DNA from: Dictyostelium discoideum | Taxonomy: Eukaryota | Direction: 5' to 3' | Length of the DNA: 64,000 bases | Assembly: GCA_000004695.1 (NCBI GenBank) | Contig: CM000151.3 | Location: forward strand, 96,001 to 160,000 | Shown here: positions 1 through 64,000 of the stretch, in pieces | Layout of the letters: each line of letters opens with the position of its first letter | Position numbering within the stretch: the stretch's first letter is position 1 | Translations under genes and position numbers: made by a program | The notes under the pieces: generated by a model | Told to the model about the DNA's origin: nothing | Database searches by the model: none | Seen by the model: the letters and a program-made list of their open reading frames with translations, nothing else

Positions 1-272
1 TTCTTTTCTAAACCATTTGTCCATAATTATATCTTCACCATGATCTTTTATTATTTCATATGAAATGAGTGGGGAAATAAAAAAATACCATTCTTTTGAA
101 ACCAAACATAAATTTAAAATTTCATCTTGGTAACAATAAAATTCCAATTTTGAATAATAAAAATTTTTATTAATATATTTTTTATTTTTTGGAATTAATA
201 AATAATTTATTAATAATATTATTATATCTTTTTCAATTATTTTTGTTAATTTTTTATTCATTTTTTAAAATT
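1..272 (-). CDS. F-box/LRR-like family protein, N-terminal fragment cut by the window edge. This is a tandem copy of the 1475..3331 gene.
   Basis: 1..560 is nearly identical to 3060..3620. Minus-strand translation matches the N-terminus of the 618-aa ORF (MNKKLTKLIEKD...DEVLNLCLVSKEWYF). The gene body lies off-window. Confidence 0.45.
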
Positions 273-735
273 ATTCAAGTTTGGAAAATGTTTAATATTT
301 TAAAATTTCACTTGTTTTTTTACTTAATATATTTAATTGAAAAAATACTGTTTCTTAAAATAGATTTTAAATTGATTTTTTTAATTAATTTCAAAAAAAA
401 AAAAAAAAAAAAAAAAAACATTTTATAATTTAAAAAAAAACTATTGTAAATTAAAAAATAATAAAAAAAAATCAAATTTAAAAAATTTATTACAGATCTG
501 AATTTTATTGGAAATAAAAAAAACTGATGGGTTTTTATTTGAAATTAATTATTTTTATTATTTTTTATTTTTTTTTAAATTTTTATTCCAAATTATGTGT
601 ATCTTAAAAGAAAAAAAAGAAAAAAAATTTTGAGAAAAATTAAAATTTCCTTTTTAAGTTTTTTATCTATTGTGCACTCTTTTTTTAAAAAAATTGATAA
701 TTGGATATTATTTAATTTTAAATTATTTTTATAAT

Positions 736-770
<35 letters not shown>

Positions 771-1339
771 AAGGCAAGACAAGGGTAAAAAAAAAAAAAC
801 TTTAAGTTATAATTTGTAAGGGTGTAACATTCCCAATACAAGAAGTTAATTATTTATATATATCTATATAGGGGTTTTTATAGTATTATGTGCTATAGCA
901 TTTTAATTCTTATTTTCTAAAATTAATATTAATTATTTCTCTGAATAATTAATTCTTTTTAAATTAATTTCTCATTAATTTCTCATTAATTTTTTTTCAA
1001 TATTTTAAAACTATTTATACTAAAATCTATTAACCTCTTTGGTCTTATATTTGAAAAATCTTAAAAATTAAAATAAATAAAATAATTTAATTTAAATATA
1101 ATTAATTATTATATTATGGAAATGTTTAAACATTACATTTAATATAATTTTAATTAAATTAACCCATTTGAAATTTCAATAGAATAAACATTAATTAATA
1201 GAATATTTTAATGTTATAACAAGATATTTTTGACCTCTGGTTACAGTAGGTGTAAAAATTTCAGCATTAAAGTGGTGAAAAGTTATTATTATGCCTTTAA
1301 GAAACTGTAAAAGATATTGTTTGCTAAGGTTAAAAATTA

Positions 1340-1474
1340 AAAAATTATGCTCCTAGACACAAAGTAATTTATTATAATTTTATATATAATTATAATTTAA
1401 TATATATAATTATAATTTTATCAATTTAGATTTTAAAAATATATTTTTTTTTTTTCTATTTATTTGTTAAGCAA
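1340..1474 (-). repeat. 3' flank of the family gene containing an 18-bp tandem repeat (tatatataattataattt) present in 2 copies; the paralogous flank at 9105..9180 has 3 copies
   Basis: Direct comparison of 1375..1420 with 9110..9180. Confidence 0.5.
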
Positions 1475-3331
1475 TCAAGAAAATTCCTCTAAGGGTGGAT
1501 AATTTTTACCAAAATAAAAAGATACTAATGTTTTATTTTCACTTTTGTTATTGTTGATGGTAGCTTGAATTTGTTTTTTTAAATCTTGAATTTTATCTAT
1601 AATTTGTCTTTTATTTACTATACGATAATAATCATGATATGGAAAATCTAAAATCAATTCATTTATTGAGATTGAGTTTGGTGATTGAAATAATGAAATT
1701 ACATCATCATAATTATCAAATATATCTATTGGTAATTGAATTGAATAAAGTGTTGTATTTGGATACTTTTTCATACAATTTAAAATGAAAGAAATCCATT
1801 TAATATTTGAATATAAATCAGTTTTATCAACAGAAAATTTGATTCTTCTAATTGATGAATAATTATACATTATATTTAATGATGATGAAGATGATGATGA
1901 TGAGGATAATGAATCATTTTTAGAAAATATATCAGAAAATAAATATTCAATTATTGATGTAGAGAATGAAGGTCCTATTGAAAAATTATTTATAACTAAT
2001 GTTTTAATCGTTGAATTAAATAGTAAAGCTGAAAATGAATTTGGAGAAACACTACAATCAATATTTATTAATCTTAAAAATTTAATGGTTTTATTATTTT
2101 TAATAAGATTATAAAATCCATCTGATATACATTTGATTGTATTTTCATTTAATTCTAAATTTGAATATTCATAACATTTTATTGGGTCTAGAAAGTATTC
2201 GCATGGAAAATTTGAAATGGTTAGATTCACAATTGATGTATTATTAGAAAGTGTGACTATCAATTCATTCCATTCTTTGGAAATATTTTTTGAAAGATTA
2301 TCTCCATTAAAACATTGTTTAGTTATTTTACATCCATGATAATGTTTGTTTATTAAATGAAATGGTACCTGAATTGCAAGTGTTTTTAAAGTTGGACATC
2401 TTTTATTCAAAGATATCAAAGCACCTGGTTGTAATGTACTTGCATGTAATGAAGAAGGACAAGAATAAAGTTTTAAATGTTTTAATTGAGTTAGATCATT
2501 ATTAACTAAATGACTAAATTGTAAACCATCAATTTTTAATTCAATTACTTTATTAAAATTATCAAATTTACAAAAACAATATATAAATTGGAGACTGTAA
2601 AAATATTTATCAATAAACGAATTACATGGTAACTTTTTCCAAAACTTTAATTCTACACCTAAAGGTTTATTAAGACATGCAATTTCAGACAGTAATTGAC
2701 GATTTGGAATGGGTGGAAATGTGCATGTTGCTTCATATTTCATTTCATTTACACAAATGAAAGATACTCTTTTAAAATTGTTATATTTTTCTGTATCTGG
2801 ATAATTTTTACCATAACTTTTTATAATTATAATATTATTACTAAAAAAGTCTGAAATTATTTCTTTTTTAATTTTAATAATTGACCAATTTTTATTTATA
2901 ATTAATTTAAAAATTTTATTCAAACTTTGGCTTAAACTATATTTTGAAATTGACAATACTGATATATAAATTGGTTCGTTTTTTAAATATCTACTTGGCC
3001 CAATGCTTTCAATTGAATTATTTATGTTTGAAACATTTTTAAATTGTTCTATATATTGATTTTGATACAATTCTTTTCTAAACCATTTGTCCATAATTAT
3101 ATCTTCACCATGATCTTTTATTATTTCATATGAAATGAGTGGGGAAATTAAAAAATACCATTCTTTTGAAACCAAACATAAATTTAAAACTTCATCTTGG
3201 TAATAATATAATCCCAATTTTGAATAATAAAAATTTTTATTTACATATTTTTTATTTTTTGGAATTAAAAAATAATTTATTAATAAAATTATTATATCTT
3301 TTTCAATTAATTTTGTTAATTTTTTATTCAT
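1475..3331 (-). CDS. F-box-like/leucine-rich-repeat (RNI-like) family protein, the intact 618-aa copy of a locally repeated family
   Basis: Single uninterrupted ORF. N-terminal F-box-like motif (DEVLNLCLVSKEWYFLISPL). Central repeats of LxxLxL type (LKHLKLYSCPSSL..LKTLAIQV..). Poly-Ser tract. Fragments of the same sequence recur at 1..272, 4020..4238, 9065..9540 and 9541..10310. Confidence 0.6.
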   Translation of the reverse strand: MNKKLTKLIEKDIIILLINYFLIPKNKKYVNKNFYYSKLGLYYYQDEVLNLCLVSKEWYFLISPLISYEIIKDHGEDIIMDKWFRKELYQNQYIEQFKNVSNINNSIESIGPSRYLKNEPIYISVLSISKYSLSQSLNKIFKLIINKNWSIIKIKKEIISDFFSNNIIIIKSYGKNYPDTEKYNNFKRVSFICVNEMKYEATCTFPPIPNRQLLSEIACLNKPLGVELKFWKKLPCNSFIDKYFYSLQFIYCFCKFDNFNKVIELKIDGLQFSHLVNNDLTQLKHLKLYSCPSSLHASTLQPGALISLNKRCPTLKTLAIQVPFHLINKHYHGCKITKQCFNGDNLSKNISKEWNELIVTLSNNTSIVNLTISNFPCEYFLDPIKCYEYSNLELNENTIKCISDGFYNLIKNNKTIKFLRLINIDCSVSPNSFSALLFNSTIKTLVINNFSIGPSFSTSIIEYLFSDIFSKNDSLSSSSSSSSSLNIMYNYSSIRRIKFSVDKTDLYSNIKWISFILNCMKKYPNTTLYSIQLPIDIFDNYDDVISLFQSPNSISINELILDFPYHDYYRIVNKRQIIDKIQDLKKQIQATINNNKSENKTLVSFYFGKNYPPLEEFS

Positions 3332-3687
3332 TTTTTAAAATCATTCACCTATTGAATAAAAAAAAAAAAACTTTTAAAAATTTTAAAAAATTATAGTAAA
3401 TCACTCAAATAAAAAAAAACTAATAAAAAAAATCATTTAAGTTTATTATAGATCTGTAATATATTGGTATTAAAAAAATTAAAGGGTCTTTTTATTTGGA
3501 AGGAATTATTTTTTTTTTTTTTAATATATTCCAAAATTATCTATTTTTAAAGAAAAAAAAAAAAAAAAATTGATAAAAATAGAAATTTCCTTTCAACTTT
3601 ATCTATTATCTGCTCTTTATTTAAAAAATTGATAATTTTTAAATTTAAATTATTTTAGTAATAATATTTTTTTGTTTTTTTTTTTTT

Positions 3688-3718
<31 letters not shown>

Positions 3719-3745
3719 GTTTAAATTCGTTTTAATTTCTTTTTG

Positions 3746-3776
<31 letters not shown>

Positions 3777-3809
3777 TAAAAGAAAGAAAAGAAAAGAAAG
3801 AAAAGAAAG

Positions 3810-3840
<31 letters not shown>

Positions 3841-4019
3841 AAAAGAAATAAAAGAACAGAAAATAAAAGAAAAGAAAAAAAAACATGCTCAGAGCCTAAC
3901 TAAAAATAAATAAATAAATATACAAAAATAAAAAAGAATAATAAAAGAAAAATAGTAATAAAATTGCTTTTTTAAAATTTTTAATTTATTAAAAATAAAA
4001 TTTTTAAACTCTTTATTTA

Positions 4020-5000
4020 TTATTTTCTTCGATTAAATAAACAAATTGAATATATTTTCCTATTACAATTAAAATTATTAATCAAGAAAAGTGGATAATT
4101 TTTACCAAAATAAAAAGATACAAATGTTTTATTATCTTTTTTGTTATTGTTGTTGATGGTCGTTTGAATTTGTTTTTTTAAATCTTGAATTTTATCTATA
4201 ATTTGTCTTTGATTTGCTAGATCGAACCATTGCATCATATCAAAATTTTGCTCGGAATTGATAAAATTATTATGTGAACAGACACGAAATATGTTCGTTA
4301 TACAATTTAAAAAAATAATGCAGTTTCTACTATTATTATTATTATTATCATTACCAATGTTATTTAAATAACATAATAATCCTTTAAAAATATTATCATT
4401 TTTTGGAATTTCATCTAACCCGATTGATTTCTCACCAAAATCAGTGTTATTTAATGATGTTTCTAATGATGTTGATGATGGTGAGTTTGATTTTTTTAAT
4501 TCTAATAGATATTTGATGATTTTATTTGAACCTGTCTCGATTGAATTTAAAAGATCTGTTTTTGTTGGTAATTGAATTCATTTATAAATAATTTATAAAT
4601 TTCTAAATTCTTTGATTGTATTATTGCAGTTGATACATAAATTGGTGAAGAGTAATAATACCTTTGAATTTTGAAAAAGTTTCTATAAAATTTGAAATCA
4701 TTTTTAATTATTTCAAACAATTTCTTTAAATAAATTAAATCTTTACGCCAACTAGATTGATCAGACTCTTTACGCCAACAAGTTTCACCAAATTCTAAAT
4801 ATCTACAATTTCTATAAACTTTTTCTTTTAAAATACTAATTTGATTTGAATCTATTAGTTTAGTTATTGACGATACTGAATCGTAACTAAATGAATATTG
4901 GTTATACATAAATGAGAATATCTTTTTATAAATTGCTTTATTTCTAAACAATTTCCAAAATAATATTTCAATTGGTTCTATATTATCTGTAATTGTTTAT
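4020..5000 (-). pseudogene. Degenerate short paralog of the family. It has a Y-type F-box-like N-terminus (ORF 4547..4951), then a frame switch into the family C-terminal tail (ORF 4020..4238, RQIIDKIQDLKKQIQ..VSFYFGKNYP).
   Basis: Two ORFs lie in different frames, joined by continuous homology. There is an in-frame TAA at 4997..4999 and an 11-nt deletion near 5140 relative to the copy at 10860. The C-terminal tail closely matches residues 560-618 of the 1475..3331 protein. Confidence 0.45.
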
Positions 5001-5360
5001 TTTATGATTTTATTGAATGAATTAGTATTTTCTTTTCGTTCATGTTCTTCTTCATATTCTCTTTTTCTTTTTTTTACAATTTTAATCCTTTCAATTATTT
5101 CTTGTTTATTTAAGTGATTTATTTCTATACAATATTTCTTTAATTGATTTTAAATTCTTTTTCTCTAATTCACAATTATTATCATTATCTTTATCATCTT
5201 ATTAATTAAAGATGATAAAAATATATAAATTATTTTTCATTGTTGTGGTGGTGGGGGAAATTAAAAAATAAAAAAAAAAAAATATAAAAAAATATAAAAA
5301 AAAAAAAATAAAATAAAACAAATAAAAAACATTTTTATGGTGTAACGGATTTTATTTAGT

Positions 5361-5391
<31 letters not shown>

Positions 5392-5456
5392 TTTTTTTTT
5401 TTTACTATTTCTTTGAAATTTCGTTGAATATTATTTTTAAACGAATTCTAATGACT

Positions 5457-5580
5457 ACATAACCCCTGTAAGCGGTTAGCAGCCCCTTGTAATCCTTACA
5501 ACCAGTGTAGCCCACAAATCCGGCTATTCGTCTTACAGTTCCTATTAGCCGCTTACAGGGTTACTTAGTCATTTTGCGCG
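5457..5580. other. GC-rich palindromic element in AT-rich spacer. Its inverted-repeat arms are 5461-5475 and 5549-5562. It contains CCTTACAACCA (5494-5504) and CCCACAA (5511-5517). The paralogous, internally deleted version is at 11207..11275.
   Basis: Read directly. Arm 1 is aaccc(c)tgtaagcgg. Arm 2 is ccgcttacagggtt, the reverse complement with one bulge. The element is flanked by >90% AT sequence. Confidence 0.3.
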
Positions 5581-6029
5581 TTGGCGGTGTAATTAATATT
5601 TATTTATATTTTTATTATTCGCTGGAAAAAATTCATTATTTTATTAGATATTTTATGATACGTAATTTCTCATATATCTAATAAAATATTGAATTTTCTA
5701 AAATTTTTTTTTCCAGCGAATAATAAAAAAAAAAAAACTGTTTTGGTTAACCATGGGGTGATTTATTGTAATTTTTTAATAATTTTAGTTCTGTTTTTTT
5801 TTTTTAAATGGAGATATCAGAGAGATTATTATGATATTTTGAATAATTGGATCATAGTAATAAACAATATTTTTAATTTTTTTCTTTTTTTTTTTCTTTT
5901 CATTCTTTTTTTTTTTCTTTTCATTCTTTTTTTTTTAGTACTTAATCTTTATTTTTTTCATCTTTCAAAATAAAAAAAAATATTTATATAAATTTTAACT
6001 TTAAATTAAATAAATAAATAAATTTTAGA

Positions 6030-6452
6030 ATGACTGAAGAAGTGCATAAATTGAAAATTACAATATTTACTGATAAAGGGAGATCAACAATAAGTGGTGG
6101 AGGTAAGTTAATTAGAATTATTAATTTATAAATATTTAATTTTGGTTTATATATTAAAAAATGTAACATTTAATTTCATTCTTCTGGCTTTTTTAAAAAT
6201 ATAGATTTTCCTCTACCTGTATTACCTTATCCTGCACCATATACTTTTAGATTATTTGATTACGAAATTGAAGGCCCAAATTTAACCAATAAAGAATTTA
6301 AAGTAAAAACAGGTAAAATTGAATACAAAGGAGAAGAATTTGATATTCCTTCATCATCTAAGGGCTCATGGAGAGGAGTAGATGAAGAAATGGATTTAAT
6401 CTATGTTACAATATATCCAAGTAGACAACCAAAAAAAGTTTTTCATTATTAG
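6030..6452 (+). CDS. Small conserved hypothetical protein (106 aa), paralog 1. Exons 6030..6102 and 6205..6452.
   Basis: ATG, then GTAAGT donor at 6103, acceptor ...aaaatatag at 6204 in phase 1, stop TAG 6450-6452. Protein: MTEEVHKLKITIFTDKGRSTISGGG/DFPLPVLPYPAPYTFRLFDYEIEGPNLTNKEFKVKTGKIEYKGEEFDIPSSSKGSWRGVDEEMDLIYVTIYPSRQPKKVFHY. An identical exon/intron structure is at 11780..12202. Confidence 0.5.
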
Positions 6453-6762
6453 ATCTTAAAAACAGATCTGAAACAATTAAAACAAAAATAAAAAATTTTA
6501 AAATTTTATATAAAAAAATAATTATGATTAAAAAAAAAATATGTGTGGAAAAAAAAAAAAATTAAAAATTAAAAATATATTTGTTTATGGTGTTATGTTT
6601 TTTGGTAAGGTTTAAAGTGATCAAAAAATTATCATTCAAACTTGTAAAAAAACAATAATAATAAATAATAATTTAAAAACAAAATAAAGATTAATTTGCA
6701 TTATCCAATTTTTTTTTTTTTTTTTTTTTTTTTGATTTTGTTTAATTTGATTCGATTCTATT

Positions 6763-6792
6763 TGATTTGATTTGATTTGATTTGATTTGATT

Positions 6793-6796
<4 letters not shown>
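6763..6796. repeat. (GATTTG)n hexanucleotide microsatellite flanked by long poly(T); the paralogous array is at 12815..12852
   Basis: Direct reading. The ORFs 6758..6976(-) and 12810..13013(-) are translations of this repeat plus poly(A). Confidence 0.7.
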
Positions 6797-6844
<48 letters not shown>

Positions 6845-8157
6845 CATTATAATCTTTTTTCCAATTATTTCCATTATATATAAATATATTGGAAAATCTT
6901 CCATTTTCCATTTTCCGCCATAATATGGATTTTTTTTTTCAGGAAATTGGCCAACACTATTGTATACTATATTCATAACAATCTGGAAGGTTGATGGCTA
7001 TATCAAGAGGATCATCAGAAGTCCATGGGAAGGGAATTTATTGGTTTCGGAAACATCATATGGATGAATGATACATTTGAAATTTAAAACATTATTATTA
7101 ATTGAGGCATTTTTATTAGATCGAGTTAAAATTTTATTGTGGAATTTTCATAATTAATGTGGAATTTTCCACTTTTTTTTTTTTTTTTAGAAATTTTTCA
7201 CCCCTACCCCTTTTCAATTTTATTTGAAAAATAGAATGTTGATATTTGATTTGATAATTTTCAAATTATTTATTAGTAATTGTAATTAATTGAAATAGAA
7301 ACCTTATTTTATTTTATTTTTTTTAAATATAATTACTGATAGTTTTGTACTGTAATTGGTAACTCTTTATTATTGTTTTGAAAAATGGATTATTAATACG
7401 ATTCAATTCTTCTTAATACTTATTATGACCTTTAATTTTAATTTCTTTAAAAAATATGTTTCTTGATTTTTGTTCTTGTTTTGTTGAAATATTATTTATT
7501 AAATTTTTAAATTCTTTAATAAATTCATCAACTAATTCCTTATCATTATATAATGTAAAAAAAAAAAAAAAACTCTGTTTATGACAACAAAACAGTCACA
7601 ATTTTTTTAACTATAAAACAAAAATTATTATCTTATTTTAAATTTTTACTTTATTTTTTTTCCATGCGGGTTCAAAAAAAAAGCTTTTTTTTTTTTTTTT
7701 TTTTTTAGTAAACAAAATTTTTTTTTTTTTTTTTTTTTTTTTTCGCACCCCTTCATTTACTTATTTTTCTTGTTGATATCATTAAAATCAATAGTTTTTT
7801 TCAAAATGTCAAAAAGAATTATTAATTTCAATTGGTTCATATAGATTGGGAAATTAATGAATCATTTAATAAAGACAATTATTAACTTTATTTATTTTAA
7901 ATTGTAGATATATTCTCAAATCCAAAAACAGGTATGGGTCATTCAAATGATGCTCTTTCACTTTTTATAAAAGCTTAAAGAGAGATTGGTTATTATCCAA
8001 ATATTGATAAAGCAATTTTCACAACTCCAGTCACAACTTTAGCTAAAACCACTATTGATTTAACTGCCCATGTTATAACTATATTAATGTGGTGTTGAGA
8101 TCATTACAAACTATGAAGTATTTCTAGGAAAGAGATGAAGGTACTAACAAGATCTTA

Positions 8158-9064
8158 CTTTTCAAAAAGTTGATTTAACATTGACTCTTTAATAAATTGA
8201 ACATCTTCATTTGTTTCAAATAAGACAAGATCAAAAAATACTACTTTAATAACATTATTGGGATCCAAATATTTACCAACGTGGCATTTTTTTAAATCTT
8301 GGGTGATGAAATTTCATTTTAGAGAGTTTATCGATTGTATTGGTTACTAAAGCAATAAAATCTTGATTTTTCCAATCATTGTGAGAAGCTGGTGATACAT
8401 ATGGCATCATTAAAGCTGGCTTGGAGTTCCAAGTTCCAACCTATTATAAATATATATATTAATAATTGTTTTGATTTATACCACCATTTTTAACTTTGAA
8501 ATAAAAATTACCATAAATACTTACATGTGCACCCAAACCCCAAAGTTCTCTCCACTTTTCACACTCTTTGATCAATTCGTTTTCTGGTTTAATATTACAT
8601 TTTGAGAATTTTAATACGAAAACATGTCCTTCCAAAATACCAAAAAAGACACAACATAACCATACTCTTCCATGTTCTCCTCCTTTTAAATCATATAATA
8701 AAACACATGCCTTAACTAATTTCAATGGGGTATCTATAAAATAATGTAATTTTTTGATATTAATGTTGACCCAAAACCATGAAGATTGAACTACTTGTAT
8801 ATACATTCTTTTTACATCAAGTAAAGGAATTTCTGATTTTCTTCTAGAGTAATACATCTTCATCAATACAGAGTATAAAACTTTTGGTAATTGTTGATCT
8901 GAATATTTAAAAACCTTTGAGCCATATAAAATACGTTTACAGTGAGTTGGTGGTATAATATCATTATAATCGTTCGTTATTGTGGAATTTTGTAAATTTG
9001 AGGTTGATGTTAAAGTATCTGGTTTCTGAAGAGTTGTAGTAGTTGATTCATTTGATAATTCCAA
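8158..9064 (-). pseudogene. Copy A of a duplicated unknown-family gene, the 'Z' family. It is 5'-truncated at the junction with the inserted family-gene fragment at ~9078 and carries a 1-nt insertion.
   Basis: ORF 8459..9064 is homologous to 15380..16010. The donor GTAAGT after ..GLGAH is near 8508. The next exon (VGTWNSKPALMMPYVSPAS..) loses frame at caccCaag near 8312, relative to copy B. Confidence 0.5.
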
Positions 9065-9540
9065 TTTGGGAGCTTGAGCAGACTATGCTCCTAGACACAA
9101 AGTAATTTATTATAGTTTTATATATAATTATAATTTTATATATATAATTATAATTTTATATATATAATTATAATTTTATCAATTTAGATATTAAAAATAT
9201 ATTTTTTTTTTTTCTATTTATTTGTTAAGCAATCAAGAAAATTCCTCTAAGGGTGGATAATTTTTACCAAAATAAAAAGATACTAATGTTTTATTTTCAC
9301 TTTTGTTATTGTTGATGGTAGCTTGAATTTGTTTTTTTAAATCTTGAATTTTATCTATAATTTGTCTTTTATTTACTATGCGATAATAATCATGATATGG
9401 AAAATCTAAAATCAATTCATTTATTTAAATTGAGTTTGGTGATTGAAATAATGAAATTACATCATCATAATTATCAAATATATCTATTGGTAATTGAATT
9501 GAATAAAGTGTTGTATTTGGATACTTTTTCATACAATTTA
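9065..9540 (-). pseudogene. C-terminal ~100 codons plus 3' flank of an F-box/LRR-like family copy (corresponds to 1340..1800)
   Basis: ORF 9233..9415 is identical in sequence to the C-terminus of the 618-aa protein. The flank carries three copies of the 18-bp repeat. Confidence 0.55.
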
Positions 9541-10310
9541 AAATGAATGAAATGAAATATGAAGCAACATGCACATTTCACCCCATTCCAAATCGTCAAT
9601 TACTGTCTGAAATTGCATGTCTTAATAAACCTTTAGGTGTAGAATTAAAGTTTTGGAAAAAGTTACCATGTAATTCGTTTATTGATAAATATTTTTACAG
9701 TCTCCAATTTATATATTGTTTTTGTAAATTTGATAATTTTAATAAAGTAATTGAATTAAAAATTGATGGTTTACAATTTAGTCATTTAGTTAATAATGAT
9801 CTAACTCAATTAAAACATTTAAAACTTTATTCTTGTCCTTCTTCATTACATGCAAGTACATTACAACCAGGTGCTTTGATATCTTTGAATAAAAGATGTC
9901 CAACTTTAAAAACACTTGCAATTCAGGTACCATTTCATTTAATAAACAAACATTATCATGGATGTAAAATAACTAAACAATGTTTTAATGGAGATAATCT
10001 TTCAAAAAATATTTCCAAAGAATGGAATGAATTGATAGTCACACTTTCTAATAATACATCAATTGTGAATCTAACCATTTCAAATTTTCCATGCGAATAT
10101 TTTCTAGACCCAATAAAATGTTATCAATATTCAAATTTAGAATTTAATGAAAATACAATCAAATGTATATCAGATGGATTTTATAATCTTATTAAAAATA
10201 ATAAATCCATAAAATTTTTAAGATTAATAAATATTGATTGTAGTGTTTCTCCAAATTCATTTTCAGCTTTACTATTTAATTCAACGATTAAAACATTAGT
10301 TATAAATAAT
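9541..10310 (+). pseudogene. Internal segment of the same family gene in inverted orientation (corresponds to the reverse complement of ~1985..2760), fused head-to-head to the 9065..9540 fragment
   Basis: ORF 9543..10385(+) translates to MNEMKYEATCTF..., which is residues ~190-450 of the 1475..3331 protein but on the opposite strand. The junction at 9540 reads aaaatgaatgaaatgaaatatg. Confidence 0.55.
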
Positions 10311-10716
10311 TTTCTAAATTCTTTGATTGTATTATTGCAGTTGATACATAAATTGGTGAAGAGTAATAATACCTTTGAATTTTGAAAAAGTTTCTATAAA
10401 ATTTGAAATCATTTTTAATTATTTCAAATAATTTCTTTAAATAAATTAAAATTAAATCTTTACGCCAACTAGATTGATCAGACTCTTTACGCCAACAAGT
10501 TTCACCAAATTCTAAATATCTACAATTTCTATAAACTTTTTCTTTTAAAATACTAATTTGATTTGAATCTATTAGTTTAGTTATTGACGATACTGAATCG
10601 TAACTAAATGAATATTGGTTATACATAAATGAGAATATCTTTTTATAAATTGCTTTATTTCTAAACAATTTCCAAAATAATATTTCGATTGGTTCTATAT
10701 TATCTGTAATTGTTTA
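10311..10716 (-). pseudogene. Copy B of the Y-type F-box-like fragment; carries the same in-frame TAA (10714..10716) as copy A
   Basis: ORF 10300..10668 is ~97% identical to 4547..4951. The TAA shared by both copies places the nonsense mutation before the duplication. Confidence 0.45.
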
Positions 10717-11090
10717 TTTTATGATTTTATTGAATGAATTAGTATTTTCTTTTCGTTCATGTTCTTCTTCATATTCTCTTTTTCTTTTTTTTACAATTTT
10801 AATCCTTTCAATTATTTCTTGTTTATTTAAGTGATTTATTTCTATACAATATGATTTTGCAATTTCTTTAATTGATTTTAAATTCTTTTTCTCTAATTCA
10901 CAATTATTATCATTATCTTTATCATCTTATTAATTAAAGATGATAAAAATAATTTAAATATATAAATTATTTTTCATTGTTGTGGTGGTGGGGGAAATTA
11001 AAAAATAAAAAAAAAAAAAAAAATATAAAAAAAAAAATAAAAAAAAAAAAACAAATAAAAAACATTTTTGTTGTGTAACGGATTTTATTT

Positions 11091-11137
<47 letters not shown>

Positions 11138-11779
11138 TTTTTACTATTTTATTAAATATTTATTTCTTTGTTTGAATATTATTTTTAAACGAATTCAAAT
11201 GACTACATAACCCCTGTAGCCCACAAATCCGGCTATTCGTCTTACAGGGCCTATTAGCCGCTTACAGGGGTTGTGTAATTAATATTTATTTATATTTTTA
11301 TTATGGGCTAATTCTTTTTTTATTATTTAATGATAATTTATATTAAAATATGATATATTATTAATTAATATTTAATATTAATTTGTTAAATATTTTATTA
11401 AATTATAATCTCTTTATAAAAAGTGAGAAATTACTGTCATAAAATATCTAATAAAAAAATAAATTTTCTAAAAATTTTTTTTCCAGCGAATAATAAAAAA
11501 AAAAAAACTATTTTGGTTAACCATGGGGTGATTTATTGTAATTTTTTAATAATTTTAGTTCTGTTTTTTTTTTTTAAATAGAGATATCAGAGATTATTAT
11601 GATATTTTGAATAATTGGATCATAGTAATAAACAATATTTTTAATTTTTTTCTTTTTTTTTTTTCTTTTCATTCTTTTTTTTTTAGTACTTAATCTTTAT
11701 TTTTTTCATCTTTCAAAATAAAAAAAAAATATTTATATAAATTTTAACTTTAAATTAAAATAAATAAATAAATTTTAAA

Positions 11780-12202
11780 ATGACTGAAAAAATGCATGAA
11801 TTGAAAATTACAATATTTACTGATAAAGGGAGATCAACAATAAGTGGTATAGGTAAGTTAATTAGAATTATTAATTTATAAATATTTAATTTTGGTTTTT
11901 TTATTAAAAAATGTAACATTTAATTTCATTCTTCTGGCTTTTTTAAAAATATAGATTTTCCTCTACCTGTATTACCTTATCCTGCTCCATATACTTTTAG
12001 ATTATATGGATACAAAATTGAAGGCCCAAATTTAACCAATAAAGAATTTAAAGTAAAAACAGGTAAAATTGAATACAAAGGAGAAGAATTTGATATTCCT
12101 CCATCATCTAAGGGCTCATGGAGAGGAGTAGATGAAGAAATGGATTTAACCTATGTTACAATATATCCAAGTAGACAACCAAAAAAAGTTTTTCATTATT
12201 AG
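11780..12202 (+). CDS. Small conserved hypothetical protein (106 aa), paralog 2. Exons 11780..11852 and 11955..12202.
   Basis: Same structure as 6030..6452. Protein: MTEKMHELKITIFTDKGRSTISGIG/DFPLPVLPYPAPYTFRLYGYKIEGPNLTNKEFKVKTGKIEYKGEEFDIPPSSKGSWRGVDEEMDLTYVTIYPSRQPKKVFHY. Confidence 0.5.
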
Positions 12203-12409
12203 ATCTTAAAAACAGATCTGAAACAATTAAAACAAAAATAAAAAATTTTAAAATTTTTTCATAATTGAATTGATATAAAAAAATAATTATTATTAAAAAA
12301 AAAATATGTGTGGAAAAAAAAAAAATTAAAAATAAAAAATATATTTGTTTATGGTGTTATGTTTTTTGGTAAGGTTTAAAGTGATCAAAAAATTATCATT
12401 CAAACTTGT

Positions 12410-12625
12410 ATACCAGTGTTCGACCTTTTTCCACTTTTGGAAAAAAAGGGTGTTTTTTTTAATTTCCCTTCCATTCCATGTTTTTTTTAAAAACTTCCAT
12501 ATTAATATAATATTTTTTCCATTTTTTTTTTTTCAATTAACCAGGGAAGGCCGAAATTTTTTTTTTTATTTTTTTTTTGTAATATCTTAATAAACGTTTA
12601 TTAATTAAAAAAAAAAAAAAAAAAA
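12410..12625 (+). mobile_element. ~215-bp insertion present only in duplication copy B. It ends in AATAAA followed by a 23-nt poly(A), which is the signature of a retroposed (SINE- or processed-transcript-like) insert.
   Basis: Copy A at 6625..6640 (caaacttgtaaaaaaacaataataat) is uninterrupted. Copy B reads caaacttgtat|accagtgttcgacc...aataaacgtttattaatt(a)23|gtaaaatgataaataat...caataataat. Confidence 0.3.
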
Positions 12626-12727
12626 AAAGTAAAATGATAAATAATATTAATAAAAAAACAATAATAATAAATAATAATTTAAAAACAAAATAAAGATTAA
12701 TTTGCATTATCCAATTTTATTTATTTA

Positions 12728-12776
<49 letters not shown>

Positions 12777-12858
12777 ATTTTGTTTAATTTGATTCGATTC
12801 TATTTTATTTTATTTGATTTGATTTGATTTGATTTGATTTGATTTGATTTGATTTTTT

Positions 12859-12899
<41 letters not shown>

Positions 12900-15096
12900 C
12901 ATTATAATCTTTTTTCCAATTATTTCCATTATATATAAATATATTGGAAAATCTTCCATTTTCCATTTTCCACCATAATTTGGATTTTTTTTTTTCCGGA
13001 AATTGGCCAACACTATTGTATACTATATTCATAACAATCTGGAAGGTTGATGGCTATATCAAGAGGATCATCAGAAGTCCATGGGAAGGGAATTTATTGG
13101 TTTCAGAAACATCATATGGATGAATGATACATTTGAAATTTAAAATATTATTATTAATTGAGGCATTTTTATTAGATTGAGTAAAAATTTTATTGTGGAA
13201 TTTTCATAATTAAAATTATTTTTTTTTTTTTTTTTAGAAATTTTTCACCTTTACATTTTCCCTATTTTTTCTTTTTTTCACCCCTGCCCCTTTTCAATTA
13301 AAAAAAAATAGTGAAAAAAAAAGTAAATTAATAAATTATAAAAAAACAAATAAAAATAAATAAATTATATTATTAATTTTATTTGAAAAATAGAATGTTG
13401 ATATTTGGTTTGATAATTTTCAAATTATTTATTAGTAATTGTAATAAATTGAAATAGAAACCTTGATTAAGAGGTACCTCATTTTATTTTATTTTTTTTA
13501 AATATAATTACTGATAGTTTTGTACTGTAATTGGTAACTCTTTATTATTGTTTTGAAAAATGGATTATTAATATGATTCTTCTAAATACTTATTATGACC
13601 TTTAATTTTAATTTCTTTAAAAAATATGTTTCTTGATTTTTGTTCTTGTTTTGTTGAAATATTATTTATTAAATTTTTAAATTCTTTAATAAATTCATCA
13701 ACTAATTCCTTGTCATAATATAATGTAAAAAAAAAAAAAAAAAAAAACTCTGTTTCTGACAACAAAACAGTCACAATTTTTTTAACTAAAAAACAAAAAT
13801 TATTATCTTATTTTAAATTTTTATTTTATTTTTTTTCTGTGTGGGTGCAAAAAAAAGCTTTTTTTTTTTTTTTTTTTTTTTTTTTGGTAAAACAAAATTT
13901 TTTTTTTTTTTTTTTTTTTTTCGCACCCCTTCATTTACTTATTTTTCTTGTTGATATCATTAAAATCAATAGTTTTTTTCAAAATGTCAAAAAGAATTAT
14001 TAATTTCAATTGGTTCATATAGATTGGGAAATTAATGAATCATTTAATAAAGACAATTATTATTAACTTTATTTATTTTAAATTGTAGATATATTCTCAA
14101 ATCCAAAAACAGGTATGGGTCATTCAAATGATGCTCTTTCACTTTTTATAAAAGCTTAAAGAGAGATTGGTTATTATCCAAATATTGATAAAGCAATTTT
14201 CACAACTACAGTCACAACTTTAGCTAAAACCACTATTGATTTAATATTCAATGAAAACAGTTGGAATCAAAATAAATCAAAACCAATTTCAATTTATAAT
14301 TTAAATGGTAATTCAATTGAATTGAAATTATTTTATAGTGTATTAGAAAACAGTTTTAAATGTAATGAAATCCAATTCGATGAATGGATTGAATTAGTTA
14401 CAAAATCAAATGGAAAATCTTCAAAAAGATATTCAACATTCCACATTCTCAATAATCAAAATTAATGAATCAATCATTTTAAATAATATTAATAATAACA
14501 ATAACTAAAATAATAAAAAATAAAAAATATCATAATCAATAGTTGGCAAACGTACACTATTAACCAATGCTTAAGTACCAGGTTGTGTTGAAAATGATCC
14601 CAAAGAATATATACCTATCACCTTGGTTTGTAATTGGAAATGAATAATCTGTATATTCTCAAATAAACAATTAATGGTGTCGTACTATCAACTGGTTTCA
14701 AATACAATACCACATTACAATCTTGTTCAGAAAGATATTATTATTTTTATATATTTTTTAAATGTTATAAATTAATTTTTCTTTGAAAAAAAAAAAAAAC
14801 AAAACAAAATAAAAAGTACTTTTTTTTTTAAATTTAATCAAATTAATGGAAAATGTCCAAACCAAATTACAAGAATTTAAAACAAATTAATAAACTATTT
14901 TTATTTGTATAATGAATTTGAAAGTTGATTTTATTTTATTTTATCATTTGATAGATGATATTTTGGTGAATAATAATGAAAATTGTGATCCAACTTTTTA
15001 ACTGCCCATGTTATAACTATATTAATGTTGTGTTGAGATCATTACAAACTATGAAGTATTTCTAGGAAAGAGATGAAGGTACTAACAAGATCTTAC

Positions 15097-16972
15097 TTTT
15101 CAAAAAGTTGATTTAACATTGACTCTTTAATAAATTGAACATCTTCATTTGTTTCAAATAAAACAAGATCAAAAAATACTACTTAATAACATTATTGGAA
15201 TCCAAATATTTAGCAACGTGACATTTTTTTAAATCTTGGTGATGAAATTTCATTTTAGAGAGTTTATCGATTGTATTGGTTACTAAAGCAATAAAATCTT
15301 GATTTTTCCAATCTTTGTCAGAAGCTGGTGACACATATGGCATCATTAAAGCTGGCTTGGAGTTCCAAGTTCCAACCTATTATAAATAGATATTAATAAT
15401 AGTTTTGATTAATACCATTTTTAACTTTGAAATAAAAAAATAACCATAAATACTTACATGTGCATCCAAACCCCAAAGTTCTCTCCACTTTTCACACTCT
15501 TTGATCAATTCATTTTCTGGTGAAATATTACATCTTGAGAATTTTAAAACGAAAACATGTCCTTCTAAAACACCAGCGGAGGCACAACATAACCATACTC
15601 TTCCATGTGCTCCTCCTTTTAAATCATATAATAAAACACATGCCTTAACTAATTTCAATGGGGTATCGATAAAATAAAGTAATTTTTTGATTTTAATGTT
15701 AACCCAAAACCATGAAGATTGAACTACTTGTATATACATTCTTTTTCCATCAAGTAAAGGGATTTCTGATTTTCTTTTAGAGTAATACATCTTAATCAAT
15801 ACAGAGTATAAAACTTTTGGTAATTGTTGATCTGAATATTTATAAACCTTAGAGCCATATAAAATACGTTTATAGGGAGTTGGTGGTAAAATATCATCAT
15901 TATCGTTCGTTTTTGTGGAATCTTGTAAATTTGAGGTTGATGTTTAAGTATCTGGTTTCTGAAGAGTGGTAGTAGATTCATTTGTTAATCCCAATTTGGA
16001 AGCTTGGGCAGATCCATCTGAAATAGGTAACCAACATACCCTCCAGCTCTCATATGTTGTTGAAATACCATAAACATCTTCCTGACCATACATTTCAGCG
16101 ATACTTAACACGTAATTCAACGTTTGGCCATGAAGCTTATCATTCTCCATAATGTTTTTACTTGGCTTTTTAACTTCAATAATACCTATAGGTAACCCAA
16201 TTGAATTTGCAAGTACCATAATATCAGGTTTCAAATCACTAACACCAAAATAGCTTGAACAATATGCATTTATACCACATGATTTGATAATGTCATTAAC
16301 TGCGGTTCTAACATAAAAAGCAATGTCGGATTCTGTGGAGTAATGGAGGTAGCTTCCGTTTCCAAGAGACCCCCATAATAAATTGTGGCATGGAATTGGT
16401 TTTATGTCTGCTAAAATTTCAAAACTTTTCGATACCAAAGTTGCAGGTTGATGATTTTTCCCAACAGATGGATTTGACATTGAGCCTGACTTCTCACCCA
16501 AAGGAGGTAAAGCATTAGCAAAAATATCCTTCTTTGGTTCTGTATTATGTAAATTGTATATTAATTAGTTAAAAAGTTTTAAAAATTAATTTATTATGAT
16601 TTAACCTACCATACAAAATATTCTTCTTTGGTTCTGTATTATGTAAATTGTATAATTAATCAGTTAAAAAGTTTTAAAAATTAATTTATTAATTATGATT
16701 TTAAAAGGGATAAACCTACCATATAAAACATAAATATGAGTTGGAATATTGTTTTCATTTAATTTGGTTTCGATATCCAATTCTTTTTCCCCCAATCCAT
16801 CACCTACTGGTTGTTTATCGAAGATTGATAAATCTTTTGTTTTATATTGTACTCCATTATCGCTAATATATTCTGCTATTATTTTTAAAACATCATATAT
16901 TCTGTTAACTGACTCAAATTTAATTTCATCTTTTTTATTATTTAAATAAACAATACAACTAAAAGAAACCAT
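15097..16972 (-). pseudogene. Copy B of the Z-family gene. It is full-length at the 5' end (exon 1 is ORF 16664..16972) but has a premature TAA and a 1-nt deletion.
   Basis: Codon TTA in copy A (..LQKPDTLTST, ~9040) is TAA in copy B at 15941..15943, splitting ORFs 15944..16501 and 15380..15799. The downstream exon reads ..NNVIK then TAG, owing to a missing A relative to copy A at ~8290. Introns carry GTAGGT/GTAAGT donors. Confidence 0.5.
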
Positions 16973-17022
16973 TATTATAGTTACTATTTAATAATATAGT
17001 TAAAAAAAAAAAAAGAAATATG

Positions 17023-17063
<41 letters not shown>

Positions 17064-17435
17064 AAAAAACTACTTTTGGAGCCAAAACAATTCCAATTAG
17101 TTTTCATTATAAAATTATATATTTCTGAAAATAGTAAATTCAATTATTGATATAAAAATAATTACTTCTAAAAATTATAATAGTATTAATAACCCTTTAA
17201 TTCTGTCGAAAATTCTTAGAATTTATAAAAAATGTAGGAAATGTTTTGTAATTAATATTATAAAAATAAATTTTAATTTATTATAAATTAATAACTTTTT
17301 TTTAGACCAAACAATTATTAATTCTTTTTAGGAAGTTTTTCTTTTTTTAAAAAATTAATAATTTATTTTTAGTTTATTCAAAATAAACCATAAAATAAAA
17401 TAATATTACATTTGATCTAAACTAATAAAAATTGA

Positions 17436-17470
<35 letters not shown>

Positions 17471-17811
17471 TTTTTTTTTTATTTTATTTATTTACAATAG
17501 TTTATTTTTGTTGATCGATTTGTTATATTATTGTCCATTTTATTGAATTTAAAAAGTGTACATTTGTGGTCTTGTGAAGATATTGTTGTAACGATGATCA
17601 GCAGCTTGAACAGAATTTAATGATTCTGAATTATTAAAAGAATTGTTATTATTTGAAATAGAGTTTTTATTTAATTTTGGTGAGTTTAAAATTTGATATA
17701 ATGATTCTATTATTAATAAAAAAAAATAAAAATCAATTAATATTTTCATTAAAAACTAAAATTTTTAAATTGTTGTGTGTGTTTTTTTTTTATAAAATAC
17801 ATACTAAATAA

Positions 17812-17868
<57 letters not shown>

Positions 17869-18620
17869 TTAATTAATACTTGAAGTTAAAAAATAAAAGG
17901 AAATGAATTTAATTTTTATAATTTTTTGAAGTTTACAAAATATTTTTTATAGTTTTATTAATTCTTTTTTTAATTTTGATGTTATTGTTATTGTATTTGA
18001 TTGAATATAAAATATTTTTTTTTTTTTTCAACAACTATTTAAGTAAGTAAATCCTTACTTGTGAAATTGAATTTAATAAATACCTTTTTGTATAAATAAA
18101 GGTAATTTGTAATTTAATGTTGACAACATTGTTAAATTACAAAATTTAAAAATAATTTAATTAAAATTAATTATTATTTTTTAAAATGTTCCCACACCCT
18201 GTCACAATCACACAAGTACATCGTATGATTTAAAACAAGTAAAAAATTATATAATTAGATTATTACTCAGTTGGATTTATGATGTAAATTTAAAACATAG
18301 AGTATATATATATCATGTATATTCGTAATAGAAGACAAGTAACAGTATTTTTATTGATATTTTTTAGTTTTCTTCAAAATAATTATTTCATTTTTTTTTT
18401 TTTTTTTTTTTTTTATTAAATCCAAAGAAAATTAAAACTTGGTATTTAAAAAAACTCTCGTTGATTAAAATAAAATCAATTCAAATTTAATATATTAAAT
18501 CAACTATATTTCAGTTTTTATTTAATTTTATTATTAAGTATAATAATAATAATAATAAAAATAAATAAAAAATAATTTAAAAAATAAAAAAAATAAAAAA
18601 TTAATTAAAAAGGATTTAAT

Positions 18621-18720
18621 TTTTATTTTTATTTTTATCTTTGTTTTTATTTTATTTTTATTTTTATTTTTATTTTTATTTTTATTTTTATTTTTATTTT
18701 TATTTTTATTTTTATTTTTA
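18621..18720. repeat. (TTTTTA)n hexanucleotide microsatellite, ~16 units; a shorter array is at 20575..20612
   Basis: Direct reading. Confidence 0.7.
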
Positions 18721-18949
18721 CTCTTATTTTATTACTTTTTTATTACTTTTTTTATTTTATTTTTTTTTTATATTTAAGGTTTTTAATTTTTATTATTTTT
18801 ACATTTTTTTGTAATGAGACCTTAATTTTAAAATGTATAGTTTTTTTTAAGTCAAAAGATTTAAATATTATGAAAATATTAAGCTCCACAAATCAATTAA
18901 AAAAATTATACTAATTTAAAAAATTATTCGGTTTTTTTGTTTTTTTTTC

Positions 18950-18985
<36 letters not shown>

Positions 18986-18999
18986 CTCCCAAACTAAAC

Positions 19000-20100
19000 A
19001 TGATAATAAATCAGCAAATTAAATTATTAAATATTTTAAAATTTTATGGTCAAAAAAAAAGTTTAGATATTTTAAATAATGTCTCAAATAAAATAAAACC
19101 ATTTATTAGTGATAAACGTTTAAAGAGATTTGAAGATTCAATTAATAATAGAAATAAAAGGTAGATTATTTTTTTTTTTTGATTTTCTATTTTTTTTTTT
19201 CTTTTTTTTTTCTTTTTACGTTAAAAAAAAATTTAAAAATTTAAAAATAATAAAATTAAATGAATTATTTAAATTATAAATATTTAAATATTTAAATAAA
19301 ATAAAAAAAAAAAAAAAAAAAAAAATAGATTTATTATAGTTTGTGAGAATTTAGATAATCCTGGTAATTTCGCAGCGGTTGTTAGATCAGCAGATGCTAT
19401 TGGTATTCAAAATTTATGTTTAATTAATGAAGGTGGTAATTTAGATTCAAATTTTGAAAAATATGATAGAGTTAGTTTAGGTTCAGGTAAATGGGTAACA
19501 GTTAATAAATACTATTCAACAACTAAATGTATAGAGAAATTAAAAGAACAAGGTTATTCAATATGGGCATCAGATTTATCTGCAACTGCATTCCAGTTTG
19601 ATCAACTTATTTTTCAACCAAATAAACTCACTCCTCAATTATCTTATTTTTTATCAGAATCAATTAAAAATGTAAATTCTTTAAATAATAATAATCAAGA
19701 AGAAGAAGAATTAATTAAAAATTTAGCTATAAATGAATTGTATAATAATAATAATAAAATTGTAAATAATAATAATAATAAAAATTTCATAAGAAATGAT
19801 GAAAAGATTGCACTAGTATTTGGTAATGAATCTAATGGTATTTCAGAATTAATGAGATCATTATCAGATAGAAGGTTTTATTTACCAATGGTTGGATTTG
19901 TAGAATCTTTTAATATTAGTGTTAGTGTTGCAATGACTTTATCTTTCTTAAAAATGCAAGGAGTAATAACTCCTGATCTATCACCATTGGATAAAATAAA
20001 ACTATTAAATAAATTTGTTTTATCCTCTATACCAAAGAATAAACTGGTTTTAGAAAAACTTGGTTTTGATAGTGATTTAATTTTAAAGTTAATAAAATAA
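19000..20100 (+). CDS. SpoU/TrmH-family RNA 2'-O-ribose methyltransferase (SPOUT superfamily), 310 aa. Exons 19000..19160 and 19329..20100.
   Basis: Exon 1 ends ..RLKRFEDSINNRNK(R) with donor GTAGAT at 19161 in phase 2. Exon 2 begins FIIVCENLDNPGNFAAVVRSADAIGIQ, the TrmH N-terminal motif. SPOUT motifs ALVFGNESNGISELM and LPMVGFVESFNISVSVAMTL are present. Confidence 0.6.
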
Positions 20101-20404
20101 TAATAATAAATTAATAAAAAAAAAAGTTAAAAATGATAAAAAAAAAAAAGATAAAAAAAAGTTAAAAAATGAAAAAGATAAAAAAAAAAAAAACCAACAT
20201 TAATGTAAAAAAAAAATAAAAAAAAAAGGTAAACAATAATTAAAGTAACTTAAAAATAATTTTTTATTAATTTTTTTTTTTTAATTAAATAAAAAATAAC
20301 ATTGGTTTTTTTTATTTTTATTTTTTTTTTTTTGAAAATATATATAGATTTACAAATGGGTTCAAAATAAAAATAAAAATGGGGAACAACAATCAAAGTT
20401 GATT

Positions 20405-20436
<32 letters not shown>

Positions 20437-21037
20437 ATTGCCCTTTGGGGTTTATCTCTTTTTATCTAAATATAGGTTCACCTTGTTGTTTATAAAAAAA
20501 ATTTATAAAAGAGAAGATAACAATTTTATTTTATTTTTTTTTTTTTTTAAAACAATTATTGTTATTACTTTTTTTATTTTATTTTTATTTTTATTTTTAT
20601 TTTTATTAATTATTTTTATTTTATTTTTTTTTTAAAATATTTTTTTATTATTTAAATATATTAAATGTTGGAATTTGATTAATAATGACGATAATTTAAA
20701 ATAAGATTTTATCGAGATATAATATTTTCATAAATCCCCATATAATTTTTTTAACAATTTTATTTTATATATTATTGGGATCATCAATTCTTTAAAAGAA
20801 TATACATAAAAAGAAAATTAAAAAAAAAAAAAAAAAAAAAAATGAAAACAAATTAAAAATATTTTTTTTTTTTTTTTTAAAAAAAAACAAATAAATCACC
20901 CCAACAGATAAAAACAAAACAAAAAAAAATAAAAAACAAAACAAAAAAAACACACTCCCATATTTACATGCATACATTAATAATTATAATCACTTTGTTA
21001 ATGTATTGTTTTTTTTTTTTTTTTTTGAAGTGTGTAC

Positions 21038-21068
<31 letters not shown>

Positions 21069-21704
21069 CAAATTCATTATACAACCACAATTACCACAAT
21101 ATATATTTATTTTTATTTTTATTTTTATTTTTTGGTTGTATATTTTTTAATATTATTATTAATATTAATAAACATTTTTTTTTAATTTATTTATTTTTTT
21201 TTTTTAAAAAAAAAAAAGTACTCATTATCTTTTTTTTTTGAAAAGTTTTATTCCTTTTTTATTTTTTTTGTTTCTTTTATTTTATTTTTTCTTTTTTGTT
21301 TTTTATACTAATAATAAATAATTATTTATTATTTCAATTTTTATTTGTATATATATACCACACACACACATTTTAAATCATAAAATTTTTAATCTATTAT
21401 AGTTTTTAATCTTAAAAAATCATACCAAAAATTTAAAAAAAGAAACAATAATAATAAAGAATAATAAAAAAAATAAAAGAATAATAAAAAAATAAAACCA
21501 AAAGAAATAATAAATAAAACAGAAAACAGAAAAAAAAAAAAAAATAAAGAATAAAAAGTAATTTTTTTTTTTTTTTTTTTATTTTTTTTTTTTTTTCTTC
21601 TTTTATTATTAATTTATAAACTCCAATTGGAAAATAATAAATTATTAATTATTTTTTTTTTTTTTTCCAGAAAGAATAAAAAAAAAAAATAAAAATAAAA
21701 TAAA

Positions 21705-21990
21705 ATGGATAGATTATTAAATTGTCCAAATTGTTTGAAAGTTTTTAATAATCCAAGACAGTTAGAATGTGATCATATATTATGTACAAGATGTATTGAA
21801 GGAGTTTATAATCCAGGTAGAACACCAATAATAAAATGTCCAGTTTGTGATAAACATTCAATAGTTATAACATCAATTGATAAATCATTTCCATTGATTC
21901 ACTGTATTGAAGAGTTATTAACTTATAAATATAAAGATTGTAACTATGATGATAGCCTTTCAATTCCATTAAATAATAGTACTGGTAGTA

Positions 21991-22040
<50 letters not shown>

Positions 22041-24704
22041 TTTGTTATTAATAATAGTAATAATAAAAATAATGGAGCAACAACAACAACTACAACAACA
22101 ACTACTACTACAAATTCAAATTCAAATTCAACAAAATCAAAAGTAGTTGTTAATGATTCATCACCAAATTTAATAAGTGCATCACCAAAAGGGTTAGGTA
22201 GTTCACAAGGTTCATTAACAACAATTAATAATCAAAAGAAATTAACATTATCTCCACAAAGAGCAAGTTCAACTACAACAACAAGTGTAAATAAACCACC
22301 ATTGAAATTAAAGGCAATTTCAAGTCCACCAATTACACCAAATGTATCAACACCAGAGAGATGTTTTGTAATTAATGATAAGAATAAACATGTTATGATA
22401 TCATCAGAAACTACGATTCACAATGTTAGTGGACTATCATCAATTAGTACACCAATAGTTAGTGATGCTGCAATTGCAGAATTAAGTAAATGTAATGACC
22501 ATGATCAAAAGAAATTTACAATATTCTGTACAGATTGTGATCAATTACTATGTGATGAATGTTTAAATAACAATCAGCAACAACATGAAAATCATCAATT
22601 AAATAAAATCATTCAAGAAGCTGAAAAAAGAATTGGAGATATTGAATCAATGATAATTACAACTTCATTATGTCCAAATAGATTAATTAATAAAAAGAAT
22701 AAAATTGAAAAAATAATTCAAGATAGTGCATTGGTTTTAAAAGATACTAAATTGAAAATTACTACTGATATCGATACAATGATTGAAAATTTAAAAGAGA
22801 GAAAGAATGCATTGATCAGTCAAATCGATAAAGAATATGAAGAACAGAAATTAGAATTAAAAGATCAAATTGAAACTATTAATACAACAATTGTTGATAT
22901 TCAAAATAATACATCAATCACTCAAGGTATTGTTTCATTATATCTTAATCAAGTTGATTCTGAAATGTTATCAACTTCATTATTGAAAAAGTATAGTGAT
23001 CTAAAAAGAATGGATCAATTATCTGATAAACTTTCAAATAATTTAGAACAAAATATTGAATGGAAATGGGAACCTGAATATCATTTCCCACAATTATTTA
23101 CTCGTTCAAATGGTGAAAAAACTACTGTTGTATATAGAACTAAAAGAGTATCTGTTGGTGTATCTTCTTCACCAACTGGTACTGGTAGTAATGGTACACC
23201 ACAGCAACAACAACAACAATCAGCAAATGGTAATCCAACAATTATTACAACACCACCATTACCACCAATTTCAGCAAATTCACCAAGTCCAACATCATCA
23301 TCATCATCAACATTAATTGGTAATATTATTAAAAGATCATCACCACCTCATCTACCACTAAGTAGTCAAAATTATGATAATTTTGGTTCAACACCACCTA
23401 GATTAACTACAAAATTATCTTCACCAAATTTATCAATTTCAATGCCAACTTTTCCACAATCAAATTCTGTTCAACAGAATGGTAGTACTTCATCAATAAT
23501 GAAACAACAATCACATGGTAGTAAATTAAATGATAATATTAATACCAACAATAATAATTCACCAAGTCCAACATCATCATCAACAACATCTACAAATGGA
23601 TCAAATACAAAAATTCAATTAAAAAATCCAGTATTTGGTAAATTATTAACTAGAAAAGATTCTGTAATTACAGCAAGAAGAAATTGGATTTATGGATTTT
23701 CAGATCATCAAGTTGAAATTTATGATAATGTTACAAAAGTTTGGAGAGGTGGTTCAAAAATACCAAAGAAATCAATAGAGTATAGTAGTATTTATGATAA
23801 TAATTGTACAATCTATAGATTTGGTGGTAAGGAGACACCAAATGATATCTATTGTTATAATGTTGATAGAGATATTTGGGAACACAATAAAGTTAAAATA
23901 CCATCGAAAAGAAATGCTCATTGTTCAGTTTTCGATGGATTAAGATACATTTATTTAATTGGTGGTGCTGATAGAGATAGTAGTAAATTATTGGAAAGAT
24001 TTGATATTGAAACTCAACAATGGACTAAACTAGCATCCATGAAATTCGGTCGTAGTTATTTCAATGCTTTCTATCACCCTACTAAAAGATGTATTTACGT
24101 ATTGGATGGCTATGTTAATAAAGACAAGAAATCCTCTGTTGAAATGTACTCACTTGAAAAGAATCAGTGGAGTGTGATTTGTGAGATAAATCAACCAAGA
24201 TATCTTAGTGGTGTCTCATTTGATGGTTCAAAATATATAAATATAATTGGTGGTGTTGATAGATCAAACTCTCGTGATATTAAAACTATGGAAAGATTTG
24301 ATACATCAACTCATAAATGGGAAATACTAAATAATGAACCAAAATCATTACTATCTCATACTTCAAGTTCAATGAATTTAATGGTAGTTCAATCACCACA
24401 ATTAAAGAAAAATAATTCATTTTCTTCAATTTCTTCTCATTCATCTTTAAATTCTTCATCTTCAAATAATGGTATCAGTGGTAGTGGTGGTAGTGGTGGT
24501 GATAATGAAATTCCAACTGAAAAAATGCAATTCTTTAATACTTCATTTTTTGATGGTGAACAATTCATTTTTTTCTATGGTATAAATATTGATGAACATG
24601 GTCCACTCTTATATAAATTTAGTATAAAAACAAAGAAATTTGAAAAGATTCCAATCGATAATACTTTGGATTTATTTAGTACTCTAATTTTTGTTTCAAA
24701 ATAA
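21705..24704 (+). CDS. TRIM-like E3 ligase-type protein, 999 aa: N-terminal C3HC4 RING, B-box-type zinc finger, coiled-coil, Ser/Thr/Asn-rich linker, C-terminal Kelch-type beta-propeller repeats
   Basis: RING: CPNCLKVFNNPRQLECDHILCTRCIEG..CPVCDK. B-box: CNDHDQKKFTIFCTDCDQLLCDECLNNNQQQHENH. Coiled-coil: heptad-rich 300-420. Kelch-like blades: YRFGGKE, IYLIGGADRD, IYVLDGYVN, INIIGGVDRS, FIFFYGIN. Confidence 0.6.
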
Positions 24705-24792
24705 AAAATAAAAAATAAAAAAAAACAAAAAATAAAAAAATAAAAATTAAAAATTAACCTATATATATAATATTAAAAATTTTATTTGTTTT

Positions 24793-25027
24793 TTATTGTT
24801 TCTTTTTTATAATCCATGTTTTAGAACCAACCAATTCATATTCAAAATCATTTTCTTCTAATAAAACAAAAAACTTTTTTGAATCATATAATTTTCTACC
24901 ATATGCCATTAACATAAAACTATCTTTTTTATTATCCATTAATTGTCTTAAGGTTATCATTAATTTTTCAAAATATTGAACATCTAAAAAACCATTAAAT
25001 TATAAATTCACATATGTGTTAATTATC

Positions 25028-25061
<34 letters not shown>

Positions 25062-25166
25062 ATATATATATATATATATATATTACTACATACATAATAA
25101 AATATCACTTGCAATTACAATTTCAAAATCTTTATCTTCTTCTTTAAATGTATCGCCCCATGTGTC

Positions 25167-25207
<41 letters not shown>

Positions 25208-25653
25208 TTAATTAATTTATATATATAAATTAAAAATAAAATAATTTAATTAAACTTACGAGGAATATGTTTAAATTCTATATTATTTAAAGATTTATTA
25301 AAATTTATATTTTCAGTGATTTCATCAGCATTATAATCGGATGAAGTTACATTGTAACCTTTTTTATTTAAGAAAATTGATAATACACCAGTTGCTGATC
25401 CTAATTCAATGATTTTCTTATTTTTAAATCTTTCTTGATTTAATAATAAATAATCAATTAAAGTATAAGTAGATGGCCAAATTACACCTGCATTTGTATT
25501 ACTGTAGGCAAACTCTCTAATTTTGATTTTCTCTCCATGTACTTCTATTAATTTCTCTTCAAATACTTGTTCTGTTATAATATTTTCTTTTTTATTATCT
25601 TCATCCTCTGAATCAGAGTTTGTCATTTTTGCAAAATCTGATAAATCAAGCAT
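24793..25653 (-). CDS. METTL21/FAM86-like protein-lysine methyltransferase (seven-beta-strand class I MTase), 218 aa. Exons 25260..25653, 25094..25165 and 24793..24983.
   Basis: Motif I: IIELGSATGVLSIFL. Post I: VTSSDY. Exon 2: HTWGDTFKEEDKDFEIVIASDILLY, with the D-(I/V)-(I/L)-x-x-D-(V/I)-(L/V)-Y motif. Donors GTAAGT and GTATGT; acceptor ttttttag. Confidence 0.55.
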
Positions 25654-25931
25654 TTTATTTATTTATTTTGATTTTTTTTTAAAATTTTCTATTTTTATTT
25701 TCATATAAAACAAACCACACTTAAAGTTTTAAAAACGAAAATATCTCAAAAAAAAAAAAAAAAAAAAATTAAAATATTTTTTTTCAATAAAAATGAGAAG
25801 TGTTTAAAAAAATTAAAAAATGAGAAGAATAATTTTTTAAATAAAAAACAAATAGAATAATAATAATTATAATATATTCAAAATTTTTTAAAAAATATTC
25901 AAAGGATACAATCTTAATGTTTTTGGAAAGG

Positions 25932-25965
<34 letters not shown>

Positions 25966-26476
25966 AAAATTTTAAAAAAGGAAATTGGTTTTTTTATTTT
26001 TATAAAGAATATTATTTTTAAATATAAAAAAATAAAGTCAACTTTATTAGTACTAATAATATTATTTTGGAATTTCATTTGAAACCAAAAAAACCAAAAA
26101 ACCAAAATTAAACCAAAATAAAACCAAAATAAAACCAATAATAAAAACTTTTTTTAAATAATCGTTTTTTTTTTTTTCTATACACTTTAACAAATCAAAA
26201 AAATTTTTTAATTTAATTTAATTTTTTTTTTTTTTTTCTTAAAAATGGAATTTTAATAGATTTAAAATTAAATGAAAATACTACTATAAAAAAAAAAAAA
26301 TTAAAAATAAAAAAAAAAAAATAAATATAAAAAAAAAAAAATAAATAAAAATAAAAAAACTATAATTTTAATATAAAAACTAAAAAAAAAAAAAAAAAAA
26401 AAAAAGTTTATAGATTTTATAAAATAAAAATTAAATTTAAATTTAAATTTCAATGAATAGATCTTATCTGAATTAT

Positions 26477-26513
<37 letters not shown>

Positions 26514-26680
26514 CATATGAAAAAATGAGGTATAAATAGTTTTTTTAAACCTTTAAATCATTATTTTTCATTCTAGTACAATAATACAGTAATAATATAC
26601 TTATTGTAGTAACATAAAAAAAATTAATTAAAAAGAAAAATATATATATATAAATTAATAAATAAATAAATAAATAAATA

Positions 26681-28164
26681 ATAAAGTATTATGAGAATTT
26701 TAAAAAGTATTTTGCCAATTTTTTTGGCAATTGAATTAGCTTCAAATGTTTATGCAGCTGGTAAAGTTTTAAAAAAATAAAAATAAAAATAATATAAATA
26801 GTAATAATGAAAAGAAATTATTAACCAAAAAAAAAAAAAAAAAAAAAAAAACCAATTTATAAATTTTAGATCAAGATTATTGTTCATTACTTGAAAATGC
26901 ATTAATGTTTTATAAAATGAATAGAGCTGGTCGTTTACCAGATAATGATATACCATGGAGAGGTAATTCAGCATTGAATGATGCAAGTCCAAATTCGGCA
27001 AAAGATGCCAATGGTGATGGTAATTTAAGTGGTGGTTATTTTGATGCTGGTGATGGTGTTAAATTTGGTTTACCAATGGCTTATTCTATGACTATGTTAG
27101 GTTGGTCATTCAATGTTTATTCAGATAAAATCGAAGGATGTAAATTAACAGATTTATACCTAGATACAATTAAATATGGTACCGATTGGCTTATTGCAGC
27201 ACATACAGCAGATAACGAATTTGCAGGTCAAGTTGGTGATGGTAATACTGATCATGCTTGGTGGGGCCCTCCTGAGAATATGACAATGGATCGTCCAACT
27301 TTTATGCTTACCACCGATTCACCAGGTACTGAAATTGCAATGGAAGCAGCTTCAGCACTAGCTGCAGCTTCAATGGCATTCAAATCTTCGAATCCTACAT
27401 ATGCCGCAACTTGCTTAGCACATGCTAAAACTCTTCATAATTTCGGGTACACTTATCGTGGTGTTTATTCAGACTCCATTTCAAATGCAAAGACTTTCTA
27501 TAATTCATGGTCTGGTTATAAGGATGAACTAGTTTGGGGTAGCATTTGGTTATATAAAGCAACTGAAGATCAAAGCTATTTAACAAAAGCCGTTGCAGAT
27601 TATGCATCGGGTGGTGTTGGTGCAATGGCACAAGGTAATTCTCACGATTGGGATCTTAAAGCACCAGGTTGTTGTTTACTATTATCTCAATTAGTTCCAG
27701 AGACTGAAACTTATAAAACTGATTTCGAAGGTTGGTTAAATTATTGGTTACCAGGTGGAGGTATCACTTATACACCAGGTGGTTTAGCATGGATCAGACA
27801 ATGGGGTCCAGCTCGTTATGCTGCCACTGCCGCTTTCCTTGGCTCATTGGCTGGTACTGATAAAGGTACAGATTTCACTAAAAAACAAGTAGATTATTTA
27901 CTTGGTGATAATCCAAATCAACAATCATTTGTAGTTGGTATTGGTCCAAATCATCCAATTAATCCACATCATCGTGCTGCTCATCATTCAACAACTAATG
28001 ATATAAATAATCCAGTTAATAATTTATACCTCTTAAAAGGTGCTTTAGTTGGTGGACCAGGTTCAAATGATGAATATACTGATGATAGAACTGATTATAT
28101 TTCAAATGAAGTTGCAACTGATTATAATGCTGGTTTCGTTGGTGCATTAGCTTCATTATGTTGA
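26681..28164 (+). CDS. Glycoside hydrolase family 9 endo-beta-1,4-glucanase (cellulase), secreted, 442 aa. Exons 26681..26750 and 26870..28164.
   Basis: Exon 1 encodes the signal peptide MRILKSILPIFLAIELASNVYAA; donor GTAAAG in phase 1. Mature GH9 motifs are present: DYCSLLENALMFYKMNRAG, GGYFDAGDGVKFGLPMAYS, DHAWWGPPENM, WGSIWLYKATED. There is no carbohydrate-binding module. Confidence 0.65.
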
Positions 28165-28589
28165 AAAAAAAAAAAAAAACACAACTAATAATATTTTTGA
28201 ACTAGTCAAAATAATAATAATAATAATAAAATAATTAATAATAATTCTCAGTTTTCGTTTATACTAATATAGAAATGATCTTAGATATAAAAAAATTAAA
28301 AAATTAAAAAATAAAAATAATAATATAAAAAAATAATAAAATTAAAAAAATGAATATAGTTTTTAATTTGGGTTTTTTATTTAAAATTTATCTTTTATTT
28401 GGTTTTATATTTACATGTGTTTTTTTTTTTTTCTTTTTCCTTTTCTTTTTTTTTCTTTAGTTGTGTGGAAGAATATTTTTTTTTTTTCCAGTTTAAAAAA
28501 AAAAAAAAAAAAGTAAATAAATATCCTATATAATCTTTGATATTCATTCTATTCTATAAAAAATTGGTTATATATATTTTTAAAGATTT

Positions 28590-29063
28590 TTAATCATTCT
28601 TTTCTTCTTTATCCATTGTATTATCTTTAATTTTTGGTGCAGGTCCACATGGGCTAATCATTTTCTGTAAAAATAAATTATTATAATGTTAATAAACTTT
28701 TTTTTTTTGAAATAATAATAATAAATAATAAAAATAATAAACAATACATACTGTTAAAGTATTATATCTGACACGACCAACTGATTCATTTTCAGCTATA
28801 GAAAATAATGATAAAAATGAAGAGTGTCCAATAAAAGATGAAAGTGAATCTCTATGTTGATTTGTTAACCATTCACTATTTTTTTTTTAAAAAAAAAAAA
28901 AAAGAATATTAGTATTATTGGTTCTGAAATATAATATGATGACGACGAAAATGAAAAGATTATGGAAAAATACATACTGTTTGGAAATGTCAGCATGACC
29001 AGTTCCAACATATCTCATTTGGAGATGCTCCAATTGACTATTTAATGATTCCCTCTCTGACAT
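28590..29063 (-). CDS. sf3b5: Splicing factor 3B subunit 5 (SF3b10), 94 aa. Exons 28978..29063, 28752..28875 and 28590..28664.
   Basis: MSERESLNSQLEHLQMRYVGTGHADISK/HEWLTNQHRDSLSSFIGHSSFLSLFSIAENESVGRVRYNTLT/KMISPCGPAPKIKDN... matches the SF3B5 core (..SQLEHLQSKYIGTGHAD..WLVNQHRDS..AIAENES..R..N..EKMLQPCGPP). Introns have GTATGT donors. Confidence 0.7.
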
Positions 29064-29731
29064 GTTTGTTTATGTTAAGTTGCGCACGCGTGTGTTTGAA
29101 TTTTCAATAAATGAAATTTTAAAAATAAAACTGAAAAAAAAAAAAAATAAAAAAATAAAAAAATATTTTCTCTCTTTTTTTTTTTTTTTTATTTTCTAAA
29201 AAAAAAAAAAAAAAGATTTAATTTTATTTATTTTTAATATAGATTTAGTATAGATAAATATAATACTAGAAAATATACAAAATGATATTAAATATAAACA
29301 AAATGAATGTAATCATTCATTTTTTTTTTTTTTTTTTCAAACATAAATACAATTATTTAAAAAATAGCAAACAAAATAAATAACAATTATCCAAATACAA
29401 TTTAATAAAAAATTTAAAATCAAAGCCATAATTTAATAAATAAAAAATAAAAAAGAAATTTTATTTGTTTTTTTTTTTTAAAATAATTCCAATGGAATTT
29501 AAACTTGATAAACTTGTTGTTGTTGCTGTTGTTGAGGTATTACTATAGTAATATTTGTTGTATCTGATAATAATGAGAATGTGAAATTGGTCAGAGAAAT
29601 GATAAGTTTCGCAAATTCCAGAGAAATGATAAATTTTATAAATTCGTGTCGAATGATATAAATTAATTATTTTTTTTTTTTTTTTTTTTTTTGTTATTAT
29701 TATTTATTTATTTTTGATAATTATTATTTTT

Positions 29732-30918
29732 TATTTATAATTCACCAGAAAATAATTTTTTAAATTGTTCCCAAAATACTAAAGTTAGAATGGTATGAGG
29801 ACCCAATCTAAGATAATGTGCCCAAAATCCTTTATAAACCGCACCAAAACCTTCTTTTTTAACAGTTTTATAAACACAATCCATTAAACCTTTATAAATT
29901 TCACCATGTGAATTACCTTTACCTTGAAAATATAATCTTGTTCTTGCAACATCAAATGGATTCATACCAAATGTTACTATAAATCCTGCTACCATACTCG
30001 ATCTTTTATAATAATATTATTAATATTAATATATACTATTAAATAATAATTATAAATAAAAACACTTACATTATATATGCATAAATACCATCATCAACGA
30101 AATTTAAAACTAAATTTTTACAAGAACCATAAGTTGATAATTGAATTGCAGAACCAACAGCAGTTCTTTGAGCAGAGGTTAACATACCTCTGGTTAAACC
30201 TTTGAAACCTTCTTTTTGTATAATTTGTTTAAATGCAGCAAAAGAAGATGAATAACCAACAAATTGTGGATCGTTTTTATACATGTTAGCAGCTTGCATT
30301 CTAACTTTAACCAAATCGAAAGGACTTCCAGCAGCAGCACCAATAGCACCAGCAGTTGCACCAGCTAATAAATTCTTTAAGAAAAAGTAATCTTGATTTG
30401 GTTTTGCACCAAGTGCATTTGATATTAAATCGAAACTACCTAACCTAATTCCTTGCATTGTTGCTTGTGAAAAATATGCAGGTATTAAACCACTTTGTAA
30501 TCCTCTTATACCTTCTGTCTTGTAAATCTGTTTAAATGCATCCCATACTCCATTATATATTCTTTGTGATAATTGTAATTCACCTTGTAATTGTAATCTT
30601 GTTTTTACTAATTCAATTGGATTTGTAACTTATTATTTATTAAAAAAAATAAAAAAAATAAAATAAAAAAAAATATATAAAAAAATAAAAAAACAAAAAT
30701 ATTTAAAAAAAAAAAAAAAAAATATCTTTATTTAGTAAATTGTTTTTTTTTTTTTTTTTGGAAATCTGATAAAAAAAAAAAAATAAAAATAAAAAATGAA
30801 AAAAAATATATATATATATCTTACCTGTTGTAGCACATATTGAAGCTAAACTTCCACTTATAAAACCAATAGCAACTTTATTCTTATTATTTTTATTATT
30901 ATTTAAATTTACGCTCAT
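29732..30918 (-). CDS. Mitochondrial carrier family (SLC25) protein, ~306 aa, dicarboxylate/oxoglutarate/UCP-like clade. Exons 30825..30918, 30070..30625 and 29732..30002.
   Basis: Three carrier signatures: PIELVKTRLQ, PFDLVKVRMQ, PFDVARTRL. The end of exon 2 and start of exon 3 were chosen to keep helix 5 (IYAYIISSMVAGFIV) intact. Alternative acceptor at 29998. Confidence 0.6.
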
Positions 30919-31305
30919 TATTATTGCAATTGATCAGAATTGTGTCGTTTCTGAAAATTACAAAAATTAATTAAAAAAAAAAAAATAAAAAAAAAATAAA
31001 AAATCTAATTTTTTTTTTTTTAAAAAAAATAAAATTAAATAAAATAAAATAAAAAAAAATAAAATAAATAAATAAAAAAAATAAATAATGCGATACCTAA
31101 AGAATATTCCTGGAGACAAAAAAAAAAAAAAAAAAAATAAAATAAATGTAAATAAAAATAAAAATAAAAAATAAAAAAAAAATAAATATAAATTAATTAA
31201 ATTTTTTTTTTTTTTTTTCAACTCAGAGTTTTTTTTTTTTTTTACTCTGCAACTCGGGTGTAAACTTTATTTTTAGATTATCCTAATTAGTCATATATCG
31301 CCTTA

Positions 31306-31342
31306 ATGATGACACATAATAATAATAATAATAATATCACTG

Positions 31343-31407
<65 letters not shown>

Positions 31408-33669
31408 TTAAATAATAATAATAATAATAATATTACTGATGATAATAATGATATACTTTCAATTATAAATAATAATAATGAAAATAGTAAATTATCAATT
31501 TTATTAATTGGTGAAATATTAAGATATTGTTGGAATGATAAATATAGTGTATTTGCATGGAAGGTGTCATTATCATTAGTATCGAAAGGTGTGTTTAAGA
31601 TTGTTTCAAGTTTTGCAAATAGTATTAATTTAGTATCAAGTGATTTATATCAACATCTTAGAAATCAATGGTGTATATTTAAATCAATAGATTCGCTAAC
31701 GACATCATTTAAATTTTTGGAAGGATTCGTTGACGAATTTAATTTCAATTTATTAGAAAAGAAACAAATTTATTTACCAAAAGATTGTTCAATTGATAAT
31801 ATTGACAGAGACAAAATTCAGGATCCCTTATCATTATTATCAAGTTTAACCATTAGGGGACCCGCCGCATCATATGTGAAAAAAGAGAAAGTTGTATTAC
31901 AATTACTATTATCAAGTAACACAAGTTCATTTAAACATTTTTCAATGATTTCACATAAGAATACACTGTTGAAGAATATTTTCAGTTTTCTAGAACAGTG
32001 CCCGAATTTGGAGTCGTTCGGACTGGGTTTACCAATGTCTGATAAGAAAAACAGTGGTGTCAATCAATATTTGAAGAAAAGTGGATCAGGTTTAAAAAGT
32101 TTACATTTATGTTTTAATTTTAAGAGTATACCAACATTGGAAGATGGTAAACAATTGAATGAAAGTTTCTTTGGTATTGGATCAGATATTAATCTTAGGA
32201 ATTTAAAAATCCTACAATTAGGCCATAAAAAACTTTCAGGTCCAAACTACGACTCACATTCATTCGACTATCCAATAAATGCATCAGAGATTTTATTCTC
32301 ATGTATTCGTGACCGTATTGACTCCCTAACGACATTAATATTTCATAAACCTACCGGCTACACATGTCAAACTGACTCTTCCAATGAATTCTTATTAAAT
32401 TTAAATTCATATTTAATAAATGGTGATAGGAATCAGTCATTGACGCATTTAGAACTACCAGTTAAAATTACAAGACCTGATATTTTATCGACTGTTGCAA
32501 ATAAGAAATCGTTACGTAGACTTACGATATTAACAAATCAAATGGTACCATTTTCAACAGATTCAAATTTAGAAAGATTGGAATTACTATCGGATCCTGT
32601 GGAAAAGGATACACAAGAAGCTTCTCAAAAATTCTTTGAATTAAATTCAACATTGAAAATTAAGAAATTGGTAATTAGAGATCATATATTCTTTGAAACT
32701 TTAAAACCATTCCTTCAAGATAATCTAGATTTACTTTGTTTAAATGTTGCACTAAAAGGTAAAACCAATTTCGGTCTTCATAATAATCCATTCCTCTCAA
32801 TTCCAGATGCAAAAAATTTAAAAAAAATCGTTGCAAAATTTCCTCACATTGAAAGAGACGAAGTTGCCGATGCAATTAGTAGATTCTTAAGATTTTGTTC
32901 AACAAGTGATTCAATTCAATATGTTAAATATATTCAATCAGATTTTAATTTAGAAAAAGTTAATTCATTTGGTTTTAAATTTTTAAATAGAAATGATAGA
33001 TCGTATTATTATACAAGAAGGTAAAATTTTAATTTATTAATTTAATTTAATTTAATTATTAATTTATTAATTTATTTATTTATTAACTTTTTTTTTTTTA
33101 TTTTTTTTTTTATTTTTTTTTTTATTTTTTTTTAAAAAAAAAGTTTACCAAAAAATGATCCAAATAAAATTTTAATTAGTACAGATTTAAAAACTTGGAA
33201 TGGTATTGATGATCAATATGAAACATTTAAAAGTTATATAACAAAATCTAGAAAATTATTTGATCATTTAGTTGAACAATGTAAAAGTAGATCAGAATAT
33301 ACAGCATCTTATCTTTTAAAGTATACAAAGAATTGTTTAACAACATTCACTAAAGATCAATGGGAACAATCTGATGAATTATTAAAAACTGCTCATGCAA
33401 CTGTTTTAGCAATTATGGATCAAGATTCATTCGCTCGTTCGTTAGTTGAAAAAGCTCATATGAATTTAGATTTCTTAAAATTAACTGCTCATTATATTTT
33501 CTATGGTTTAGGTCCAACTGCTAGACCAATTCCATTAGAAACTTTAAATCAAGTTATAATTAATGATGGTAGAGGTATTACAAAACCACCATTACCACAA
33601 CAACAAAATAATAATAATAATAATAATAATATTAATAGTAATAATGATTCAAGTATTTTACAAATTTAA
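31306..33669 (+). CDS. F-box-like/LRR-type protein with an N-terminal poly-Asn tract, ~747 aa. Exons 31306..33020 and 33144..33669.
   Basis: F-box-like: LSILLIGEILRYCWNDKYSVFAWKVSLSLVSKGV. Repeated LxxLxL segments follow. Donor AG|GTAAAA in phase 2; the acceptor aaaaag at 33143 restores the long downstream ORF (SLPKNDPNKILISTDLKTWNG...). Confidence 0.5.
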
Positions 33670-33821
33670 AAAAATAAATAAATAAATAAATAAATAATAT
33701 AATATTAATTGTAATATATATGTATATTTTTTTTTTTTTTTTTTTTTTATTAATTATTATTTATTTAAATTTTTTTTTTTTTTTTTTTTTTTTATTTTAT
33801 TTTATTTTTTTTTTATTTTTT

Positions 33822-35608
33822 TTATTCCATCATATCATCATCTTCATCTTCATCATCATATTCTTCATCATCATCCTCACCTTCTTGATCTTCTTCATCT
33901 TCAAATTCTTCATCATTAATTGTTAAATTATTAACCATATCATCTAAAAGACCATCAAGAGCAAGTTCTTCTTTAATTGCATCTTCATCAATACCATGTT
34001 CTTGCATTTTCTTAATTCTTTGTTGAAGGATATTAGCGGCATCAGCTTCTTTGTAAATGTTAATTTTAGAACGAAGTTCAGGATCAGCTTCAATTTCACG
34101 AAGAAACTCTTCTCTATCACGTTCCATTTGATCGATTTCGAATTTCTTTGGATTTTCAATACCTTCTTTTGGAATCTCTTTAAAGTACCAATGTCTTTTG
34201 AATCTGAAATCGTTTTTACTTGGATAAGTTTTCTTTACCAAGACAAAGTCTGGTAATTGTTGATTCTTTTTCATACCGGCTAAATCTGAATCTGGGAAAT
34301 TGGAAGAGGCAACATCGTAACCCAATGCCAAATCACCCGGATTTAAAATGTTACCCAAATGACTTCTAATGTCATAGATGTTATCATTTGCACCGAAATC
34401 AGCGGATCTCATCAACTGAATGTCAGAGAGTGCATAACGACCCCTAGTTGCACCGGTGAGATTAACATCCAAAACGGTGAATTCCACCAACTGCTTGTAG
34501 GAACTAAGTGCACGGAATGGTGAATTCCAAAAGGTGAGTGCTGAAATCTCACCAGTGTGCAATGTATTTGGATCAATGAAATGAATTAAATTGGATACTT
34601 TGGTTACAACTACCAATGGACCCATATTACCTAGTTGATGGGCAATCTTTGGTGGTAAACATACTATATCATCCTTTGACAATGGTACAATCTCTACAGA
34701 GAATGTATATTTATAGTTGGCTGCATTGTTTTGTTCATCAGATGAAATTAATTGTTCAGATTTTTTGGTTTTAACTGGTGTAATAGCCGATATAAACTCT
34801 ACAAACTTCATTGCATGATTTCTATTTGAAAAAAAGAAATCTAAACCATCTGGTTTCTCTTTAATATTTAATGTTTGTGAATGTGCATTATGTTTTAAAA
34901 TTAATTGTTCAATATATAAAAATGTTCTTTTATGATCAACCTAAAATTAATAAATAATTAGTATCATCATCATCATCATCGTCATTATTATTATTTAAAT
35001 TTTTTTAATAAAGAAATTTCTTACTTTTTGTCTAAGTTGTACAACTGAATTCCAAGTATCTTTTGCTTCAAATTTTTGACATTTATCACATTGTTGACCT
35101 TGAACAATAAATTCAATAATGAAAATTTGTTGAAGGATTGCACTTGTGAAAACTTCTTTTTGAATTGTTAATTTAACTTTTAATCTCTTTGAATGTGGTT
35201 CTGTCCAAACCCAACCTGCATCCACTAATTTAACCTTATTTAAACCTTTAATTCTTTTAATACAAATTGTAAGTAATTCTCTTGATTCCAATTCTGCAAT
35301 TGCCCAATGATTTGGTGGTTGAAGATAACGTGCACAACCTCTACACCATTGAATTGTTAATTGTTTTGGTATACCTTCTGTAATATCAACTTGACTCTTT
35401 ATACAATCAACACACATATTACTTGGATTTGCTGGTATTAAAACACCACACATACAACATAATCTTTATTAAAACCATTATTATTATTTATATATAAATA
35501 TAAATTAAAATGTTAGTTTGATTGTTTTTTTTTTTTTTTTTTTTTTAGGAATTTCTTAATATTAAAAACTTACATGTTGGCTTGTTTAACTTGTGGAATG
35601 TACTCCAT
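33822..35608 (-). CDS. nmd3: 60S ribosomal subunit export adaptor NMD3, ~530 aa with an acidic C-terminal tail. Exons 35574..35608, 35025..35463 and 33822..34940.
   Basis: MEYIPQVKQAN/ILCCMCGVLIPANPSNMCVDCIKSQVDITEGIPKQLTIQWCRGCARYLQPP... is the NMD3 Cys4 zinc-finger N-terminus. Exon 3 starts VDHKRTFLYIEQLILKH. Donors GTAAGT and GTAAGA. Confidence 0.7.
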
Positions 35609-35707
35609 TTTTTATATTATATTATTATATATTTATAAAAATTAATTAATCAATTATTAATAAAATAAATGATAATTTTATAATACAAAGAAAAAAAAAA
35701 AAAATTA

Positions 35708-35745
<38 letters not shown>

Positions 35746-36074
35746 GAAAAGAAATTATTTTTTTTTTTTTTAATTTTTTTTTAATTTTTTTTAATTTTTT
35801 TTTTTTTTTTGTAAACGAACGAGTGAAAAAAAAAAAAAAAAAGATGGGAAAAAAAAATGAAATATATAAAACTAATGATACAGATATTGGAGGAATGAAT
35901 TTTTTAAAAATAAAATTAAATAATTTTTTTTTTTTTTTTATATAAAAAAAAATAAAAAAAATAAAAAAAAATAAATAAATAAAAAAAATAATAAATTAAT
36001 TTAATTTTGACACACAAATAATACGACAAATTCTTTTTTATTCTTTTTTTTTTAATTTCATCCCAAAATTATTC

Positions 36075-36105
<31 letters not shown>

Positions 36106-36171
36106 TTTTCATTCATTTTTTATTTTATTTTTTTTTTTTCTTCTCAATTTATTTTTTTAATTTAATCAAAA

Positions 36172-37092
36172 ATGATATCATCAATAAATAGAATTAAAAC
36201 AATTAAAACAATTAATAATATTAATAATATTAATAATATTAATAATATTATTAAATTTCAAAGTATTTGTAATATAAGAGGATATGTTTCAGATAATTTT
36301 AAAAAATTTTCAAAAGATAAAGATAAAAGAAAATTTTATGGTCAAGAATTTGAAAAACGACAGCAACAAGATAGAGATAACCCAAATCAATGGGAACAAC
36401 AACAATATGAAGAAAATATAAATTTTCAAAATGGTCAATTCCAATTTCATTCCTCTTCTTCTTCTCAACAATCATTTTCACTATTTAAAATAATTAGTTC
36501 AATATTGGGTGCAATTATAAAGAATAAATTATTCCCAAAGAATGATTATAAGGATTTATATCAATTTGCATGTACAGTTTTACAAGATAATAAAAAATTA
36601 ATTAAAGAGGAAGCAGGATTGCCATATATAAATATTGAAAAACCAGCGATTCTATTTAGTGGTGCTCCAACATTAATACCAGGTTTACAAGAAGTGATTA
36701 TGATATTACAATTACCAACACCACCAAACACTGATGAAAATCGTCATGTAACTTTACAAGCGATAGTTCATGGAAAACGATTACCTGATGTAGTTGTTCA
36801 AAAGAGTTTTCCTTGGAATTTATTTGGTGATGGAACTGAAACTGTTAAATCTGCTGAACCAACTAGAGTAGTACTATTACTAAGTATTAACTCTATAAAT
36901 GAATTTGGCCAAGTTGCAAGTGAAAAGAGAGAAATTGAACTTTTCGTTTCAGAATATGAAATTTATGAAAATGATCAATATAATAATAATAATAATAATA
37001 ATCAAAAACAATATAGAAATCAAGAAATTATTACTTTAGATCCAAAATATTATCATGAAGTTGATAAAAATAATAAATCAAATAAAAAATAA
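36172..37092 (+). CDS. Hypothetical protein, 306 aa, with an N-terminal region resembling a mitochondrial presequence
   Basis: Single ORF. No family recognised by eye. Low-complexity N/Q stretches. Confidence 0.35.
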   Translation: MISSINRIKTIKTINNINNINNINNIIKFQSICNIRGYVSDNFKKFSKDKDKRKFYGQEFEKRQQQDRDNPNQWEQQQYEENINFQNGQFQFHSSSSSQQSFSLFKIISSILGAIIKNKLFPKNDYKDLYQFACTVLQDNKKLIKEEAGLPYINIEKPAILFSGAPTLIPGLQEVIMILQLPTPPNTDENRHVTLQAIVHGKRLPDVVVQKSFPWNLFGDGTETVKSAEPTRVVLLLSINSINEFGQVASEKREIELFVSEYEIYENDQYNNNNNNNQKQYRNQEIITLDPKYYHEVDKNNKSNKK

Positions 37093-37238
37093 TAATAATT
37101 TCTTTTTCTATTTAATAAAAATTAATTTCCGCTTTGCTCTTTTTTTTAAAAAAAATAATAATAAATAATTTCTAAAATAAATAAAGATTTTTTCGATTTT
37201 TTTTTAAATGTTTTTTTATTATCTATTTATCTATCAAT

Positions 37239-37921
37239 TTATTGAGCTTTAGTGTAAACACCGTTACCGTGACCTTTGATGATTTGTTTGATGAGACCTT
37301 TTGATAATAATTCCTATAATAATTTTAATAAAAAAAATAATTAATATATGTTTTTTTTTTTTTTGCATTTCTTTTGGGATTTTGAAACTTACTTTGATGG
37401 CTCTACGGGCTAATGAACCATTGCACTTCATTCTTTCAGAAACAACAGCGGTAGTGATAACTTTAGCAGTTGGCATTTCTTTTAAGAGTTTGGCGTAGGT
37501 TTCTTTATCGAAGAGAATAGCATTGTTTAACTTTTCTCTTGATCTACCTTTAGACCATTTCTTTCTACCGGCACCACCGGAACTACCTTTGGCGGCAGCT
37601 TTGGATGCTTGAATTTGTTTGGATTTACCTCCAGCGGCTTTTGGTGGCTATATAATATTAAATATTAATAATCTATCATAGTTTTTGATATAGTGTTGTG
37701 TGTATATGTATTTAATTGATTGTTGATCATTGATTGATGAGTTGTTGATGAACGATTGATGACATGCATAACCCAACTATTATCTTATATATTTATTAAT
37801 CTTTTAATCAATCATTCATCATCATCATCATCATCATCCAAATTTAATCTTTCAATCAATGATAATAGTAATAATTAAATAATAATCTGTCATGTAAACG
37901 TATTAAGTCTCCACATACCAT
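37239..37921 (-). CDS. rps25: 40S ribosomal protein S25, 110 aa. Exons 37919..37921 (ATG only), 37393..37647 and 37239..37313.
   Basis: [12 protein letters not shown]...[83 protein letters not shown]. The ATG is immediately followed by GTATGT. The 271-nt intron ends ..tattatatag. Confidence 0.7.
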
Positions 37922-39004
37922 TTTGTATTATCTGTATCGAAAAAGGGGTTTGAAAAAAAAAAAAAAAATTTGTGAAGTATTGTTTGATTTTTTTTTTTTT
38001 TCGAAATTTTTTTTTTTTTTTATTTTTTTTTTTTTTCACTTTTTGAAAATTTTAATACGTTTCAAGTCACCAAAAAAAAAAACATAAAGATAATTGTAAA
38101 ATTTTTTAGCAATCAAAAATAAAATTAATAAAAAAAATAAATAAAAAATAAATAAAAAATAAATGAATAGATAAAAAAATTATATAAAACAAATAATTAA
38201 TAATAATTTGTTGTTTTTATTTATTATTATTATTTTTTTTTTGTCATTTTTTTTTTATTTTTTTTTTTTTATTTTTCGGTAACGATATCCAAAAAATTTT
38301 GGAACAAGTTTTTAATTGTTTAGTCATTTTTTTATTTTTTATTTTTTTATTTTTTTTAATTTTTTATACAATTAATTATATTTTTTCAGTCATAGGAACC
38401 ACTTTTTTTTATTTTCTTTTTTTTTTTTTTTTGTTATTTTTATTATTATTATTTTTTTTTTTTAGATCTTAAAAATAAAAAAAATAAATGTATAGAATAG
38501 TATTTTTTTCATTTTTTTTTATTTTTTTTTAAAATAATTAGTTTTAAAACATTTTATTATTCAATTGGAGGAATTTGATCGAATATTCCGTCATTGCATA
38601 CTTTTAATCGGAAAAAAAAACACTTTGTGAACATACAACACACAACATAATAGCAATTTCTGAAAATTAAATTATTTTTTTTTTTATTTTTTTATTTTTT
38701 TATTTTTTTTTTATTTTTTTTTTTTTTTTTAAATTAACACCAAACCCAATTTTTTTTTAATTTTTCTTAATTTATAAAAACAGTGAAAATATTATTATTT
38801 TAAAAACCACCAAAAAAAAAATAAAAAAAAAATAAAAACATAAAAATCGGACACAAATAAATAAATAAATAAACAGATAATTAATTAATTAATTAATTAA
38901 ATAAATAATAATAATAATATAAAAAATAAAATAATTAATTAATTAATTAATTAAATAAAATAAAATAAATAAATAATTAATTAATTAAATAAAATAAAAT
39001 AATA

Positions 39005-40400
39005 ATGAAAGATAATAAAACAAAATTAATTATTTATTTTTTTATAGCTATAATAAGTGGATATATTTATTATTCCAACCAACAATTGAATAAACAAAAT
39101 ATAGTGAAACAAGTTATCTATGAAAAACTTCATACTAAAAATTTGATTATTAATGGTGAAGATAAACCAATAATTTTAGCTCACCGTGGTTCAAGATATT
39201 TATTACCTGAAAATACAATTTTAGCATTTAAAACTGCTTTAGACATTGGTGCTGATGTTATAGAGGTAAATATATTATTTTAATTTTTAAAATTTCCAAA
39301 AAAAAAAAAAAAAAAAAAAATAAAAAAAAAAAAATTAAATAAAATAAAATTACCAACACACACACACACACATATGTATATATATATGGAAATAATTAAT
39401 TAATTATTTTTTATAGACAGATGTTAGAAAAACAATTGATGGTGAACTTGTAATTTTTCATGATAAATCAGTTGAAAGAACTACAAATGGTAAAGGTGAT
39501 GTTGAAGAATTAACATTAAAAGAATTGAAATCATTAGATGCAGCATATAGATTTTCAGCAGATAATGGTACTACCTATCCATATCGTGGAAAAGGAATTC
39601 AAGTACCAACACTTGTTGAAATGTTTGAAAGTTTACCAAGTGATACACAAATTAATATTGAGATCAAAGAGGATGATATGGAAGTGGCTGAAAAGCTATG
39701 GAAAGAGATTGAGCATCAAATGGAGACCACCACAAGAAAGCCTAAATCCATTTTAATCGGCTCGAGATACTGCCCCCCCACCCAACACATCCGTTCCCTA
39801 GCAAAACTTTACCAAACTCGTAATAACATCGCTCAATTACCAATCAGCACATCAGCATGCGAGAAGGATGTAACCAAATTCGTGGTTTTGAATCAACTTT
39901 TTTTAGCACCCATTTACTTCTCAATGTACCCTATCACCGGTTACGAATGCTTTCAAGTGCCAGTCGCGTCGGGCCCCATACATTTAGACACTTTGAAATT
40001 CATCGATGCGGCTCACCATTTTGGTAAACACGTTCATTTTTGGGTTGTAAACTTTAAGGATGAGATCGATCATCTCTTAACTCTCCCCATTGATGGTATC
40101 ATTTCAGATAGACCAGATCGTGTCGTTGAACAATTTAAATCACATAATATCAAATCAAAACAATTTCAAATTCCAAAACCATTACCATCAAATACAACTG
40201 GTACTTACTATTTACCACTTTACGATATAGATGAAAATCATACTTGTGTCACTATTACTTGTATTCTCTTACAACGTAGTCATCAAATTGTAATCTCTTT
40301 AATTTTCTCTTTTTTACTTTTAAAATTAATAAATTTTAAAAATAATAATAATAATAATAGACAAGTTAAAAATCAAAATTTACAAAAAAAAGTTAAATAA
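39005..40400 (+). CDS. Glycerophosphodiester phosphodiesterase (GDPD/UgpQ family) with an N-terminal transmembrane anchor. Exons 39005..39265 and 39417..40400.
   Basis: HRGSRYLLPENTILAFKTALDIGADVIE/TDVRKTIDGELVIFHDKSVERTTNG is the GDPD catalytic signature. Donor GTAAAT; acceptor ttttttatag. The C-terminal end of the CDS is uncertain. Confidence 0.6.
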
Positions 40401-40476
40401 CTTTTTTTTTTAATAATAAAAGTAATAATAAAATTTTATCTAAATTATTTAATTTTAATTTTAATTTTAATTTAAT

Positions 40477-42924
<2,448 letters not shown>

Positions 42925-42953
42925 TTTAATTTAGTTTTTTTAATTTATTTTAT

Positions 42954-43019
<66 letters not shown>

Positions 43020-43068
43020 TATACATATATTATTTTATTAATTAATATATAAAAAAAAAGTAAATAAA

Positions 43069-43104
<36 letters not shown>

Positions 43105-43178
43105 AAAGTCACTAAAAAAAAAATAATATAAATGTGGGTTGTTTTAAAACACATTTAAAATAATTATGTCCGACTCTA

Positions 43179-43215
<37 letters not shown>

Positions 43216-43270
43216 ATTACATACTGGAAACCCCTCCATCGTTTGTATATTTTTGTTTTTTTTCATTTTT

Positions 43271-43304
<34 letters not shown>

Positions 43305-43579
43305 TATTTAGTTACGAAGAACAACAATTTCCCTTTTAAAACAAATAAAAAAAAAAATAATAATAAATATTAATAAAATTAAAAAAAAAATAAAAATAAA
43401 AATAAAAATAGGGAAAAACATAAAAATAAAAAAAAAATAAAAAAAAAAATATAAAATTTAAAAATAAAAAAAAAAAGAATTTAAATAAAAAAAAAAAAAA
43501 AAAATTTATTTTTTACACTTCTTTTTTTAATTAAATTAGAAATACAAGCATATTTTATTCATATATATATAGTTAAAAA

Positions 43580-44112
43580 ATGTCAATAAATAAAGAGGAT
43601 AATAATAAAGAGACTTACTTAATTCAACAAAACTTTACACAACAACAACAACAACATTTTTACCAACTTCAGATACAGCAACAACAACAACAAACAAATG
43701 AAAATAATATAAATTTTAATAATAATAATAATAATAATGTAAATAATTTTGAGAAATCTCATTTATCAAATGTTACAATAACCACAACAAATACCTTCAT
43801 AAATAATGTGAACAATGTAAATAATTTTAGTGTCAATTTAGATAATAGGAATAACAACGAAAATCATGTAAATAATAATAATAATAATAATAATAATGAA
43901 AATTTTTCAACTGAGGAACCTTATGATCAACAAGAGATAATTGGTGAAGTAAATATTAATTTAATTAAAAAAAAAAAAATAAAAATAAAATAAAAATAAT
44001 AAAATTATATAATTCTAATACATTTATTTAAAATAATTAGGTGTGTTATATGGTGGAAAATATTCATGTTGACAATGAAGAATCTGTTGATTATATGCCA
44101 TATATTAGTTAA
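43580..44112 (+). CDS. Gln/Asn-rich hypothetical protein, ~147 aa. Exons 43580..43948 and 44041..44112.
   Basis: Donor GAA|GTAAAT in phase 0; acceptor aataattag; the exon 2 ORF runs to TAA. Confidence 0.3.
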
Positions 44113-44423
44113 ATAATCAAAAACTCAAAAAATATGTTTGGAACGAAAAAGAAAAGATAAAAGATTTTCAAAGAAAAAAAAAATAAATAAATAAAATCTC
44201 AAGTTAAAATGTGTTATTTTAAACTATCTAAAAATCTGTTTCTTTTTTTCCTTTTCTTTTTTTCTCTTCTCTTCCTCTTTTTTTATTTTTATCATGCTTT
44301 AATCTTGAAAATATATAAAAAAATATAATATAATAAATAATGAATCTGTATATATTCCTATACTCTAAAATTGTTGGTAGATTTATATTTTTTAAAGAAA
44401 CAAATTTATTATAAAAAGATAAT

Positions 44424-45268
44424 TTAGAATCTTAATTTAGAGAAGAACCATTTTGATTTACCAGCTTTGTGTCTATTTTTTTAAAAAAAGGAGAAAATAG
44501 TTAGTAAAAGTTTTGGTGTTTTTTAGTTTAGTTTGGTTTTTTAAAATTTATCTATACATACTTGGCTTCAAAGATCTTTTTGACGGCTAAACGAGTGTGA
44601 GCACGTTTGGCGACTTGTGAGCTTTCAACAGTGACGGTGTTTTTGAGACCAGTGAAGGCAGATTCATCACGACCTTCAAAGTTGTAACGGGTTGGCATGA
44701 TGTGGTTGTAATTGACGACTTTAACAAATGAACGGATGGCAGTACGTTTGAGGATGGTCTTTCTGCTCATTGATCTAACGATTGAACGTGGGTATTTGTC
44801 GATACCAGCAACTAAACAGTGGCCGTATGGTCTTGATTTGCTTGCGGTGGCATCATCGAAGGTCTTGATGACAACAGCCTTACGACCGGCGTATTTACCG
44901 TTTAAGAGGATTACTAATCTACCTGGTTTGATGCTAAAAAAATAATATTTATATAATTTAAGGGTAAGTCCAAATTTGTTCATAATAACCCATACTATCA
45001 TGTGTTTCTATTAATCTATTATCAAACATCCTCATCCTCACATAATCCCAACATTCACATCACATATAATTATTATCCAAAAAACATATCATAGATTGAC
45101 AATGATGATTGATTATCTATTGTTGAATATTTTGATTAACTATTATTGAATATAGATTGATGAGGATTGATAAAGATTGATATAGATTGAGAAAGATAGA
45201 GAGAGAGAGAAATATAAAAAAAAAAAGATAGAGGTAATAATAACAATCACATACAACTTGGATGACAT
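44424..45268 (-). CDS. rpl27: 60S ribosomal protein L27 (eL27), 144 aa. Exons 45255..45268, 44562..44933 and 44424..44472.
   Basis: MSSK(F)/IKPGRLVILLNGKYAGRKAVVIKTFDD...VAGIDKYPR...FVKVVNYNHIMPTRYNFE.../(K)HKAGKSKWFFSKLRF. Donors GTATGT; the first exon is 14 nt. Confidence 0.7.
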
Positions 45269-45655
45269 GGTTGGTGTATAGAAGCTACTAAACGAAAAAC
45301 GCGAAATTTTTTTTTTTTTTTCATGCAGTTTTTTTTTTTTTTTTTTTAACGATTTCAAAAATTTTTTATTTTTTTTTTTTTATTTTTTTTTTTTTTTATG
45401 AGTGCGGAAAACCGTTATCTTATATTAATAATTTTTTGTATAAGTCAATTTCCATATTTTTTTTTTTTTTTTTTATTAATTATTTATTTATTTATTTTTT
45501 CTGATCTATTTATTTATTAGTTAAAAAATTATTATTATTATTATTATTTTTTTTAATAATAGTATTATTGTTGTTTATTTTTTATTTTTTTGAGAACTTT
45601 TTTTTTTAAAAGTGATTCACAATGAAAATTTAATCACACACAAAACTTTTTTTTT

Positions 45656-45689
<34 letters not shown>

Positions 45690-45745
45690 CTTCATTTTAA
45701 ATAAAGACAACCCAAAAACCAATTTATTAATGAAGGACCACTACA

Positions 45746-47828
45746 ATGAAAATTTTTTTAAAGAATGATGAAGAAAATTCTTTATTTAATTTTGATAATT
45801 CAAACCAAAATAATCAATTAAAGATTCTTAATGGTGATAACGCACTTCAATCATCTATCAATTCAGCGTTATCAATTTTCTCAATTTTGAAAACATCATT
45901 AGGTCCAAGAAGTATGAGTAAACTTATAATAAGTATGTATTTTTTTTTAAAAAAGTAAATAAAAAAAAACCAATAATCATATTGATAGAGGAAGTGAAAC
46001 CAACTAAATAATTTTTTTTTTTTTTTTTTTTTTTTTTTTCTAAATATAGAAGATAATGGTTCATATATAATTAGTAATGATGGTGCTACTATATTATCAA
46101 ATATTAAAGTTGAACATCCAGCAGCAGTTATATTAGTAAATATAGCATTATCACAAGATAGAGAGATTGGTGATGGAACAACATCAATAGTTTTATTAGC
46201 AGGTGAAATATTGAAATCATTAACAAAATTATATTTTCAAGCTAAATTTGATGGGAAATTAATTCATCAAACTACAATCACAACAATCCTATATCAACTA
46301 TTAGAAATAATTAATAATGGAATATTGGATTCAGTATCGGTTGAATATGATAATTCAACCACTGATACTCTATTCAAATTGGCAGGTGTTGCATTAGGCA
46401 CAAAACATTATTCTTATTGGACTAAAAATTTAACAACTATTACAATTAATGCAATTCAAAATTCAATTAATGCAAATCAAAATTCATCAATTATAATTGA
46501 TATTAAAAATAATATTCAAATTTGTAAATTACAAGGTGGTAATATTGATCAAAGTTGTTTTAAAAATGGTTTAATAATTTCAACAAAACAAATTCCATCA
46601 TTAATAAATATTAATAATAATAATAGTAGTATTAAATTAAAAACTATTATAGTTGGATATGATATTAATAAACATATTGAATCAACACAATCAATACATG
46701 AAACTATAAAATCAACACAAGAGATGAATAAATATTATGGAATAAGTGATAATTTAATTTTAAATTTTGTAGATAGATTAATTAGAAACAAAGTTACACT
46801 TGTATTTTTTAAACATAAAATAACAGATTTCTTATCACAATTATTATATTCAAATAATATTTCAATGGTTCAAGATTTTAATGATACCAATAGTAATTTT
46901 GAAGCAGATTCAATAATAACTAAACTTTCAAAATTAACAAATTCAATACCAATAATGAAATATGATGAATTGGATTTTCATTTACTTCAACAACAGCAAC
47001 AACAACAACAACAACAACAACAAAATGAATTTGAAGTTTATAGTTGTTTTGGTACAATTAGTAATTTTGAAATAATTTCAAAGTTTGAAGATGATTTTTA
47101 CATTTACTTAAAGTAAGTAATAATAATTACAAAAATAATATATAAAAAGAGTTTTTTTTTAACAATGTTTTTTATTATTTTTTATTTATTTTTTTATAAC
47201 TAGTAATAATTTTAAAAATAATGGATTATCATGTATATTGTTAAGAGGACCAACTAAAGATATAGTTGATGATTTAGAAATTGGTATTATAGATTCACTA
47301 TATTTAATTAAATCATCATTGGAATCAACTCCAATGATAGTTTATGGTGGTGGATCTTGTGAAATGGCAATATCAATGAAATTATTAGAATATTCAAATA
47401 GTATTAATATTAATGATAATGATAACGATAATGAAATAAATTATAATCAAAACTATTGGAAAAAAGAAATATCAAAAACATTATCAGAGTGTTTTCAAAT
47501 TATACCAACTATTTTAGTAATGAATGCATATAACTCTTGTTCAAATATTAAATCACCATTAGAAACAATAGCTGAATTATCAACTATTCACTCTAAAAAA
47601 AATCAAAATCAAACAGAAAAACAAGAAGAAGAAGAAGATAATGGTGGTGGTAGTAGTACTCAATGTAGTTTGGGTATTGATGGATGGACAGGTGAAATTA
47701 AAGATATGAAACAAATGAATATAATTGAACCATTAATACTTAAAAAATCAATTATAACTGCATCTATTCAAGCCGTTATAGCATTATTAAGAATTGATAC
47801 AATAGTATCTTCATCCTCTTTCGTTTAA
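45746..47828 (+). CDS. Divergent group II chaperonin of the TCP-1/cpn60 family, ~624 aa. Exons 45746..45932, 46050..47112 and 47204..47828.
   Basis: Equatorial-domain motifs are present: LGPRSMSKLII/..NDGATILSNIKVEHPAAVILVNIALSQDREIGDGTTSIVLLAGEIL and GIDGWTGEIKDM..IIEPLILKKSIITASIQAVIALLRIDTIV. The apical region is divergent and N-rich. The acceptor choice for exons 2 and 3 is moderately uncertain. Confidence 0.55.
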
Positions 47829-47921
47829 GAATAAAAAAATAAAAAAAAAAATAAAAAAATAAACATGTGTTTAATTATTTATTTATTATTATACATTTTT
47901 AAATAAAGGTATATATATGTT

Positions 47922-48507
47922 TTAAGAGTACATTGAATTATTTGAGTAATATCTTCTATCATTATCATTATCGTCATCGTTATTATTGGTGGTTGTCGAA
48001 CTATTAGTTGAACCATTTTTTAATTCATAATCTCTAACTATTCTAACCATTGATTCATATTCAGCATCAATTGTCGGTAATGGATAACGACAGTTTGGAC
48101 AAGCAGCAGAAGTTTTTAACCAGGAATCTAAACATTCATGATGAAAATAATGTTTACATGGTAATTTTAATGCTTCTGTATCGATTGGGAATTCACATAA
48201 ACAAATTGTACAATCACCTATTCTAGTTTTATTCTTTTCATTAATTGTAATTTCTTCTGTAATTTCATTAAATTGATATTCTGAAATTGGTGGTACTGGT
48301 CGACTTTAAAAAAAAAAAAAAAAAATAATAATCAACATTAATAAACAACACAACAAGTTTGATATGGTATGGAGCTGTTTACTCTAAATTCAATAATAAT
48401 TACTGTTTTAATGCAAATTTAATTCTTTCAATATCTATTTCTTCTTCTTGATTATCAAATCTAATATTAATATTCTCTATAAAGTTTCTTAAATTATTAT
48501 GAGCCAT
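47922..48507 (-). CDS. RING-H2 (C3H2C3) zinc-finger protein, 162 aa. Exons 48404..48507 and 47922..48303.
   Basis: CTICLCEF..LPCKHYFHHECLDSWLKTSAACPNCR. Donor CA|GTAATT in phase 2; acceptor ttaaag. Confidence 0.55.
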
Positions 48508-48921
48508 TTTGTGTATTATAAAATGAAATTAGTTTGTGGTTTTAAATTTTAAAATTAATGAAAATAAAAAAAATAAAAATAAAAATAAAATATTAAAAAA
48601 AAAAAAAAAAAAATAAAAAAAAATAAAAAAATTTTAAACAGCAAATAATTACATCTTAGATTAATAATTTTTTGTTGTTGTTTTTTTTTATTTATTTATT
48701 TTTGACTCATCATTAATAAATTAAATTATTATTAAAATATTTAAAAACAAAGAAAAAAAAAAAAAAAAAAAATTTAAATTCAATTTCATAGTATTTTCAC
48801 CAAGATATTTTCAAGGAATTTGATCTTTTTTTTTTAATTTTTTTTTTTTTTTTAAAAAAATATTGAGCATTTTTTTTATTTTTTTTTTTTTATTTTTTTT
48901 TTTTTTTTTTTTATTATTATT

Positions 48922-49502
48922 ATGATTTTTAATAAATTGAATTATTCATTGATTAGAAATAATACATTTAAAATTTTAAAAAGAAGAATGACAACAGCAA
49001 CTACAGCAACAATTAAAATTAATGGTAATGATACTCCATTAACAATTATTCCAAATGAAATTAGTTTAGAAACAGTTATGTCTGCACCAAATTTTAATAA
49101 ATGGATAAAGAAAATGGAATTAGAGAAAGAATTAAAAGTAAATAGTATTTCAGTTCAATCAGTTGATATGTTTGGTAAAAATGTTGGATTTCTTAAATTT
49201 AAAGCAGATGTCGTCACAGTGAAAGAGGGTAGAGTCGTGCCAGGTATCATTTTCTGTCGTGGTGGTTCCGTTGCAATTTTAGTGATTTTAAAATCAAAAG
49301 AAACCGGTAAAGAATATTCAGTATTAACTGTTCAAACTCGTGTACCAGTTGCATCTTTCCAATATTCTGAAATTCCTGCTGGTATGTTAGATGGTTCTGG
49401 TCATTTCGTTGGTGTTGCTGCAAAAGAATTAAAGTAATTATTAATAATCAAATTTACTTACTTACTTACTACTACTATTATAAAATATTAATATAAAAAA
49501 AA

Positions 49503-49536
<34 letters not shown>

Positions 49537-49882
49537 TTTATATATATTTATATATATATATTATAGAGAAGAAACAGGATTAGAAGTATCTGAAGATAAA
49601 TTAATAGATTTAACAAAATTAGCATATGGAACAGAAGTTGATGGTGTTTATCCAAGTCCAGGTGGTTGTGATGAGTTTATTAGATTATTCCTTTTTAGAG
49701 AAACATTGGATCAAAGTAAAATTGATGAACTTCAACATAAATTAACTGGTTGTTTAGATGAAAATGAAAGTATTACATTAAATATCGTTCCATTAGAAGA
49801 TTTATGGAAAAAGAGTCATGATGGTAAAACTTTATCAGCATTATACCTTTATGAAAAATTATTAAAAGATAATAAATTGTAA
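48922..49882 (+). CDS. Nudix hydrolase (ADP-sugar / UDP-glucose pyrophosphatase-like, NUDT14-type), ~275 aa. Exons 48922..49433 and 49567..49882.
   Basis: The Nudix box is split by the intron: AGMLDGSGHFVGVAAKELK/EETGLEV. Donor AA|GTAATT; acceptor ttatag. N-terminal presequence-like region. Confidence 0.55.
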
Positions 49883-49978
49883 AATTATATAAATAATAAT
49901 AAAAAATATATAATGATTTTTTTAAAAAAAAGGGTTGGTTTTTTTAATTTGTTTTATTTTTTTATTTTTTTTTTTTAT

Positions 49979-50752
49979 TTATTCATCATCTTCTTCATCT
50001 TCTTCACCATCTTCACCATCAAATTCATCGTCATCCTCATCATCATCATCATGATCTTCTTCTAAAAGGATTGAAAATGGATCTTCATATAATCTTGAAA
50101 ATTCTTCAAAAGTATCAAGATCAGCATCATTAGATTGTAACCAAGTTAAAATAAAACTTTGTTCAGCAAAATCAACTTGCTTTCTTTTTTTATTGTTGGT
50201 ATTATTTTTAAGAGTGATTGGAGTTGAATTTGTGTAATCGATTTTTGTGTTTTTACAAGTTGAATTACCATCTTTATCAGTTATAATCTCTTTTGTAATT
50301 TGTTTATTCTTAAAGATTGAATTATCTTTAAAAGAGAATACAATTTTTTTGATGATTTCTTCTTTTTCAAGGTTTATGTCAGTTTCAACTTCGATATTTG
50401 TTAAACAGTCAACTACTGCTTGATCATTGTCAGCAAAGTTATCAATCATTGCTTTTGATAGAATTGTACCCCAAAATCCTTGAAAATCTTTACTCTTTTG
50501 TAATAATTCTGATCTCTTTTTAAATTGAGATTTTAATTGTTGATTGAATTTATGTTCAACTTGTAACATTTTCTTTTTATTTTCTTCAAAAATTACTTTA
50601 ATTTTATCATTAATTACATTTAATTTATCTTGAATATCTTGTGGAATATCTGTTGTTGTTGTTGTAGAGGAAGCATTATTATTTTCAACAGTTTTTTCTT
50701 GTTCAACTTTAACAACTTTTTTATTATTATTATTTCCTTTTGATTTACTCAT
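49979..50752 (-). CDS. Nucleosome assembly protein (NAP/SET family) histone chaperone with an acidic C-terminal tail
   Basis: NAP motif KDFQGFWGTILSKAM.. and an Asp/Glu-rich tail. Single ORF of 257 aa. Confidence 0.5.
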   Translation of the reverse strand: MSKSKGNNNNKKVVKVEQEKTVENNNASSTTTTTDIPQDIQDKLNVINDKIKVIFEENKKKMLQVEHKFNQQLKSQFKKRSELLQKSKDFQGFWGTILSKAMIDNFADNDQAVVDCLTNIEVETDINLEKEEIIKKIVFSFKDNSIFKNKQITKEIITDKDGNSTCKNTKIDYTNSTPITLKNNTNNKKRKQVDFAEQSFILTWLQSNDADLDTFEEFSRLYEDPFSILLEEDHDDDDEDDDEFDGEDGEEDEEDDE

Positions 50753-51173
50753 TTTTTTTCGTTTTTTTTATTTTTTTATTTTTTTTTTTATTTATAGGTA
50801 CTTCGTAAAAATAAATGAAATGAAAAATTACCGAGATTTTTTCAAAAAAATTTTTTTTTTTTTTATTTCACAAAAAAAAAAAAATAAAAAAAAATATAAA
50901 AAAAAATAAAATTAATAAAAATAACTGTAAAAAAAAAAAAAAAATAATAATAATAAAATAATAAATTTAGTATTTTTTTTTTTTTTTTTAATTAAAACAT
51001 TTTTATATTTTAGAAATCATAAATTCATAAAATAAAAAAAAAAAAAAAAAAAAAAAAAAATGAAAATTCTTGGTTTTAACCAAATACCACAAATTTGTTG
51101 TTAGATGGAATATTTTTTTATTTTTTATTTTTTATTTTATTTTATTTTATTTTTTTTTTAAATTTTTAAATTT

Positions 51174-52936
51174 TTAAATTTTTAAAATAAAATCTTTTAT
51201 ATTTTTATTTATCCATTTTAAAATATCATCTTCTTTAAAATTTGGATTTTCATATTGTAAAATTGTCATTGATTTCATTAAATTGGTAATATCAATAGAT
51301 TGATCTGGGAATAAATTTTTAATTTTCCTTCCATCAACTAATAAAGAAACCTTTTCAAAAGTGAAATTATCATCACTAAAAAGTTTAGTTAATTGATTTA
51401 ATACATCTAAAATTTCATTCTCTCTATCTGGATATTTCTCTAATAAATAAACTATTGAAATATTTAATGGAAAATTCCATTGTAAACCACCAGCTTTACA
51501 ATTTTTAAGTTCATGAAAAATTGAATATAAATTTGATTTATCATTTAAATTATTTAAATATAATTTAAAATCTTTTAATTGATTAATATTATTTGTATTA
51601 TTATTTGTATTATTATTTGTATCATTATTAATATTTAAAAATGATGAAATTAAATTATTAAAAAGTAATGATATATTTAAAGTTGAACCAGTATTTGTTG
51701 AAAATTGATAATTAATTAATGATTTTATAGTTTTTGAAGTATTATCTTTAAATCCTAAATGAGCATCAATAAAAAATGGTAAAAATATACAACATTTATA
51801 AAAATCAATATTAAATAAATTATCATTATTATTATTATTTTGATTAATTAATATTTTTAAATATTTTAAAGATTTTTTAAATAATTCTTTAATAATTTCA
51901 TGGTCATTTATAATTTTATCAAAATCAATAATTGAATTAATTAAACCAGTATCGATTAAATAATCAATTGATTGAATTACTGATGACTTGTTTGACATCA
52001 TTAAATGAAATTCTTTATAGATTCTTTCTTTACTAACTTTATTTGAAATTAGTTGTTTATTAAGATTGAATTTAATTGTATTATAAAGTTGTTGTTCTAT
52101 TTGAAAACCTTGAAACCTACTTGCGAATCTGATCACTCTGAATGCTCTTAACGGGTCGTCTAGTAGTGTTTTCAGTGGTTCCAATGGTGTACGAATTATA
52201 GAATTCTCAAGATCACTTAACCCATATCCTGAATGGTCTTCAATCTTTAGTGTATTTAAATTATAAAATAATGAATTTATTGTTAAATCTCTTCTTAAAC
52301 AGTCTGATAATGGTGACCAACCGTAATTTCGGGTATTCTAGAATTCGGATCACTATATTCATCACTTCTTAATGAATTGAAATCAATTTGAAATCCATGA
52401 ATATTAATTGATGCTGTCTCTAAATGTTTTGATTTCTCTGGATTTCTTTTTATTAAATATTTTTTAAAAGATTCTTTATTAATTTTAAATTCTTCTATTA
52501 ATTTTATAAAATTAGTACCTGAAATATTACTTAATGCAATATCAATATCAATATCAATATCTTTTATTTGTTGTTGTTGTTGTGGTTGTGGTTGAGGTTG
52601 AGGTTGTTGTTGTTTTTGATTATCTAATAACTATTATAAAATTAAATAAAATAAGTAAAAAATTTTAAAATATTTTTTTAAAAAAAAAAAAAGAAAACTT
52701 ACTTTATCTCTAACCCAACCACCTGCAACTCTTAATTCAATATCATTTCTATTATTGAAAATTAATATGTTTTTTAAAAAATCAAATAATTTATTTTCTT
52801 CTGGACTAATTTGTATATTTTTTGTTGGAATTGAATTATTTGAATAAAATAATTTATTTAAATAATAACTATTATTATTATTATTATTATTGTTGAAAAT
52901 CTTTGCAGTCTTTTGGAATGCTGAAAGTATTTTCAT
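51174..52936 (-). CDS. tRNA nucleotidyltransferase (CCA-adding enzyme, class II), with an apparent 1-nt frameshift in exon 2. Exons 52703..52936 and 51174..52630.
   Basis: Exon 1 reads ..ELRVAGGWVRDK with a GTAAGT donor. Exon 2 begins LLDNQ..DIDIDIDIAL. Motifs SRIPEITVG / SPLSDCLRRDLTINSLFYNL and DPLRAFRVIRFASRF match the yeast Cca1 region SRIPKVCFGTPEEDALRRDATLNALFYN..DPLRVLRLIRFASRF. Confidence 0.55.
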
Positions 52937-53479
52937 TATTTATTTTTATTTTTTTTTTTTTTTTTTTTTTTTTTTGATGAAATAAAAAAATAAAAGTAAA
53001 AAAAAAAAAAAAAAATTTTTTTTTGCTGTTTTGCAATAAAAAAAAAAAAAAAAAATAGTTGGTAAACCAGTTCAACCTTTTTTCATAATAATTTTTTATT
53101 TATTTCCAAATATCCTTTTTGAGACCAAACCCATGTAAAAATTTGAGAATAAATTGGTATAAATAGAGCCTGTTTTTATTTTGTTTTTTAATTTTATTCC
53201 AAACAATTTAATTAAATTCCAATGGAGTTTAGATATTGTATAAAGGAATCTATCTAAAACCACACAAAAATCTAAAATAAAATAAAAAAAAAAAAATATT
53301 TTGTATTTTAAAAAAATAAATAAAATAGATGTAATTTAAAATTTTATTTTTTTTTAAAAAAAGAAAAAAAGATTTATTTACTATTATTTATTACTACTAC
53401 TACTACTACTACTACTACTATTAAAATGTTATTATAATTAAATATATTATTAATTAAACTATATAATATATTTATTTAT

Positions 53480-54271
53480 TTATTTTTCATCTAATTCCAT
53501 TAACGGTATTCCGATATCTTCATGATTATGTTTATTTTCATCATTTTTGTAGTAATATTTTTGGAGTAAAAAGTAAAGTGTTGCTGGCATAAGATCCGCT
53601 AAAACACCACCAATAATCAATAAGATTAAACCCATATCTTGTTCTGGTCCTCTACCTGCAACTCTATATTCTATATAAACCTCTGGTACAAAATCAACAT
53701 TATTTGAACCAGTTGCATTTGTAGGTATATTAACTACTGCCGATACTTTAAAGTATGATCCTTCTCCAACTTCTTTCATCTATAAAATAAATAAATAAAT
53801 AAATTAATTGATTAATTATTTCCTCTTTTTTTTTTATTTTTTATTTTTTTATTTTTTTATTTTTTTATTATTTTATTAATTAAAAAAACTTACATGTAAA
53901 ATTTGATCTCCACCTGGACCATCCCTTAAATCATAACTAGTTAATGATCTGGCTGGTTCATAAATACAACCATGTTTAACATCTTGGCATGTCTAATAAA
54001 TTATAAAAAATAATAAAAATAATTTATTAATAAACTTAAAATTAATTTTGAAATTAAAATAATATTAATAATAATAATAATAATATTTACTTCAGTAACA
54101 TAATCACCATCGTCTTCATTAATTGGACCATCTCTAAAAATGGTCATACTCTTACCACCACAATATGCAAACTCTGTTTTTGTATAAGTATCTAAATCTG
54201 TTTTAAAAATTCCAAATACATGATCTTCACCTTGGAAATGATTTAACCAAACACTACCATTAACTATTTTT

Positions 54272-54308
<37 letters not shown>

Positions 54309-54330
54309 AAATTGGTTAGAACATGTATTA

Positions 54331-54365
<35 letters not shown>

Positions 54366-54692
54366 ATAAATACCTTTATTTGTAACATAAACCATAACGG
54401 AATACGGTATTGATTCACCTAAAACATTTTTATTTACGATAAATGTTTGTTCAGCACCTTCACCTGCTACATTATCTTGACATTTTGAATCTGCTCCTAC
54501 CGGAAAACCAACCCATTGATTTTTTATAGTTGACGGACAGAGATTTAAACTCCACATATATGGTGGTGGTGTTGACTCTGACATATAATTTAAGAATCCA
54601 ACAATTAATAAAACAACACCTACAATAAATACTGATACACATACACCAATGAGAGCTAATACACATTTAGAACATTTTTGAAACCTCCCCAT
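53480..54692 (-). CDS. Hypothetical two-pass membrane protein, 296 aa. Exons 54374..54692, 54091..54263, 53894..53992 and 53480..53779.
   Basis: N-terminal TM VLALIGVCVSVFIVGVVLLIVGFL. Cys-containing luminal domain. C-terminal TM MGLILLIIGGVLADLMPATLYFLL. All four splice junctions keep the frame, with GTAAGT/GTATTT/GTAAAT donors. Confidence 0.45.
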
Positions 54693-55327
54693 ATGTTTTT
54701 AATTTTTTACAAAAATATATATAATTATATATATAGAGATAAATTGAAAAAAAAAAAAAAAAAAAAAAAAAGAATGAAATTACTTATTTATTATTATTAT
54801 TATTTTTGAAATAGGTCTCTTAATAAAAAAAAAATAAAAAAAAAAAAAAACTATGAACGAGTTTTAATTTAAAAAAATAAAAAAAAAAAAATATAAAAAA
54901 AAATAAAAAATAAAAAAAAAAAAATAAAAAAAAAAAAAAAAGAAAATAAAAAAATTTTAAAATAAACTTTAAATTGTCAAAAATGATTTTTTTTTATTTT
55001 AATGCAACGCTAGTGCCAACCAGGAAATTTAAAAAAAAGACGGAGTGGAGTCTTCCATTTTTATGGAAATTTAAAAAAAATAAAAATAAAAATAAAATGA
55101 ATAGGAAAAGTGAAGGGTTTAAATATAATTTTGATTCATAAATTCCAATTTTTTTTTTATTTTTTTATTTTTTATTTTTTATTATAATTATTTAATTTTT
55201 TTTTTTACAAATAAATAAAAAGGTTTTTTTTTTTTTTTTTCCAAAAATTTGGAATCAAGAAATTAAAAATTAATGATTTCAATATTAAAAAAAAAAAAAT
55301 AAAAATAAAAAGTTTATTAAATTGAGT

Positions 55328-55749
55328 TTAAAATCTTCTCTTCTTTTTTTTTCTCTTTGGTGCTTCAACCAATTTACAATCATTATCTAAATTATTATCA
55401 TTATTATTGTTTTTTTTTTTTTTTAATATTGAAATCATAAATTGTTAGTATTTGTAGAAGGGGGAGGAGGGGGGAAATAATAAAAAATAATTAATTTTCT
55501 ATACATACTTATAAAATCATAAATCCTTTTGACAATATCTTTTTTAGTACCAGATAATTTTAAATTGTTTTGTTTACAATAAGATCGTAAATGATTACAA
55601 TGAAACATTCCACTTAGTTCCTGTTTTGAAAGTCCTTTTTCTATTTTATTTACATGTTGCTTTTTATTATTATTGTTATTATCATTATGATCAGCAGAAT
55701 CATCACTACCCTCATCCATATCAGAGTTTGATTCATTATCATCTTCATC

Positions 55750-55781
<32 letters not shown>

Positions 55782-55980
55782 TATTGTCATCTTCACTTTT
55801 AATAAATAGTTGTAGTTGTTTAATATCTTGAGTTTGTTGTATTATATCATCATTATTATTATTATCATTATTATTATTATCATTATTATTCTCTTTTAAT
55901 TTTGGTGATTCATTACTACCTTGCGTTATAACTAAACTATCATTACTTTTAATACAACTATTATTGTTATCATTTTCTTG

Positions 55981-56060
<80 letters not shown>

Positions 56061-57005
56061 CATTATTATTATCATTATTATTATTATTAGATTCTTTATT
56101 GATTGAATTTCCATTTCCATTTTCATATTGACTATCATTATCACCATTATTATTATTTTCATCACTATTATTATTATTATTATCATCATCACTATTATGA
56201 TTATTATTATTATTATTATTTTTAATTACAAATACAATATTATCATCATCTTTATCATCATAATAATCATCATCATATTCATCAATATATTCATTATCAT
56301 TTTCACTATCATAATCAAGAGCATCATTATCATCATAGTTATTGATTGAACCTTCTTCACCTATAAAATGATAACAAGAATTTTCTTCACTATTTGAGTA
56401 ATCATCTTTATCTTGATTTTCATTATTAATATTTGATTTTTTTTTATTATTAGTTGGTTTCATTGTATTATGTTTTCTTTTATATAGTGACGGTGGTGAC
56501 ATTGAATTATTACTATTATTATTATTATTATTATTCTTTTTAGTATTGGTGGTGGTGGTGTTGATATTTGTAGTTAATTTTGATTTCTTTTTTAAAGGAT
56601 CACCTTCAAATATTAAAGACATGATTTGATCAATTATAACATCTTTTTTTCCATTTTTATTTAATTTTAAATTATCAGCAACCATTTTAATGATTTGAGA
56701 ATTTAAATTTCTAAAAAATGATTCTGTACCTCTAAATAATAATTCTTGTTTAATTTCACTTTTTAAATTATTTAAAATTTCATTATTATTATTATTATTA
56801 TCAGTGATATTATTATTATTTTTATTATTATTATTATCAGGTATTGGTACATTTATACATTTTGAATAAATTTTAGTAATTTCAAAATCAGATTTATCAA
56901 AAAGATAATTTAAACCTCTTGATTTAATTAATGAGGAAAAGTGTTGAAAAAATGATATTTTTTGATTTGAAAATTCAATTCTTTTATAAAATTCTTCTAA
57001 ATCCA

Positions 57006-57098
<93 letters not shown>

Positions 57099-57636
57099 CT
57101 TCATTTTCATCAATTTCATCATAATTTGTATAAATATTAATATTATAATTTTTTAAATAAGAATGATTTAATAAGGAATGATTATTTAATAATTTAATAG
57201 TATTTTGAAATAATGAAAGTGAATCGGTGATTGATGAATCTTGAAATGATGATACAAATTCATCGATTGATGAAAATGATATACATTCTTTGATTATATG
57301 AAGTAATTTAGATTTTGGTACTTTATCAACATGTGTATCAACTGAAAGATTATAAATATTTTTAATTGATTTAAGTAATTGAATAATGGTTTCTTTTGAT
57401 AATGTTCCTAATACTTGTATAAAATCATTATCAGTTAAAACTAAAAGTTTATATGGTGGTGGTGGAGGTGGTGGTAATAATTGACTTGAATTTGAATTTG
57501 AATTTGAGTTTGAATTTGAATTTTTTGAATTTCCTTTTTTATTATTTATTTTTTTATTTGAATTTGAATTTGAATTTGAATTATTATTATTATTTGTAGT
57601 TATATTCCCATTAATATTTTTATCTTTTTTTATCAT
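55328..57636 (-). CDS. Asn-rich nuclear-type protein with SAP-like motifs, ~728 aa. Exons 55509..57636 and 55328..55386.
   Basis: SAP-like: CKQNNLKLSGTKKDIVKRIYDFI and LKLNKNGKKDVIIDQIMSLI. Donor A|GTATGT in phase 1; acceptor aatttag gives a basic NLS-like C-terminus NNDCKLVEAPKRKKKKRRF. Confidence 0.4.
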
Positions 57637-58059
57637 TTTATATTAAAAATTATTATAAAAATATTTAATATTTGAAATATACTACTTTTTTTATATTTTT
57701 TTGTATATTTTTTTTTAATTTTTTAATTTATTTTTAAAAAAAGGTTGTTTTATAATAATAAAATATCTTCCCTCTTTGTCTAAAAATAACTTTTACTTAT
57801 TGTGGGGAAGTTTTTTTTGTTGAAAAAAAAAAAAAAAATAAAAAAAAAAAGTAGAAAAAAAAAAAAGTAAAAAATAAAAAAAAAAATAAAAAAAAAATAA
57901 AATTATAAAAATTAAAAATGAATTAAATTTTTTTTTTTTTTTTTTTTTATTTCATCAAAACAATGAAATTAATTTAAAATTGAAGAGAATAAAGAGAAGT
58001 GCAAAATCATCATCATCATCATTCTTTATTATTCATCATTATTATTATTATTATAAGTT

Positions 58060-59421
58060 ATGTCTGATATAATAAAATGTATATTTTATAGTGAATTTCA
58101 TAATATATATGGTACAAAAATTTTACATCAATATCCTGAAGGTTTTGTTTCAAATGAAGTATTTGAAGGTTTTGCAGAATATATTATACCAAAACCAAAA
58201 TTATGTGGAAAAATTATAACATTGTATGTATATTCTTCTTTATATTATTTTAAATTTTATAAAGAAAATTCATTTTTTAATTTTTTTTTTTTTTTTTTTT
58301 TCTTCTCCAACAGAACAGCATTTGATTATAAAATTTTAGGATATCCAATATTAATGCAAGATGTAAAATATCATAGAAATGCATTATTATTTAATCTTTG
58401 TTTTGTTTTTGATAAAAGTACAGATACAACAAATTATAATCAAATCGTTAGAAAATTAGGCACAATATTAAGAACTTTAGAAGTAAGTTTTATAAATATA
58501 TATATATAAAAAAAAAAAAAAAATAATTAATTTTATTTTACTTTATTTTATTTTAATATATATATATATATTTAGAAGGAAACAGAATATTTATTTAATC
58601 AATCAAAAGAAATTGGATTAAAAGATCAACCAGATTTATCAAAAATATTAGAAACATTATATATTGAATTGAATACATATGGTGAAAGTACATTTACAGT
58701 TGACGATGCAAATACAATTAATGTTAAACTATTGAGTAGACCAGATGAACCACCAGAGATATTACCACACCAAGTACCGGTGTTAGTTGAAGAGATTGAT
58801 ACAACCAATGATTCAGAATGGGATTTAACTGTATTACAAATTCTACCCTACATTGATGGTATCAATTATGTTGCAAGAATATCGAAATTGACAGAAATCG
58901 ATATCAACCTCGTCAGTAGCTGTGTCCAACATTTGGTTTACTACGGTATCGTTAAGATGGTAGACATTTTTCAATACTCAAATATTTATAATCCAACACC
59001 TAAAATTAGAAAACTTGCAAGTAATTTAGACATGCAAAGAGAGTGTCAAAGATATATAACCATATCAGGCGCTACGCCATGCTCATTCGAATTCATATTC
59101 TCCCTCTATTCATCGTTAAGTATCGATACAACATTTAGAGAATATTGTTTGGAGAATTCATTAACAAGTTGGGGTATTGATGAACGTGCTTTCATTATGT
59201 TTGGTGTTATTAATGATTTCCTAAGAAGAAAACAAAGATATCCACTCTTAACCAATCTTCAATCATTAGATTCTTTACCACCATCTCATAAAAAACATCT
59301 TTTAAATGGTACTAAAAATTATGATGAAATTTGTTGTATCCTTTCAATTGGTGTTGAAGCTGTTGAAAAATTATTATTCGAAATTGCACATCCAGATTCT
59401 TTTATTGTAATTTTAAAATAA
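58060..59421 (+). CDS. nprl2: Nitrogen permease regulator 2-like protein (NPRL2, GATOR1 subunit), 392 aa. Exons 58060..58223, 58314..58482 and 58576..59421.
   Basis: MSDIIKCIFYSEFHNIYGTKILHQYPEGFVS..; ..ILGYPILMQDVKYHRNALLFNLCFVFD..; ..WDLTVLQILPYIDGINYVARIS..VQHLVYYGIVKMVDIFQYSNIYNPTPKI..NYDEICC. Collinear with human NPRL2 throughout. Confidence 0.7.
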
Positions 59422-59519
59422 AAAAAAAAAAAAAAAAAAAAGATTTAAAAAATTTAAAAAAAAAAAAGAGAAAATCAATAATAAATATTCTTTATTTTTA
59501 TTTTTTTATTATATTATTA

Positions 59520-62592
<3,073 letters not shown>

Positions 62593-64000
62593 TTTTATTT
62601 TAATATGGTTACTATCTTTTTTTTTATTTTTTTTTTTATTTAAAGAGAATGGAAATAAAATTTAAAAAATAAAAAAAAAAAAAAAAATTTCAAATCCAGT
62701 TTTATTTTATTTCCAAATTATTATTTTTTTGGCGCAAAATGTGTTTCACTTGTTTTTTTTTTTTAAATATTTTTTTAATTATTTTTATTTTAAAATCAAT
62801 TATTATTTTTATTTCCCAAAGCTGTATTACAGTGTATATAATAACGTAATCAACAAAAATATAAAAAAAAAAAAATTATAAAAAAATTGAAATTAATAAA
62901 TTGATAATTTCATTTAAATATAATTTCCAAAATTTGAGGAAATAAACAGAAACATTTTAATATTTTATTGATAATATTTAAAATTTTTTTTTAATTATTT
63001 GATATTCATTTTTTTAAAATTTAGACAATATGTTAAAAGAGGCCTTTTTTTTTGGTTAATATTACAAAAATTTCCACTTTAGTTTTGTCAATGACAATTT
63101 TTTATCTTAATACCACAAATAAAAAAAAAAAAATTATCCAAAGATAAATTTATTATAAATAAAGAATAAAATTTAAAAAAGTAATATTTCTTCAATTTCG
63201 ATGAATATGTTAAAAAAAAATTAATACGTTAAAAAAAAAATTTCTTTGCAAAGATATTTTTTTTTTTTTTTTTTTTTCAGAAAAAATTAAAAAACAAGAT
63301 AGAATCTTGTCCAATTTGAAAAAAAAAAAAAAAAAATTATCAAAATTATACCTAAGATTGGAATTAATACTGGAAAAAATGGCCATTTTTTTTGTTTTTA
63401 AAATAATTGTTTTGATTTTTTTGATTTTTTTTTGTTGGACAGTTGTTTTTTTTTTTGGATTTAAAACCGATTTATATTAATTTAATCAAAAAAAAAAAAA
63501 AAATATTAAAAAAAAAAGAAAAAAATATAAAACATATTTATTAAAAAAATAATAAAAATAAATAAAAAAAAAAAAAAAAAAAAAAAAGACAAAAATGAAT
63601 ATTTTTCTTATATTTTTATTAGTTTGTATTTTTTATTATTTTCTGGTATCAAATGCAATTCCAATTCCGATCCCGGTTCCAATTTTTCCTCTTTAATTTT
63701 AATTGTTGATTCAAATAAAATTCATAAAAATGGAAATGAGTTGTGTGGTAATTGAAAACAATTTAGAATTTCTTGGATGGGATGTATATGTATCTTCTTA
63801 TAATTCTTCCCAAAATGTTACTATTTTTGGTGGAAATGGTACCTCTACCCATTAATTAAAATTAATTCAAACTCCAAAAATGATAAAAATACATATTTAA
63901 AATTTGAAAATATGATATTCCGGGGTAACAGATTCAACTAAATCAATAATTTTTTGATTTTTCAAATTGTATATTTTCAAATTCTGGTAAAATTGAAAGT

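Follow-up and report, generated by a model that had tools for sequence, protein, structure and literature searches.

Two adjacent copies of one gene, here called Z, each broken in its own way, lie on chromosome 2 of Dictyostelium discoideum AX4 in DNA of 20% G+C (80% A+T), which raises the question of how the pair arose and whether both copies had ever been complete. The window, i.e., the whole stretch of 64,000 nucleotides that was analyzed, was compared with itself, with related strains and with a second assembly.

The duplicated block and its genes

Self-BLAST of the window and global alignment detected two adjacent collinear direct repeats on the same strand, copies A and B of one block, with the following features apart from Z:

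4596..9082: duplicated block, copy A, 4.5 kb
10306..16012: duplicated block, copy B, 5.7 kb
4020..5198, minus strand: gene S, copy A, of which 4020-4595 lie outside the duplication
10306..10926, minus strand: gene S, copy B, its 3' end cut by the duplication breakpoint
6030..6452, plus strand: csb-family (Dicty_CAD) gene, copy A, intact, DDB_G0271326, 106 aa, exons 6030-6102 and 6205-6452
11780..12202, plus strand: csb-family (Dicty_CAD) gene, copy B, intact, DDB_G0271320, 106 aa, exons 11780-11852 and 11955-12202
7886..8062, plus strand: polyketide-synthase remnant, copy A, shortened by a 752-bp deletion
14067..14483, plus strand: polyketide-synthase remnant, copy B, the last ~140 codons, the rest of the gene being absent from the window

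Five collinear same-strand HSPs join A 4595-5470 to B 10306-11218, A 5674-6646 to B 11444-12410, A 6709-7202 to B 12751-13249, A 7216-8063 to B 13375-14244 and A 8059-9082 to B 14997-16012, all with E = 0 and 93.5-94.1% identity counting gaps, a similarity far above chance even at 20% GC. The collinear blocks noted in a preliminary description of this DNA are therefore real, except that block A had been started at 4240: homology begins at 4596, and 4240-4595 are without counterpart in B. The boundaries obtained by global alignment, 4596/10306 and 9082/16012, are those of a tandem segmental duplication, and copy B continues unbroken into the unique 5' part of Z. Substitutions between A and B amount to 1.6-2.3% over most of the block and to 6.25% in the shared main exon of Z (560 gap-free aligned sites). 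The 752 bp missing from copy A (B 14245-14996) are present in copy B and in strain L002 and, because L002 carries them, the difference is read as a deletion in A; two more stretches found in B (~340 and ~125 bp) are likewise absent from A. Scans of the window for tRNA and Rfam families gave no match, so that the block has neither a tRNA-targeted retroelement signature nor a known RNA gene.

The block had been described as holding Z remnants; it also carries the two intact csb genes, the probable pseudogene S and the 3' remnant of a polyketide-synthase gene. The csb genes match Dicty_CAD (PF05720) with E = 1.2e-23, their products are identical to UniProt Q55BG7 and Q55BG3, and DDB_G0271326 and DDB_G0271320, catalogued there as paralogues, are exact matches to the two small genes of the block; they are passengers of the duplication and not its main subject. 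Literature searches for the csb family and for structural variants among D. discoideum isolates gave nothing that bears on the Z locus. Long ORFs of the window had no exact match among catalogued sequences, probably because the true products are spliced. S copy A, which shares an in-frame TAA with S copy B and additionally has an 11-nt deletion, is probably a pseudogene, and frame translations point to another frameshift in it near 4560. The C-terminus of S copy A resembles that of X, a gene to the left of the block.

Gene Z and the state of its copies

The remains of Z and their annotation in AX4 are as follows:

15093..16972, minus strand: Z copy B, a DUF5898 pseudogene read as the parental gene, with exons 16972-16720, 16633-16610 (micro-exon), 16539-15458 and 15376-15093
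17107-15944, minus strand: AX4 model DDB_G0271368, part of Z copy B
15790-15179, minus strand: AX4 model DDB_G0271366, part of Z copy B
8155..9082, minus strand: Z copy A, codons ~261-539 only, with intron 8524-8441 and the ancestral stop at 8157-8155; its chimeric AX4 model, DDB_G0271324, has a first exon (~9373-9284) from an X fragment

Judged from its sequence, Z is a DUF5898 protein in which a predicted PD-(D/E)xK nuclease-like domain precedes a minimal kinase-like domain. The reconstructed protein matched Pfam DUF5898 (PF19250) over profile positions 1-109 of 109 with 137.5 bits (cut-off 28.9, E = 2e-40), and the family belongs to the PKinase clan (PMC9758233). The fold of the kinase-like part is protein-kinase-like, and its catalytic Lys, Glu and HxD residues are in place; the N-terminal half has a PD-(D/E)xK restriction-endonuclease-like fold with the E...D...ExK motif. 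These nuclease-like (E, D, ExK) and kinase-like (K, E, HxD) residues are the invariants of DUF5898 proteins, e.g., DLAC_05650 of Tieghemostelium lacteum, to which reconstructed Z is alike with a match over the full length of the domain. Unlike those proteins, the AX4 gene is broken into pieces, and the annotation divides its remains among three hypothetical genes, DDB_G0271368, DDB_G0271366 and DDB_G0271324, which should be read as fragments of a single dead gene and of its incomplete copy, a point that matters chiefly for annotation. No papers were found for the three models, and the sole mention of DUF5898 in the literature found was a listing of kinase-clan families.

Three small lesions distinguish the copies. 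In copy B, a substitution at 15945 creates a TAA at 15946-15944, and a 1-nt deletion (AAA to AA at 15184-15183) leads to a premature TAG at 15181-15179; in copy A, a +1 frameshift (CC to CCC) lies at 8303-8301. Each is present in one copy only among seven aligned sequences and, because at all three sites the unbroken state is seen in the opposite copy as well as in five related loci, the lesions are derived. That the two copies were inactivated by different lesions, as had been proposed, is hence confirmed, both single-nucleotide indels now being placed exactly; the nonsense change from TTA to TAA exists too, 3 nt away from where it had been put. The single ancestral reading frame envisaged earlier also holds, since the reconciled C-terminus matches an intact 540-aa Z orthologue from a divergent strain (P0001) and a gene model (P0002). 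The intron retained in both copies (8524-8441; 15457-15377) identifies them as non-processed pseudogenes.

The B lineage carries 11 nonsynonymous and 14 synonymous changes, which at ~3.9 nonsynonymous sites per synonymous site gives a dN/dS of ~0.2 and suggests that copy B died recently; it is read as the parental Z gene and was under constraint until then. Tblastn with the reconstructed protein found copies A and B as the only Z sequences in the window. The suggested search for an intact Z member elsewhere in the genome found none in the AX4 proteome, the intact orthologue being present only in the divergent strain. It appears, then, that the AX4 reference strain is without an intact DUF5898 member and that a wild relative keeps one. 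Other relatives have broken copies: that of L002 has lost 155 nt, and those of L004 and L005 are interrupted by multiple stops or frameshifts. At least five of the seven Z copies examined are broken and one is fully intact.

The junction and the origin of the duplication

Between the two blocks lies an insertion that is derived from the neighboring gene X:

1349..3331, minus strand: gene X and its 3' flank, with a 618-aa ORF at 1475-3331, template for the junction insertion
9083..10313: junction insertion, 1.2 kb, copied from X
9083-9553: piece 1, a 2-nt filler (CT), then 9085-9553 as a direct copy of X 1349-1795
9546-10313: piece 2, an inverted copy of X 1982-2749

The break in copy A had been placed at 9078, and a break does lie there, although homology ends exactly at 9082/9083; the fragment beyond it had been called unrelated, but both of its pieces are 98-99% identical to their source in X, ~7.7 kb to the left. 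The two pieces meet at a 7-nt microhomology, AAATGAA, the inverted piece joins block B at a TTATAAATAATTT microhomology (up to 13 nt), and the 2-nt filler occupies the third junction, all in 80% A+T DNA, where microhomology is weak evidence. Z copy A is without codons 1-260 and S copy B without its 3' part, so that both genes are cut on the side facing the junction. Since Z copy A ends exactly at the duplication breakpoint and S is truncated in mirror image, copy A was probably truncated at birth; in contrast to the preliminary description, in which it had lost its 5' exons, it would never have been complete and would have had none to lose.

A partial tandem duplication in the AX4 lineage that arose together with its X-templated junction as one accident is, in our judgment, the probable origin of this locus. 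A single replication or repair accident would have tandemly duplicated 4596-9082 in the lineage leading to AX4, with one breakpoint inside Z at about codon 260 and the other inside S; the new junction would have been patched with the two pieces of X, direct and inverted, joined at microhomologies, and a stop codon and a frameshift would later have disabled the parental copy B. We infer the single event, the repair mechanism and this order of steps; no intermediate haplotype was seen. The locus is like other partial tandem duplications giving rise to non-processed pseudogenes truncated at birth in its direct adjacent copies, retained introns, junction-side truncation and later frameshifts, and differs from the typical case in the two-piece templated insertion of 1.2 kb and in one duplicate segment with a genealogy unlike that of the rest.

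Complex rearrangements of the MMBIR/FoSTeS type are described mainly in human and yeast. The present junction resembles the product of such template switching: it contains templated insertions from nearby DNA, one of them inverted, as short segments joined at microhomologies (2-13 nt), but here the mechanism is read from sequence only, in a dictyostelid genome of 80% A+T where chance microhomology comes easily. As such, the junction is a clean sequence-level case of a complex duplication with direct and inverted templated fillers in a dictyostelid, within what is a real but ordinary instance of gene duplication and decay that leaves the understanding of gene birth and death unchanged.

The duplication can be placed relative to other strains by means of the polyketide-synthase gene. 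The body of this gene lies downstream of a single Z in strains L001 (3099 aa) and L002 (1175-aa model), whereas AX4 copies A and B share its truncation junction, and the duplication therefore postdates the split from L001 and L002. On the same grounds, the possibility that the duplication is old and that other strains reciprocally lost a copy was rejected. A and B differ by ~2%; in the flanks, AX4 differs from L001 and L002 by 3.5-4%. In D. cf. discoideum (L003-L005), no polyketide-synthase match lay beside Z, and thus there is no ground for regarding the adjacency of the two genes as ancestral outside L001 and L002.

Uneven divergence and alternative histories

Duplication followed by independent decay, as originally suggested, stands with respect to the tandem duplication and the independent lesions, but not all divergence between A and B is decay after duplication. 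The main exon of Z copy A (9082-8525) shows ~3-3.5 times the divergence from B that is seen elsewhere in the block (p = 7e-8), and it shares nine substitutions and a 3-nt insertion with L001. A simple copy of B does not predict this excess, which needs either later gene conversion or a duplication joining two diverged haplotypes. The main exon of A may thus descend from an old second haplogroup carried by L001, having entered by unequal exchange between diverged chromosomes or as a conversion tract from an L001-type allele or an unseen paralogue; we regard this as a serious possibility, if not a probable one, and it may coexist with the one-accident origin. The site patterns in the main exon group A with L001 and B with L002 at the nine sites, and the third possible pattern occurs at none. 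Neighbor-joining united A and L001 in the main exon with 85% bootstrap support, as opposed to 100% for A and B in the last exon, and a derived tandem duplication of ~100 nt covering the micro-exon and intron is common to B and L002 but not L001. Moreover, L001 and L002 differ by ~0.3% in the distant flank, by 3-4% just upstream of Z and by 4-8% within it. However, A and L001 are still 7% apart with many private changes in each, so that their shared history must be old and the support is moderate; the signal rests on 560 informative sites, no donor sequence for the main exon of A was identified, and faster neutral decay of A and one clustered 5-nt change add to the excess. Relaxed selection as its sole cause was rejected: the branch counts (15 nonsynonymous and 6 synonymous changes for A, 13 and 13 for L001) are too small for significance, and the states shared with L001 would be left unexplained. 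Whatever its source, the unevenness is a warning against dating duplicates by the divergence of one gene.

It is doubtful, though it would fit the contrast between flank and gene in L001 and L002 and the single intact copy among seven, that Z is a fast-evolving, repeatedly lost gene of which the D. discoideum complex maintains two old haplogroups, possibly through balancing or conflict-type selection of the sort that acts on selfish elements and on genes for recognition or defence; A would then be a fossil that recombination captured from the second of these haplogroups.

It is conceivable that a larger unit was duplicated and that a deletion and an insertion then altered the junction; in the fullest form of this history, the unit held a complete Z, the 5' exons of A were later lost to a foreign insertion at 9078-10310 and both copies decayed independently. 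The independent small lesions are real, and the X pieces differ from their source at 13 of 1195 sites (1.1%) as compared to 62 of 3293 between A and B in the rest of the block (1.9%); the pieces could on this account have arrived later. Yet this gap is not significant (p = 0.086), some of it is expected as the source gene X is constrained, and, judged by its divergence, the filler may statistically be as old as the duplication. Such a history needs, besides the two-piece insertion, an extra deletion of exactly the 5' part of Z copy A and the 3' part of S copy B, while a partial tandem duplication would by default truncate both genes at the junction; we consider such a history unlikely.

That the fragments still work, DDB_G0271368 as a nuclease-only protein, DDB_G0271366 as a kinase-like-only protein and DDB_G0271324 as a junction-spanning chimera, seems less likely still. 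The annotation treats all three as protein-coding, each model agrees exactly with the window sequence, and the TAA of copy B falls in a low-confidence linker (pLDDT <50, residues 283-307 of the model), so that the 305-aa product would retain the nuclease-like domain in full, invariant residues included. Against this, DDB_G0271366 begins at an internal Met without its own promoter and stops at the frameshift, the first exon of DDB_G0271324 is a guess and its end is frameshifted, and the broken copies in L002, L004 and L005 imply that the family is dispensable. Splicing as a rescue of the TAA was rejected, as all 68 frame-preserving GT..AG spans around it (62-70% A+T, 114-591 nt) are unlike real Z introns (84-86% A+T, 70-86 nt).

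Reference errors in this very A+T-rich, homopolymer-full and hence error-prone DNA, with short homopolymer runs at two of the three lesion sites, are a highly improbable source of the duplication or the lesions, because the independent assembly GCA_054883475.1 of a near-identical strain (locus L006) matches window positions 1-16495 at 99.7%, differing by two SNPs and by ten gaps that nearly all fall in long homopolymer runs, and reproduces the same architecture over the whole 16.5 kb together with all three lesions.

The duplicated blocks and the junction between them

Self-comparison of the window (~20% G+C, with long homopolymer runs) by BLAST returned five collinear direct HSPs (E = 0) between 4595-9082 (block A) and 10306-16012 (block B) at 93.5-94.1% identity, gaps counted, which upholds the direct duplication of the preliminary description. 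In a global alignment, homology begins at A 4596 / B 10306 and ends at A 9082 / B 16012, so that the left limit previously given for A (4240) lies ~350 nt too far left. The unequal block length is accounted for by stretches found only in B, the largest of which, B 14245-14996, is also present in strain L002 and therefore represents a 752-bp deletion in A. A 300-nt tract (4732-5031 and 10449-10748) is 100% identical and belongs to ~400 nt holding only 1 mismatch, the rest of the block being ~2% diverged; this near-identity may be due to recent gene conversion between A and B. Among catalogued D. discoideum AX4 proteins, exact matches to the window were DDB_G0271368, DDB_G0271366 and DDB_G0271324 from RefSeq, all three on the chromosome 2 record, and DDB_G0271326 and DDB_G0271320 from UniProt; the window thus belongs to chromosome 2 of AX4 or of a strain nearly identical to it.

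The junction DNA between A and B comprises 1.2 kb and, far from being an unrelated fragment as had been supposed, derives from the neighbouring gene X:

directly after A 9082: filler of two bases
copy of 1349-1795, direct, 98% identity: first X piece (3' end and flank of X)
copy of X 1982-2749, inverted, 99% identity: second X piece

The two X pieces are joined across the 7-nt microhomology AAATGAA, and the inverted piece meets block B at TTATAAATAATTT microhomology. Two genes are truncated facing the junction, namely copy A of the DUF5898 gene Z, cut on its 5' side, and copy B of S, the gene at the other breakpoint, cut on its 3' side, which is what one would expect had 4596-9082 undergone partial tandem duplication. 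Moreover, the differences counted in the X pieces (13/1195) and in the rest of the block (62/3293) indicate divergences that are not significantly unlike (p = 0.086). Based on these sequence comparisons, we favour a single complex template-switching event, which would have duplicated 4596-9082 and filled the junction with X pieces, and by which copy A of Z would never have been a complete gene. Alternatively, the duplication may have been larger at first and the junction altered afterwards by a deletion and an insertion. Copy A had been described as having lost its 5' exons, but it ends at the junction, just as a partial tandem duplication would leave it. The AX4 gene model DDB_G0271324 is chimeric at window 9083-9373 (minus strand): its predicted first exon is made of X-derived junction DNA, and the two filler bases next to A 9082 would form the AG of its splice acceptor.

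The Z gene and its lesions

Copy B, the parental Z gene, contains a 24-nt micro-exon between two short introns, then the main exon, an 81-nt intron and the last exon. The gene and the small lesions in both copies are located as follows:

16972 (start codon) to 15093 (end of last exon), minus strand: Z copy B
15946-15944, minus strand: nonsense codon TAA in copy B
15184-15183: 1-nt deletion in copy B (one A gone), with a premature TAG at 15181-15179
8303-8301: 1-nt insertion in copy A (additional C)

The reconciled Z product of 539 aa matched Pfam DUF5898, a member of the protein-kinase clan (PMC9758233), across the whole model with 137.5 bits (cut-off 28.9). Across 15 aligned homologues, E155, D191, E207 and K209 of the PD-(D/E)xK motif were invariant, and the kinase-like catalytic positions K418, E433, H492 and D494 were invariant or nearly so. 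Taken together, the domain match and these residues indicate that the ancestral Z protein is a predicted fusion of a nuclease-like to a kinase-like domain.

The three small lesions noticed from the sequence alone are indeed present, each in one copy alone among the seven aligned sequences, and are thus all derived; the C-terminus reconstructed at that time agrees with the orthologous proteins P0001 and P0002. At the site of the TAA, the other D. discoideum sequences, namely copy A and strains L001 and L002, read TTA, and a sense codon, ATT or ATA, occupies this site in the D. cf. discoideum loci. Copy A has nothing upstream of codon ~261. An independent assembly, GCA_054883475.1 (locus L006), matches window 1-16495 with 2 SNPs and 10 gaps, nearly all of them in homopolymers, and carries all three lesions, which makes assembly error very unlikely. 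Removal of the TAA by splicing is unlikely, since all frame-preserving GT..AG spans that would excise it are 114 nt or longer, with an A+T content of 62-70%; true Z introns have 84-86% A+T and 70-86 nt.

Decay of Z extends to other strains. In L002, a frameshifting 155-nt deletion, disguised as an intron in the gene model, takes out the nuclease core; the D. cf. discoideum loci L004 and L005 show multiple stops and frameshifts, and L003 has a 1-nt deletion close to the 3' end. The sole fully intact Z was found in L001 (P0001, 540 aa). Two protein searches, not exhaustive given that the first missed two fragments, found no AX4 members of the Z family beyond the three fragments. The broken Z of L005 (14216-15471) has a DDE_Tnp_4 transposase gene as a neighbour at ~2.5 kb, and its genomic surroundings are unlike those of Z in AX4; in this lineage, copies of Z have changed their place in the genome.

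Apparent Z haplogroups and the age of the duplication

Independent decay of both copies, as proposed in the preliminary description, is in line with the copy-specific lesions; however, excess divergence of the main exon and states common to A and L001 are not what simple decay would produce. The main-exon portion present in both A and B is 6.25% diverged as compared to ~2% elsewhere in the block (p = 7e-8). Here, A and L001 have 9 substitutions and a 3-nt insertion in common, with 0 sites of the alternative conflicting pattern. Neighbour-joining bootstrap values were 85% for (A,L001) and 83% for (B,L002) in the main exon, and 100% for (A,B) in the last exon. A ~100-nt tandem duplication in intron 1 of copy B creates the in-frame micro-exon (16633-16610, minus strand; EPKKNILY); this derived duplication is found in L002 as well, and the micro-exon is used in the AX4 gene model; neither L001 nor any D. 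cf. discoideum copy has the duplication. L001 and L002 differ by ~0.3% in most of the distant flank, by 3-4% in the ~2 kb just upstream of Z and by 4-8% within Z, which together with that upstream stretch forms a local island of deep divergence. On this combined sequence evidence, two old Z haplogroups appear to exist, and the main exon of A appears to bear traces of the second, for which gene conversion and a duplication joining two haplotypes are candidate routes.

L001 and L002, labelled D. discoideum with flanks 3.5-4% from AX4, possess one Z each, flanked by a SpoU-methylase gene on one side and a polyketide-synthase gene on the other. The latter encodes 3099 aa in L001 (11676-21430) and 1175 aa in L002; AX4 keeps only its 3' end, the last ~140 codons:

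14067-14483, plus strand: polyketide-synthase remnant
7886-8062, plus strand: polyketide-synthase remnant

The truncation point is identical in A and B, which places the duplication in the AX4 lineage after the truncation, and the A/B divergence of roughly 2% fits this order. Earlier AX4 models, of 119 and 204 aa, joined the csb exon to the polyketide-synthase remnant by splicing.

The B lineage of Z has 11 nonsynonymous and 14 synonymous changes (dN/dS ~0.2), indicating that the parental gene was constrained until recently. Private post-duplication changes were 15 nonsynonymous/6 synonymous in A and 8/5 in B, numbers too small for significance.

Other contents of the blocks and their surroundings

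Further elements are present in both blocks:

6030-6452 and 11780-12202, plus strand: two intact csb-family genes, 106 aa
5455-5600 and 11205-11285: G+C-rich (~34%) palindromic hairpin element, arms ACCCCTGTAAGCGG / CCGCTTACAGGG

The csb paralogues show 9 amino-acid differences but only 1 synonymous difference, and 3 differences within the 102-nt introns; such a pattern would fit either an absence of purifying selection or diversifying selection, the numbers being too small to choose. Gene S has an in-frame stop common to both copies, and further lesions in A. The hairpin element, of which ~64 nt are missing in copy B, had predicted folds whose z-score was -3.4 in A and -5.4 in B; it had no match in Rfam, and the window contains no further occurrence of its arm motif. 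It contains CCCACAA, which is similar to the Dictyostelium upstream sequence element.

Window 1-277 repeats the 5' end of X (3071-3347) at 96% identity, so a further X copy probably lies just outside the left edge. Strain L002 carries a head-to-head pair of X genes (17598-21738), and strains vary in the structure of the X region.

Follow-up and report, generated by a model that had tools for sequence, protein, structure and literature searches.

What is the GC-rich palindromic island that lies in the spacer between two divergent genes of Dictyostelium discoideum, and does it have a function of its own there? The DNA analyzed, hereafter the window, is a very AT-rich stretch of 64,000 nucleotides, and the island had been singled out from its letters alone as a possible small structured non-coding RNA (ncRNA) gene, the promoter of such a gene, or a MITE-like remnant. 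The answer reached here is that the element most likely has no sequence-specific function today.

Genomic context of the element

The element sits in the middle of a 790-bp spacer between a csb-family gene and its divergent partner gene, at about 210 nt and 457 nt from the two ATGs. The neighboring features in the window are the following.

4547-5240, minus strand: partner gene (DDB_G0271328 family), divergent; likely ancestral ATG at 5240-5238
5360-5403, plus strand: T24 and T16 runs, about 35-90 nt upstream of the hairpin
6030-6452, plus strand: csb-family gene DDB_G0271326 (Dicty_CAD domain), to the right of the spacer that holds the element; exon 1 at 6030-6102, intron at 6103-6204, exon 2 at 6205-6452, ATG at 6030, stop codon at 6450-6452

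Self-comparison of the window reveals a tandem segmental duplication (4595-9082 versus 10306-16012, approximately 93-94% identity including indels), and the two copies of the element in the window, named A and B, occupy equivalent positions within the two tandem repeats. This 5.7-kb duplication adjoins an inverted repeat of 768 nt with 99% identity (1982-2749 versus 9546-10313), which overlaps a 618-aa and a 280-aa open reading frame; recent duplications of both orientations are thus intermixed here. As for the partner gene, its N-terminal exon, judged by the homologues P0005 and P0009, is seemingly frame-disrupted in copy A (5238-5215, minus strand) relative to copy B (10975-10930, minus strand), and the AX4 model of DDB_G0271328 starts at an internal Met. 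From its sequence, the copy-A partner gene may be degenerating.

Two further loci, L001 and L002, were reached through csb protein homologues in the D. discoideum assembly GCA_054883475.1, whose orthologous region (L005) shares 99.6% identity with the window, copy A being identical at 161 of 161 positions. Together with the two of the window, they give four csb-family (Dicty_CAD) paralogues (window 6030-6452 and 11780-12202, L001 3001-3423, L002 3001-3422), whose exons, 88-97% identical, are more divergent than the intron (95-99%) or the promoter spacer. Pairwise Nei-Gojobori dN/dS ranges from 1.7 to 5.5, with dN of 0.04-0.12 and dS of 0.02-0.065, and the replacements, judged by eye, fall in few patches of the protein alignment. 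The comparison of these sequences suggests diversifying selection on this adhesion-like family.

A long hairpin with arms of 28-29 nt

Copy A and its parts are located as follows.

5450-5573, unstranded: copy A, the GC-rich palindromic element, full length and slightly degraded, a long imperfect hairpin delimited by arms, folding and GC content
5450-5478, unstranded: left arm AATGACTACATAACCCCTGTAAGCGGTTA, identical to the L001 left arm
5494-5504, plus strand: CCTTACAACCA, 9/11 match to the Class I motif CCTTACAGCAA, at chance level
5510-5517, plus strand: DUSE-like box GCCCACAA, 7/8 of WCCCAYAA, in the central part of the hairpin
5546-5573, unstranded: right arm TAGCCGCTTACAGGGTTACTTAGTCATT, differing from L001 and L002 by a deleted G and a G>T
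5574-5590, unstranded: G-rich tail TTGCGCGTTGGCGGTGT, mostly deleted in copy B

The contrast in composition on which attention to this site was based is real: GC content is 47.6% over 5457-5580 and 45.2% over 5450-5573, with 10.4% in the left and 16.5% in the right flank, that is, an island of 45-48% between flanks of 10-16%. The strings quoted in the original prediction were all recovered at their coordinates, namely aacccctgtaagcgg at 5461-5475, ccgcttacagggtt at 5549-5562, CCTTACAACCA at 5494-5504 and CCCACAA at 5511-5517. The terminal inverted repeat announced with them is also present, but the length given for it, 14 bp, was too short by about half, since the real arms measure 28-29 nt.

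In copy A the pairing of the arms extends over about 28 nt and is interrupted by one bulge and two mismatches, and the G deletion and the G>T of the right arm each disrupt pairing on either strand. The 124-nt unit forms a single long hairpin, the RNA fold of 5445-5585 having z = -5.5 on either strand; over 5446-5578 the values are z = -7.1 and -45.6 kcal/mol for the plus strand and z = -6.3 and -53.3 kcal/mol for the minus strand, and folding of copy A as DNA gives z = -3.8. The combination of hairpin and GC island is far above chance. A coding or exonic origin was also considered and rejected: the 51-aa stop-free frame of the element, searched with phmmer against 1.84 billion proteins, retrieves only two spurious tandem-repeat proteins.

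Four copies in paralogous cassettes

The known copies number four, and all hold the same position in paralogous cassettes, within the csb/partner divergent spacer, on D. discoideum chromosome 2. Besides copy A they are located as follows.

About 11198-11275 of the window, unstranded: copy B, truncated, still folding with -34 kcal/mol
L001 2330-2490: L001 copy, full length
L002 2344-2503: L002 copy, full length

The L001 and L002 copies lie upstream of the paralogous genes DDB_G0271196 and DDB_G0271178. The most intact copy is that of L001, with 27 contiguous stem pairs on the minus strand, including one G-U, a folding energy of -65.5 kcal/mol and z = -9.3; on the plus strand its arms pair at 25 of 26 positions. 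The four-way alignment, in which A, L001 and L002 are all full length, shows that the full-length form is ancestral and copy B derived. Copy B had been described as a paralogue that lost the internal 40 bp and retained the CCCACAA box, and this description holds, the deletion comprising 39 nt between TGTA direct repeats (5467-5470 and 5506-5509 in copy-A coordinates), but it missed a further loss of 24-25 nt, which removed the outer right arm and most of the G-rich tail.

Apart from these four, every search for the element was negative within its scope. Neither the more distant csb-like genes of L003 nor the partner-gene homologue of another strain (L004) is accompanied by it. L004 was examined as a possible empty site and discarded as such, since its homology stops near window position 5400, where a different gene abuts. 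No other terminal-repeat-like match (at most 7 mismatches in 25) occurs in the D. discoideum DNA covered, about 116 kb, and a BLAST search of the window (word size 7) with the core of the element retrieves only the paralogue. Exact patterns of the terminal repeat and of the core have no match in collections of metagenomes and prokaryotic genomes, CTTACAGGG is absent from 400-kb text excerpts of D. discoideum chromosomal sequence and of D. firmibasis, and 12-14-mers from arms and core retrieve only unrelated papers from the full-text literature.

It should be noted that in L001 a T>C change at 2417 (around window 5527) creates a minus-strand ATG inside the element, and that the automated partner-gene model of GCA_054883475.1 (505-2417) starts at precisely this ATG; the start is probably an annotation artefact.

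Rearrangement of the surrounding spacer

The spacer around the element contains other palindromes, the closest of which belongs to copy A.

5603-5735, unstranded: second, AT-rich hairpin with arms of about 50 nt (TCGCTGGAAAAAA...TTTTTTCCAGCGA), in copy A only

This hairpin is an inverted duplication peculiar to copy A, where it took the place of ancestral spacer that copy B, L001 and L002 still have, about 150 nt in length. When reverse-complemented, 5600-5672 matches the ancestral block of these three copies. At this place copy A has the downstream block GAGAAATTAC...CCAGCGAATAATAAAA copied as its reverse complement, which reads as a clear case of fold-back or template-switch mutation. In L001 and L002, about 430 extra nt lie directly to the left of the element (1860-2290 in L001). 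These extra nucleotides include another AT-rich palindrome (around 2246-2320 in L001), as well as an ATG followed by GTAAGT...TTTTAG, resembling a mini-exon plus intron. Going by the alignment of the four copies, the spacer demonstrably generates and deletes palindromes.

Absence of a Class I RNA gene signature

The most specific part of the original prediction concerned the two short strings in the interior of the element, the first compared with the 11-nt motif of the Dictyostelium Class I ncRNAs and the second with the DUSE, hence a Class I RNA gene, another small ncRNA gene driven by a DUSE, or the promoter of one. The motif had been given correctly, curated D. discoideum Class I RNAs having the form GTTGA-CCTTACAGCAA...GTCAACTG, and the 9/11 match is there, but it is at chance level: the window contains 7 matches with at most two mismatches, versus 7.8 expected. 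Likewise, the CCCACAA core is present but the full WCCCAYAA consensus fails, with 7 of 8 positions, and a strict scan for it gives no match at the element. The failing base is a G at position 1, where a simplified MEME matrix of 113 real upstream sites admits only A (0.4) or T (0.6) and gives G a frequency of nearly zero. The box is common to all four copies, as is nearly all other sequence.

In genuine Class I genes the RNA start or TGTG box follows the DUSE at a distance of about 60 nt, and the 11-mer is located just inside the RNA, adjoining the terminal stem (PMC7919456). Here the 11-mer-like string comes first and the DUSE-like box follows 6 nt later, which is the reverse of the expected order and spacing. 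No terminal stem of the GTTGA/TCAACTG type is found at the element, the bases before the 11-mer lacking a downstream partner, nor does an AAATGTG box follow the DUSE-like box at about 60 nt. The sequence where such a gene should start, from about 5570 on, becomes AT-rich after 20 nt, is deleted in copy B and rearranged in copy A, and gives no Rfam family match.

A covariance-model search with Class I alignments, which had been proposed as a check, was carried out with a model of 30 curated D. discoideum Class I RNAs and their 6-bp closing stem over the whole window, with filters off and E<=10; it returned no match overlapping 5440-5600 or 11190-11290 on either strand. None of the 4227 Rfam families reaches its gathering threshold, and at E<=10 copy A and the L001 copy give only chance-level matches (KRAS_3UTR, CrcZ, RUF6-5, LhrA, GlsR6), the best of which, RUF6-5, scores 16 bits against a threshold of 70, with E of about 1. 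The scan for tRNA and tmRNA found none. Finally, the supplementary files of PMC7919456, including the maximum-sensitivity genome-wide cmsearch output, contain none of the element's key strings.

There are arguments in favor of this assignment. The two motifs are only 6 nt apart, and although each has a chance of about 3% in a random 124-mer of the same composition, their joint occurrence there is rare, about 0.07%. Dictyostelium RNA genes typically have 45-50% GC, which the element fits. Against this stand the silence of the Class I model at both window copies, the missing terminal stem, the reversed order of motif and box, the G at the first DUSE position, the loss in copy B of the region about 60 nt past the box, which has no Rfam match, and the missing strings in the published supplements. 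Taken together, covariance model, Rfam, motif order, box base and supplements do not bear out the Class I or DUSE assignment, and we regard a Class I gene, another DUSE-driven ncRNA gene or a promoter of either at this site as extremely improbable.

Two other sites came up in the same scans. The sole strict DUSE match of the window, TCCCACAA at 23086-23093, lies inside a coding region (…EWKWEPEYHFPQLF…), and is followed about 61 nt later by a GTTGG...CCAACTG pair (23154-23178), to which the Class I model gives a weak full-length match (9.7 bits, E 2.5). This combination was rejected as a coincidence, since both of its parts fall within the evident coding region. The best Class I model match of the window, at 58138-58175 on the minus strand (19 bits, E of about 0.007), aligns to model positions 13-50 only; having neither terminal stem nor 11-nt motif, it probably reflects A/T-rich sequence that matches by chance.

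Sequence divergence among the copies

On the plus strand, 25 of the 31 stem pairs are invariant across the copies and 5 vary, by breaking only. On the minus strand, two changes in L002 produce G-U pairs, and copy A has two breaks and one bulge. No compensatory double change is found among the stem pairs of the four copies. As a transition in a stem always allows a wobble pair on one strand and on one only, the few changes compatible with wobble on the minus strand do not constitute evidence of selection.

Substitution identity of the element between copies is 95-98.7% (a divergence of 1.3-5%), and the neutral yardsticks available give 95-99% identity for the csb intron, 95-98% for the right spacer and a synonymous dS of 0.02-0.065. 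Considering substitutions only, the element is indistinguishable from neutral sequence, although four such young copies, with a neutral divergence of 2-6%, have little power to detect weak constraint or purifying selection, and it looks like a sequence that decays at about the neutral rate.

Competing explanations

Two functional explanations compete with decay of an inert palindrome, and both draw on the position and anatomy of the element. It could be a cluster of transcription-factor sites serving the divergent csb/partner promoter, its putative sites being five YTGTAA/TTACAR repeats and a G-box-like tail of the KGKGKGK type (TGGGGGT in L001 and L002). Transcription factors of Dictyostelium usually bind to GC-containing boxes that are surrounded by AT-rich promoter DNA, a pattern that the island suits, and its position in mid-spacer, together with its retention in all four cassettes and the fivefold occurrence of YTGTAA (0.15 expected), speaks for such a role. 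However, the YTGTAA repeats largely follow from the palindrome, and conservation of the island does not exceed that of the intron and the right spacer. About half of the island is missing from copy B, yet the csb reading frames of both A and B are intact, and the more distant csb-like genes of L003 have no such island. A cis-regulatory module is hence unlikely on balance, though it deserves mention.

The same hairpin could instead be transcribed by Pol II, either from the T-run at 5360-5403 on the plus strand or from the opposite strand, and its 27-bp stem diced by DrnB/RbdB, the whole being a young miRNA-like or siRNA locus. Its folding energy of -0.34 to -0.51 kcal/mol/nt is below the limit of -0.2 and comparable to that of bona fide ddi-mir hairpins (PMC11014262, PMC6161686), the MFE being -45.6 to -68.7 kcal/mol for 133-134 nt. 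T-rich tracts precede pri-miRNA and mRNA start sites in D. discoideum (PMC6161686), and copies A and B show T24 and T16 tracts and then a G upstream, like the pri-miRNA start-site motif; furthermore, the two L002 stem substitutions and a fixed A/G difference between the arms are G-U compatible on the minus strand. But T runs are everywhere in the D. discoideum genome, and the spacing of this one is not conserved, with the 430 or so extra nt of L001 and L002 intervening. The miRNA hairpin catalogue of PMC11014262 contains mir-7097, used as positive control, and no string of the element, the supplements of PMC6161686 and PMC4894637 lack the strings as well, and the window offers no complementary target. 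The stem itself has no compensatory changes, two disruptive changes in copy A and large deletions in copy B. We therefore see a diced hairpin RNA as a distinctly unlikely candidate. A more ambitious version, in which a young lineage-specific hairpin-RNA gene (miRNA-like or siRNA-generating) was co-amplified with the diversifying csb/Dicty_CAD family and acts on that family in cis or in trans, would be very doubtful.

Proposed origin as a relic palindrome

The explanation that we prefer, and to which we assign about an even chance, is that the element is an inert relic, left either by a foldback or MITE-like insertion or by template switching. MITEs and foldback elements are small non-autonomous DNA transposons with terminal inverted repeats, and arms of 26-29 nt around a short non-coding core are what is found here. 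Of the MITE-like remnant initially suggested, the anatomy and the pattern of decay fit, but a clear target-site duplication is wanting, as are dispersed copies in the 116 kb or so covered. The flanks CGAATTCAA and TTTGCTCG contain no direct repeat, and a TA/TA target duplication is possible only if, speculatively, the outer AATGAC/GTCATT represents a palindromic target (AATGAC-TA-GTCATT). The suggestion is therefore partly supported, as far as a relic palindrome is concerned, and membership in a transposon family would be conjectural. Also, a relic origin leaves unexplained the source of the GC, 45-50% in the element versus 14% in the spacer.

The history of the relic palindrome may be pictured as follows. 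A GC-rich unit of about 125 bp with near-perfect terminal inverted repeats of 26-29 bp would have arisen in the 790-bp divergent spacer, through a small foldback or MITE-like insertion or through fold-back template switching, and would have become fixed before amplification gave rise to the four cassettes of chromosome 2. Afterwards each copy drifted in a nearly neutral manner, the stem receiving no compensatory upkeep. Copy B underwent microhomology-mediated deletions, as a long palindrome would, and the copy-A spacer gained its fresh inverted duplication. At present, the main activity of the element would be structural, with extrusion of a hairpin or cruciform leading to slippage and fold-back rearrangement of the spacer.

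Significance and comparison with known systems

As it stands, the importance of the result is limited, its immediate effect being the removal of a false Class I RNA/DUSE candidate. More generally, the four copies illustrate the decay of long inverted repeats and the instability that these bring to AT-rich spacers of Dictyostelium, in the form of microhomology deletions and of new fold-back duplications. The result would gain weight if the hairpin turned out to be both transcribed and diced; the element would then be a small-RNA locus of very recent origin, linked to an adhesion-like family that is expanding and apparently under positive selection.

Compared with the Class I RNA genes and their DUSE (PMC7919456), the element shares a CTTACA-containing 11-mer (9/11), the CCCACAA core and a GC content above that of its surroundings. 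It differs in having neither the 5'/3' terminal stem nor a covariance-model score, in the wrong order and spacing of motif and DUSE, and in a non-consensus first DUSE base; moreover it is a long hairpin of 124 nt, whereas Class I RNAs have 42-65 nt and a 6-bp closing stem. With the intergenic miRNA precursors of D. discoideum (PMC6161686, PMC11014262) it has in common a stable intergenic hairpin of about 90-130 nt, a similar free energy per nucleotide and upstream T-rich tracts, in contrast to which it falls outside the published catalogue and its stem shows no compensatory upkeep. A loose likeness also exists to Plasmodium RUF6, GC-rich ncRNA genes interspersed with the var genes of an AT-rich genome.

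Palindromes produced by template switching resemble the element in that their arms are mutual reverse complements whose identity drops toward the center, and an example, the hairpin at 5603-5735, lies 30 bp away; local copying, however, fails to explain 45-50% GC, and no copy contains an unpaired source sequence. From MITEs and foldback elements it departs in lacking a visible target-site duplication and in owing its four copies to segmental duplication of the cassette, not to transposition. It resembles them in its size of about 125 bp, its non-coding nature, its near-perfect terminal inverted repeats of 26-29 bp around a short unique core, its folding into a single long hairpin, its location in a gene-proximal spacer, and its decay through point changes and internal deletions.

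Follow-up and report, generated by a model that had tools for sequence, protein, structure and literature searches.

Probable diversifying selection on a few codons in a young csb gene clade of Dictyostelium discoideum

Described systems and the two csb genes

Accelerated evolution of exons next to conserved introns and flanks is a feature of snake-venom PLA2 isozymes and conotoxins. In Dictyostelium discoideum, the recognition loci tgrB1 and tgrC1 are described as rapidly diversifying and duplicating (PMC12745789). The csb family of this species takes its name from contact sites B, an EDTA-sensitive system of cell-cell adhesion (PMC4118049, PMC2138044), which for the genes treated here is so far a matter of naming in the literature, and its gp24 genes csbA-C are reported to be early-development, hypoxia-induced, adhesion-related transcripts (PMC4118049, PMC12750705). 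A further gene, staC (DDB_G0271196), is a stalk marker responsive to c-di-GMP, and the available records of expression and regulation concern staC rather than A (PMC9117722, PMC8808424, PMC6198379).

We analyzed a window of 64,000 nucleotides (GCA_000004695.1, contig CM000151.3, positions 96,001 to 160,000) carrying two similar genes, here called A and B (Table 1). Both are members of the csb/Dicty_CAD family and already catalogued genes of D. discoideum AX4. The earlier note had called the protein not recognisable, which is wrong, since the profile of Pfam PF05720 (Dicty_CAD; gathering threshold of 23 bits, used as cut-off) scores 99.5 bits for B (E 1e-28) and the value given in Table 1 for A (E 2.4e-28), and UniProt places both in the csb family. 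Membership is also indicated by size (about 100-106 aa, single domain) and by alignments, where other csb members share the motifs KIT..G.STISG, GKIEY.GEEFDIP..KGSW and PKK.F and the position of a phase-1 intron (csb codon ~20-24). This intron lies after codon 24 in A, B, staC, DDB_G0271178 and L4g3, and at the equivalent position in other csb genes of the L004 cluster. The protein, formerly described as rich in Pro, Gly and Tyr, is not especially so: its 9 P, 8 G and 7 Y are outnumbered by K (11) and E (10). In GenBank, two of the gene models, of 119 and 204 aa, are probably wrong.

Together with staC and DDB_G0271178, the two genes form a separate young clade at other loci, with which the closest cluster gene sampled (P0004) shares about 60% identity. 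The staC protein is 83% identical, with 18 residue differences from A that are concentrated in the variable patches. Identity rises to about 98-99% in the intron and in the flanks on both sides, and staC carries the same duplicated unit of about 2 kb. Expression timing differs within the family: csbA-C are early, whereas staC and DDB_G0271178 are late stalk/cup genes. As in PLA2, conotoxin and tgr genes, we find recent duplication, dN exceeding both dS and intron divergence, and repeated replacement at few positions. Unlike those systems, the clade has no known toxin, receptor or recognition role and its proteins are small and apparently cytosolic. The diversity in question is between paralogs of one genome.

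The clade proteins, of about 12 kDa, are predicted to be all-beta, with 8 strands in the AF2 model (pLDDT 82.9), and no signal-like N-terminus or transmembrane segment was evident by eye. With DdCAD-1 (cadA), the gp24 adhesion molecule known from biochemical work, they have in common only a historical name, 'gp24 / contact sites B', and a Pfam label, 'cell-cell adhesion domain'. No PDB chain matched gene A at E<=1, nor the family profile at E<=10 except for an unrelated protease, and DdCAD-1, assumed to be present in the searched copy of the PDB, was absent from the best 50-60 fold matches listed; neither sequence nor fold similarity to its solved structure was found. The fold matches to PilZ and Hcp/tail-tube proteins show no more than the general resemblance of small barrels. 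For a PilZ-type c-di-GMP-binding barrel, considered because staC is induced by c-di-GMP, the combination of fold match and the motifs RxxxR and (D/N)xSxxG was not found. Weak matches to bacterial beta-sandwich adhesins (PPC, Big_1 or SpaA domains) had an hhalign probability of 23% and were treated as non-homologous. Word-indexed protein searches returned only four clusters for the family, and an exhaustive HMM search added a few more Dictyostelium proteins.

Gene structure and the duplicated unit

The exon/intron architecture common to A and B, already recorded in the earlier note, proved to be identical: each gene spans 423 nt on the + strand and consists of a 73-nt first exon, a 102-nt phase-1 intron with GT..AG borders and a second exon whose 248 nt include the stop, giving a CDS of 321 nt. 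Both are located in a complex tandem duplication of about 4.5-5.7 kb. The founding gp24 genes, on which Loomis and Fuller are said to have written in PNAS in 1990, were reportedly a tandem pair as well.

Table 1. Positions in the window of the two csb genes, the duplicated unit and the most variable codons
Feature	Positions	Strand	Details
Gene A, DDB_G0271326 (UniProt Q55BG7, csb family)	6030..6452	+	exact UniProt match; Pfam Dicty_CAD 98.4 bits
Gene A parts	exon 1 6030-6102; intron 6103-6204; exon 2 6205-6452 incl. TAG	+	106 aa
Gene B, DDB_G0271320 (UniProt Q55BG3, csb family)	11780..12202	+	exact UniProt match; Pfam hit
Gene B parts	exon 1 11780-11852; intron 11853-11954; exon 2 11955-12202	+	106 aa
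Putative promoter / 5' flank of A	5674..6029	+	equivalent in B 11444-11779
Duplicated unit, copy A	4595..9082		5' exon of ~820-aa gene (-), GC-rich hairpin element, csb gene A (+), truncated 3' half of DUF5898 gene (-)
Duplicated unit, copy B	10306..16012		extra segments of 242 bp (12409-12650) and 757 bp (14240-14996), missing from copy A
Inter-unit junction	9083..10305		rearranged pieces of the upstream ~820-aa gene
Hot codon 5	A 6042..6044; B 11792-11794	+	A GTG, B ATG; P(omega>1)=1.00; hypervariable column in staC, DDB_G0271178, L4g3
Hot codon 24	A 6099..6101; B 11849-11851	+	A GGA, B ATA; last full codon before 5' splice site; family GGA/ATA/TTT/ACA/ATA
Hot codons 42-45	A 6255..6266; B 12005-12016	+	A TTT GAT TAC GAA, B TAT GGA TAC AAA; site model and hot-column test

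Within the junction, 9127-9553 corresponds to 1371-1795 (98.1%) and 9546-10313 to the inverted segment 1982-2749 (99.1%). The tRNA and Rfam scans gave no match in the duplicated unit. Over confidently aligned columns, the 5' flank of A is 97-98% identical to those of staC and DDB_G0271178, with short indels besides. The divergence between the two copies is uneven along the unit, from 0.35% (over 4595-5250) to 5.8%, so that the 'neutral' baseline is itself uncertain. The highest value belongs to the neighboring pseudogene-like DUF5898 fragment, whose dS of 0.089 is above that of the csb CDS.

Divergence between A and B and within the clade

Of the 14 differences between A and B, two are intronic (6149 and 6151), the number already noted for an intron of about 100 nt, and 12 lie in the CDS, distributed over 10 codons and close to the approximately 11 counted before. 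Nine residues are replaced, instead of about ten; E4K, V5M, K7E, G24I, F42Y, D43G and E45K had been correctly listed, while the remaining two, mis-numbered as S67P and I84T, are S74P and I90T. The only synonymous change, GCA/GCT, is in codon A35, as a single one had been described. Two codons have changed at two nucleotides, G24I (GGA/ATA) and D43G (GAT/GGA). E4K is possibly not fixed, since copy B reads GAA (E) in the near-identical assembly of a second lab strain (L001); the difference could be specific to AX4 or come from a sequencing error.

A replacement rate well above the intronic rate had been taken from this pair as a sign of diversifying selection or relaxed constraint, to be supported by a pairwise dN/dS clearly above 1. 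The NG86 estimates (dN 0.043, dS 0.023, omega 1.84, Fisher p=1.0) show no significant excess, and on that measure the claim would fail. The comparison of the CDS (12/318, 3.8%) with adjacent non-coding DNA (14/545, 2.6%) gives a 1.5-fold difference (p=0.31), and the ratio ranges from 1.5 to 2.0 depending on the baseline, never significant. The pair alone is insufficient. It could be explained by neutral drift or by relaxed constraint after duplication, with the replacement excess as a small-number accident: about 79% of the CDS sites are non-synonymous, which favors replacements, and the csb CDS has diverged less than the DUF5898 fragment beside it in the unit. A correction of the A/B comparison for G/C composition (8.7 changes expected, 12 observed) was dropped, as it mixed AT-to-GC with GC-to-AT changes, and polarized changes reveal no excess of mutability at G/C sites.

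The selection reading is supported once two further close paralogs and an outgroup are included. With staC and DDB_G0271178, which share about 2 kb of the unit with A and B, non-coding divergence is 1.7-2.6% in all six pairs, while, A-B apart, the five pairs differ by 8.2-9.7% in the CDS, almost entirely through non-synonymous changes. The family-wide ratio of CDS to non-coding divergence is 3.4-5.9 (Fisher p 1e-6 to 1e-10 for the non-A/B pairs), which speaks against drift. With adjacent flanks and intron as the baseline, the CDS is 3.8-4.1 times more diverged in four of these five pairs (p 7e-6 to 1e-4) and 1.8 times (p=0.035) in B and DDB_G0271178. Parsimony on the tree assigns 51 substitutions to 314 CDS sites and 18 to 752 non-coding sites. 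Pairwise omega is 1.7-5.5 within the clade, and against the outgroup gene dN (0.23-0.24) exceeds dS (0.18-0.20), which in turn exceeds intron divergence (0.09-0.12).

The same distances could also result from concerted evolution of paralogs older than 2% implies, in which conversion would homogenize introns, flanks and conserved exon parts and a few codons would escape by selection or chance. Non-coding distances are indeed star-like, against a clear CDS tree with long branches for staC and DDB_G0271178, the divergence shifts sharply along the A/B unit, and the string GGATACA at codons 43-45 is common to B and DDB_G0271178, in contradiction with the tree. However, the indels held in common in the flanks give ((A,B),(staC,DDB_G0271178)), the grouping of the CDS, which means that the flanks have not been fully homogenized, and synonymous divergence in the CDS (0.02-0.065) matches that of the flanks. 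Conversion tracts would also have to break off just before and just after individual codons. The roughly 45 nt of exon and 40 nt of intron that flank codon 24, for instance, show no difference among A, B and staC and one change, at the splice donor, in DDB_G0271178. We consider this history doubtful, and selection would still be needed to maintain the differences, so the history would change and the conclusion would stay.

Repeated replacement at hot codons

The codon models were run in our own implementation, not in PAML or HyPhy, on only five sequences. A whole-gene test of omega=1 under M0 (four taxa) is not significant (omega 1.94, p=0.24). On the other hand, M2a is preferred over M1a with an LRT of 32.2 (p=1e-7), placing 9% of the sites at omega ~18; other codon-frequency models and a set of four taxa give LRTs of 28.7-38.7, and the largest value in 32 null simulations was 5.6, although such tests can be inflated by gene conversion between paralogs and by multinucleotide mutations. 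Codons 5, 24, 42, 43, 45 and 86 have posteriors >0.9 in M2a.

A non-circular comparison is offered by the 10 codons at which staC, DDB_G0271178 and L4g3 all differ, defined with no use of A or B. Five of the nine A/B replacements are within these hot columns (p=2.5e-4), and drift would not put changes on codons varying independently in three other genes. The hot columns hold 7 of the 12 CDS differences in 30 nt, and the other 5 are spread over 288 nt (1.7%), a neutral rate given the local non-coding 2.6%. The excess at the hot codons (7/30 against 14/545) is about 9 times the local neutral rate, with p=1.6e-5, which becomes 0.02 when the baseline is chosen most conservatively. Since drift cannot raise a subset of codons to such a rate, relaxed constraint alone is inadequate, and we regard drift as an unlikely explanation.

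A mutational cause, either local hypermutation, multinucleotide events or micro-conversion from unsampled csb genes, could produce clustering with no selection. Adjacent changes occur at codon 24 (GG to AT) and within codons 42-45, the latter with four changes in 9 nt, third positions of the hot codons vary too, and in some pairs the synonymous rate of the CDS is somewhat higher than the non-coding rate. Yet at least five separate tiny hotspots of 1-4 codons each would be required amid otherwise identical sequence, and a hot codon can encode as many as four or five residues among the five genes. The mutation spectrum of the CDS resembles the non-coding one, in the one csb cluster sampled (L004) the 12-mers spanning the variant patches match nothing more than single ancestral states, and no second 'template' copy of the exon exists within the window. 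This cause seems very improbable to us.

Diversifying selection on a few codons of a young, lineage-specific csb clade is thus the probable explanation, with A and B differing mainly there. These genes would be the youngest pair of a csb/Dicty_CAD expansion in the D. discoideum lineage, in which a gene-bearing unit of about 2-4.5 kb has come to occupy at least four sites of chromosome 2, those of A, B, staC and DDB_G0271178, through recent copying, as the neutral divergence of about 2% suggests. Afterwards, the bulk of the gene, the intron and the flanks have diverged at or below the background rate, while some 6-10 codons (5, 24, 42, 43, 45, 86 and a few others) were apparently replaced repeatedly, by different residues, in every lineage. 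Selection on a small patch of the protein could give each paralog a different specificity, and the hot residues presumably form a surface that binds a ligand or partner, whose target may be matrix or adhesion related, microbial or social. The finding would be a fresh example of an already known phenomenon, diversifying selection in young duplicates.

Expression and significance

In cup and stalk cells, the expression of staC and DDB_G0271178 reaches 7,000-27,000 units, against about 1 in vegetative cells. Values for A and B were not found in the supplements of PMC9117722, PMC10559540 and PMC4118049; both may be transcribed like these two paralogs. The clade pattern is probably one of adaptive diversification, not decay. 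Social-evolution studies of Dictyostelium hold that weak selection is the main reason for the fast evolution of genes whose expression is confined to the sacrificial stalk. The clade runs against this view, as at least two members are among the most abundant stalk/cup transcripts and replacement at the hot codons is several-fold above neutral.

With little confidence, we suggest that the four genes could be a diversified repertoire of very abundant stalk/cup proteins (by extension in the case of A and B), whose hypervariable patch would recognize targets, external or social, that keep changing, for example microbes that attack the dead stalk or the partner cells met in chimeric fruiting bodies. 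If true, this would be an innate-defence-like or recognition module in an altruistic caste. More speculative are the ideas that the beta-barrel could be a PilZ-like binder of the stalk morphogen c-di-GMP, or that the hot codons could reflect a targeted mutational process.

For very young duplicates, pairwise dN/dS is too weak, and hot-codon tests informed by paralogs are needed, together with baselines from the flanking DNA. With four genes of about 320 nt and about ten residues, the clade is a tractable target for asking what stalk and cup cells recognize or bind.

Structure and identity of the gene pair

The genes DDB_G0271326 (copy A) and DDB_G0271320 (copy B) span 423 nt each, with a first exon of 73 nt, a phase 1 GT..AG intron of 102 nt and a second exon of 248 nt that ends in TAG, and both products have 106 aa, in agreement with the positions and common exon/intron structure proposed in an earlier note. 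The copies differ at 14 positions, being 2 in the intron, as previously counted, and 12 in the CDS, distributed over ten codons. The earlier figures of ~11 CDS differences and ~10 replacements were near these values, but nine residues are in fact replaced (E4K, V5M, K7E, G24I, F42Y, D43G, E45K, S74P and I90T); seven had been labeled correctly, while the last two had been misnumbered as S67P and I84T. The single purely synonymous codon (A35, GCA/GCT) is as described. In B, codon 4 reads AAA here, but another assembly that is almost the same (L001), probably of the lab strain AX2-214 (PMC12745789), has GAA (E) there, which makes E4K either a change specific to AX4 or an error. Over 16 kb, clean point differences from that assembly are found only at 11789 (B codon 4) and 3547, all remaining ones being length changes in homopolymer runs.

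The protein had been considered not recognisable, which is contradicted by matches of both copies with Pfam PF05720 (Dicty_CAD; E~1e-28, 98-99 bits, cut-off 23) and by their identity to UniProt Q55BG7 and Q55BG3, annotated as 'csb family protein DDB_G0271326 / DDB_G0271320' from AX4 chromosome 2. A and B are already known as csb/Dicty_CAD family members but are uncharacterised. The C-terminus SRQPKKVFHY is common to all close paralogs, and this conservation, together with the UniProt models, indicates that the 106-aa model is to be favored and that the long-intron GenBank models (Table) are probably wrong. A 117-aa ORF downstream of the csb gene is a separate gene call in the other assembly.

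Organization of the duplicated units

A and B are not an isolated pair, since they sit inside a complex tandem duplication (Table). The junction that separates them is a mosaic derived from the upstream ~820-aa gene, of which it contains 1371-1795 in direct orientation (98.1% identical) and 1982-2749 inverted (99.1%). Such a mosaic indicates a duplication-inversion event and not a simple unequal crossing-over. Two segments of 242 and 757 bp have no counterpart in unit A and look like deletions there. The 242-bp segment occurs as well at the locus of staC (DDB_G0271196), a close paralog, and the absence of the 757-bp one costs unit A most of a 117-aa ORF, which is intact in B.

Table. Features of the duplicated units (window positions).
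Feature	Unit A	Unit B	Strand	Remarks
Duplicated unit	4595-9082	10306-16012
5' exon of ~820-aa gene			minus	in each unit
GC-rich hairpin element, ~110 nt	5452-5565	11190-11270		upstream of each csb gene
csb gene (A or B)	6030-6452	11780-12202	+
3' half of DUF5898 gene	8059-9082	14997-16012	minus
GenBank model EAL71793	6420-7975			119 aa; exon 2 joined to ORF ~1.5 kb downstream
GenBank model EAL71790		12170-14450		204 aa; exon 2 joined to ORF ~1.5 kb downstream
242-bp segment		12409-12650		unit B only
757-bp segment		14240-14996		unit B only
Junction	9083-10305			between the units

The ends of the GC-rich element form a perfect 13-bp inverted repeat (CCCCTGTAAGCGG / CCGCTTACAGGGG), with a predicted stem of 16 paired bases and an RNA fold z-score of -4.8 (-6.8 for the copy at the staC locus). 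The B copy has a 39-nt deletion in its left arm, and the copy in the comparison sequence L002 (5342-5456) is intact. No match was found in Rfam. Since a 'thugS element' is annotated adjoining staC (PMC6198379 supplementary file 2), the element may represent the remnant of a transposon or else a small RNA of unclassified type.

Divergence between the units is uneven. Only 2 of 578 positions (0.35%) differ in the stretch made up of the ~820-aa gene's 5' exon and the DNA upstream of it (4595-5250 vs 10306-10960), against about 2% in the other non-coding DNA (30/1514), which suggests recent local gene conversion or later partial re-copying. The most diverged part is the DUF5898 fragment (43/742 differences, 5.8%; dS 0.089, dN 0.062). 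At least one of its copies looks like a pseudogene: an in-frame TAA interrupts B at 15944-15946, and frameshifting 1-bp indels separate the two.

Coding and non-coding divergence in the four-copy family

Codon-based dN/dS had been proposed as a test of the pair, a value clearly above 1 being taken as support. The Nei-Gojobori estimate is 1.84 (dN 0.043, dS 0.023), from 10.5 non-synonymous and 1.5 synonymous differences (Fisher p=1.0). CDS divergence (12/318, 3.8%) is not distinguishable from that of the intron and adjacent flanks (14/545, 2.6%; p=0.31); with the whole of the aligned non-coding DNA as reference, p is 0.058. In view of the uneven divergence between regions, the pairwise test does not support selection.

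Two further close paralogs, staC and DDB_G0271178, have ~2 kb or more of the A/B unit in common and lie ~200 and 235 kb away on the same contig (L001-L003 assembly). Intron and flanks are nearly identical across the four copies, and non-coding divergence stays within 1.7-2.6% for every one of the six pairs. When A-B is set aside, the five remaining pairs diverge by 8.2-9.7% in the CDS, which gives CDS/non-coding ratios of 3.4-5.9 (p 1e-6 to 1e-10), or 1.8-4.1 (p 0.035 to 7e-6) with adjacent non-coding DNA as the only baseline. Parsimony on the tree places 51 substitutions in 314 CDS sites and 18 in 752 non-coding sites, and its polarised changes reveal no excess mutability of G/C sites. Pairwise omega ranges from 1.7 to 5.5. 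Relative to P0004 (L004 10001-10423), a gene of another isolate used as outgroup, dN is 0.23-0.24, dS 0.18-0.20 and intron divergence 0.09-0.12.

That flanks and intron have undergone concerted evolution is a real possibility: distances in non-coding DNA have a star-like pattern, divergence along the unit is uneven, and GGATACA (codons 43-45) is found in B and DDB_G0271178 against the tree. However, conversion tracts would need to skip single codons, the flanks retain indels that back the CDS tree, and the differences at the codons would still have to be maintained by selection.

In the isolate that carries the outgroup gene (GCA_054859355.1), L004 6800-15169 contains five csb-type genes or pseudogenes flanked by an MCM gene and by proteasome and profilin genes; one copy (13113-13621) is frameshifted and devoid of exon 1. 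The flank common to this cluster and the window unit covers only ~150 nt upstream and ~70 nt downstream of the gene, so the four-copy unit was put together after a csb copy had left this cluster.

Whole-gene M0 gives a non-significant omega of 1.94 (p=0.24), because the majority of codons are invariant. The site models are decisive. M2a (lnL -824.65) improves on M1a (lnL -840.77) with an LRT of 32.2 (p=1e-7) and assigns 9% of sites to a class with omega ~18, sites 5, 24, 42, 43, 45 and 86 having posteriors >0.9. The LRT is 28.7-38.7 when F1x4 or equal codon frequencies are used or the outgroup is left out, and reached at most 5.6 among 32 data sets simulated under M1a.

Leaving A and B out of the definition, we took as hot codons the ten columns where staC, DDB_G0271178 and the outgroup all differ. 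These hold 5 of the 9 A/B replacements (one-sided Fisher p=2.5e-4) and 7 of the 12 CDS differences in only 30 nt, while the five remaining differences fall in 288 nt, a rate (1.7%) equal to that of non-coding DNA; A-B divergence is thus neutral everywhere except in the family's hypervariable codons. The Poisson probability of seven or more differences in hot codons is 1.6e-5 with the local baseline and 0.02 with the largest of the unit's neutral estimates, dS 0.089. After polarisation, derived changes are present on both lineages. Pure drift or relaxed constraint cannot lift a subset of codons about 9-fold over the neutral rate. Changes lie next to each other at codon 24 and in codons 42-45, which hints at a mutational cause (multinucleotide events or micro-conversion), but no donors were found in the L004 csb cluster, the window has no template copy, and every hot codon shows several different residues across lineages. 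Selection, unsupported by the pair alone, is supported once the family is included.

Expression and biological context

The gene staC, reported to be D. discoideum-specific, is a marker of the stalk and responds to c-di-GMP (PMC9117722; PMC8808424). Its expression is 7,400-11,800 in cup, 20,000-24,000 in stalk, 76-152 in spore and ~1 in vegetative cells, and that of DDB_G0271178 is 14,800-17,100, 24,700-27,600, 83-176 and ~1, respectively (PMC6198379 supplementary file 2). Since the 5' flanks of A and B are 97-98% identical to those of both genes in confidently aligned columns, it is reasonable to infer that A and B are expressed similarly.

Our literature search found no study on the evolution of this clade. 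This clade adds a new case to a familiar pattern, in which coding sequences evolve at an accelerated rate once they have recently been duplicated. The setting is unusual: transcripts that are very abundant in an amoeba's sacrificial stalk and cup cells.

Follow-up and report, generated by a model that had tools for sequence, protein, structure and literature searches.

Dictyostelia possess two eukaryotic-type CCA-adding enzymes, encoded in Dictyostelium discoideum by DDB_G0271378 and, on chromosome 6, by DDB_G0293504 (PMC7432833). Recombinant forms of both enzymes, CCA2 included, add a complete CCA to tRNA, the codon-optimised synthetic genes having been built from database coding regions. Knock-out in AX2 failed for both genes, and the two are inversely regulated in development, the regulation of cca2 mRNA being taken from dictyExpress RNA-seq data (PMC7432833). 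The N-terminus of CCA2 has been reported as a mitochondrial targeting signal (PMC12718117). CC-only enzymes, for their part, have as their hallmark the deletion of the B/A motif along with the flexible loop, two elements of the stretch between motifs A and B (PMC7947759). The naming of the Dictyostelium genes is not consistent in PMC7432833: section 2.2 uses 'cca1' for DDB_G0271378, while the methods, the legends of Figures 1 and 3 and the supplement use 'cca2'. The Q/N-rich description given there fits DDB_G0271378 as CCA2, and we call this gene cca2 throughout.

Here we analyse cca2 as it appears in the reference sequence of strain AX4, in a window of 64,000 nucleotides of chromosome 2 (the whole stretch of DNA under study, positions 1..64000, which correspond to 96001-160000 of the chromosome). 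The gene is split there between two reading frames. Our data suggest that this frameshift is very probably an error in the AX4 reference text and not a property of the organism, a view that rests on the comparison of genomic and published protein sequences.

Results

Gene identity and structure

cca2 (DDB_G0271378) lies on AX4 chromosome 2 and occupies 51174..52936 of the window on the minus strand (1763 nt). The published chromosome 2 coordinates, 147174-148936 (Erber et al. 2020, PMC7432833), equal ours plus exactly 96000, with the same length. Once spliced as in the public model, the window sequence gives the AX4 protein EAL71819.1 / Q55BE1, every residue matching. CCA2 (DDB_G0271378, Q55BE1) is therefore this very locus, with its Q/N-rich tracts, its PF01743 head domain and its motifs A, B and D. 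Its features are the following:

52703..52936, minus strand: exon 1 (from the ORF list, boundaries checked against the GenBank protein)
52631..52702, minus strand: intron 1, genuine, 72 nt, phase 0 (GTAAGT...ATAG, 93% A+T)
52316..52630, minus strand: first part of exon 2, up to the lesion, in frame -1 like exon 1 (translation, tblastn, alignment)
52315..52322, minus strand: lesion patch (pairwise and five-way DNA alignments)
52295..52297, minus strand: premature TAA of the upstream frame; in the downstream frame it overlaps the codon with which motif B (RRD) opens
51174..52315, minus strand: remaining coding sequence, in frame -3 only (translation, tblastn)
52304..52365, minus strand: spurious 62-nt GT..AG "intron" of the AX4 model (splicing it out gives the 542-aa protein exactly)

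Exon 1 starts with the ATG at 52936, encodes the N-terminal presequence and ends in ...RVAGGWVRDK, of which GGWVRDK (52723..52703) is the first part of motif A. Intron 1, which follows, is common to the AX2-type, wild-isolate and AX4 gene models. The upstream part of exon 2 encodes a Q/P tract, then DIDIDIDIAL with the carboxylates that complete motif A, and continues through SRIPEIT. The part in frame -3 contains motif B (RRDLTIN, 52295..52275), motif D (DDPLRAFR, 52160..52137), the body and tail domains and the stop codon (51176..51174). Motif A is thus present, its two parts being GGWVRDK, which closes exon 1, and DIDIDIDIAL, which lies in exon 2. PF01743 (Pfam) matches the corrected protein with 68.4 bits and the GenBank model with 53 bits, for a cut-off of 23.

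Two repeats in this region are of interest in their own right. The segment DIDIDIDI, to which the catalytic DxD carboxylates of motif A belong, is encoded by a perfect hexamer repeat, (GATATT)x4, at 52537..52561 on the minus strand, and two wild D. discoideum assemblies have one GATATT unit fewer (DIDIDIAL). A microsatellite of variable length hence sits at the active-site motif A of cca2. Just after the first part of motif A, the Q/P tract QQQPQPQPQPQQQQQ (52568..52618, minus strand) varies in length and sequence among D. discoideum isolates: it is 7 residues shorter in one of them and reads QQQQQPHQPQQQQQ in another.

A second CCA-enzyme gene, which the sequence-only reading had envisaged, does exist in the genome (DDB_G0293504 on chromosome 6, PMC7432833), although it is not needed to explain the frameshift. 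Within the 64-kb window, tblastn found no second CCA-enzyme gene. The same whole window (1..64000) contains no tRNA genes detectable by ARAGORN and no Rfam families at the gathering threshold.

The frameshift in the AX4 text

In frame -1, exon 2 starts at 52630 and reads LLDNQ...DIDIDIDIAL...SRIPEITVGHHYQTV*, that is, LLDNQKQQQPQPQPQPQQQQQIKDIDIDIDIALSNISG...NSRIPEITVGHHYQTV followed by the TAA at 52297..52295. The conserved continuation, (W)SPLSDCLRRDLTINSLFYN...DDPLRAFRVIRFASRF..., is found in frame -3 and runs to the stop at 51176..51174. Translation and tblastn thus bear out what had been seen from the letters alone, namely a clean ORF from 52630 that stops soon after a point beyond which the conserved enzyme continues in another frame. 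The interval proposed for the switch, 52310..52325 with the string ggttggtcacc, was also right: when an intact orthologous protein is searched against the window by tblastn, frame -1 gives way to frame -3 exactly at 52316/52315. The segment in frame -3 is 99.7% identical to the 563-aa protein of assembly GCA_054883475.1. In the window text, motifs B (RRDLTIN) and D (DDPLRAFR) are consequently in frame -3 and motif A in frame -1. The three motifs share one frame once a missing A is restored, as they do in the four other assemblies described below, and we attribute their split across frames to an error in the sequence and not to the gene.

The codons of AX4 across the site are CCC GAA ATT ACG GTT GGT CAC CAT TAT CAG ACT GTT TAA, and those of GCA_054883475.1 are CCC GAA ATT ACA ATT GGT ACA CCA TTA TCA GAC TGT TTA AGA AGA GAT, which translate to PEITIGTPLSDCLRRD. 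Two A-to-G differences and one absent A separate the AX4 text, ACGGTTGGT-CACC, from ACAATTGGTACACC in GCA_054883475.1. The two Gs are G52322 and G52321, where all other assemblies have A, and the missing A belongs between T52316 and C52315 (the GGT/ACA junction). All three differences of the patch involve an A in the true sequence. The missing base is an A and not a T, and substitutions at the neighbouring positions 52322 and 52321 go with it. For the same reason the true peptide is not EITVGSPLSD: DNA alignments show it to be EITIGTPLSD.

Intact alleles in other assemblies

The gene of GCA_054883475.1 encodes a continuous protein of 563 aa (KAM9951353.1, ...EITIGTPLSDCLRRD...). Its allele is identical to that of AX4 at 1761 of the 1763 aligned gene positions and has the same intron, and its protein is identical outside the patch. 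It differs in having ACAATTGGTACACC in place of ACGGTTGGT-CACC, which yields a single continuous ORF; the G/A differences at 52322 and 52321 and the extra A are the sole differences from the window over the whole gene. At the patch, ACAAT(T/A)GGTACACC stands, in frame, both in the two wild D. discoideum assemblies (about 96% identical to AX4 over the gene) and in D. dimigraforme (74%). The frame is intact and the extra base present in all four other assemblies, which are independent of one another (a near-identical laboratory strain, two wild isolates and D. dimigraforme). Since the wild D. discoideum assemblies and D. dimigraforme agree on the other reading, the state of the AX4 reference is a derived outlier.

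Over the 21.8 kb compared between GCA_054883475.1 and the window, we counted 19 differences: 15 in the length of A/T homopolymers, three isolated SNPs and the cca2 patch. If the six point (non-homopolymer) differences were placed at random in 21.8 kb, the chance of finding three of them clustered within 7-8 bp would be about 5e-6. So low a probability for independent events argues that the patch is one local event. The isolated SNPs, at 55100, 48742 and 45573, are all outside long ORFs (window 42965..62687 compared). Over the same interval, the homopolymer tract is the shorter one in the Nanopore-based assembly in 14 of the 15 cases, and this shortening is probably assembly noise on the Nanopore side.

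The locus tags and accessions of GCA_054883475.1 are of the series used by the project of PMC12745789, which produced Nanopore and Illumina assemblies of AX2-214, of two wild D. discoideum isolates (CR116C and OT3A) and of sister species. By elimination among these genomes, the near-identical assembly GCA_054883475.1 would be that of AX2-214, because the other two D. discoideum genomes of the project are wild isolates that diverge here by about 4%. Clustering of proteins at 90% identity groups four members, namely the AX4 model (542 aa) and three proteins (of 563, 560 and 555 aa) that more recent D. discoideum assemblies contribute. These are all derived from genomes at NCBI; no Logan, ENA or transcriptome entry that would give transcript-level evidence for AX4 is found in the cluster, and an exact look-up of the 542-aa AX4 model returned no contig on record.

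An intact CCA2 in the literature

The supplement of Erber et al. 2020 gives, under accession DDB_G0271378, the protein of 'D. discoideum 2', a laboratory-strain allele with ...RIPEITIGTPLSDCLRRD... (PMC7432833). Allowing for machine-reading errors in the PDF, the printed sequence is this allele and contains ...FNSLRS(D)EYSDPN(S)RIPEITIGTPLSDCLRRDLTINSLFYN...; it is 96% identical to the 563-aa protein of GCA_054883475.1 and continuous across the site. Across the patch it reads EITIGTPLSD. CCA2 as published thus differs from its own database records, the window text carrying the patch of three differences and the UniProt/GenBank entry lacking 21 residues. No repair of the AX4 genomic text would yield the I and the T (it would give V), and the authors or their database must therefore have had real sequence data with an intact frame. 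There is, then, independent intact-frame sequence data that predates the 2025 assemblies. The coordinates quoted in 2020 span 1763 nt, which indicates that the chromosome sequence then in use still carried the error. The dictyBase update papers describe the manual correction of gene models and contain nothing on the cca2 locus or on sequence errors; the supplements to the paper on the D. discoideum de novo transcriptome do not mention cca2.

The public gene model

The AX4 model (EAL71819.1 in GenBank, XP_645671.1 in RefSeq, Q55BE1 in UniProt) has 542 aa. Cutting both 52365..52304 and the real intron out of the window gives this GenBank protein residue for residue. The 62-nt interval spans the frameshift, and without it the protein loses a conserved stretch of 21 residues, SDEYSDPNSRIPEITIGTPLS-D, that sits just upstream of motif B; in the alignment the model reads ...DFNSLR[SDEYSDPNSRIPEITIGTPLS]-(D>N)CLRRD..., the 21 residues in brackets being absent. 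The corrected peptide, LRSDEYSDPNSRIPEITIGTPLSDCLRRDLTINSLFYN, aligns without gaps to the plant and fission-yeast CCA-adding enzymes of solved structure (LRSEEYTE-NSRIPTMKFGTAKDDAFRRDLTINSLFYN). The segment between motifs A and B, which A-addition requires (PMC7947759), is accordingly complete and gap-free in the corrected peptide, and short of 21 residues in the 542-aa model.

The interval has GT..AG ends (GTGATG...ATCAG). The earlier claim that no GT..AG intron can be placed at the site was in this sense literally wrong, since the public model uses 52365..52304, but it was right in spirit, the interval not being a credible intron. Its A+T content is 61%, against 80% in the exons and 93% in the true intron, so that it shows no intron-like A+T enrichment. 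In the intact alleles the corresponding GT..AG interval measures 63 nt, and skipping it would keep the frame.

Discussion

A probable error in the reference sequence

The sequence-only reading preferred a sequencing or assembly error, and the four intact assemblies, the intact protein of 2020 and the tight cluster of three differences give support to this preference. The most plausible scenario is a local error in the Sanger-era AX4 reference, in which three A's within 8 bases would have been mis-called, two of them as G and one being dropped. The real gene would encode one uninterrupted enzyme of 563 aa, in which motifs A, B and D are intact, as is the segment from A to B, and neither recoding nor pseudogenisation nor unusual splicing would be needed at cca2. 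Automated gene prediction would then have masked the error with a fake intron of 62 nt, and as a consequence the GenBank/RefSeq/UniProt protein lacks the 21 residues directly upstream of motif B. A local base-calling problem that affected three A's seems to fit the patch far better than a triple mutation.

There are precedents for discrepancies of this kind. Resequencing of mutation-accumulation lines derived from AX4 uncovered 1916 substitution differences from the reference that lines had in common, ascribed by the authors to reference errors or stock differences (PMC3466296). In contrast, a single true new mutation was found in 1000 generations, which puts the mutation rate at 2.9e-11 per site and generation (PMC3466296).

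Three facts point the other way. One is the length of 1763 nt quoted in 2020, given above, by which the chromosome sequence of that time still had the error. The intact sequences come from what appears to be the AX2 lineage, from wild isolates and from a published protein, and the source of the latter is given solely as a dictyBase gene ID. AX2 and AX4 were derived separately, as axenic strains, from the wild isolate NC4, and an intact AX2-type assembly is therefore by itself no proof of an intact gene in AX4. Still, taken together, the sequences argue that AX4 cells themselves very probably carry an intact cca2.

Alternative explanations

The main alternative is that the patch is a real lesion: a complex mutation, made of two substitutions and a 1-bp deletion, would have inactivated cca2 in the AX3/AX4 lineage, the activity being supplied by cca1 on chromosome 6. 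Chemical mutagenesis can produce clusters of lesions, and it preceded the isolation of AX3, from which AX4 descends; this must be counted in favour of such a mutation, as must the provenance of the intact copies compared here, which come from strains other than AX4. The loss would also be tolerable in principle, since the other CCA-adding enzyme is fully active on the same range of substrates (PMC7432833). However, what we observe is a single lesion patch in an ORF that is otherwise free of lesions and 100% identical to that of the sister strain, together with an mRNA described as developmentally regulated on the basis of dictyExpress RNA-seq (PMC7432833). The protein printed under the dictyBase ID has an intact I-G-T. 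The measured mutation rate is very low when compared with the many reference differences common to AX4-derived lines (PMC3466296), and A-to-G changes next to a lost A would resemble mis-called A peaks more than a known mutagen signature. We thus regard a mutational origin of the patch as unlikely. A little less likely again is that the sequenced AX4 clone, and possibly current stocks, are truly lesioned, so that the reference strain would be a natural cca2 null living on cca1 alone. If this were the case, it would contradict the essentiality of both enzymes that has been inferred from the failed AX2 knock-outs, and it would make the predicted mitochondrial paralogue dispensable.

It could also be argued that the 542-aa protein is genuine and the 62-nt GT..AG interval a true intron, spliced constitutively or alternatively. 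The interval does have GT and AG at its ends, its removal restores the frame of the AX4 text, and its length of 63 nt in intact alleles would allow in-frame skipping. We nevertheless find this very improbable. Not only is its A+T content of 61% far from the 93% of the gene's real intron, and below the 80% of the exons, but its 5' end is GTGATG and not GTAAGT. The 21 residues it encodes are conserved from D. dimigraforme to the plant and fission-yeast enzymes of solved structure, and every gene model from the four other assemblies, like the published protein, reads through the interval. Also, it lies in the motif A-B stretch, which contains the two elements whose loss is described as marking CC-only enzymes (PMC7947759), and yet full CCA addition is reported for the product (PMC7432833).

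Least credible of all, to the point of being almost negligible, is recoding, in which a programmed -1 shift of the ribosome, slippage in transcription or RNA editing would restore the frame of a truly frameshifted gene. Its sole support is the arrangement of the gene, a conserved enzyme whose two halves occupy neighbouring frames and are otherwise free of defects. Against it we find no X XXY YYZ slippery heptamer or homopolymer run at ACGGTTGGTCACC (shift point ACG GTT GGT CAC C), no stable RNA structure in the 131 nt downstream (MFE -14.6 kcal/mol versus a shuffle mean of -19.1, z = +1.41), no conservation of the frameshift, which is absent from every orthologue, near-identical strain included (0/4 other assemblies, all in frame), and a published peptide whose I and T differ from the V and the other residue that a frameshift on the AX4 text would produce, so that the ribosomal frameshifting raised by the sequence-only reading fails for want of slippery site, downstream structure and conservation alike.

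Significance

If the reference is in error, as we believe, the biological significance of the frameshift is small, since the literature already covers cca2, the paralogue and the activity. Its practical value lies in curation. The text of AX4 chromosome 2 appears to be wrong at 148315-148322, and the 542-aa protein of DDB_G0271378 in GenBank, RefSeq, UniProt and EukProt is short of 21 conserved residues in the stretch from motif A to motif B. The public model is misleading for the classification of tRNA nucleotidyltransferases, for alignments and structure prediction, and for the design of primers, guides and constructs. The sequence to be preferred for use is the 563-aa KAM9951353.1.

Comparison with known CCA- and CC-adding enzymes

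CCA1 (DDB_G0293504, chromosome 6), the paralogous enzyme of the same organism, belongs to the same family as CCA2 and has the same reported activity and substrate set. Its local motif, ...SRIPVISIGTPLQDALRRDLTINSLF..., shows the same G-T-P ahead of motif B. The two proteins are about 28% identical, and CCA1 has no Q/N tracts, an opposite developmental expression and no predicted mitochondrial presequence.

The comparison with CC-adding enzymes is of another kind. Like them, the 542-aa model has lost part of the stretch between motifs A and B and so mimics their hallmark, whose defining elements are placed in this stretch as a whole. The real cca2, however, encodes the full segment, and its enzyme is reported to add complete CCA (PMC7432833). 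The likeness of the 542-aa model to CC-adding enzymes is an annotation artefact.
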